Positions 1-32,000 of a DNA stretch of 32,000 nucleotides are shown in pieces. The notes below the pieces were generated by a model, which was not told where the DNA came from, did no database searches, and saw only the letters and a program-made list of their open reading frames with translations. Position 1 is the first letter of the stretch, and every line of letters begins with the position of its first letter. Location: the NCBI GenBank assembly GCA_002716355.1, contig PBAU01000009.1, positions 1-32,000 of the forward strand, in the 5' to 3' direction. Origin of the DNA: a bacterium (lineage in GTDB: Bacteria; UBP7; UBA6624). The translations under genes and the position numbers were made by a program.

Positions 1-105
1 CTTCCTTTGGTTTTTCAGCCTTGGCTTCTTCCTTTGGTTTTTCAGCCTTGGCTTCTTCCTTTGGTTTTTCAGCCTTGGCTTTTTCCTTTGGTTTTTCTTC
101 AGCTA
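1..105. repeat. 27-bp in-frame tandem repeat of about 3.5 units, encoding the AKAEKPKEE repeats of the S6 tail
   Basis: The unit 'cttcttcctttggtttttcagccttgg' repeats at 25-51 and 52-78. There is a truncated copy at 1-24 and a degenerate copy at about 79-105. The period is a multiple of 3 and reads K/E/A/P on the minus strand. Confidence 0.9.
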
Positions 106-433
106 CAGGTGATTTGTAGTTTGTGTTTTTAAAGAATCTGTATCTCAGTATACCTTCACTATCTTTGAGAAAGGTCTCAATCTCTCTTTTCGTTTTTTGT
201 TTAATGTTAATTACAAAAAAAGTGTAATCACCATCTCTGAACTTGTTAATAGTGTATGCCATTCTCCTGATACCCCAAGGATCTTTTGTTGTGATTTTAT
301 CCTTATTTTCTTTGATTATTTTTTCTATATCTTTAATCAAATTTTTATTTGCATCACTGTTTTCAGGACTTAAAATCAGTGCTAATTCATAAGAACGTAC
401 TTCGACACTACGTTCCGGAAATTTATAAGACAT
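1..433 (-). CDS. rpsF: 30S ribosomal protein S6. The C-terminus runs off the window start, and the protein carries a repetitive Lys/Glu/Ala/Pro tail.
   Basis: This gene is not in the ORF track because no stop codon lies in the window. My own translation from ATG at 433-431 gives 'MSYKFPERSVEVRSYELALILSPE...KDPWGIRRMAYTINKFRDGDYTFFVINIKQ...', which is S6-like (WG.R.LAY.I, G.Y). An AAGGAGG Shine-Dalgarno lies at 446-440, 6 nt upstream. The frame stays open to position 2. Confidence 0.85.
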   Translation of the reverse strand, partial: MSYKFPERSVEVRSYELALILSPENSDANKNLIKDIEKIIKENKDKITTKDPWGIRRMAYTINKFRDGDYTFFVINIKQKTKREIETFLKDSEGILRYRFFKNTNYKSPVAEEKPKEKAKAEKPKEEAKAEKPKEEAKAEKPKE

Positions 434-498
434 TTTTATCCTCCTTATGGTCTAATGATCTGCAATTGCAGACAAAAAGGTTCAGCTATTATATATTA

Positions 499-1143
499 TT
501 AATCTAATATTTGATTGATAATTATTGCTGCCGCTGACGAGACACTCAAGCTTTCTATGTTTTTTGTTTTAATTGTGACTTTTTTACTTTCTTTTAGCCA
601 TCTTTCGGGAATACCTTTAGATTCATGTCCAAAAACAAATGCATTTTTTGATTTTTTTATTTTTATTGTCTTTATATTTGCTCCATTGTGGGCTACTGCT
701 GTAAGAATTTCATGATCACAAAGCATTTCAAGATTTTTATCATTTATTCTGCAGTAATTAATTCCAAATGAAGATCCAGCTGAAGATCTAAGAACAAGCA
801 GATTATATGGATCAGGTGCTTCTTTTACAAAAATGAAATCATTAATGTCGTGACCACGGCTTGTTCTTATTATCGATCCAATATTTGTAGGATCTTGAGA
901 AAACAATATAACTATATTTTTTTTATAAGATATTTTTTTTCTTGCTGGATAGCTTCCTATTCCTATTATTGGTTCTAGCCTTGGAAGAAGCATGTGTTTT
1001 TTTATTATTTCTTTTTCTGACACGAAGATTTTTTCTTGATGTTTTTTATTAATTTTTTCAAAATACTCTTCAGTTGTCAGTATGTTTGGTTTCCAACCTC
1101 TATTAATTGCAGCATCTAACAATCTTAAACCTTCAGTTCTCAC
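499..1143 (-). CDS. SpoU/TrmH-family RNA 2'-O-methyltransferase
   Basis: 214-aa ORF with a GTG start. SpoU-type motifs are present: 'DPTNIGSIIRTSRG', 'FVFGHESKGIPERW' and 'ESLSVSSAAAIIINQI'. Confidence 0.75.
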   Translation of the reverse strand: MRTEGLRLLDAAINRGWKPNILTTEEYFEKINKKHQEKIFVSEKEIIKKHMLLPRLEPIIGIGSYPARKKISYKKNIVILFSQDPTNIGSIIRTSRGHDINDFIFVKEAPDPYNLLVLRSSAGSSFGINYCRINDKNLEMLCDHEILTAVAHNGANIKTIKIKKSKNAFVFGHESKGIPERWLKESKKVTIKTKNIESLSVSSAAAIIINQILD

Positions 1144-1236
1144 TATGTATTCTTTTTTTCTTTTCTGTTCATTTTTAAACGGTCTGAACGTTTTTAAAAA
1201 AGGATTTTTGATTGATGTAATTTTGTTTTTCAGTTG

Positions 1237-1542
1237 TTAGATTTCCAATTGTTTTTTTCTTTTTTCAATTAATAATTCAATTCTTTTTACTGTTGATTTT
1301 TTTATTTTTTTAGCAATAGACAAACTATTTCCATCTAGTTTTTCAGCAAGTGTTATATTGCCATCTTTTAATGCATAGAGAGCTGCAATTTTTTTAAATC
1401 TAGACGCATATTCCTGTGTGATGAAAGGTGCTATTTGAATTAAAATTTTCTTCATTTGGTATGTATCAGAGTCTATATTTTTCTCCAATACATCCAGGCA
1501 TTTTTTTATTTCATTGTTAAACTTTTCTATTTTCGACATCAA
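1237..1542 (-). CDS. Hypothetical Lys-rich 101-aa protein immediately downstream of dnaK
   Basis: The ORF starts 6 nt after the dnaK stop. I recognised no family motif, and there is no J-domain HPD motif. Confidence 0.45.
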   Translation of the reverse strand: MMSKIEKFNNEIKKCLDVLEKNIDSDTYQMKKILIQIAPFITQEYASRFKKIAALYALKDGNITLAEKLDGNSLSIAKKIKKSTVKRIELLIEKRKKQLEI

Positions 1543-1547
1543 GAATA

Positions 1548-3320
1548 TTATTCTTCTTTCTTTTCTTCTTCCTGCTCGTCCTCTACAGACATTACAGTTA
1601 TTTCAGCATCTGATAATATTATTTGAAGATGTTCAATTTCACTTTTGATTTTATCCTCATCATGATCCATTGCCCTTTGCAGATTCGCTATTGCCGTTCT
1701 TAATGAGGTTTTCATTTCCTTTCCAATGAATTTTTTTCTGTCTCTTATGAATGCTTCTGCTTCATATATCAAAGCATTTGCTTCTGAAGTTTCACCTATT
1801 TCATTTTCTTTTTGAGATGTTCTAACGCCTATTTCTAACTGAGACTCTCTGACCTCTTCTGGACTTAATCTTTTTTGACTTGTTTTAAATGAAACTGATT
1901 TTGCTTTTTTGGAAGCTCTGTCTTTTGCTGTTACTTTGACGATTCCATTAATGTCATAATCGAATAAAACATCAACAAGTGCTTTTCCTGCATCTTGGGA
2001 ATCTATTCCAGAAAAAACAAAGTCTCCAAGTTTCGGGTTCTTGGAGGCAACTTCTTGTTCACCTTGAAAGATTGTTATCTGAGCTTCTGTTTGCATGTCT
2101 TGTGTCGTAACATAAGGTTTCTTTTTTGAGCAAGGTATAGCTGTGTTCCTGGGTATAACGACTGAAAATTTACCATCTTTAACTTCGATTCCAAGTGAAT
2201 GCGGGGCAACATCGACTATCACCATTTCTTCCAATTTGCCTCTTTTAACACCAGCTTGAATTGCAGCACCTAAAGCAACTGATTGCTCTGGATCAACTTT
2301 GTGATCCAGTGTGCTTCCTACAAGATCTTCTACAAATTGTTTTACTTTAGGAATCCTTGTGGTTCCGCCAACAAGAAGAATGGAATCTAGGTCTTTGTAG
2401 CTTAGCTTGGCATCTTTCATAGATTGCTCTAAGGGTTTTTTGGTTCTTTGGACCAATGGTTCGATAATATCTTCTAGCTGATTTCTGGTAAGTGTTGCCT
2501 TAAGGTGTTTGGGTTCTTCTGATTCAGTGTATATAAAAGGAAGATTTATTGTCGTTTCAAGATGTTCTGAAAGGTCTTTTTTTGCATTTTCAGCGGCATC
2601 TTTCAATCTTTGCTGAATTACTCTTTTTTGAATTTCGTCAATTTCTTTTCCTTCCAGGTCAACTTTTTCATTTTTTTGGAAATTTTCTTTTAGCCAGTCA
2701 GCAATCGCCCAATCCATATCGTCTCCACCAAGCTGAACATCACCATTTGTAGCAAGAACTCTAAAGGCACCTTCTCTAGACTTTATTATCGAGACATCGA
2801 AAGTTCCACCTCCAAAGTCGTAAACCATGATGGTATCTTTAGATTCCATGTTTAAGCCGTAAGCAAGAGCGGCAGCAGTTGGCTCGTTAAGTATTCTTTC
2901 AACAACAAATCCAGCTATCTCACCAGCATCTTTAACGGCTTGTCTTTGAGCATCACTAAAGTAAGCAGGTACAGTTATGACTGCCTCTTCAACAATTTCA
3001 CCAAGATGCTCTTCGGCATCTAGTTTCAATCTTTTGATTATTGCTCCAGCTATTTCTTGAGGTGTGAATTGTTCTTTTCCTAAAGTTATAGTTTTATCTT
3101 CACCAAGTATTCTTTTTATAGAAGCTACTGTTCTGTCGGGAAATGCTATCGATTGGTTTTTGGCAGCTTCACCAACTAGCAAATCACCAGTTTCAGACAT
3201 TCCAACAACACTTGGTGTTAAAAGAGAATCTCTTGCGTTAGGGATTAGCTTTGGGGTGTCTTTATCCATATAGCCAATCAAACTATTTGTTGTTCCAAAA
3301 TCAATACCTAATATATTCAT
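1548..3320 (-). CDS. dnaK: Hsp70-family molecular chaperone (DnaK-like, 590 aa)
   Basis: Hsp70 signatures are present: 'GIDFGTTNS', 'ITVPAYFSDAQRQAVKDAGEIAG', 'ILNEPTAAALAYGL', 'VYDFGGGTFDVSII', 'LLVGGTTRIPKV', 'DPEQSVALGAAIQAG' and 'VDVAPHSLGIEV'. An AGGAGAA RBS lies upstream, and grpE is directly upstream. Confidence 0.9.
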   Translation of the reverse strand: MNILGIDFGTTNSLIGYMDKDTPKLIPNARDSLLTPSVVGMSETGDLLVGEAAKNQSIAFPDRTVASIKRILGEDKTITLGKEQFTPQEIAGAIIKRLKLDAEEHLGEIVEEAVITVPAYFSDAQRQAVKDAGEIAGFVVERILNEPTAAALAYGLNMESKDTIMVYDFGGGTFDVSIIKSREGAFRVLATNGDVQLGGDDMDWAIADWLKENFQKNEKVDLEGKEIDEIQKRVIQQRLKDAAENAKKDLSEHLETTINLPFIYTESEEPKHLKATLTRNQLEDIIEPLVQRTKKPLEQSMKDAKLSYKDLDSILLVGGTTRIPKVKQFVEDLVGSTLDHKVDPEQSVALGAAIQAGVKRGKLEEMVIVDVAPHSLGIEVKDGKFSVVIPRNTAIPCSKKKPYVTTQDMQTEAQITIFQGEQEVASKNPKLGDFVFSGIDSQDAGKALVDVLFDYDINGIVKVTAKDRASKKAKSVSFKTSQKRLSPEEVRESQLEIGVRTSQKENEIGETSEANALIYEAEAFIRDRKKFIGKEMKTSLRTAIANLQRAMDHDEDKIKSEIEHLQIILSDAEITVMSVEDEQEEEKKEE

Positions 3321-3430
3321 AATAATTCTCCTATTCTTCTATTATAGATTTTCGATTATGAAACAAGGCTATTTGTTTTGTTTAAAAATGCCTGTTTTTT
3401 GATTGTTTTTAGAGGATTTTTAAATAAATC

Positions 3431-4012
3431 TTAATTTTTTCCTATTGAAACTTCCGAAGCTCTTATTACTTTGCCTTCGTATTCCCAGCCTGATTGATAT
3501 ACTTGAATAATTTTTCCTTTAGGTCCATCTGCAGTTCCTAAAGCTATATGTTTATTTGGATCAAAAAGATCACCAGGCTTTGGAGTTATTGATGAAAATC
3601 CAAGTTTGGCTAGCTGTTTTTCAAATAATTTTGTCACATCTTCTATACCGGATAGAACTTCCTTATTTTTTTCTGTTTTTTTAAGGTAATCTTCAGCCCT
3701 TTGTAATGCATCTACTACAACAAGCATAGGTTTTACAGAATCTCTTTTTACTTTTTTCTTTTCAATTTCTTCAAGCTCACCTTTCCAAGAGTTTAAAAAT
3801 GATTTAAATTCATGAACTTTTTCTGATAGGTGGGAAACTCCTTTTGCACCTTCGAATGCTTCAAATCTTGTAATTTCATCTTTGATTTTATTGAGCGACA
3901 TGCGTAAATCGTTTATCTCTTGCATTAAGGGCTCAACAACAACTCCAATGTTTAATGGGTTTTCTTCAACATCTTGCCATCCTTTTAGGTGAACTTCTTG
4001 GTTTTGGCTCAT
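3431..4012 (-). CDS. grpE: Nucleotide exchange factor GrpE
   Basis: The C-terminal GrpE pattern is present: 'VVVDALQRAEDYL', 'FEKQLAKLGFSSITPKPGDLFDPNKHIALG' and 'GWEYEGKVIRASEVSIGK'. The ORF track starts at TTG 4021; I think the ATG at 4012 ('MSQNQ') is more likely. Confidence 0.85.
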   Translation of the reverse strand: MSQNQEVHLKGWQDVEENPLNIGVVVEPLMQEINDLRMSLNKIKDEITRFEAFEGAKGVSHLSEKVHEFKSFLNSWKGELEEIEKKKVKRDSVKPMLVVVDALQRAEDYLKKTEKNKEVLSGIEDVTKLFEKQLAKLGFSSITPKPGDLFDPNKHIALGTADGPKGKIIQVYQSGWEYEGKVIRASEVSIGKN

Positions 4013-4064
4013 TAGAATCAATTGTAATCAACTAAATTCAATTTCAAGTGTAATATTAATAAAA

Positions 4065-4646
4065 ATGTCAAAACTGATTGTTGTTACCGGCCCTTCAGGA
4101 GTAGGCAAAACAACATTAGGTAAATTTTTAATTCAAAATCTTAAATTAAAAAAAATCATTACGTGTACTACTCGAAAAATGAGAATGAGTGAGAAAAATG
4201 GTGTTGATTATGTTTTTTTCTCAAGATTGGAATTTAATAAATTAATAAAAGAGGATAAGTTTGCCGAATATGCAAACGTTTACGGAAACCTCTATGGAAT
4301 ATTAAAAAATGATATTTATGGATCTTTAAAAACATCTCATTCTTTGGTTATTGTTGATGTGCAAGGTGCAGAAAATATTAAAAAGATGATAAAAAAAGAT
4401 CTTTTTGTTGTATTTTTATTGCCTCCATCAAAACGAGAAATATCCGAGAGGATATCGAAAAGGAATCAAGATTCAAATGCAAGCCATAAGAAACGAATCG
4501 ATTTTCTGGAAAAAGAAATCTTATGGTCTTCTAATGCAGACATTGAAGTCATCAATGATGATTTAGAGAAATGCAAAAAGGAATTAGGGAAAGCGGTTAA
4601 TTCATTCTTGAATTCAAGTGAGTCACAAAAACAAGAAGCTTCGTAG
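4065..4646 (+). CDS. gmk: Guanylate kinase
   Basis: P-loop 'GPSGVGKTTL', plus 'TTRKMRMSEKNGVDYVFFSRLEF' and 'FAEYANVYGNLYG'. Confidence 0.9.
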   Translation: MSKLIVVTGPSGVGKTTLGKFLIQNLKLKKIITCTTRKMRMSEKNGVDYVFFSRLEFNKLIKEDKFAEYANVYGNLYGILKNDIYGSLKTSHSLVIVDVQGAENIKKMIKKDLFVVFLLPPSKREISERISKRNQDSNASHKKRIDFLEKEILWSSNADIEVINDDLEKCKKELGKAVNSFLNSSESQKQEAS

Positions 4647-4650
4647 TAGA

Positions 4651-4989
4651 ATGGATAACCTTATGAGCGAAGAGAAACCAAGATATGAAGACATTATTGG
4701 TAGTGATAATATGAAAGGTATTGTTGCTATTGAAGACTTATTAAAAATTTATCCAAATCGTTATGTAGTAACTGAGATTGTTGCAAAAAGAGCTAATGAT
4801 CTTGAGTCAAGGCTTGATTTGCCAAGAGTAGATTTAGGTGACAGGGAATTGCAGGAGGTTGGATATGTTCAAGTTGCAATTGCTGAATTTTTATCTGGTC
4901 AAATTAAACCAAAAATACCTGATGAAGCTTTTGTTCCTAGGAATCAATTCCCTGAAGATTACGAAAAAATTCCTTCAAACGAAATTTAA
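4651..4989 (+). CDS. rpoZ: DNA-directed RNA polymerase subunit omega
   Basis: 'NRYVVTEIVAKRANDL' matches the omega core. I placed the start at ATG 4651, just after the gmk stop (TAG 4644-4646), rather than at the track's 4618, which overlaps gmk. Confidence 0.8.
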   Translation: MDNLMSEEKPRYEDIIGSDNMKGIVAIEDLLKIYPNRYVVTEIVAKRANDLESRLDLPRVDLGDRELQEVGYVQVAIAEFLSGQIKPKIPDEAFVPRNQFPEDYEKIPSNEI

Positions 4990-5001
4990 CTTTTTTTATA
5001 T

Positions 5002-6147
5002 ATGAAGGTCTTGATTGGCGTTACTGGTAGTATAGCATCGTACAGAACTCCTGAATTACTAAAACGTCTTATAGCTATGGACATTGATGTTGAGGTTGTT
5101 TTAACCAGAGGTGCAGAAAAATTCATTGGAGCAGCATCTTTTGAGGGTTTGATTGGCAAGAAAGTGCATTCAAGTCTTTGGGAAGATCCTATGGCGCATA
5201 TACATCTTGAAAGATCTTGTGATTTGGTTATTGTTTGCCCTGCGACTGCTCATTTAATTTCGAAATTGAATTCAGGATTAGCTGATGATCTTCTTACAAG
5301 TATTTTGCTAGCAAAAACAAACAATGTCCTCCTTGTTCCTGCGATGAATACAAATATGTGGAAAAATTCATTGATAATTAAAAATGTTCAAGATTTAGAA
5401 AAAAAAGGTTTTTCATTTTTGAATCCTGACAAAGGCCTTTTGGCTTGTGGTGAATACGGAGTTGGAAGATTGCCTCAAATTGATATGATTTTTTATGAAA
5501 TTCTTTTTCATTTGGAAAAAAAATCTTTTAAAAATAAAAAAGTTTTGGTTACTGCTGGGCCTACACGAGAATTTATTGACGATGTTAGGTTTTTGTCAAA
5601 TCCTTCAAGTGGAAAAATGGGATTTTCACTTGCCTTGAACGCTTGGATAAAAGGAGCTGAGGTAACTTTAGTTGCTGGCCCTGGTACCCCTGATTCGCCA
5701 GATGGTATTCATAGAATTGATGTTGAATCTGCAGAAGAGATGAAAAATGCAATTGATGATGTATATGATTATGGTTTTTTCACTGCAGCTGTAACAGATT
5801 TTTCTTTAGGTGTTAGGAGGAAAGGGAAACCGTCAAAAGAGGATTGGCTTAAAGGCGGAATTGCATTAGAGAAAAATCCTGACGTTCTTTATAGCAATAT
5901 AGCTAAATTTAATAAAATAATTGGTTTTTCGGTTTATTCTCAAGGTACTTCTTTGGATGCTGCAAAAAAGGTTTTCAAAAAAGGAGCTGATTATGTTGTT
6001 ACAAACAATGTTGCAAATTGCTTCGGCCATAATGATACGGATGTTGAGCTTTTTGATAATGAATTAAACTCGACAGAATTTAAGGAAATGGATAAAATAT
6101 CTTTAGGCAGAAAAATATTAGATATTATTGGAGATGAAAATGATTAA
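5002..6147 (+). CDS. coaBC: Bifunctional phosphopantothenoylcysteine decarboxylase / phosphopantothenate-cysteine ligase
   Basis: N-terminal flavoprotein motifs 'LIGVTGSIASYRTPELLKRL' and 'VPAMNTNMW'. C-terminal CoaB motif 'VLVTAGPTREFIDDVRFLSNPSSGKMG'. Confidence 0.9.
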   Translation: MKVLIGVTGSIASYRTPELLKRLIAMDIDVEVVLTRGAEKFIGAASFEGLIGKKVHSSLWEDPMAHIHLERSCDLVIVCPATAHLISKLNSGLADDLLTSILLAKTNNVLLVPAMNTNMWKNSLIIKNVQDLEKKGFSFLNPDKGLLACGEYGVGRLPQIDMIFYEILFHLEKKSFKNKKVLVTAGPTREFIDDVRFLSNPSSGKMGFSLALNAWIKGAEVTLVAGPGTPDSPDGIHRIDVESAEEMKNAIDDVYDYGFFTAAVTDFSLGVRRKGKPSKEDWLKGGIALEKNPDVLYSNIAKFNKIIGFSVYSQGTSLDAAKKVFKKGADYVVTNNVANCFGHNDTDVELFDNELNSTEFKEMDKISLGRKILDIIGDEND

Positions 6148-7171
6148 AAAAATTATATTATTGTTATTTGTTTTTTCTAATTGTTTTGTTCTTTTTTCTC
6201 AGGAAGAAGGCAAGGTAATCGGGAACATAGGGAAGGGAGAAAGCAAGAGACCTATATATTTTGAAGATTTAAGTTTTAACATTTACACGGAGTCACAGTT
6301 GTACTACCAGCAGGGAAGATCTCCATTAACTGGTAGCCTTTTAGACGTTATAACTTGGAAGGTTTTTGAGATTGAATATCAATCTCGCAATTTTGAATTT
6401 GAAAGTATTGATATTGAGCTTGATAATTATTTATTTGGTGATCAAGAGAGAGCAAAAGCTTTTAGCTATTACTCTGAAGTTTTTGGATCCAAGATCGTTA
6501 AGGATGTTACAAGATCTAAATTAATAACTAGAAAAATGCAAGAGATTCTTCGCTCCGAGCTCTTGGAGATTAATGATAAGAATCCTACAGAACAGGATTT
6601 ATTAGATTTTTATGTGCAATATCAAAAGGATGCATTTACGGTTCCTACATCTTATCGTTTGGGGATGATTGAACTTCAAGATCCTTCAGAGTCTAAAGAG
6701 GTGGAAGAAAAACTTTTAAATGGTGAGTCTTTTGAGGATATTGCTTCTGCTCATTCTGAACATTTTGATTCTGCTAGAAATGGTGGGAATTTAGGTCAAG
6801 ATATGACAGAGGCATCAATTATGTCACAGTTAAGTTTTGCTGCAGATCAAATATTAGAAGCCGAAGAGGGTTCTTGGGTTGGTCCTATTTCTGTATCTGC
6901 ATCACTGGGACAGGATTTTTTTTATTTTTTTAAAATTCTTAAAGTGGAACAGGGTTACGAACAATCTTTTGAAGATGTAAGAGAGACAATACTTGCTGAA
7001 TTGACGTATGTAGAAGCAGAACCTCTTTTGATGGAATGGGTTATAGAAAAATTGCTTTTTCATGGTGTTGAATTTGAATATGCCCTTTATGAAGAAATTT
7101 ACAAAGAAGCCTTGCCTCAAGCTACATCTGAATTAGAGCTAGCTGAAATGTTAAATCCTGAAGGTGAATAG
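6140..7171 (+). CDS. Secreted parvulin-type (PpiC/SurA/PrsA-like) peptidyl-prolyl isomerase, tentative
   Basis: Signal-like N-terminus 'MIKKIILLLFVFSNCFVLFS'. A parvulin-like block is present: 'FEDIASAHSEHFDSARNGGNLGQ...GSWVGPISV...FYFFKILKVE'. GGAG at 6130-6133 lies 6 nt before ATG 6140; the track start is TTG 6128. Confidence 0.55.
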   Translation: MIKKIILLLFVFSNCFVLFSQEEGKVIGNIGKGESKRPIYFEDLSFNIYTESQLYYQQGRSPLTGSLLDVITWKVFEIEYQSRNFEFESIDIELDNYLFGDQERAKAFSYYSEVFGSKIVKDVTRSKLITRKMQEILRSELLEINDKNPTEQDLLDFYVQYQKDAFTVPTSYRLGMIELQDPSESKEVEEKLLNGESFEDIASAHSEHFDSARNGGNLGQDMTEASIMSQLSFAADQILEAEEGSWVGPISVSASLGQDFFYFFKILKVEQGYEQSFEDVRETILAELTYVEAEPLLMEWVIEKLLFHGVEFEYALYEEIYKEALPQATSELELAEMLNPEGE

Positions 7172-7257
7172 CTGTAACAAGATATTACAAAGTATTTATT
7201 ACCTCAGATTTTTTTAGTCTGAAGTCTTGGACTTACTCTTTTGAAGGAGAGATAAAA

Positions 7258-8811
7258 GTGGGAACCTGGGTTTCAGTCGATGGTTATGGAAATTCAAAAA
7301 ATAAAAAAGAAATATGGGGTTTAGTTGTTTCTGAGACACAGCCTTTTAAGGCTTGTAAAAAAATATTGAATATTGGGCCAAGAATGAGAAAGAGCAGATA
7401 TGATTTTTTTCAAGATTGTTTAGATTGTTTCATTCCTCCTGGTCCAATTTTAAAAATTTTAATGCCTGGCAGGGCTCCAATTGAGCCCAACACTCTTAAG
7501 GCGTCACAAATTTTAAATGTTTTTCCAAATTTGAAGACTTTAAAAAGGTACGGTTTCCAGGCAACAACAAAATCAAACAAGAGCTTGAAGGCTATTGCAA
7601 ACGGCGAAAAAGTGAATGTTTTTGGGCTTGTAGATTCGATTGGTTTTCCTTTCTCGAATCTTACTAAGATTAATATTTTTGAAGAAGGGCATCCTGATTA
7701 CAGAAGTTTTTATAAAAAAAATCGATATTCATGGTTCAGAGATTCTGCAACCTTAATCAAGAGGTACCAATTTTTTTCTAATTGTGAGATTGAGTGGCAT
7801 GCTAATTTAATTGCTCCTTCAGTTGGTTGTTATTTGGAAAAATTGAAAAATTCTGACTATAGTCAATTTTTAAGTCCGGTTGTTGGGTTTGGGGATGAAG
7901 GCATTACAGGTTTCGGAAAAGAGTTAAAAGCGTTTTTTGAAAAAGGTCAAAAAATTTGTATATTATTGCCTTCAAAAGGTACAGGTAGCCTTTTTTGTAA
8001 ATCTTGTAAGAAGAATATTAGATGTCAGATTTGTGACAAGGTGCTAGTTTTATCTAAGAATGAATTAAAGTGTATTCAATGTAATCAAGAATGGCCGAAA
8101 GTTAAAAAATGTAATGAATGTAATTCATGGCTTATTGCTCTTAGGCAAGGAGTAGATCACTTCAAAGAGTGGTTGCTAAAAAAAGGTTTTTCTGATTTTG
8201 AGATTGAAATTGTTACTTCAAGTCAAAATGAAAAACAGTTAAAAGATTCTTTGGCTAGATTCAAAAAAGGCTTGTCAAAGGTTTTATTGACTACTAATTT
8301 TGAAATTGCAAGAGAGAGTCATGGTCAAAAAGTTTTATGGATTCCTTATTTGAAATATTTTTTTATTGATGATGATTTTCGTTCTTATGAAAATGGTTGG
8401 TGGAGAATGAATGCTTTGAATAGTTTTTCCAGCAAGAACGATATTCGTTTGTTATTTGGTTTTTCTGGTGAAAGAATTCCACCTGTAGATTGTTTTTTGC
8501 AACGTAGTTTTTCTGATTTCTACAGGCAAGAAATAGAAATAAGGAAGCAGTTCGACTATCCTCCTTTTGGCGAAATTTTAATGATTATTAGCAATCGAAA
8601 AATATCAAATTTTATTTATAAAGGTGAAAACATAGATGATATTGCAAGTGATTTGCGTTACCTAAGAGCGTTTGATGGCAAGGGTAAAGAATCTACACAT
8701 TACGCTTATGTGTTTCAAGCTGCAAAAATCAATCAAGATTTTAAAAAGTTTATAAAAAATTTTGTTTTGGAAAATGAAAATATTAGAATTTATTATGAGC
8801 AAAAATTATGA
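7258..8811 (+). CDS. priA: PriA-like primosomal protein N' (517 aa), lacking recognisable helicase ATPase motifs
   Basis: The Cys-rich region is PriA-like: 'CKSCKKNIRCQICDKVLVLSKNELKCIQCNQEWPKVKKCNECNS' (4 x CxxC). 'YPPF' lies near the C-terminus. The N-terminal 'GTWVSVDGYG...IWGLVV' resembles the 3'-DNA-binding domain. GAAGGAGAG RBS lies before the GTG start at 7258. The gene sits in the position priA-def-fmt. Confidence 0.7.
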   Translation: MGTWVSVDGYGNSKNKKEIWGLVVSETQPFKACKKILNIGPRMRKSRYDFFQDCLDCFIPPGPILKILMPGRAPIEPNTLKASQILNVFPNLKTLKRYGFQATTKSNKSLKAIANGEKVNVFGLVDSIGFPFSNLTKINIFEEGHPDYRSFYKKNRYSWFRDSATLIKRYQFFSNCEIEWHANLIAPSVGCYLEKLKNSDYSQFLSPVVGFGDEGITGFGKELKAFFEKGQKICILLPSKGTGSLFCKSCKKNIRCQICDKVLVLSKNELKCIQCNQEWPKVKKCNECNSWLIALRQGVDHFKEWLLKKGFSDFEIEIVTSSQNEKQLKDSLARFKKGLSKVLLTTNFEIARESHGQKVLWIPYLKYFFIDDDFRSYENGWWRMNALNSFSSKNDIRLLFGFSGERIPPVDCFLQRSFSDFYRQEIEIRKQFDYPPFGEILMIISNRKISNFIYKGENIDDIASDLRYLRAFDGKGKESTHYAYVFQAAKINQDFKKFIKNFVLENENIRIYYEQKL

Positions 8812-9311
8812 ATTTAAAAAAAATACCTAAAGATATTGCTTTTTTGACCAAAGCTTGCATGCCGGTTAGAAAGAGGATCAAAAACAATGTGATTGCAAAA
8901 ATGAAATGTATCCTGGTTGAAAATGACGGTGTGGGGCTTGCAGCTCCTCAGGTCGGACTTGACTCTAGATTGATTTTATGTAAGGAGAGTCCTGAATCAG
9001 AAAACATTCATGTAATGTTGAATCCGGTAATAGAAGAAAAAGAAGGCTTGGAGATTGATGCTGAAGGTTGCTTGTCTATTCCTGATTTAGCAGTCGATGT
9101 TCCAAGGCAAACAAGGATTAAGGTAACTTACAGTGACGAAAATTTAAATGAAAAAAATATAGTTGCTGAAGGTTATTTTGCTAGAGTCTTACAGCATGAA
9201 ATCGATCATTTAGACGGAATATTAATTATCGATAGAGGCTTGGATAATGGTTTTTTTTACAAAGGTAAACAGCTATCTAAAAACGAGGTTGATAAGAAAT
9301 TTTTAAAATAG
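8808..9311 (+). CDS. def: Peptide deformylase
   Basis: All three signature motifs are present: 'GVGLAAPQVG', 'EGCLSIP' and 'HEIDHLDG'. Confidence 0.95.
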   Translation: MNLKKIPKDIAFLTKACMPVRKRIKNNVIAKMKCILVENDGVGLAAPQVGLDSRLILCKESPESENIHVMLNPVIEEKEGLEIDAEGCLSIPDLAVDVPRQTRIKVTYSDENLNEKNIVAEGYFARVLQHEIDHLDGILIIDRGLDNGFFYKGKQLSKNEVDKKFLK

Positions 9312-9337
9312 GTTTTGCTGGATCTGACAATCTTGCC

Positions 9338-10180
9338 GTGCAGGTTTTGAAGAGTTTGGATATTGATCCTGATTGGATACTAACTAAACCAGATTCAAAA
9401 AGCGGTAGAGGTTTAAAGGTGAATAGTAACCCTGTTATGGATTATGCCATAAGTCAAAATTATAAATACTATACCTCTGTGAAAAAAGTTACAAATGTCG
9501 ATTTATTGTTAGTTGTTTCTTACGGTAATATCATCCCTGATCAAATGTTGGATTATAAATTTGGATGTTTAAATCTCCATCCTTCTTTTCTTCCAAGGTA
9601 TAGAGGTGCAACACCTATACAGAGAGCAATCATGTCAGGGGACAAGAAAGTCGGTGTTTCATGGATCAAATTGACAAGTAATCTTGATGCTGGGCCTATA
9701 TTGTGTCAAGCTGAAGTTTTAGTTGATTATCAAGATAAAAATGAAAATTATGATTCTGTAAAAACCAAAATTGCTAAATCAGGTAGTGTTTTAATCAACA
9801 AGCATTTAAATGAATATGTTAATTCAGAATTAAAATTAAAAGAGCAATCTGGAAAGATAACTTGGGCTAATCGAATCACAAAAGAGGAAAGGGTGGTTGA
9901 TTTAAAAAAAAATGCAAAGCAATGTAATAATTTAATCAAAGCTTTAGACCCTTATCCAGGCGCTAGGTGCAGGTTTGAGCATGAATGGGTTACATTTAAA
10001 AAAAGTTCTTTCTCTATGGTCCAAGATATCAACCCTGGTGAAGTTGCGCTAGAGGGAGATTCATTAGTTGTAGGAACTTCAGAAGGTGTTTTATTGGTTG
10101 ATGTTATCACCCCCCAAGGAAAAAGACCCATGTCGGGAAAGGATTTTTTAAATAGTAGGCCCAATGCAAAATTTAGCTGA
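9338..10180 (+). CDS. fmt: Methionyl-tRNA formyltransferase. The conserved N-terminus appears to be encoded upstream of this first canonical start; see the finding at 9296-9340.
   Basis: 'KPDSKSGRGLKV', 'VVSYGNIIP' and 'LNLHPSFLPRYRGATPIQRAI' are Fmt motifs, and the gene follows def. The in-frame upstream codons read 'EIFKIGFAGSDNLA', which resembles the usual N-terminus. Confidence 0.85.
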   Translation: MQVLKSLDIDPDWILTKPDSKSGRGLKVNSNPVMDYAISQNYKYYTSVKKVTNVDLLLVVSYGNIIPDQMLDYKFGCLNLHPSFLPRYRGATPIQRAIMSGDKKVGVSWIKLTSNLDAGPILCQAEVLVDYQDKNENYDSVKTKIAKSGSVLINKHLNEYVNSELKLKEQSGKITWANRITKEERVVDLKKNAKQCNNLIKALDPYPGARCRFEHEWVTFKKSSFSMVQDINPGEVALEGDSLVVGTSEGVLLVDVITPQGKRPMSGKDFLNSRPNAKFS

Positions 10181-11903
10181 AGTTAAGATAATAAAAGAGC
10201 TCTTTAGGGAACATCAATTTAGATTTTATAAAGGTTTGCTTGCTGGTAAAAGGGTTTTCGTTTGGGCTGTAAGGAGCCCTGATTTTTCTTGGAGGTCTGC
10301 GGAAAAGAGTTTTCGCGAACTTTTAGATAAAAGCATTCCTAATATATTAACATTAAGACATTTTGCTTCTTACAGGGGAGAATATAGGTTTGTTATAGAT
10401 GGCATAAGTGAATTTAAAACTTTAAAATCATGGATTAATTCAAAGCCTTCTTATTCTGAAAAATTAAAAATTTGCTCTTCTGTCCTTCGTTCGTTAATGG
10501 GTCTTCACAGTCAGGGTTTTACTCATTGTTGGATTAATGAAGATTCATTTATTGTCGATTCCGAAGGCAATGCACGCATGATTGATTTTCCAATTAAGAA
10601 TATGTATTATTCTTCAGTTTTAAAAAAAGATCAAATAAAAAATGATAGCTTATTTGGTTTGCCTCCAGGAGACAAAATTGGACAAAAGATATTTGACACA
10701 AAAAATATTGCACTTTTAATTATAAGAATTTTGACTGGATCCGTCCCTCCTTTAATTGGCGGAAAATTTTTGCTTCCAAGGAGTTTGAATCGTGATTTTT
10801 CTGGTTCCTTGAAGAGAATATTAAATGAAAATAGTGAGGATGTTTTGCAAAGCATTCCTGTTCTTATTGGCAGGATTGAAATGATGAACGAAGAAGAAGA
10901 CTCTTTGAAAAAAGGAAGTTTGTTTAATTATTTTTCTATTTTTAGCCGTAAGTATTTAGAACCTTTTTCTCGTATATTGTTGACTATAGCAAGCATATGG
11001 GCTTCTTTTGAGATTCTTTATTTACTCGGTTTCAGTCAGATTGATTCAAGGATTCCAAATGTAATTGGTCAAACTGAATCAATTGGTTTTTCAAAATTAA
11101 AATCAAAAGGATTTGATGTTAATGTAGTTGGTTTTGAGGATAAAAGTAATTTTGATAAAGGTTTAATTGCGCGCACAGACCCAACAGTGGGATCAAGTTT
11201 AAAAAAGGGTCAATTGGTTAATGTTTGGATAAGTTCAGGTTATTTTGAAAATATCATTCCAGATTTTATTGATTTCAATTTCAATGATTATGTTTCTGAG
11301 TTGATTAAGAGCAATATATGGCCATCAAGAATTAAAAGCATTCAAAGCAGTCAGAATTTAGATTGGGAAATAGCATCTTTGGATCCAGCTCCTGGATCGA
11401 AATTAAAACAAGGTGATGACATTGTTTTGAACATTTATTTTCTAGAAGATACTAGCTTGTTTAAATTTCCAGATTTTAAAAATTTAAATATAAGTAATTC
11501 TTTGCAGCTGCTTAAGGGTGAAAATTTTGAAATTAATGGAGCTGTTAGGACAAAGCGTTACCTTGAAGATGATATCAATCAGCAAAAAATAATATATCAA
11601 TTTCCAGAACATCAAAATATGTTGCCCACACTTTTAGATAACGATCTTTTGTTCATCGTCAAAGAGTCTAAAAATTGGAGTTTTGACATGGGTGAATTGC
11701 CCCCTTGGGTCAATGATGGAGGTATTGAAATCGTTGTAAAATATGGTTCTGAAATGGAAATTTGGAATGAGGTGATAACAAGAGGTCTAAAAAAGGTTTC
11801 TTTTCAAGCAAGAATGAATAATATATTATCGGATAACAAAAAACCAGTTTCCATCATTATTAGCCAGGATGGCAAATTGGCTTGGAGCTCTCAATTTGAA
11901 TGA
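10164..11903 (+). CDS. Membrane-anchored PASTA-domain protein with a degenerate (probably inactive) Ser/Thr kinase-like N-terminal domain
   Basis: Kinase-like blocks 'GKRVFVWAVR', 'LHSQGFTHCWINEDSFIV' and 'ARMIDFP'. A TM segment lies at 'ILLTIASIWASFEILYLLGF'. At least two PASTA-like repeats follow: 'IPNVIGQTESIGFSKLKSKGFDVNVVG...GQLVNVWISSG' and 'IPDFIDFNFNDYVSELI...GDDIVLNIY'. Confidence 0.65.
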   Translation: MQNLAEVKIIKELFREHQFRFYKGLLAGKRVFVWAVRSPDFSWRSAEKSFRELLDKSIPNILTLRHFASYRGEYRFVIDGISEFKTLKSWINSKPSYSEKLKICSSVLRSLMGLHSQGFTHCWINEDSFIVDSEGNARMIDFPIKNMYYSSVLKKDQIKNDSLFGLPPGDKIGQKIFDTKNIALLIIRILTGSVPPLIGGKFLLPRSLNRDFSGSLKRILNENSEDVLQSIPVLIGRIEMMNEEEDSLKKGSLFNYFSIFSRKYLEPFSRILLTIASIWASFEILYLLGFSQIDSRIPNVIGQTESIGFSKLKSKGFDVNVVGFEDKSNFDKGLIARTDPTVGSSLKKGQLVNVWISSGYFENIIPDFIDFNFNDYVSELIKSNIWPSRIKSIQSSQNLDWEIASLDPAPGSKLKQGDDIVLNIYFLEDTSLFKFPDFKNLNISNSLQLLKGENFEINGAVRTKRYLEDDINQQKIIYQFPEHQNMLPTLLDNDLLFIVKESKNWSFDMGELPPWVNDGGIEIVVKYGSEMEIWNEVITRGLKKVSFQARMNNILSDNKKPVSIIISQDGKLAWSSQFE

Positions 11904-12550
11904 AAATAGCACCTTCGATTTTAGGCTGTAGTTATTTGAATTTAGGTGAGCAGGTTCTTTCTGCAATTGAAGGTGGTGCTGAATGGATTCATGTTGATGT
12001 AATGGATGGAAATTTTGTGCCAAATATCAGCATTGGGATTCCAATTGTTGAATCTTTAAGTAATATTGATTGTTTTCAAGATGTTCATCTAATGATCAAC
12101 TCCCCAGGTAAATATATTCAGAAATTTATTGATGCTGGAGCTAATGCAGTTTCTTTTCATTATGAGGCAACAAAAAATATTGAGGATAATTTAAATTTGA
12201 TATCTTCAAATTCATGCCTTGCGGGCTTGGCAATCAATCCTGACACTGAGTTGAATGTGCTTTATCCATATTTAAATAAGGTTGACTATATTGTAATGAT
12301 GTCAGTTTTCCCCGGATTTGGTGGGCAGAAATTTATCAATTCAACACCAGATAGGATTTCTCAATTGAGTTTATATAGAAAAGAAAAAGGCTTAAAGTTT
12401 GAAATTCAAGTTGATGGTGGCGTCACTCGAGATAATGCAAAAATGTTACATCATGCTGGAGCAGACATACTTGTTTCTGGTTCAGGTGTTTTTAACGATT
12501 GTTATTCTCCTGCTGATTCTGTCTTAAAGATAAAGAAGGAATGTTCATGA
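11900..12550 (+). CDS. rpe: Ribulose-phosphate 3-epimerase
   Basis: 'KIAPSILGCSY', 'IHVDVMDGNFVPNISIG', 'VMMSVFPGFGGQKF' and 'IQVDGGV' are Rpe motifs. Confidence 0.92.
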   Translation: MKIAPSILGCSYLNLGEQVLSAIEGGAEWIHVDVMDGNFVPNISIGIPIVESLSNIDCFQDVHLMINSPGKYIQKFIDAGANAVSFHYEATKNIEDNLNLISSNSCLAGLAINPDTELNVLYPYLNKVDYIVMMSVFPGFGGQKFINSTPDRISQLSLYRKEKGLKFEIQVDGGVTRDNAKMLHHAGADILVSGSGVFNDCYSPADSVLKIKKECS

Positions 12551-13677
12551 AGAATTTTACTAGTGAATCTGTTACAGAGGGGCATCCCGATAAGCTTGCT
12601 GATAAAATTTCAGATAGTTTTTTAGATTTAACTTTATCTTTGGCAGGTGATAAGAAAGATGTAAAGGCAGCTATTGAAACAATGCTTACGGGAAGCAAGG
12701 TTGTTGTTGCTGGCGAAATTTCTCGTCATCTTGTGGATGATGTCAAAAAACAGTCTGAAAAAATAGTTCATAATGTTTTAAATGAAGTTGGTTACACGAA
12801 AGATTCTTTGCAAAAAAATATTATTGATATTGAGATTGTTGATGAGCTGAAGCCTCAGTCCTCTGAGCTTGCAAGGGCTCATGAGGAAAGTGATGATGGA
12901 AGTGAGCTTTCAGGTGATCAGGGCATGATGCATGGTTTTGCTTGTTTACAAACACCTGTGCTTATGCCTGCTGCTATATCATGGGCGCATGATTTGGCAA
13001 AAAGGTTAACAGAGGTTCGCAAAAATAAAACTTTACCTTATTTAAGGCCTGATGGAAAAAGTCAAGTTACTGTCTCTTATAGAAACAAAAAACCATTTGT
13101 TCATTCAGTTGTCTTAAGCACACAGCACGATGAAAGTGTTTCATTAGGAGATTTAAGAGAAGATCTAAAAGAGAAAGTTGTAGTTGATGTTTTAGGTGAT
13201 TTTTTGACAAATCAAAGTAAATTTTATATACAGACATCTGGAACATGGCATGAAGGTGGTCCTATTGTTGACACCGGATTAACTGGTAGAAAAATAACAG
13301 TAGATACCTATGGGGGGTATATACCAAATGGTGGTGGAGCTTTTAGTGGCAAAGATCCAAGCAAGGTTGATCGTTCAGGTGCTTATTACGCTAGATTTGC
13401 TGCAATTCAAGCTTTGAAGGAATTTAAGAATCAAGGTGTCTCTGAAGTTGAGATTCAAGTAGCGTATGCTATTCATAAACCAACACCTATTTCTGTAGAT
13501 GTGAAAACAGATCGATCTGATTTAGATCCTGAAATAGAGGATTATGTAAAATCTTTGAGATGGGATTTAGCTTACATAAATCAAAAATTAGATTTGTGGA
13601 ATTGTCGATATGAGCCACTATCTTCCTATGGTCATTTCGGTCGAGAAGATTTGAATTTATCTTGGGAAGACTATTGA
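12541..13677 (+). CDS. metK: S-adenosylmethionine synthetase
   Basis: 'FTSESVTEGHPDKLADKISD', 'GDQGMMHGFA' and 'GGGAFSGKDPSKVDRSGAY' are MetK motifs. Confidence 0.95.
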   Translation: MFMKNFTSESVTEGHPDKLADKISDSFLDLTLSLAGDKKDVKAAIETMLTGSKVVVAGEISRHLVDDVKKQSEKIVHNVLNEVGYTKDSLQKNIIDIEIVDELKPQSSELARAHEESDDGSELSGDQGMMHGFACLQTPVLMPAAISWAHDLAKRLTEVRKNKTLPYLRPDGKSQVTVSYRNKKPFVHSVVLSTQHDESVSLGDLREDLKEKVVVDVLGDFLTNQSKFYIQTSGTWHEGGPIVDTGLTGRKITVDTYGGYIPNGGGAFSGKDPSKVDRSGAYYARFAAIQALKEFKNQGVSEVEIQVAYAIHKPTPISVDVKTDRSDLDPEIEDYVKSLRWDLAYINQKLDLWNCRYEPLSSYGHFGREDLNLSWEDY

Positions 13678-14792
13678 GTTCAGTAAGTAAAAAAATTAAT
13701 CTTGATGCTGTTTCTGGTATAGATGTTTTTCCAGAGGTTAAAGAAAGGATACTTTTGTCGCTTGGAAGACAAGCTCCAATAAATACATCCTCTAGACATC
13801 TAGCAGGACAAAATATTTCTGCAGTTTTGGATGGTTGTACTTCAACTGTGCTTCAATCTTTAGGTTCTGGTTTTAAAAATGGAATTTGGACAAGTTCGGC
13901 TACAGAGGCCCATCACCTTATTGCACATTCAATCAATCCCAGAAAGATCATTGTTCCAAGAGGTTCACGTTTAAGCTTAATTAATTCAGCTAAAATTATT
14001 TCCAAAAGATGTAAATGTGAAATTATTCAGCCAAAGTTTAATCCTTTGAATGGTTTTGATTTAGATGTTTTAAAAGATGTAAATGAAAAAGATGTTCTTT
14101 TTATGGATTCTTCTTTGGCTGAGATTGGTTTTGTTTACGACTTGAATTTTTTTAATTCTGTTTTGCAGGAAGCCAAAATTAAAGTTCTTATGGATGTTTC
14201 ATCTTCTTTTGGCTGGAGAGAATTAAAAGATAAACTGTTTTTTTCAGATTGGGTTACTTGTTCTTTTTATAGGTTTGGAGGACCTGCTGGTGTTGGTTTT
14301 TTAGCCTCAAAAATCGATGACATGAAACCTTTGTTTCATGGTGTTGAGCAAGAAGGTTTAAGAGGTGGGAACATTCCTTTAAGCTTGATAGAAGGCGCTG
14401 CTTATTCGATGGAATTCTTTAAAGGGAGATTTTTGAAAGCCACATTATCAGGCTGGAAGGAAACGGTTTGCAAGTTAGCAACCTTTATTGAAAATGAATT
14501 TAAAACTAACCAGTTTAAATTTGACAACCATTTGCCTCATGTTATTTCATCACATGTTAAAAATGTTGATCTTGATGCTTTCAGGATGAACCTTTCTGTT
14601 GAAGGTGTTTTTATTGGCACAGGCCCAGCTTGTGTGTCTGGAGCAGGAAAAAAAAGTCAAATTTTGGAAGATATGAATATTAATGATGGTCAAAATTTAT
14701 TAATTTCTCCTGATCTGAATTTAAAAGATCGAGATCTAGAAAACCTATATGAAAAATTAATCAAAGCTTGGTTTGATGCAAAAATAAAATGA
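13662..14792 (+). CDS. IscS/NifS-like class V aminotransferase-fold protein with the PLP-binding Lys apparently replaced by Arg
   Basis: 'WTSSATEAHH', 'LMDVSSSFG', 'CSFYRFGGPAGVGFL' (compare the canonical 'S..HK..GP.G.G.L'), 'GLRGGNIP' and the Cys loop 'GTGPACVSG'. The start is TTG at 13662 or 13674. Confidence 0.65.
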   Translation: MGRLLSSVSKKINLDAVSGIDVFPEVKERILLSLGRQAPINTSSRHLAGQNISAVLDGCTSTVLQSLGSGFKNGIWTSSATEAHHLIAHSINPRKIIVPRGSRLSLINSAKIISKRCKCEIIQPKFNPLNGFDLDVLKDVNEKDVLFMDSSLAEIGFVYDLNFFNSVLQEAKIKVLMDVSSSFGWRELKDKLFFSDWVTCSFYRFGGPAGVGFLASKIDDMKPLFHGVEQEGLRGGNIPLSLIEGAAYSMEFFKGRFLKATLSGWKETVCKLATFIENEFKTNQFKFDNHLPHVISSHVKNVDLDAFRMNLSVEGVFIGTGPACVSGAGKKSQILEDMNINDGQNLLISPDLNLKDRDLENLYEKLIKAWFDAKIK

Positions 14793-15040
14793 CAATTCCA
14801 ATACACATACACAAATTGGACACAAGAGGGTTTCTTTGTCCTATACCTATTATTAAATTAAAAAAACTTGTTGATGGTTTAGATATAGAAGATGGCGGAA
14901 AACAGATAATTAAACTTTATTCTGATGATCCTGTTTCGGATGTTGATGTACGAGCATGGTGCTTGGATAATGGCCAAGAGCTTGGAGGTTTGGAAAAAAA
15001 GGGAAAGGATTTTATTTTTAAGATAATAGTGAGAATTTGA
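14789..15040 (+). CDS. TusA/SirA-family sulfur-carrier protein
   Basis: 'LDTRGFLCPIPIIKLKKL' matches the TusA active-site motif (D.rG..CP.P), and 'YSDDPVSDVDVRAWC' is also TusA-like. The 83-aa ORF overlaps the IscS-like stop by 4 nt. Confidence 0.75.
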   Translation: MTIPIHIHKLDTRGFLCPIPIIKLKKLVDGLDIEDGGKQIIKLYSDDPVSDVDVRAWCLDNGQELGGLEKKGKDFIFKIIVRI

Positions 15041-15120
15041 TGAAACTTTCCTTCTTTTAGATTAGTATAGTACTTAACACTTCGGTCAAATGAGGGCTAG
15101 GCCAAGTGTTTTACCTAGTT

Positions 15121-16131
15121 TTACCTGGGTGGGGAGAGCCTTCGGCTCTCCCTTTTTTTATTATTGATTTTCAAAACCGAAATGATTCCTATAGGAAAAC
15201 CAACCCAAAGTGTTGTCAGTCTAGTTAGAAAGGTTCCACTGTTTGCAACTTCTTCTTCAAAGCCTGACAGCATTAGAAGGTTTGTTAATGTTAATTCAGT
15301 TGCACCAAGGCCTCCAGGTATGAATGACAATGCGCCAGCTAGCATTGAGGTTGAGTAAAACCTAGTGAGAGCTGTTATTTTTTCAATTAATGAAACATCT
15401 GTGTTGCTATTTTGAAATATTGAAAAATTGGGAAATATTGCTTCCAAGCATAAAAAACATGTTATCCCTTCTAAAACCCATGCAAACCAGCCCCACAATA
15501 AAAGCTGAGGGATATTTTTTTTTAACAGCTTTAGTGTTTCTAGAAAGGTCTTAACGAATTCCTTTCTTTCTTTTTTAGGTACTGACTTGGAAGCAATTTT
15601 GTTTACTAGTGATTTGGCAATAATGTATAAAAGCAGCATTGTAATCACTCCAAAAATCCATGATATTAAAATTAGTTCTATTGAGTTTTGATAAAGATAT
15701 TGTTTATTTTTTAAAACCATGTAAATAAAAATAGGAAAGCACAACATTGTTACACCAGCAACATCACTTGTTCTTTCTATCCAAATGATAGGCAAACTTT
15801 TTCTTGCAGGTATTTTTGTTAAATCGTATAAATGCAGGCTTTTTGCAATTTCACCAATTTTTCCTGGTGTAAATGTGTAAAAAAAACCTGAAAAAAAAGA
15901 TAAAAATGATTTTGAAATTTTGATATTTTCCCCACTTTTATTTAAAAGCCAATGCCACCTTAAGGCTCTTAAGATATAGTTCAGAAAAGCAAAAAAAATA
16001 CCAAATAAAATAAGGTTTATATTGAAGGTTTCAATTTGTTGAATGTTTTTTAAATCTGAATTAAAAATCCAAACACCATATAGTGTTATAGCTATTGCAG
16101 TACATTTCCAGACTAGTTTAATTTTATTCAT
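15121..16131 (-). CDS. Multi-pass membrane protein, UPF0104 / lysylphosphatidylglycerol-synthase-TM ('flippase-like') family, tentative
   Basis: Multiple hydrophobic segments and an 'LRALRWHWLL' motif typical of that family. I prefer ATG 16131 ('MNKIKLVW'), which overlaps the upstream stop by 8 nt, over the track start at 16212, which overlaps by 89 nt. Confidence 0.55.
   Translation of the reverse strand: MNKIKLVWKCTAIAITLYGVWIFNSDLKNIQQIETFNINLILFGIFFAFLNYILRALRWHWLLNKSGENIKISKSFLSFFSGFFYTFTPGKIGEIAKSLHLYDLTKIPARKSLPIIWIERTSDVAGVTMLCFPIFIYMVLKNKQYLYQNSIELILISWIFGVITMLLLYIIAKSLVNKIASKSVPKKERKEFVKTFLETLKLLKKNIPQLLLWGWFAWVLEGITCFLCLEAIFPNFSIFQNSNTDVSLIEKITALTRFYSTSMLAGALSFIPGGLGATELTLTNLLMLSGFEEEVANSGTFLTRLTTLWVGFPIGIISVLKINNKKRESRRLSPPR
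15131..15160 (+). terminator. Rho-independent terminator after the tusA-like gene
   Basis: GC-rich hairpin 'gggagagcc-ttc-ggctctccc' at 15132-15152, followed by T7 at 15153-15159. It lies inside the last codons of the convergent membrane-protein gene, whose tail 'ESRRLSPPR' is encoded by the hairpin. Confidence 0.8.
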
Positions 16132-16900
16132 ATATTGCGTATGCAATCCTTGAACCTTGACCATGAGACCATCTTGTTGGCTCTGGTAGCTTGGGATGTT
16201 TTTCGTATTCAACCTTTATAACAACTTTTCTCGATATTTTTAGAGATCTTTTTATTGTGTTTTCGGTTGGCCAGCTTTTTAATGCAACTTCGCGCAAAGG
16301 CATCATATCGTCAGATTTGAATTGGGGTTTTACAAACATTGGAGAAAAACAAACAGCATCAAAATTATCTTTTGAATTTTTAATATATGTTTCATTGTCA
16401 ATGCATTTTGTTTTTATGTTCAAGGCAGCCTTTCTTATGAATTTAGGGTATTCTTTATTTTTATTAGTTTTTTTTAGCCCCTCAGAAGTTATAAGATGTA
16501 TAAATTTATCTTTCTCAAGGCCAATCACATTCGCTCCACATGATGCAAGCACCAAGGCATCATGAGCCATCCCAAGGTTAGCATCAAGTATTTTCATTCC
16601 TTTTTTTGGCTTTACGCTCCTGTAAAGGTGATCAGGAAGGTTGTTTTTCAGTGAGCCAATTCTAATTTTAGACAAGCCTGGATGCCAAAACCATATTTTT
16701 TGATTTGGAGTGTATGCTTTAAGACCCTGTTTTTTGTTTACTATCAATATTGGTGAATTGTTGTTTTGGGTTGAAATTTTTTTTAATGTTTTTTCTCTTC
16801 TCTCTTCATAAATGCAGTTTAAATTTTTCGCAATATTTTTTGCCTTGGATATTTCTTCTTCTTGCGGTTTTGTCTTGGTGGTTATGATCCATTTTTCCAT
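16124..16900 (-). CDS. Class I SAM-dependent methyltransferase, RsmJ-like (16S rRNA m2G methyltransferase family)
   Basis: 'ILDANLGMAHDALVLASCGANVIGLEK' and 'DAVCFSPMF' resemble the RsmJ pattern (DATAGLGRDAFVLAS.G..V...ER ... DPMFP). Confidence 0.6.
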   Translation of the reverse strand: MEKWIITTKTKPQEEEISKAKNIAKNLNCIYEERREKTLKKISTQNNNSPILIVNKKQGLKAYTPNQKIWFWHPGLSKIRIGSLKNNLPDHLYRSVKPKKGMKILDANLGMAHDALVLASCGANVIGLEKDKFIHLITSEGLKKTNKNKEYPKFIRKAALNIKTKCIDNETYIKNSKDNFDAVCFSPMFVKPQFKSDDMMPLREVALKSWPTENTIKRSLKISRKVVIKVEYEKHPKLPEPTRWSHGQGSRIAYAIYE

Positions 16901-16906
16901 TTTTAT

Positions 16907-17350
16907 TTATTTTGTTTTTTTGATAAGTCGAATATTATTGATTTCAATTTCTTTTGTTAGTGATTTTGTCATATCGTAAATGTTCAATAATGCAATCATT
17001 ACTGCATTTATTGCTTCTATCTCAACCCCTGTTTCAGATTTTGTTATAGTTTTTGAAGTGACTATCATGGAGTTTTCCTTCCATTTGATTTCAATTTTTA
17101 CATTTTTTAAATTTATTTGATGACAAAGGAGAACTAGATCCGATGTTTTTTTTGCAGCATTTATTCCTCCCAATTTTGCAACAGTAAGGATGTTGCCTTT
17201 CTTGCTCTTCGGGTCTTTTTTAATTTTTTGAGCAATTTTTTCAGGAAATGTTATTGAGCCTTCAGCAGTTGCTGTTCTTGTTGTGGTTTGTTTTTTTGAA
17301 ACATCAACCATGCTAACACCCCCTTCATCATCTAGATGTGTTAAATTCAT
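16907..17350 (-). CDS. moaC: Cyclic pyranopterin monophosphate synthase MoaC
   Basis: 'LTHLDDEGGVSMVDVSKK', 'KGNILTVAKLGGINAAKKTSDLVLLCH' and 'TGVEIEAINAVMIALLNIYDM' are MoaC motifs. I prefer ATG 17350, which forms a TAATG overlap with the moaE stop and has an AGAGGAGA RBS. The track start is 17371. Confidence 0.9.
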   Translation of the reverse strand: MNLTHLDDEGGVSMVDVSKKQTTTRTATAEGSITFPEKIAQKIKKDPKSKKGNILTVAKLGGINAAKKTSDLVLLCHQINLKNVKIEIKWKENSMIVTSKTITKSETGVEIEAINAVMIALLNIYDMTKSLTKEIEINNIRLIKKTK

Positions 17351-17718
17351 TAATTTATCTCCTCTTTCCATACAGGTAATCTTTTTTTACATTCTTCAAG
17401 AACCCATTCTGCTGCCTCAAAAGCTTCTTTTCTGTGTGGAGCTAATATGCCAATTTGTATAGATCTTTCTTTTGGTTTTATTTTTCCAGAACCATGTTTA
17501 ATTATGATTTCTTTAATGTCCCATTTTCCTTCTGCTTGTTTTGCAATTTTAGACCCTTCACTTTCAAGCATTTCTTCATACACTTCATAATTTATAAATC
17601 GAACTTTTTTGTTGTTGTTGGGACTTCTGACAGTTCCTTCAAAAAGAACCCAAGCCCCAGAATTAGCCCTGAAAGGTCTTTCCAGTTTTTTCAATTTACC
17701 TTTTTGGAATATTTTCAT
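17350..17718 (-). CDS. moaE: Molybdopterin synthase catalytic subunit MoaE
   Basis: 'GAWVLFEGTVR', 'INYEVYEEM', 'IGILAPHRKEAFEAAEWVLEECKKRLPVWKEE' match MoaE. The gene overlaps moaD by 4 nt. Confidence 0.85.
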   Translation of the reverse strand: MKIFQKGKLKKLERPFRANSGAWVLFEGTVRSPNNNKKVRFINYEVYEEMLESEGSKIAKQAEGKWDIKEIIIKHGSGKIKPKERSIQIGILAPHRKEAFEAAEWVLEECKKRLPVWKEEIN

Positions 17719-17936
17719 CCTCCAGACATAGGTGGCAAAAATGCAATTTCAGAATTTCTCGGAACTTTTTGGCTCCAGTCGCAAAATTCAAAATTCAAAG
17801 CAGGTTTGATCTTCTTTTTTTCTAATTTGATCTCTTGGTCCCATATTTTTTTTAAAGTTATATTTTCTTTCCAATCTATTTTTTTTTCTTTCCAGCCTAG
17901 CTCTTTTGCCAAGTGTCCAAAAAGCAGTATCTTCAT
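17715..17936 (-). CDS. moaD: Molybdopterin synthase sulfur-carrier subunit MoaD
   Basis: 73 aa ending in 'PPMSGG' (ubiquitin-like C-terminal Gly-Gly). It sits between moaA and moaE. Confidence 0.8.
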   Translation of the reverse strand: MKILLFGHLAKELGWKEKKIDWKENITLKKIWDQEIKLEKKKIKPALNFEFCDWSQKVPRNSEIAFLPPMSGG

Positions 17937-18896
17937 TCAGCCTCCAATTTGAGACAAGGACATCCAAGTCTCCTCTTTTGTCTTCAAAGGATTATAAGTT
18001 CTTTTGTTTTTTATGGCTCTTTCGATCATTTCTTGAAGGTTTCCAATATTTTTATTTCTCAATTCATGTTTTAAATCGATACCTTTATTTTGATAGAGGC
18101 ATACAAATAATTTTCCATCACATGATATCCTTAACCTGGTACATTTGTGACAACCAGGGTCAGAAGCGGCTGCAATTAATCCAATTTCCTTTTTTGATTT
18201 ATTTATTTTTCTGTAAACCGCAGGGCTTAATTTCGATTCTCTAGTGTTGTTCTCCTTGGGTAAAAGCTCAGTTAACTTTTTTTCAATATCTTTTGCGGAA
18301 ATGAATTCATTTTTATGATAATCTGAAGTGGATGAAAATGACATCAATTCTATAAACCGCAAGCTTACCTCATGCTTTTTAGCAAAATCTATAAATTTAG
18401 GAATTTCATTGAAGTTTGTGTTTGTGACAACTGTGTTAATTTTTACATTACTGAAACCCAGTTTCTGTGCTTTTTTTAAAGATTCAAGTACCTTTTGAAG
18501 GTTCCCATTTCCGGTTGTTTTTTTAAATTTACTTGAATCAAGAGAATCTATACTGATGTTAATGTTGTCTATTCCTGAAATAATTAGGTCATTTATTTTT
18601 TCTGAAAGGTAGTGTCCATTAGTAGTTATTGATATTTCTGGTTTTGGATCAAGTGTTGAAAGCATTTGAACTAATTTGTTCAATCCCTTTCTCAACAGAG
18701 GCTCTCCCCCTGTAAGTCTTATTTTTTTTAAGCCAATAAGGGCATTAAAAATTTTTGCCAATTCAAAGTATTCTTCTATTTTCAGAAATTTATTATTTTC
18801 AATTGAGTTGATGTTCCCATTAGGTAAACAGTATTTACATCTGTAATTGCATTTATCAGTTAGCGATATGCGAAGATATTCTTGTTTAACATCCAT
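17937..18896 (-). CDS. moaA: GTP 3',8-cyclase MoaA (radical SAM)
   Basis: 'ISLTDKCNYRCKYCLP' (CxxxCxxC), 'IRLTGGEPLL', a C-terminal Cys cluster 'CHKCTRLRISCDG' and the terminal 'IGG'. Confidence 0.92.
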   Translation of the reverse strand: MDVKQEYLRISLTDKCNYRCKYCLPNGNINSIENNKFLKIEEYFELAKIFNALIGLKKIRLTGGEPLLRKGLNKLVQMLSTLDPKPEISITTNGHYLSEKINDLIISGIDNINISIDSLDSSKFKKTTGNGNLQKVLESLKKAQKLGFSNVKINTVVTNTNFNEIPKFIDFAKKHEVSLRFIELMSFSSTSDYHKNEFISAKDIEKKLTELLPKENNTRESKLSPAVYRKINKSKKEIGLIAAASDPGCHKCTRLRISCDGKLFVCLYQNKGIDLKHELRNKNIGNLQEMIERAIKNKRTYNPLKTKEETWMSLSQIGG

Positions 18897-19320
18897 TTTT
18901 TATTATTTTTTTAATTTTTAGAAATATTTTTTCAGGGCTATCTTGATTGTCCCAACCATAGGTTTTAATTTTATGTTCTATTGTCTTAATTGATAATTTT
19001 AGTAATTTATCTTTTTTGGGAAAGATAACTAATTTTGCATCTTTTTCATTTTTTAAAACATTATTAAGTTCCATTGTTATTTTTGGGAAAAGGGTTAAAA
19101 AATCAAATACATTTTCTTGATTATGTATGTATTTAATCTTTAAGTAATGTTCATTGTCTTGATTAATTATTTTTCTTTCAGTCCAGTTTTGATTCGTTCC
19201 GGATATCCATAAAACATTTATATCTTGTTGTTTTGCAAGTTTCTGCGCTATATTCCAATATTTTTTTTTATGGTTTTTTCCATTTGAGGAAATGCTTCTT
19301 GATAATGCGATTATTTTCAT
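18886..19320 (-). CDS. Hypothetical 144-aa protein
   Basis: The ORF overlaps the moaA start by 11 nt and begins 2 nt after the NUDIX stop, so it appears to be translated within the operon. I recognised no motif. Confidence 0.45.
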   Translation of the reverse strand: MKIIALSRSISSNGKNHKKKYWNIAQKLAKQQDINVLWISGTNQNWTERKIINQDNEHYLKIKYIHNQENVFDFLTLFPKITMELNNVLKNEKDAKLVIFPKKDKLLKLSIKTIEHKIKTYGWDNQDSPEKIFLKIKKIIKNGC

Positions 19321-19321
19321 C

Positions 19322-19813
19322 TTATCTTCTTTTGGACAGATATTCTTGAATGAATTTATTATGACAATGAAAAGGTATCATTGGAAGGTTTTCAAATTCA
19401 AAAAAGCTTAAATCCTGCGCATCGTCTCCGGCTTTTATTTTAGAAAAATTGGATACTTTCATTTCAACAGCAATTGAGAGTATGTCTCCAAAAATTGTTC
19501 CATAATGAGAGCACGTTCCAATCATCCCAATAACTTCTCCATCAAGGTTAGTTTCCTCTTTGAGTTCACGTCTTGCTGCCTCTTCAAGTGTTTCCCCCAA
19601 CTCCATAAAGCCACCAGGAAGTCCCCATTCTCCTATTGCCGGTTCAAACGCCCTTTTGGCCAAAAGAATTTTATTTTTTTTTAGGCATATTATCGTTGCT
19701 GTTGGTTTTGGATTTTGATAATGAATTGTTATGCATTTTTCACAATGGTATCTGTTTCTGCCCTCAATGAAGCTGAATGTATTTTTGTTGCCACATATTG
19801 AACAGTATTTCAT
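19322..19813 (-). CDS. NUDIX hydrolase with an N-terminal zinc ribbon (NudC-like architecture)
   Basis: 'CSICGN...HCEKC' forms the zinc ribbon. The Nudix box is 'GLPGGFMELGETLEEAARRELKEETNL'. Confidence 0.85.
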   Translation of the reverse strand: MKYCSICGNKNTFSFIEGRNRYHCEKCITIHYQNPKPTATIICLKKNKILLAKRAFEPAIGEWGLPGGFMELGETLEEAARRELKEETNLDGEVIGMIGTCSHYGTIFGDILSIAVEMKVSNFSKIKAGDDAQDLSFFEFENLPMIPFHCHNKFIQEYLSKRR

Positions 19814-19880
19814 ATTTAAAAATAATATCTAGCTCAAAATCTCACTATTTTTTGTATATTGTATTTTTGGCAATTTTTAT

Positions 19881-20831
19881 TCAATCTACTGAAAGGCCTA
19901 ATTTTTTGAATATTCCCTTATAGGAAATTTTCCTTTCAGATGAATTGATCCTGTTTGCACTCATGCCTAATGATATGTTAATTAAGTCAGTTGAATACAT
20001 TACGGGTATTGGATCACTATTTATTCCAAGCTTTTTCATTATCTCTTCTTGGTATTTATCTATCGCCTCAAGACCTCTTGGATCAAGTGTTGCTATGACC
20101 TCAGCATTGCTTTCATGCGCATCCTCAATTATTGGAGTTATTATTTTTAATGCATATTTTTTGGAAATATTATTAAATTCATTTGATCCATGCTTTTTTA
20201 ATTCTATTGTTAAATAGCCACCAAGCCACCTATTGAAAGAGCCCCATTTGACACATTTTCCTCCTGATTTTTCAATTAGAGATGAAATCACAAAAGGATT
20301 ATCTGGATGATCTGATTGAACTTTTGACATTGGTCTCATGAGTTCAGGAGGCGTATGTACAGCTATCCTCAAAGGGTCAAATTGTTCTTCTCTGTCGTTT
20401 CCCAGCTTTCTTATAATCAATCTGTCAAATTTTTTCCCACCTGTTTGAGCTTTAATTAAATGGAGAATGTTAACTGCTTTGAATCTTCCAGCATAATCGA
20501 TCTCAAGAGATTTGACCATTTTGTCTTTTATCTTTTTGTATTGAGGTTCTTCAAGCCTGCTTATAGCTTTTCTGTAAATTTGATAAAGTAATGGGTCAGC
20601 TATAAAAAGTTTATCGTTTCTAGTTGTTTTTTCAGCAATGCATAGATTCCTTAAGGTGTATGCTAAAAATTTTGTTTCATCCGTTAAATAAGGCCCTTCT
20701 TCACCCGTATCGCTCCAATTTTGGATTGTTTCATCATCAATTCCTAATTGTCTTAAGCAAACAGAGATGCTACTTTCAAAATTTTTATATACTGAAGACA
20801 GCATGCCGGATTTCATTATTGTTACCTTCAC
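19881..20831 (-). CDS. HdrB-like protein (two CCG-type domains) with every canonical cysteine position substituted
   Basis: By-eye collinearity with the HdrB/CCG-domain architecture: 'ISVCLRQLGID', 'LRNLCIAE', 'IAVHTPPELMRP', 'DHPDNPFVISSLIEKSGGK', 'RWLGGYL' (at the position of '.CCG.GG'), 'AEVIATLDPRGLEAID' (at the position of 'A..IV..CP.C..Q.D') and 'IPVMYSTDLINISLGM'. It overlaps the upstream partner by 4 nt (GTGA). Confidence 0.6.
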   Translation of the reverse strand: MKVTIMKSGMLSSVYKNFESSISVCLRQLGIDDETIQNWSDTGEEGPYLTDETKFLAYTLRNLCIAEKTTRNDKLFIADPLLYQIYRKAISRLEEPQYKKIKDKMVKSLEIDYAGRFKAVNILHLIKAQTGGKKFDRLIIRKLGNDREEQFDPLRIAVHTPPELMRPMSKVQSDHPDNPFVISSLIEKSGGKCVKWGSFNRWLGGYLTIELKKHGSNEFNNISKKYALKIITPIIEDAHESNAEVIATLDPRGLEAIDKYQEEIMKKLGINSDPIPVMYSTDLINISLGMSANRINSSERKISYKGIFKKLGLSVD

Positions 20832-21388
20832 TCTTCTCCCTCACTCCCTTCCTTTAAGGATTGGTTGAATGTAAAGAATCCAGGTAAATCCTGGATCTCT
20901 CTTAATGGCATTCTTTCTTCTTCCTCTTCTTCATCCCCACGGAGAAGTTTCTGGAAAAAACCTTTCTTTTTCTCCTCTTTTTTTTCTTCTTTTTCAAATC
21001 CAATGTCAGATGGTTGGATCCTGCCCCAATTTTCCAAAGGGGATATGAAGGAATTGTAGAAATCAAAAACAGGATTGTCCCTTGGGGCCATATTTCTTTT
21101 TATGGATTCAAATCTGAGCCATTCCAAAACTTTTTCAATATCTATATCTTCAGGAGCTATGTCTGTAGCGCAAAAAGCATCTTGCATTAACCATATGTCT
21201 ATTGAGGAAAGTATTGATTCGTCATTGGTCAATATGCCATTTATTATTCTTGATAGGCCATTTTTGCATATGTTTCTAGAAGGCATAGATCCATCTCCAG
21301 CCCACCAATGTTTTAATGGCATTAAGTTAATGCCCGTATCTTGCTTCAGTTTTTCATGAAGATGAGCAATTTTTGAAGAATCTTCCAT
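20828..21388 (-). CDS. HdrC-like 2x[4Fe-4S]-ferredoxin-fold protein with all eight Cys ligands substituted, plus a charged low-complexity C-terminal tail
   Basis: 'LKHWWAGDGSMP' sits where 'CxxCxxCxxxCP' is expected. 'SRIINGILTN..ILSS.DIW' is the inter-motif helix. 'LMQDAFCATDIAPEDIDIEKVLEWLR' sits where 'CxxCxxCxxxCP..idi..v...lR' is expected. The tail reads 'EKEEKKEEKKKGFFQKLLRGDEEEEEER'. Confidence 0.6.
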   Translation of the reverse strand: MEDSSKIAHLHEKLKQDTGINLMPLKHWWAGDGSMPSRNICKNGLSRIINGILTNDESILSSIDIWLMQDAFCATDIAPEDIDIEKVLEWLRFESIKRNMAPRDNPVFDFYNSFISPLENWGRIQPSDIGFEKEEKKEEKKKGFFQKLLRGDEEEEEERMPLREIQDLPGFFTFNQSLKEGSEGEE

Positions 21389-21444
21389 CTTTTGAATTCT
21401 ATTGTTTTTTAAGAATATTATTAACTAAATTAGAATATTCGTTA

Positions 21445-22611
21445 ATGAAGTTTACTCGTGCAATTGAAAGTTTGAAGCCGGAAGGTGCTTTTGTTGTCCT
21501 CGCAAAGGCGAAAGATTTAGAGTCGCAAGGTAAAGAAATAATCCATTTGGAAATTGGTCAGCCTGATTTTCCAACACCTGCGCATATAGTTTCAAGTGCT
21601 AAAAAATCTTTGGATAAATCTTGGACACATGGATACACTCCATCCTTAGGCGTTATTGAATTGAGAAAAGCTATTGCAAAAGATCTTTCAGAAAGAAGAG
21701 GTGTTTCTTTTGGGCATGATGAAATAATTGTTTGCCCTGGAGCAAAACCAGCGTTAATGGCCACTGTTTTAGCATTAGTTGAACCGGGCACTAAATTGCT
21801 TTATCCAGATCCTGGTTTTCCTTCTTACCATTCTCTTTCTTCTTTTGTTAATGCGCAAGGTGTCGGTATTCCTCTTTTGGAAAAAAATGATTTTTCTTTT
21901 GATTTAAACTTCCTGGAAAAAGAGATTAAAGGTGCTTCTTTATTGATATTAAACTCTCCTGCAAATCCTACTGGTGGTATTTTGAAAAAGGAAGATCTTA
22001 AAATCATAGCTAATCTTTGTATTGAAAATAATGTTGCTGTTTTGAGCGATGAGGTTTATTCAAGAATGTGTTATGACGAAGATCATGTGTCTATAGTTAC
22101 GATTCCAGGAATGAAAGAAAGAACTGTTCTTATAGATGGCTTTTCAAAAACTTATGCTATGACTGGTTGGAGAGCTGGGTATGCTGCAGCTGATAAATCT
22201 TTAATTGACAAGTTGGGTTTGTTCATGAATAACAATACTTCTTGTGTTAACGGAATGACCCAGGCAGCTTGCATAAGCGCTATTGAAGAGAGTCAAGACC
22301 CTAGTGAGATGATGATTCAAGAATTCAAAGAAAGAAGAACACTTATAGTAGATGGTCTCAATAAGGTTCCGGGATTTTCATGTAGAAATCCTGGTGGTGC
22401 TTTTTATGCTTTTCCGAATATTAAAAATACCAATATTAGTGGCAAGGCTATAAGTGATCATATGCTTAATAAAGGTGTTGCTCTTCTTCCTGGGGAAGAT
22501 TTTGGAAAATATGGAGAAGGTTACATACGTCTTTCGTATGCTAATTCAAGAGAGAACATATCCAAAGCGATAGATATTTTGATTGAAGAAGTACCAAAGA
22601 TATCTAGATAA
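21445..22611 (+). CDS. Pyridoxal-phosphate-dependent class I/II aminotransferase (aspartate aminotransferase-like)
   Basis: 'LEIGQPDFPTP', 'LNSPANPTGG', 'VLSDEVYSRM', 'GFSKTYAMTGWRAGY' (PLP Lys present) and 'IRLSYA'. I prefer ATG 21445 ('MKFTRAIESL') over the track's TTG 21373, which overlaps the divergent gene. Confidence 0.88.
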   Translation: MKFTRAIESLKPEGAFVVLAKAKDLESQGKEIIHLEIGQPDFPTPAHIVSSAKKSLDKSWTHGYTPSLGVIELRKAIAKDLSERRGVSFGHDEIIVCPGAKPALMATVLALVEPGTKLLYPDPGFPSYHSLSSFVNAQGVGIPLLEKNDFSFDLNFLEKEIKGASLLILNSPANPTGGILKKEDLKIIANLCIENNVAVLSDEVYSRMCYDEDHVSIVTIPGMKERTVLIDGFSKTYAMTGWRAGYAAADKSLIDKLGLFMNNNTSCVNGMTQAACISAIEESQDPSEMMIQEFKERRTLIVDGLNKVPGFSCRNPGGAFYAFPNIKNTNISGKAISDHMLNKGVALLPGEDFGKYGEGYIRLSYANSRENISKAIDILIEEVPKISR

Positions 22612-23502
22612 TTGAATAATAAAGAAATTTCGAATATTTTAGAGAACTTTATCCCAACCATTTATAGAGATATGCTAGGTGCAAGAGATTGTTCCAATTT
22701 AACTATGGATGCCTATTCGAGACATTGGAAAAATTTTATTGAGTTGATTCGTTTAAACAAATTAGGGAACAATCCTGATAGGTATGTAGAAAAATACATG
22801 TTAGTTTTGAATGAGCAGCAATTATCCTCAGCCTCAATAGATCAGGCTTTATCCGCAATTAGAACTCTTTTAAAATTTGTTTTTTCAAGAGGTGGACCTG
22901 AATTAAATTTGGGAAAAAATATTAAAACAAAAAAAAATGAAAAATTACCTAAAATTTTATCTGAAAAACAGGTTAAAGATGCTATTTCTTACTATAAGGG
23001 TGAAAATGAAATCACGCTTAGAAACAGAACTCTTTTAGAGATTTTGTATTCAAGTGGTTTGAGGGTGAGTGAAGCTGTATCTGCGCTTATAAAGGATATT
23101 TATATTTCTGAAGGCTATATAAGAATTAAAGGTAAAGGGGGCAAATTCAGACAAGTTCCAATAGGCAAAGAGGCATTACTTTGGATTCAAAAATATTCTG
23201 TCAATAGTGATGGTAAATATTTATTTCCTAGCAAAAAATCAAAAACTCACATTAGTAGAAAAACTGCTTTTCTTGCGGTTAAAGAGGCTTTAGCTTCAAT
23301 CGGTATTGTTCAAGAGGGTTATGGACCTCATGTTTTTCGACATGCTTTTGCTTCACATTTGCTTGAAAGAGGTGCAGATTTAAGAGTGATACAGGAGCTT
23401 TTGGGGCATTCTGATATTGAAACTACACAAGTTTACACTCATCTTCTTGAAAGAAATGTTAGATCGTCTTGGGAACAATTTCACCCTCATGCTAAAAATT
23501 AA
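22612..23502 (+). CDS. Site-specific tyrosine recombinase, XerC/XerD family
   Basis: 'LRNRTLLEILYSSGLRVSEA', 'IRIKGKGGKFRQVPI' and 'HVFRHAFASHLLERGADLRVIQELLGHSDIETTQVYTHL' supply the R..H.R..Y catalytic set. The length is about 296 aa. Confidence 0.88.
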   Translation: MNNKEISNILENFIPTIYRDMLGARDCSNLTMDAYSRHWKNFIELIRLNKLGNNPDRYVEKYMLVLNEQQLSSASIDQALSAIRTLLKFVFSRGGPELNLGKNIKTKKNEKLPKILSEKQVKDAISYYKGENEITLRNRTLLEILYSSGLRVSEAVSALIKDIYISEGYIRIKGKGGKFRQVPIGKEALLWIQKYSVNSDGKYLFPSKKSKTHISRKTAFLAVKEALASIGIVQEGYGPHVFRHAFASHLLERGADLRVIQELLGHSDIETTQVYTHLLERNVRSSWEQFHPHAKN

Positions 23503-23520
23503 TTATCTATAATTTAGTAA

Positions 23521-24207
23521 ATGAATTTTTTAATCATTCTTAGTTTTGTTTTTTTTGAACCGATTACAGTTCAAGGAGAGCCCATTACGTTTAATAATCT
23601 TGATGATAGGACACAGATTGATTTTCCCCAAGGTGGTGAAATTTCAGGTCCAGGTTTTTCAATTAATGCAAATTATCTTTTTGGTGAGTATTTTCTAGAT
23701 AAATCATTTTCAATGAGGGGTTCGAAAGGTGTTTTTTTTGAAGGTGATTCCATAAAGGTGAATGGTTATGAATTGATGTTCAAGAATGATTTGGTTAGTA
23801 TATCAGAATCAGTAAATGGCTATTTTCAAGATTTTGAATTTGAGTCAAACTTGATAATCATGGATATTCAAAAAAATCATTTTATCCTTAGGGGAAAAGA
23901 AGAAAAACCTTTAATTTCCAATAACTTTTTTTCAATTAGTGCAAATTTTATTAAACTTGACATGCATGATAAATTTTTAAATGCTGAAGAGGATGTTCAT
24001 TTTGATTTTGACAAAAATTCAATGAATTTCAATGGCACAGCTTCATCTTTTCGATATAGTTCTGATTCAGGTTTCTTAAATTTTTATGATGTATTTTTAC
24101 ACAATAATAAAGGGTACGATCTTAAGGCTGAATATTTAGAATTAAATGAAGTCAAAAAAGAATTAAATTTAAGTGGTAATTTTGATATTAGGTTGAAAGA
24201 TGATTAG
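23521..24207 (+). CDS. Secreted protein, possibly OstA/LptA/LptC-like beta-jellyroll (tentative)
   Basis: Hydrophobic N-terminus 'MNFLIILSFVFF'. Repeated segments of the form 'a.l.ld....l.l.GN..i' are present ('ISANFIKLDMHDKFLNAEEDVHFDF', 'LKAEYLELNEVKKELNLSGNFDIRL'). This is only a weak by-eye resemblance. Confidence 0.35.
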   Translation: MNFLIILSFVFFEPITVQGEPITFNNLDDRTQIDFPQGGEISGPGFSINANYLFGEYFLDKSFSMRGSKGVFFEGDSIKVNGYELMFKNDLVSISESVNGYFQDFEFESNLIIMDIQKNHFILRGKEEKPLISNNFFSISANFIKLDMHDKFLNAEEDVHFDFDKNSMNFNGTASSFRYSSDSGFLNFYDVFLHNNKGYDLKAEYLELNEVKKELNLSGNFDIRLKDD

Positions 24208-25258
24208 ATATGTTTTGATATTCTTGGTTGCTTTTATGGGTTTTTTGCCCATGTATCAAACATCTATAAATGTTTTACCTAAAGGTGAAGATTCTTACAC
24301 TGCACCGATTATTTTCTCTGAAGGCATTCTTTTCATTGGTACCTCTGGTACTGTTTATCACTGGCCTCAAGAGTCAAACGTATGGGATTCAGGATACAAG
24401 TTAAGACTTCACCCCAGGATTGCTTCCTTGAATGATCTTTTTATTTTCCCAAGTGTTTTTTCCCAAGAGATTTCTGCATTTTCAAGCGATGGAACTAAGG
24501 CTTGGTCTTTAAGGGTACCTGGCTTACCTTCCGCTCCTTCTCTTTCTGGCAGTAATATTTTGACCCATACAAATAAAGGCTTTTTAACTTTAGTGAATGA
24601 AACTGGGAAGATAATCCAACAGGATTTTGTTGATGTTAAAAGTCAAATTTTTCATAGCTATCCTATTGCTTTAGACGATGATAAAGTTTTGCTTTATGGT
24701 TCAGACATGGATGGACTTGGTGGAAGTGTTGTTTTATGGAATTTAAGCAATCGAGATGAGATCTGGAGATTCAATTATGAAAGTATTTTTGTGTCACCTC
24801 CATCTTTTAACGACAAAACTGTAGCGATAAAATCTGGGGATTCTGAGGGCAGGATTTTTTTGATTGATCTTGAAACAGGTATGCTTGTATCAAGAGTTGG
24901 CTTTGCTGGAGCTAATGATTTAAGGTTTACTTCTATTGCGACAGAAGGAGATTTTTTTTATTTGAGTTTAGATTCAACTGCATTGAAACTTGAGGATAAT
25001 GGAAATATTGTTTGGGAGTTTAATGGAGAAGGGGTATTCACATCTCCTGTAATTTGGGGAGAATATTTGGTTTTAGGCTCAAGAAACACTGCTTCTAAAG
25101 AAGGTAACGGTATAGGCTTTTTTGACCGTTTGACAGGCGATTTGGTTTATTGGCATTCTTTGGAGAACGGAGTGAATGCTGATCCTGTAGTCAGTGAAGA
25201 TACATGTGTCGTTATTGACTCAAATGGTTTTGCTCATTTTTTTAAAAATGAGGTCTAG
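24200..25258 (+). CDS. PQQ-like beta-propeller repeat protein (BamB-like family), tentative
   Basis: N-terminal signal/anchor 'MIRYVLIFLVAFMGF'. Repeated blades of the form 'G..vW.f......sP.......v..gs' are present ('GTKAWSLRV', 'DEIWRFNYESIFVSPPS', 'GNIVWEFNGEGVFTSPVIWGEYLVLGS'). Confidence 0.5.
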   Translation: MIRYVLIFLVAFMGFLPMYQTSINVLPKGEDSYTAPIIFSEGILFIGTSGTVYHWPQESNVWDSGYKLRLHPRIASLNDLFIFPSVFSQEISAFSSDGTKAWSLRVPGLPSAPSLSGSNILTHTNKGFLTLVNETGKIIQQDFVDVKSQIFHSYPIALDDDKVLLYGSDMDGLGGSVVLWNLSNRDEIWRFNYESIFVSPPSFNDKTVAIKSGDSEGRIFLIDLETGMLVSRVGFAGANDLRFTSIATEGDFFYLSLDSTALKLEDNGNIVWEFNGEGVFTSPVIWGEYLVLGSRNTASKEGNGIGFFDRLTGDLVYWHSLENGVNADPVVSEDTCVVIDSNGFAHFFKNEV

Positions 25259-26129
25259 GTTGAAAAAGATACTTTTATTTGGGCCTACTGCATCCGGAAA
25301 AACATCATTGTCAATACTTTTAGCAAAAAAAATTGATGCTGAGATAATTAATATAGATAGCCGTCTTTTCTATCGGGGCATGAATATAGGAACAGCCAAG
25401 CCATCCAAAATTGAAATGGATAATATTTCGCATCATTTAATTGATATTGCAGATCCCGATGTTCAGTTGACAGCTGGAGAATGGCTTAAATCATTTGAGA
25501 AAATTTTCAATTCTTTACAAAGGAAAAAAAGAAATATTATTCTTGTTGGTGGTACTGGTTTTTATGTTCGTATTCTTGAGGAGGGTTGGGACCTTGGTGC
25601 CACCCCTCCTGATCACATCAAGAGAAAAGAATTGCTTGATTTAGAGAAAGCTAAGCCAGGATCTATTTTCAGTTTATTGAAAAAAGTTGATTTTAAAAGT
25701 TCAGAAAAGATTAATGAAAATGATTTGCCAAGACTGATTAGAGCTATTGAAATTAGCAAATCAGGCTTGCCTGTTGGGGAAAAGGAAAAAATTGACTTTA
25801 CATCTTTTTATTTAGATACTCCAAAAGATATCCTTGATAGAAGAATCGAAAAAAGAACCGCCATGATGTTCAGCAAAGGCTTGGAGGAGGAATTTAAAAA
25901 TTTAGTAAAAAAATATGGAAAAAGTTCTATATTGACTAAAACTATTGGTTATGCTGAATTTTTTGATTCTGAAGATTTAGATTCTGTTTTTGAAAAGATT
26001 AAGACGAACACTAGGAGACTTGCAAAAAAACAAAGAACATGGGGTAGAGGCTTGTCTTTAGATTTTAAAATAGATGGAAAGATGAGTGTCAAAAAGCAAA
26101 TTGAATTCATTATTGGAAGGATAGCATGA
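25248..26129 (+). CDS. miaA: tRNA dimethylallyltransferase
   Basis: 'ILLFGPTASGKTSLSILLAKKIDAEIINIDSRLFYRGMNIGTAKPS', 'HHLIDI', 'ILVGGTGFYV' and 'YAKKQRTW'-like 'LAKKQRTWGR'. I prefer ATG 25248 over the track's 25194, which overlaps the previous gene by 65 nt. Confidence 0.9.
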   Translation: MRSRLKKILLFGPTASGKTSLSILLAKKIDAEIINIDSRLFYRGMNIGTAKPSKIEMDNISHHLIDIADPDVQLTAGEWLKSFEKIFNSLQRKKRNIILVGGTGFYVRILEEGWDLGATPPDHIKRKELLDLEKAKPGSIFSLLKKVDFKSSEKINENDLPRLIRAIEISKSGLPVGEKEKIDFTSFYLDTPKDILDRRIEKRTAMMFSKGLEEEFKNLVKKYGKSSILTKTIGYAEFFDSEDLDSVFEKIKTNTRRLAKKQRTWGRGLSLDFKIDGKMSVKKQIEFIIGRIA

Positions 26130-26974
26130 CACTTTGTTTTGGATCTCATGTTTCTATAGCTGGCGGTGTTTGTAATGCTATTGAGCATGCGGAAAGGATT
26201 GGCTGTGACTCGTTTCAAATTTTTGTTAAACCAAATCGACAGTGGAAATTGCCCAATATAACGGATGATGATGCAGATTTTTTTTACAAAAAAGCTTCAG
26301 GTTTCTCCATTTATCCAGTTGCTCATTCTTCATACTTGTTAAACCTTGCAAGTTCAAATGAGGCTACATTATGCAAATCAGTTGACACTTTGGTTGCTGA
26401 GCTGGAAGCTTGTGATTCTTTAAGAATAAAGAATTTGGTTCTACATCCTGGAAGCCATGGTGGAGATGGGGAAGATGTTGGACTACAAAGGATTGTTGAC
26501 TCTCTTGCTGTTGTTTTCAATCGCTTCAGTGGTAAGTGCAATGTTTGTTTGGAGTTAACAGCTGGAACTGGTTTTAATTTAGGTTATAAATTTGAACATA
26601 TATCTTGGATATTGAAAAATGGACCTGCAGAAAATTTAAGTGTATGTCTTGATACTGCACATGTTTTTGGTGCGGGTTACGATATTTCAAATGAAGAAAG
26701 ATATAAAGAAATTGAATCTTCTTTTGAGGATTTGATTGGTTGGGATAATTTGAAATGTTTGCATTTGAATGATTCAAAATGCAAACTAGGAAGTAGAAAA
26801 GATAGACATGAACATATAGGCAAAGGCCTGATTGGCTTGTCGGGTTTTGAAAACATTTTATCCACCTGCAAAAATTTTAAAATCCCTGCCATTATTGAAA
26901 CACCTAAAGGCAAATCAGATGATTCTGACAAGCTGAATTTAAAGATTTTAAGAGAGATCAGTTGCAAAGTCTAA
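26126..26974 (+). CDS. nfo: Endonuclease IV (deoxyribonuclease IV)
   Basis: 'GSHVSIAGG', 'FQIFVKPNRQW', 'HSSYLLNLAS', 'LVLHPGSH', 'CLELTAG', 'CLDTAHVFGAGYD' and 'LHLNDSK...GSRKDRHEHIGKGLIG'. Confidence 0.92.
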   Translation: MTLCFGSHVSIAGGVCNAIEHAERIGCDSFQIFVKPNRQWKLPNITDDDADFFYKKASGFSIYPVAHSSYLLNLASSNEATLCKSVDTLVAELEACDSLRIKNLVLHPGSHGGDGEDVGLQRIVDSLAVVFNRFSGKCNVCLELTAGTGFNLGYKFEHISWILKNGPAENLSVCLDTAHVFGAGYDISNEERYKEIESSFEDLIGWDNLKCLHLNDSKCKLGSRKDRHEHIGKGLIGLSGFENILSTCKNFKIPAIIETPKGKSDDSDKLNLKILREISCKV

Positions 26975-28170
26975 ATTGGAGCCATGATGTTGTGGATGTC
27001 TTCACATCACTAGAAAGAACTAATGATGTTTTTTATCTTGATGATGTAACCAATCATGGTTGGAGTTACATTGTTCTTTTGGAGAATCCTTTAAATGGGG
27101 ACCCATGGGATTTAATGGATACGAATGAGTTAAAAGAAAAAAAATTAGGACCTATGCCTTTTGTTGGAGGTTTAGTTGGCTGGCTTTCTTATGGATTAAA
27201 CAAGGGTGAAAATTGGAACAATCCGAAAAAACACCCAAATCAACCATTGTTTTCTCTTTTTGAAACTCGTTATCTTCTTTGTTTTCACAAGGATCATGGA
27301 TGGTGGACTAATTCAATTTCAAGATTTAAAGATCTAAAAGTTCAAAAAAAATTGAAAAATACACCTTTTGGAAACATGTATCCATCAATTAGTTTTAATG
27401 AATATGTTAATGAAATCAACCTTATAAAGAAAATGATTACTAAAGGGGAGATGTATGAAGCAAATTTCACTTTCAAATTAAAAGGAGAGATGCAGGATAG
27501 TTTGGATTTGTATTTGAAATTTAGAGAAAATTGTAAAACAAGCTTATGTTGCTTTGTGAAAAACCAGGATTTGATCATTGGTTCCGGATCCCCTGAACTT
27601 TTTTTGTCCTGTTCTGATGATTTTTATTTTTCTGAACCGATGAAAGGCACTGCTGGTTTTTCTGGTGTTGATTTAGCTAATGACAAAAAAGAAAGAAGTG
27701 AATTGGCTATTGTTGTAGATCTAGTGAGAAATGATTTTTATAAATGTTGTAACTTTGATAGTGTAAATGTTTCTGATGAATCTTTAATTAAAGAATACCC
27801 AACACTTAAGCAGGCAGTTGCAAGAGTGTCTGGAACTAAACGTGACGGTGTTAAAAAATGGGAAATGATTAAATCATTGTTACCTTCAGGTTCTGTTAGT
27901 GGTGCTCCAAGATCACGCGTTATTCCTCATCTTGATGCAGTCGAAAAGGGTTCTAGGGGTATTTACTGTGGTGCAATGGGCTGGTGGGCTTATGGCGGTG
28001 ATTTTAAGCTTTCACTGCCTATTAGAACCTTTGTTGCTCATGGCAAGAATCTTGAATATAACGTTGGAAGTGGAATAACCTGGCGTAGCGATCCGGAAAA
28101 AGAATGGGAAGAATGCAAAATAAAAGCTAATTGTCTAAATGAATCCTTTAAAGGTGTGATTGCATGGTAA
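26962..28170 (+). CDS. pabB: Aminodeoxychorismate synthase component I (chorismate-binding enzyme family)
   Basis: 'GEMYEANFTFKL', 'GSGSPELFL', 'PMKGT', 'ERSELAIVVDLVRND', 'GSVSGAPRSRV', 'RGIYCGAMGW' and 'LPIRT', followed directly by a pabC-like gene. The start is uncertain (TTG 26962 or GTG 26992). Confidence 0.8.
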   Translation: MQSLNWSHDVVDVFTSLERTNDVFYLDDVTNHGWSYIVLLENPLNGDPWDLMDTNELKEKKLGPMPFVGGLVGWLSYGLNKGENWNNPKKHPNQPLFSLFETRYLLCFHKDHGWWTNSISRFKDLKVQKKLKNTPFGNMYPSISFNEYVNEINLIKKMITKGEMYEANFTFKLKGEMQDSLDLYLKFRENCKTSLCCFVKNQDLIIGSGSPELFLSCSDDFYFSEPMKGTAGFSGVDLANDKKERSELAIVVDLVRNDFYKCCNFDSVNVSDESLIKEYPTLKQAVARVSGTKRDGVKKWEMIKSLLPSGSVSGAPRSRVIPHLDAVEKGSRGIYCGAMGWWAYGGDFKLSLPIRTFVAHGKNLEYNVGSGITWRSDPEKEWEECKIKANCLNESFKGVIAW

Positions 28171-28874
28171 ATTCTTTTATTTGGTCTGGTGATCATTGGA
28201 AAAAAGGCGATTTTGATTTTTTGTCGTTATCGGATAGAGAAGGTGTATATGAAACCTTTTTAATAAGGGATGGGTTAATTCAGAATAAAAATTTACATTT
28301 CGAAAGGTTTATTGCTGGATGTAGGTTTTTAAATTTACCAGAATCTTTAGGTCCTGATATACCTGAAAATTTAAATGGAGAGTGGACTTTAAGATGGGCC
28401 AGATGGCATGGCTGTCCTGCTGGAAATATTGCTCATTTATGGGAAGGCACCCTTCAGCCAAAAAAAAATCAAATAAATGTTGGATTGGTTTCAGTTAGAA
28501 GTGTTCCCAAAGTTCCAGAATTAAAAGTGAAACACCTTGCTTTGCTTAAGCGAGTCAAATTAAAACAAAGTCTAAAAAAAGAATATGGTTGGGATGATTA
28601 CCTCATTGTCGATCAAGACAAGATTTTAGAAGGAAGTAATTGGGGTTTTATGATTTTAATGAATGGGAAATGGATCATTCCGCATTTTAAAAAAGGTTTA
28701 TTGCAAAGCACAACTTTAACAAAAATTTTAAATGAAGGTGAATTTGAAGGTGTTAATGTGGTTCAGGATGATATAAATTTATCTGATTTAAAAAAAGCTA
28801 ATTCTCTAAAGGGTCCATCATCTTCAGGTTTCAGAAATTTAAATATAGTTTCGGACAAGGTTGTTGATTTTTAA
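28164..28874 (+). CDS. pabC: Class IV aminotransferase-fold protein, aminodeoxychorismate lyase-like
   Basis: 'GVYETFLIRDG....LHFERF', 'VKHLALLKRV', 'DDYLIVDQDKILEGSNWGFMILMNGKWIIP' and 'GLLQSTTLTKIL'. It overlaps pabB by 7 nt. Confidence 0.65.
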   Translation: MVNSFIWSGDHWKKGDFDFLSLSDREGVYETFLIRDGLIQNKNLHFERFIAGCRFLNLPESLGPDIPENLNGEWTLRWARWHGCPAGNIAHLWEGTLQPKKNQINVGLVSVRSVPKVPELKVKHLALLKRVKLKQSLKKEYGWDDYLIVDQDKILEGSNWGFMILMNGKWIIPHFKKGLLQSTTLTKILNEGEFEGVNVVQDDINLSDLKKANSLKGPSSSGFRNLNIVSDKVVDF

Positions 28875-28875
28875 T

Positions 28876-29817
28876 TTAATCAACAGTTCTCTTGAACTCT
28901 TTGCCGTCTATAAGATCGTAAAAAGCACCTTCGTTTGTCAGTATTAGAGATAAATTTTGACCAGTCATGTTTTCATATATTGCTAAAAGTTTCCAGAATC
29001 TGTAGAATTCAGGGCTCTTTTCATAAGCATCAGCATAAATTTGTGTTGCCGAAGCGTCAGCTTCACCTTTAATTTGTTCAGCAGCACTGTAAGCTTCAGA
29101 CTGTATTGAAAGTAATTCTTTTTCCATGTCACCCATTATTTTTGCGGCTTCACCTTGACCTTCAGATTTGAATTTTTCAGCGATTCTTTCTCTTTCAGAA
29201 ATCATTCTTGAAAAAACTGTTTTTTGAACTGATTCAACATAATTCAAATGTTTGATTCTTATATCTATTAATTCGATTCCGAATGATAAGACGCTGGGTT
29301 TTGATTGCTCTAATATTAAGTTTTCTAAACCATCTCTGCCTAACTTCAAATCAATTAAAAATTCTGGAGCAATTTGAACGTCTTCTCCTAAGTTGTCTGT
29401 AGCAATTTCACTTCTGTCAGTTGACCTAACTGTTTCTATCAAGTCATAACCTGTAATAACATTCCTAACAACAGAATCCAATATATCATCTAATCTTGAT
29501 TGTGCTCCTCTTTCATCAACAACAGACTGGAAGAATAAAAGAGGATCTGTTATTTTCCATCTTGCCACCGTGTCAACAAAGATGAATGTTTTATCTAATG
29601 TTGGAACCTGCTCAGGGAATCCATCCCATTCGAGAATCTGATCACTAAATCTATTTGCCTTTTGGATGAAAGGTATCTTGAAATATAAGCCAGGTTGTGA
29701 GTTTGTGTCGCCGACAGGCTCTCCAAACTGCGTGATAATGACCTGTTCTGTTTCGTCCACTATGTAAAGAGAAGAAAGACCTATAGCGAAAAATATAATC
29801 AACCAAAGTTTTTTCAT
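28876..29817 (-). CDS. hflC: Protease modulator HflC (SPFH/band-7 family)
   Basis: N-terminal TM then 'YIVDETEQVIITQFGEPV', an SPFH core and 'IELIDIRIKHLNY'. It follows hflK with a 4-nt overlap. Confidence 0.85.
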   Translation of the reverse strand: MKKLWLIIFFAIGLSSLYIVDETEQVIITQFGEPVGDTNSQPGLYFKIPFIQKANRFSDQILEWDGFPEQVPTLDKTFIFVDTVARWKITDPLLFFQSVVDERGAQSRLDDILDSVVRNVITGYDLIETVRSTDRSEIATDNLGEDVQIAPEFLIDLKLGRDGLENLILEQSKPSVLSFGIELIDIRIKHLNYVESVQKTVFSRMISERERIAEKFKSEGQGEAAKIMGDMEKELLSIQSEAYSAAEQIKGEADASATQIYADAYEKSPEFYRFWKLLAIYENMTGQNLSLILTNEGAFYDLIDGKEFKRTVD

Positions 29818-30809
29818 TGTTTTTCTTCTCCAAGGTTTAAGAATGGAAGGACTCCATTTAAATCTCCATCAATCACTATGATTTTAGATATCTTTGTGAT
29901 GAGTTCTTCCATTGCTTCTAGATAAAGTCTTATCTCTGTAACCTCTTGTGCTTTTTCCCATGCTTCTCGAACCTGATCAAATCTTGAAGCATCACCTCTT
30001 GCCTCGTTGACTCTTTTTGTTGCATAACCTTCAGCTTCTGAAATTAATTTAGCTGCTTGACCTCTAGCTAATGGAACTCTTTGGTTGTATTCCTGCCTTG
30101 CTTGGTTTATTGTTGTTTCTTTTTGCTGTATTGCTTCATTGACTTCATTAAATGCATCTTTGACTGATGGAGGAGGGTTAACATCTTGAAGCTGTATTAG
30201 ATCAATCGATATTCCAGAATCATAAAGATCCATAAAGTTTTGAAGGCTTTCTTTAACTTCAATTTGTATTTCATCCCTGCCGCTAGTCAGGACTTCATCA
30301 ACTAATCTATCACCTATTGCTTTCCTCATCGAAACTTCAGATAGGTCTCTAAGTGTTTCTTTAGGATTTCTAACATTGAAAAGGTATTTTTTTGGATCTG
30401 ATATGCGATATTGAACAACCCATTGAACATCGGCTACATTTAAATCACCAGTTAGCATGATCCTTACTTGGTCAAATCCTTTATTGTTGTATTCACTTCT
30501 CACTCCAGATTTAACTGTCCTGAATCCAAATTCTTCTTTAAGTTGTTCTCTTGTTGGGACAAGTACAACTGTTTCTAATGGTGCCGGTAATTTGAAATTC
30601 AAGCCAGGATTTGCTGTTCTTGAGAATTTTCCAAACTGTCTAACAACACCTGTTTCTTGTGGGCTAACTTGATATATGGTTGTTGAGATTGCCCAGAAGA
30701 CAATAACCCATGTGAAAAAAACCTTAAGCCATTTTTCAGCTTTCTCTTTTACTGGACCCATATTTATTCCAGAGTCATTAAACATGTCTTCAATTTCTAT
30801 TTTTGCCAT
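29814..30809 (-). CDS. hflK: Protease modulator HflK (SPFH/band-7 family)
   Basis: TM 'VFFTWVIVFWAISTTIY', then 'VSPQETGVVRQFGKFSRTANPGLNFKLP', 'ISIDLIQLQDVNPP' and 'AFNEVNEAIQQKE'. Confidence 0.88.
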   Translation of the reverse strand: MAKIEIEDMFNDSGINMGPVKEKAEKWLKVFFTWVIVFWAISTTIYQVSPQETGVVRQFGKFSRTANPGLNFKLPAPLETVVLVPTREQLKEEFGFRTVKSGVRSEYNNKGFDQVRIMLTGDLNVADVQWVVQYRISDPKKYLFNVRNPKETLRDLSEVSMRKAIGDRLVDEVLTSGRDEIQIEVKESLQNFMDLYDSGISIDLIQLQDVNPPPSVKDAFNEVNEAIQQKETTINQARQEYNQRVPLARGQAAKLISEAEGYATKRVNEARGDASRFDQVREAWEKAQEVTEIRLYLEAMEELITKISKIIVIDGDLNGVLPFLNLGEEKQ

Positions 30810-30821
30810 ATTGCAAACTTA

Positions 30822-30830
30822 ATTATAACA
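30822..30830 (-). promoter_or_regulatory. Candidate extended -10 promoter element (TGTTATAAT) for hflKC
   Basis: The minus strand reads 'TGTTATAAT' and ends 12 nt before the hflK ATG (30809). I found no convincing -35 and no SD, so the leader would be very short. Confidence 0.3.
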
Positions 30831-30890
30831 CTTTGAAATTCAAGAAGATAAGTGTTTCCTTGTATGTTTTTTATGATTTTTTTAAGATTC

Positions 30891-31005
30891 TTCGCGCATA
30901 ATGCATAACATGGGCCCGTTGCATGCGAACAAAAGGGGGGAACTATATATAGGGGGGTATTACTTTAGAGTTGGGGGGATGGCTTGGAAGGAGGGAAGAG
31001 GGGTT
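30891..31005. other. GC-rich island in the mqn-hflK spacer. It combines a palindrome-dense block (30891-30930) with a G-run tract (30931-31005) that is C-rich and G-poor on the transcribed minus strand.
   Basis: G6 runs lie at 30935-30940, 30952-30957 and 30973-30978, followed by 'ggcttggaaggagggaagagggg'. By my count, 30931-31005 holds 34 G and 3 C out of 75 nt. The block 'ttcgcgcataatgcataacatgggcccgttgcatgcgaa' can form an imperfect stem. Confidence 0.7.
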
Positions 31006-32000
31006 TTACAAAACAGGAATTGCAAACGGTGATTTTTTATTTGTTTCAGGCATCGGGTACTCAACCCCATCGGAAAAAGTTCTCAATATGTCGTAATAAG
31101 TGTTTCTTTGAGCCGGCATCCTGCCTAAATCTCGAATCAGTCTAATGGCTTCGTTTGGATCAACTCGATAATGAACTCCTGTTGCGGCAATAACCTCTTC
31201 GCCAATTACAACTCCACCAAAATCATCAGCTCCATAATTCATTGCCATTTGGCATAATTTTGGACCATCTGTAACCCATCCAGCTTGAAGATGAGGTATG
31301 TTGTCCAACATCAACCTGCCCAAGGCAACATGTCGCAAATAGGCTTCTCCACCTGGTGCTTTTAGATGCGTGAGCTCAGTGCCTCCTGGCTGGAATCCCC
31401 AGCATACAAAAGCTGTAAATCCATTTGTTTCATCTTGTAGTTCCCTAAGGACATTGAAATGCTCCATTTTTTCCATGGCGCTTTCACCAAAGCCATAAGT
31501 CATTGTGCAGCTGGATGGAATCCCTTCCTCATGAGCTGACCTGTGTATATCCAGCCAAACATCACGACTGCTTCTAAGTGGAGATATTTCTTTTCTTACT
31601 CTATCAACTAGTATTTCTGCTCCAGCTCCTGGTAAAGACATGTATCCAGATTCTTTAAGCTCTGAAAAAACTTTATTGAAGCTCAACTTGTCTTTTTTGG
31701 CAATCCACTCTATTTCTGCTGATGAAAGGCTATGTATTTCAACATTAGGAAATTTATCCCGTATTATTTCAAAAATATTTTTAAAATCTTTTAGTCTGTA
31801 TCTTGGATTAACCCCACCTTGCATCAGCAATTGGGTACCTCCATAATCAACCAATTCTTGGACTCTTTCCAATATCTGTTCGATACTCAAGTCATAACCC
31901 TTTTTTGATTTTGGCAATTCATAAAAAGCACAAAATTTACAGAGGACATTACAAATGTTTGAATAATTTAAAATCGTATCTACAACAAACGTACCTATGT
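31006..32000 (-). CDS. Radical SAM enzyme of the MqnC/MqnE (futalosine-pathway menaquinone) / CofH family. The N-terminus runs off the window end.
   Basis: The track ORF starts at an internal TTG (31917), but the frame stays open to 32000. It reads '...IGTFVVDTILNYSNICNVLCKFCAFYELPKSKKGY', which contains the CxxxCxxC radical-SAM motif. Downstream motifs 'LLMQGGVNP', 'SLPGAGAEIL', 'SSCTMTYGFGES', 'GFTAFVCWGFQP' and 'NYGADDFGG' are typical of the family. Confidence 0.8.
   Translation of the reverse strand, partial: IGTFVVDTILNYSNICNVLCKFCAFYELPKSKKGYDLSIEQILERVQELVDYGGTQLLMQGGVNPRYRLKDFKNIFEIIRDKFPNVEIHSLSSAEIEWIAKKDKLSFNKVFSELKESGYMSLPGAGAEILVDRVRKEISPLRSSRDVWLDIHRSAHEEGIPSSCTMTYGFGESAMEKMEHFNVLRELQDETNGFTAFVCWGFQPGGTELTHLKAPGGEAYLRHVALGRLMLDNIPHLQAGWVTDGPKLCQMAMNYGADDFGGVVIGEEVIAATGVHYRVDPNEAIRLIRDLGRMPAQRNTYYDILRTFSDGVEYPMPETNKKSPFAIPVL

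What the first reader, a model, noticed from the sequence alone, without database searches (positions are those of the whole stretch)
19881..21388. Translationally coupled HdrC-like / HdrB-like pair in which all Fe-S ligand cysteines (8 + 10) are replaced
Both ORFs are collinear, by eye, with the HdrC and HdrB subunits of heterodisulfide reductase, and they sit in the same C-then-B gene order with a 4-nt GTGA overlap.

**HdrC-like (186 aa).** The two ferredoxin motifs CxxCxxCxxxCP read 'L-KH-W-WA-G-DGS-M-P' and 'M-QD-A-FC-A-TDI-A-P'. The Pro after the fourth ligand is kept in both. The inter-motif helix ('..RII.....N.E.ILSS..IW') and the trailing 'IDI..V...LR' are also kept. My gap-free comparison was against a recalled methanogen HdrC segment '[28 protein letters not shown]'.

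**HdrB-like (316 aa).** Both CCG domains are recognisable:
- 'IAVHTPPE' sits for 'vavHyGCh'.
- 'DHPDNP...L.E..G.K.V' is retained.
- 'RWLGGYL' sits for '.CCGaGG'.
- 'ATLDPRGLEAID' sits for 'v.vCPfChlQfD'.
- 'IPVMY...L...LGM' sits for 'iPVlH...Ll.la.G'.
- The N-terminal domain behaves the same way ('SDTGEEG' for 'SCCPAPG', 'IADPLL' for 'TECNGC').

The few cysteines that remain (3 and 2 respectively) are at non-ligand positions. In HdrB the CCG cysteines hold the non-cubane [4Fe-4S] clusters that form the active site, so this pair cannot do Hdr-type chemistry. Even so, both ORFs are intact, overlapping, and head a long operon. That pattern fits a conserved repurposed scaffold (a pseudoenzyme or a new cofactor-free function) better than decay. 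I know of no described Cys-free HdrBC-type module. A TusA/IscS-like pair and the MoaD sulfur-carrier genes nearby make a thiol or persulfide-handling role a speculative possibility.
Basis: partly seen in the sequence, partly recalled or inferred. Interest (0 to 1): 0.85.

Follow-up and report, generated by a model that had tools for sequence, protein, structure and literature searches.

The report
Iron-sulfur-free HdrC/HdrB-like protein pair
Two overlapping genes encode clear relatives of the HdrC and HdrB subunits of heterodisulfide reductase that have lost all 18 cysteines that normally hold the iron-sulfur clusters, yet are strongly conserved in a small group of uncultured marine bacteria, so they look like a repurposed non-redox module and not decaying genes.

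Summary
Both ORFs lie on the minus strand: HdrC-like at 20828..21388 (186 aa) and HdrB-like at 19881..20831 (316 aa), joined by a GTGA overlap.

**Homology**
- HdrB-like matches TIGR03288 over its full length (E 6e-17). Its AF2 model has pLDDT 91 and superposes on methanogen HdrB (TM 0.80-0.86).
- HdrC-like matches a cysteine-bearing HdrC profile by hhalign (98.9 %, E 3e-17).

**Ligand loss**
- All 10 + 8 ligand columns hold no cysteine in any of nine HdrB-like and seven HdrC-like sequences. These are 42-93 % identical to the window proteins.
- The nearest cysteine-bearing relatives keep 9-10 of 10 and 8 of 8 ligands.
- Pfam CCG and Fer4 models recognise only the cysteine-bearing proteins.

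**Selection**
- dN/dS is 0.02-0.10, as low as or lower than for moaA.
- The former cluster loops are the most conserved parts of HdrB-like.
- So these are not pseudogenes.

**Context**
- In less reduced relatives the pair is translationally coupled to an MBL-fold hydrolase and a GlcD-type FAD dehydrogenase. L006/L008 also show a GlcF-type Fe-S/CCG gene.
- The window genome has lost these genes at this locus but keeps the pair.

**Function**
Function is not established. The best inference is a cofactor-free, non-redox heterodimer that binds a ligand or acts as an accessory subunit. I found no description of it in the literature or in the family libraries. I found no evidence linking the pair to thiol or persulfide handling.

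The parts
20828..21388 (-). HdrC-like gene (186 aa) with no Fe-S ligands. The C-terminal tail carries the clade motifs WGR[IL]..SD[IV]G and R.PLREIQD.PGFF.
   Evidence: ORF. TIGR03290 E 5.5e-4. hhalign against cysteine-bearing HdrC: 98.9 %, E 2.7e-17. The six best PDB fold hits are all HdrC chains. dN/dS 0.02-0.10.
21281..21316 (-). Former first CxxCxxCxxxCP motif of HdrC-like (residues 25-36, LKHWWAGDGSMP). The ligand positions now hold L, W, G and M.
   Evidence: Alignments; ligand table.
21152..21187 (-). Former second CxxCxxCxxxCP motif of HdrC-like (residues 68-79, MQDAFCATDIAP). The ligand positions now hold M, A, A and A. C73 sits at a non-ligand column.
   Evidence: PDB HdrC alignment LWLCTTCYSCTDRCP; ligand table.
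20828..20842 (-). Translational coupling junction. A GAGGGAG Shine-Dalgarno-like run (20836-20842) lies inside the end of the HdrC-like gene. The GTG start of HdrB-like (20829-20831) overlaps the TGA stop of HdrC-like (20828-20830).
   Evidence: Sequence. The same 4-nt overlap occurs in L006, L012, L016 and L018.
19881..20831 (-). HdrB-like gene (316 aa) with no ligands for the non-cubane [4Fe-4S] clusters.
   Evidence: ORF. TIGR03288 E 6.4e-17 over the full length. AF2 pLDDT 91.3. Foldseek to 5odc_B: E 1.8e-16, TM 0.80/0.86. dN/dS 0.04-0.10.
20574..20825 (-). N-terminal pseudo-CCG domain of HdrB-like (about residues 3-86). The ligand columns hold G9, D41, T42, D79 and L82.
   Evidence: Alignment A5, ligand table, and the Pfam CCG range on the sister protein P0010.
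20046..20375 (-). C-terminal pseudo-CCG domain of HdrB-like (about residues 153-262). The ligand columns hold P162, W202, L203, D250 and G253. The clade-invariant motifs are HTPPE..RP, RW.GG and TL[DE]PR.L...D..Q.
   Evidence: Alignments; ligand table; conservation test.
21445..22611 (+). Context: a divergently transcribed class I/II aminotransferase. It is found in this position in every cysteine-less lineage whose contig reaches upstream; the short contig L018 cannot show it.
   Evidence: Pfam E 1.3e-60; NCBIfam hits of the aspartate aminotransferase type; synteny.
16907..19813 (-). Context: co-directional downstream genes. NUDIX (19322-19813), a conserved unknown 144-aa ORF (18886-19320), moaA (17937-18896), moaD (17715-17936), moaE (17350-17718) and moaC (16907-17371).
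   Evidence: The same order is seen in L001-L006, with MBL, GlcD and GlcF genes inserted in less reduced relatives.

Best explanation
**Shown**
- The two genes encode a lineage-specific, iron-sulfur-free derivative of a bacterial HdrC/HdrB pair.
- It descends from a particular cysteine-bearing HdrCB subfamily. That subfamily is recognisable by a distinctive C-terminal tail on HdrC, and its gene pair is always followed by a Prok-JAB gene.
- In HdrC-like, both cubane-cluster motifs now hold Leu/Trp/Gly/Met and Met/Ala/Ala/Ala.
- In HdrB-like, the two non-cubane-cluster motifs hold Gly/Asp/Thr/Asp/Leu and Pro/Trp/Leu/Asp/Gly.
- The HdrB fold is retained, the two genes stay translationally coupled, and both evolve under strong purifying selection.

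**Follows from established Hdr biochemistry**
With no cluster ligands, the pair cannot relay electrons or reduce a disulfide in the Hdr manner.

**Inferred**
- The pair works as a cofactor-free, non-redox heterodimer.
- The former cluster and substrate cleft of HdrB-like survives as a binding site for a small molecule or a partner protein. This cleft is now lined by clade-invariant Asp, Glu, His, Arg and Trp residues and is the most conserved part of the protein.
- HdrC-like serves only as its structural clamp.
- The ancestral job was probably as an accessory subunit of the enzymes encoded immediately downstream in less reduced relatives: an MBL-fold hydrolase and a GlcD-type FAD 2-hydroxyacid dehydrogenase, plus a GlcF-type Fe-S/CCG protein in L006/L008.
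- The pair persists in the window genome, where those genes are absent from this locus. So it must also have a role that does not depend on genes at this locus.
For: **Homology and fold:**

**Ligand loss:** all 18 ligand columns are non-Cys in 9 HdrB-like and 7 HdrC-like sequences that are 42-93 % identical to the window proteins. The same columns are Cys in the relatives. Pfam CCG hits 7 of 7 cysteine-bearing and 0 of 9 cysteine-less proteins.

**Origin:** in the exhaustive search of 1.84 billion representatives, the nearest cysteine-bearing protein is P0010 (E 4.7e-21). Its partner HdrC shares the tail motifs WGRLE..D.G and R.PL..I.D.P..F with HdrC-like.

**Selection:** dN/dS is 0.04-0.10 for HdrB-like and 0.02-0.10 for HdrC-like. 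dN is lower than for moaA (window against L006: 0.47 versus 0.68).

**Cleft conservation:** positions within 3 residues of the former ligands are 50 % invariant, against 32 % elsewhere (permutation p = 0.013).

**Coupling:** the 4-nt overlap between HdrC-like and HdrB-like is present in all cysteine-less lineages. 4-nt overlaps continue into the MBL and GlcD genes in L012 and L016, and with an alternative GTG start in L006 and L008.
Against: - No experiment or structure of the complex exists. The heterodimer is inferred from gene coupling and from homology to HdrBC.
- The AF2 model of HdrB-like was built on an alignment made mostly of cysteine-bearing HdrB. It therefore shows compatibility with the fold, not independent proof.
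- The HdrC-like model is only moderate (pLDDT 74.8), and its fold matches have E 0.04-0.1.
- The link to the GlcD, GlcF and MBL genes is by gene order only. It is broken in the window genome and in L001.
- These genomes are compact, so long co-directional gene arrays may carry little functional meaning.
- No model coordinates were available. Whether the conserved polar residues really line a cleft could not be checked.
Confidence: 0.55

Rival explanations
1. A new cofactor-free enzyme. The residues that replaced the ligands and their neighbours form a new non-redox active site in the inter-domain cleft. The candidates are the pseudo-symmetric Asp79-Pro80 and Asp250-Pro251 pair at the former CPxC motifs, plus D41, E45, H159, E163, R201 and R252. 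Such a site could be a two-carboxylate acid/base or a divalent-metal site acting on a hydroxy acid or amino acid.
For: - These residues are invariant or conservatively replaced across the clade.
- The former ligand neighbourhoods are the most conserved parts of HdrB-like.
- The neighbouring genes handle amino and 2-hydroxy acids: an aminotransferase and a GlcD-type dehydrogenase.
- Foldseek also lists Asp/Glu and hydantoin racemases as weak fold relatives (probability 0.9-0.99, TM about 0.3).
Against: - The racemase matches are weak and were not inspected residue by residue.
- Half of the replacements (G, L, P, W, L, G) look like cavity filling.
- No model coordinates were available to test the geometry.
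- There is no known precedent.
Confidence: 0.2
2. A purely structural relic. The pair is kept only as a scaffold or docking piece of a larger complex, for example as an iron-sparing stand-in for a GlcF/HdrD-type subunit or as a membrane-anchor-like piece in the manner of SdhE. It would have no ligand-binding function of its own.
For: - The cluster positions of HdrC-like are filled with Trp, Met, Leu and Ala, which is typical of core filling.
- GlcF is equivalent to a fused HdrC plus HdrB.
- L002-L005 keep GlcD and the pair but lack GlcF at this locus.
- There is weak full-length similarity to the SdhE anchor model.
Against: - The cysteine-less state is also present in high-GC relatives (L006/L008) that still carry a cysteine-bearing GlcF next to the pair. 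It is therefore not a replacement for GlcF, and not specific to iron-poor surface water.
- The window genome has neither GlcD nor GlcF at this locus.
- The conservation is concentrated in the former active-site loops and not spread over the surface.
Confidence: 0.15
3. The pair still binds a metal or a cluster through a new site. The three clade-specific invariant cysteines (C25 and C193 in HdrB-like, C41 in HdrC-like), perhaps with a His or Asp, would form one new site at the subunit interface. In that case the pair would not be cofactor-free.
For: These three cysteines are invariant in all cysteine-less sequences, and the same columns are non-Cys in all cysteine-bearing relatives.
Against: - In the model, C25 lies near the C-terminal end of helix 1 and C193 in a beta strand of the other domain. 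Their distance could not be measured.
- From the Rossmann-like topology, both probably lie away from the cleft. This is inference.
- Three thiols cannot replace four clusters.
- Conserved buried cysteines are common.
Confidence: 0.07
4. The genes are decaying pseudogenes, or the apparent loss of cysteines is an alignment artefact.
For: None beyond the absence of Pfam hits.
Against: - The ORFs are intact in 14 loci from at least six lineages.
- dN/dS is 0.02-0.10.
- Three independent alignment methods give the same register.
- Each protein has only 1-4 cysteines in total.
Confidence: 0.01

Closest known systems
HdrB/HdrC of methanogen heterodisulfide reductase (for example PDB 5ODC, 7BKB, 8RVU; NCBIfam TIGR03288 and TIGR03290)
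   Same: - Same two-subunit architecture and C-then-B gene order.
- HdrB-like is collinear with HdrB over its full length and has the same predicted fold (TM 0.80-0.86).
- HdrC-like is collinear through both ferredoxin motifs.
   Different: - None of the 10 ligands for the non-cubane clusters and none of the 8 for the cubane clusters remain.
- Scores are far below the family cut-offs: 61.7 against 345 bits, and 20 against 160 bits.
- No HdrA or MvhD gene lies within about 10 kb.
- Sequence identity is about 19 %.
Uncharacterised bacterial HdrC-HdrB-ProkJAB clade (P0114/P0010, P0119, P0121; loci L009, L010, L014)
   Same: - It is the nearest relative of both subunits (E 4.7e-21; E 2.7e-17).
- It shares the HdrC C-terminal tail motifs and the LRN..I.EK.TRN block of HdrB.
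- The two genes are adjacent or overlapping in the same way.
   Different: - It keeps 8 of 8 HdrC ligands and 9 of 10 HdrB ligands, with CNGG in place of CCG in the second domain.
- Pfam Fer4 and CCG models recognise it.
- Its context is different: divergent from dnaK-grpE-dnaJ and followed by a JAB-domain gene.
sHdrB3 of type II sulfur-oxidising Hdr-like systems
   Same: It is a precedent for partial loss of cluster binding in an HdrB-type protein. It is described as able to bind only one non-cubane cluster (bioRxiv 10.1101/2023.12.18.572138, read).
   Different: - sHdrB3 is a fused HdrC2-HdrB2 that keeps one active cluster and sits in a redox complex with sHdrA.
- Here the loss is total in both subunits, and no shdr genes are nearby.
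GlcF, HdrD, SdhE and LutA-type CCG proteins
   Same: - They share the CCG-domain fold family. LutA and EtfD appear as fold hits, and the SdhE anchor model gives E 5e-8.
- A GlcF-type gene lies in the same operon in the relatives L006 and L008.
   Different: - Those proteins keep their cysteine motifs and Fe-S clusters (for SdhE, see the abstract of PMC2754724 listed).
- The pair here is split into two genes, has none of these cysteines, and is phylogenetically closer to HdrCB than to GlcF.

Membership tests
HdrB (TIGR03288 / Pfam CCG PF02754) | Full-length sequence homology and the HdrB two-domain fold | tested here: met
   TIGR03288 E 6.4e-17 over model positions 11-290 of 290. PDB HdrB chains E 1e-5. 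Foldseek to 5odc_B: E 1.8e-16, TM 0.80/0.86.
HdrB (TIGR03288 / Pfam CCG PF02754) | Two CCG motifs (C...CCG...CxxC) supplying ten cysteine ligands for two non-cubane [4Fe-4S] clusters | tested here: not met
   0 of 10 ligand columns are Cys in the window protein and in 8 relatives. Cysteine-bearing relatives have 9-10 of 10.
HdrB (TIGR03288 / Pfam CCG PF02754) | Score above the curated family cut-offs | tested here: not met
   61.7 bits against a 345-bit cut-off. No Pfam CCG hit even at E up to 10.
HdrC (TIGR03290 / Fer4 dicluster) | Sequence homology to HdrC | tested here: met
   hhalign against a cysteine-bearing HdrC profile: 98.9 %, E 2.7e-17. TIGR03290 E 5.5e-4. 7bkb_C E 0.008. The six best fold hits are all HdrC, but at E 0.04-0.1.
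HdrC (TIGR03290 / Fer4 dicluster) | Two CxxCxxCxxxCP motifs binding two [4Fe-4S] clusters | tested here: not met
   0 of 8 ligand columns are Cys in 7 sequences. There are no Fer4 Pfam hits.
HdrABC-type or sHdr-type complex | Adjacent HdrC and HdrB genes | tested here: met
   C-then-B order with a 4-nt overlap in all cysteine-less lineages.
HdrABC-type or sHdr-type complex | HdrA flavoprotein (or MvhD, LbpA or DsrE partners) encoded with the pair | tested here: not met
   None is present among the window ORFs or within 10 kb in the related loci. The rest of each genome could not be examined.
Type E succinate:quinone reductase anchor (SdhE, NF042965) | Match above the family cut-off, and sdhA/sdhB genes alongside | tested here: not met
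   32.7 bits against a 500-bit cut-off. No sdhAB genes are in the window or the loci.
Pseudoenzyme (operational definition) | Clear homologue of an enzyme that lacks the residues essential for its chemistry, yet is kept under purifying selection | tested here: met
Pseudoenzyme (operational definition) | Demonstrated absence of the ancestral activity and of the cofactor in the protein itself | not testable with these tools
   This needs purified protein: Fe and S analysis and a disulfide reductase assay.

The most novel reading that the evidence does not exclude
The HdrB fold has been converted into a cofactor-free catalytic or specific ligand-binding module. The two non-cubane cluster sites would be replaced by a conserved constellation of carboxylate, His, Arg and Trp residues, including the pseudo-symmetric Asp-Pro pair at the former CPxC motifs. 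A cluster-less HdrC would be retained purely as a clamp. This would be a new protein family with a new function, born from one of the most iron-rich catalytic modules known.
Probability: 0.25. Interest if true: 0.75.

Novelty: new variant of a known kind. Interest (0 to 1): 0.58.

Why it matters
HdrB carries the unusual non-cubane [4Fe-4S] clusters that carry out disulfide chemistry across methanogenesis, sulfur oxidation and several dehydrogenases. HdrC is its dedicated electron wire.

Here both subunits have lost all four clusters (18 ligands), yet stay coupled and evolve more slowly than a core biosynthetic enzyme. This is a clean natural experiment on what the HdrBC scaffold can do without iron.

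It defines a family that current domain libraries miss; the deposited copies found in NCBI are annotated 'hypothetical protein'. It also offers a nearby cysteine-bearing sister clade, which already lacks one ligand, for reconstructing how clusters are lost.

If the cleft proves to bind a ligand or to catalyse a reaction, that would be a new function for the CCG fold. If it is only a scaffold, it is still a useful example of a pseudoenzyme pair in abundant, streamlined marine bacteria.

Tried and rejected
- **Pfam on both proteins.** No CCG or Fer4 hit at E up to 10. The link came from NCBIfam, PDB profiles and hhalign instead.
- **Rfam on the whole window.** Nothing was found.
- **Promoter and terminator scan of 14900-21700.** Counts are at chance level, so there is no operon proof.
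- **Taxonomy.**
  - All NCBI copies of window and relative proteins are labelled only '[bacterium]', and the GTDB record titles say 'uncultured bacterium'.
  - A search for the assembly accessions in papers found nothing.
  - I guessed marine Dadabacteria and read PMC8115339 to test this. The paper neither confirmed nor refuted the guess, so the lineage is left unassigned.
- **Literature searches for cysteine-less HdrB/HdrC or CCG pseudoenzymes.** Nothing relevant turned up. The only partial precedent is sHdrB3.
- **Metagenome scan for more diverse members.** It returned only five loci, all from lineages already seen.
- **The conserved 141-144 aa ORF next to moaA.** No Pfam, NCBIfam or PDB match.
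- **PDB entry 3KWL**, a fold hit from H. pylori. It is listed only as an uncharacterised protein.
- **Not possible here.** A complex model and residue-distance checks could not be done, because there is no multimer option and model coordinates are not exported.
- **Pseudogene reading.** Rejected on dN/dS.
- **Iron-sparing adaptation specific to surface-ocean genomes.** Rejected as the origin of the loss, because high-GC relatives share the cysteine-less state.
Full report
**1. What is in the sequence**

Two ORFs lie on the minus strand:
- HdrC-like: 20828..21388, ATG start, 186 aa.
- HdrB-like: 19881..20831, GTG start, 316 aa.

They overlap by the four bases GTGA. A GAGGGAG run sits four bases before the GTG. 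Two relatives use ATG at the same codon. The N-terminus MKVT... aligns with the N-terminal beta strand of cysteine-bearing HdrB proteins, so the start is sound.

G+C content here (about 0.35) matches the rest of the window. The window is ordinary bacterial chromosome. It carries dnaK, grpE, gmk, rpoZ, coaBC, def, fmt, rpe, metK, moaACDE, xerC-like, miaA and other genes.

**2. Is the Hdr resemblance real?**

Yes, for both proteins.

*HdrB-like*
- It matches NCBIfam TIGR03288 (HdrB) at E 6.4e-17 over essentially the whole model.
- A four-sequence profile hits solved HdrB chains at E 1e-5 to 1e-4.
- An AF2 model has mean pLDDT 91.3 and pTM 0.90. Its six best PDB matches are all HdrB, at E about 1e-16 and TM 0.77-0.86. 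LutA, EtfD and an uncharacterised H. pylori protein follow.
- Caveat: the alignment behind the model is mostly cysteine-bearing HdrB. The model therefore shows compatibility with the fold and is not an independent discovery of it.

*HdrC-like*
- The direct hits are weaker: TIGR03290 E 5.5e-4 and PDB HdrC 7bkb_C E 0.008.
- The AF2 model is moderate (pLDDT 74.8). Its six best fold hits are all HdrC chains, but at E 0.04-0.1.
- The decisive test is a profile-profile comparison. I compared seven cysteine-less sequences with five cysteine-bearing HdrC sequences that were not part of the query profile. The result was probability 98.9 %, E 2.7e-17 over 165 aligned columns.

Pfam finds nothing in either protein.

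**3. Are the ligands really gone?**

All alignments agree on the register.

| Protein | Former ligand columns now hold |
|---|---|
| HdrB-like | G9, D41, T42, D79, L82 (N-terminal domain); P162, W202, L203, D250, G253 (C-terminal domain) |
| HdrC-like | L25, W28, G31, M35 (first motif); M68, A71, A74, A78 (second motif) |

- No ligand column holds Cys in any of nine HdrB-like or seven HdrC-like sequences.
- The cysteine-bearing relatives in the same alignments have Cys in all of these columns, with one exception described in section 4.
- The window proteins keep 3 and 2 cysteines, all at other columns.
- Pfam CCG recognises 7 of 7 cysteine-bearing and 0 of 9 cysteine-less members of the alignment.

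**4. Where does it come from?**

*Extent of the family*
- The word-indexed protein search found only close relatives (78-92 % identity) plus one ordinary HdrB.
- An exhaustive HMM search of 1.84 billion representatives gave only 64 hits at E up to 0.001.
- The best was P0009, 50 % identical and also cysteine-less. Next was P0010 (E 4.7e-21), which carries cysteines. Ordinary HdrB/SdhE-like proteins followed.
- A profile search with HdrC-like added further cysteine-less members (P0113, P0115, P0116, P0117) and a cysteine-bearing group (P0114, P0118-P0121).
- Scans of GTDB genomes and JGI metagenomes added only loci from the same lineages.

*Sister group*
- The cysteine-less and cysteine-bearing groups share a tail on HdrC with the motifs WGRLE..D.G and R.PL..I.D.P..F. 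They also share an LRN..I.EK.TRN block in HdrB.
- The cysteine-bearing group is therefore the sister lineage.
- In three of its lineages the gene order is dnaK-grpE(-dnaJ-merR) on one strand, then HdrC-HdrB-ProkJAB on the other.
- Its HdrB already has CNGG in place of CCG in the second domain, so 9 of 10 ligands remain.

*Taxonomy*
- Every NCBI copy is named only '[bacterium]'.
- I could not place the lineage. A guess of marine Dadabacteria was not verified.

**5. Is it maintained by selection?**

I made codon alignments of the window and six related loci and calculated dN/dS by the Nei-Gojobori method.

| Gene | dN/dS |
|---|---|
| HdrB-like | 0.04-0.10 |
| HdrC-like | 0.02-0.10 |
| moaA | 0.06-0.14 |
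| NUDIX gene | 0.05-0.15 |

- HdrB-like also accumulates fewer amino-acid changes than MoaA. For window against L001, dN is 0.033 versus 0.067. For window against L006, it is 0.47 versus 0.68.
- Across six divergent HdrB-like sequences, positions within three residues of a former ligand are 50 % invariant, against 32 % elsewhere (permutation p = 0.013).
- The clade-invariant motifs sit exactly where the cluster loops were: NWS..G..G, DP..YQ, HTPPE..RP, RW.GG and TL[DE]PR.L...D..Q.
- In HdrC-like the former motifs read L..WW..D..M.SR and WLMQD...A.D..P and are equally conserved.

The genes are not decaying.

**6. Context**

In all lineages the pair is transcribed divergently from a class I/II aminotransferase. 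The one exception is the short contig L018, which does not reach upstream.

Downstream gene order by lineage:

| Lineage | Genes after HdrC-like and HdrB-like |
|---|---|
| High-GC relative (L006/L008) | MBL-fold hydrolase, GlcD-type FAD dehydrogenase, GlcF-type Fe-S/CCG protein (cysteines present), unknown 141-aa protein, moaA-D-E-C |
| High-GC relatives (L012, L016) | MBL-fold hydrolase, GlcD-type FAD dehydrogenase; L012 has a further partial ORF and both contigs end near there |
| Pelagic low-GC clade (L002-L005) | NUDIX in place of the MBL gene, GlcD retained, GlcF absent |
| Window and L001 | NUDIX, 144-aa ORF, moaA-D-E-C; GlcD and GlcF both absent |

- 4-nt overlaps between successive genes are seen in L012 and L016, and in L006/L008 if the MBL gene starts at an alternative GTG.
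- No terminator-like site follows HdrB-like, but promoter-like matches are at chance level.
- No hdrA, mvhD, sdhAB or shdr genes occur in the window or in the flanks examined.

**7. How it most likely works**

*What is shown:* the homology, the total loss of ligands, the gene coupling and the purifying selection.

*What follows from established Hdr biochemistry:* two cubane clusters in HdrC relay electrons to two non-cubane clusters in HdrB, which bind and cleave the disulfide. Without any ligands, the pair cannot carry out this chemistry. No Fe-S cluster is known that lacks all cysteine ligands. Gly, Pro, Trp, Leu, Ala and Met cannot ligate iron.

*What is inferred:*
- The pair still forms an HdrBC-like heterodimer.
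- HdrC-like has become a cluster-less clamp. Its cluster cavities are filled by Trp, Met and Leu.
- HdrB-like keeps its inter-domain cleft as a binding surface.

The N-terminal half of that cleft is now acidic (D41, E44/E45, D79). The C-terminal half combines W202 and L203 with H159, E163, R201, D250 and R252. Both CPxC motifs have become DPxx (or EPxx). This pseudo-symmetric change argues against random drift.

My best guess is a non-redox ligand-binding or accessory subunit. It was probably tied originally to the MBL, GlcD and GlcF module encoded just downstream. It also has a role that survives loss of those genes from the locus.

I rate the robust core (a functional, cofactor-free HdrCB derivative) at about 0.9. 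I rate the specific accessory or ligand-binding mechanism at about 0.35. The overall figure I give is 0.55.

The rival explanations are a new cofactor-free enzyme (0.2), a purely structural relic (0.15), a new small metal site built from the three clade-specific invariant cysteines (0.07), and pseudogenes or an alignment artefact (0.01).

**8. Comparison with what is known**

The pair works unlike any characterised CCG protein, because all of those are redox proteins.
- On membership, it fails the defining ligand features and the curated cut-offs of the HdrB, HdrC, CCG and Fer4 families. It passes on fold and homology. I therefore file it as a divergent, cluster-less offshoot of the HdrCB family and not as an HdrBC.
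- The nearest precedent I found is sHdrB3 of type II sHdr systems. It is said to bind only one non-cubane cluster (bioRxiv 10.1101/2023.12.18.572138).
- Four literature searches found no description of a fully cysteine-less HdrB/HdrC pair.

**9. Verdict**

- The main interpretation (a conserved, repurposed, cofactor-free module) is supported.
- The thiol or persulfide suggestion is unsupported.
- Novelty: a new variant of a known kind.
- Interest is moderate to fairly high (0.58). This is a clean and apparently undescribed case that Fe-S enzymologists would find surprising. However, it is confined to a small uncultured lineage and its function remains inferred.

Noticed in passing
window 13662..14792 (+), with the TusA-like ORF at 14789..15040 (+): The IscS-like protein matches cysteine desulfurases (PDB E 5e-12). 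However, the PLP Schiff-base lysine motif 'HK' reads 'YR' (CSFYRFGGP), or 'FR' in some relatives. This holds in every relative from 83 % down to 30 % identity. The active-site Cys loop (GTGPAC[VI]SG, or GSESACQSG) is kept. This looks like a second conserved homologue that lacks a key catalytic residue, sitting in the same neighbourhood and paired with TusA.
   Followed up: partly
window 18886..19320 (-); L006 14040..14465: A 141-144 aa ORF lies directly upstream of moaA, overlapping its start in the window and L001-L005 and 7 nt before it in L006, in every lineage with a long enough contig. It sits between the GlcD/GlcF or NUDIX genes and the moa genes. It has no Pfam, NCBIfam or PDB match.
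   Followed up: partly
window 19322..19813 (-) compared with L006 10975..11688, L012 8700..9464 and L016 2179..2934: The gene just after HdrB-like is an MBL-fold hydrolase in the high-GC relatives. In the pelagic low-GC clade it is a NudC-like NUDIX hydrolase with a Zn ribbon. So one hydrolase has replaced another at this position. At this locus GlcF is absent in L002-L005, and both GlcD and GlcF are absent in the window and L001.
   Followed up: partly
L009 4613..6731, L010 10001..12110, L014 2115..4104: The cysteine-bearing sister clade has a conserved, uncharacterised HdrC-HdrB-ProkJAB gene trio, divergent from dnaK-grpE. Its HdrB has CNGG in place of CCG in the second CCG domain, so one ligand is already missing.
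   Followed up: partly
window HdrB-like residues C25 and C193; HdrC-like residue C41: Three cysteines are invariant in all cysteine-less sequences. The same columns are non-Cys in all cysteine-bearing relatives. Their spatial relation could not be checked.
   Followed up: no
window 7258..8811 (+), 23521..24207 (+) and 10164..11903 (+): The 517-aa and 228-aa ORFs have no Pfam match. The PASTA-domain protein has only a weak, partial protein-kinase match (E 2.8e-4, below the Pfam cut-off).
   Followed up: no
whole window and loci L001-L008, L016: Every NCBI-deposited copy of proteins from this lineage and its relatives is labelled only '[bacterium]'. The lineage appears to have no named phylum in those records. 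Its placement was not resolved here.
   Followed up: partly
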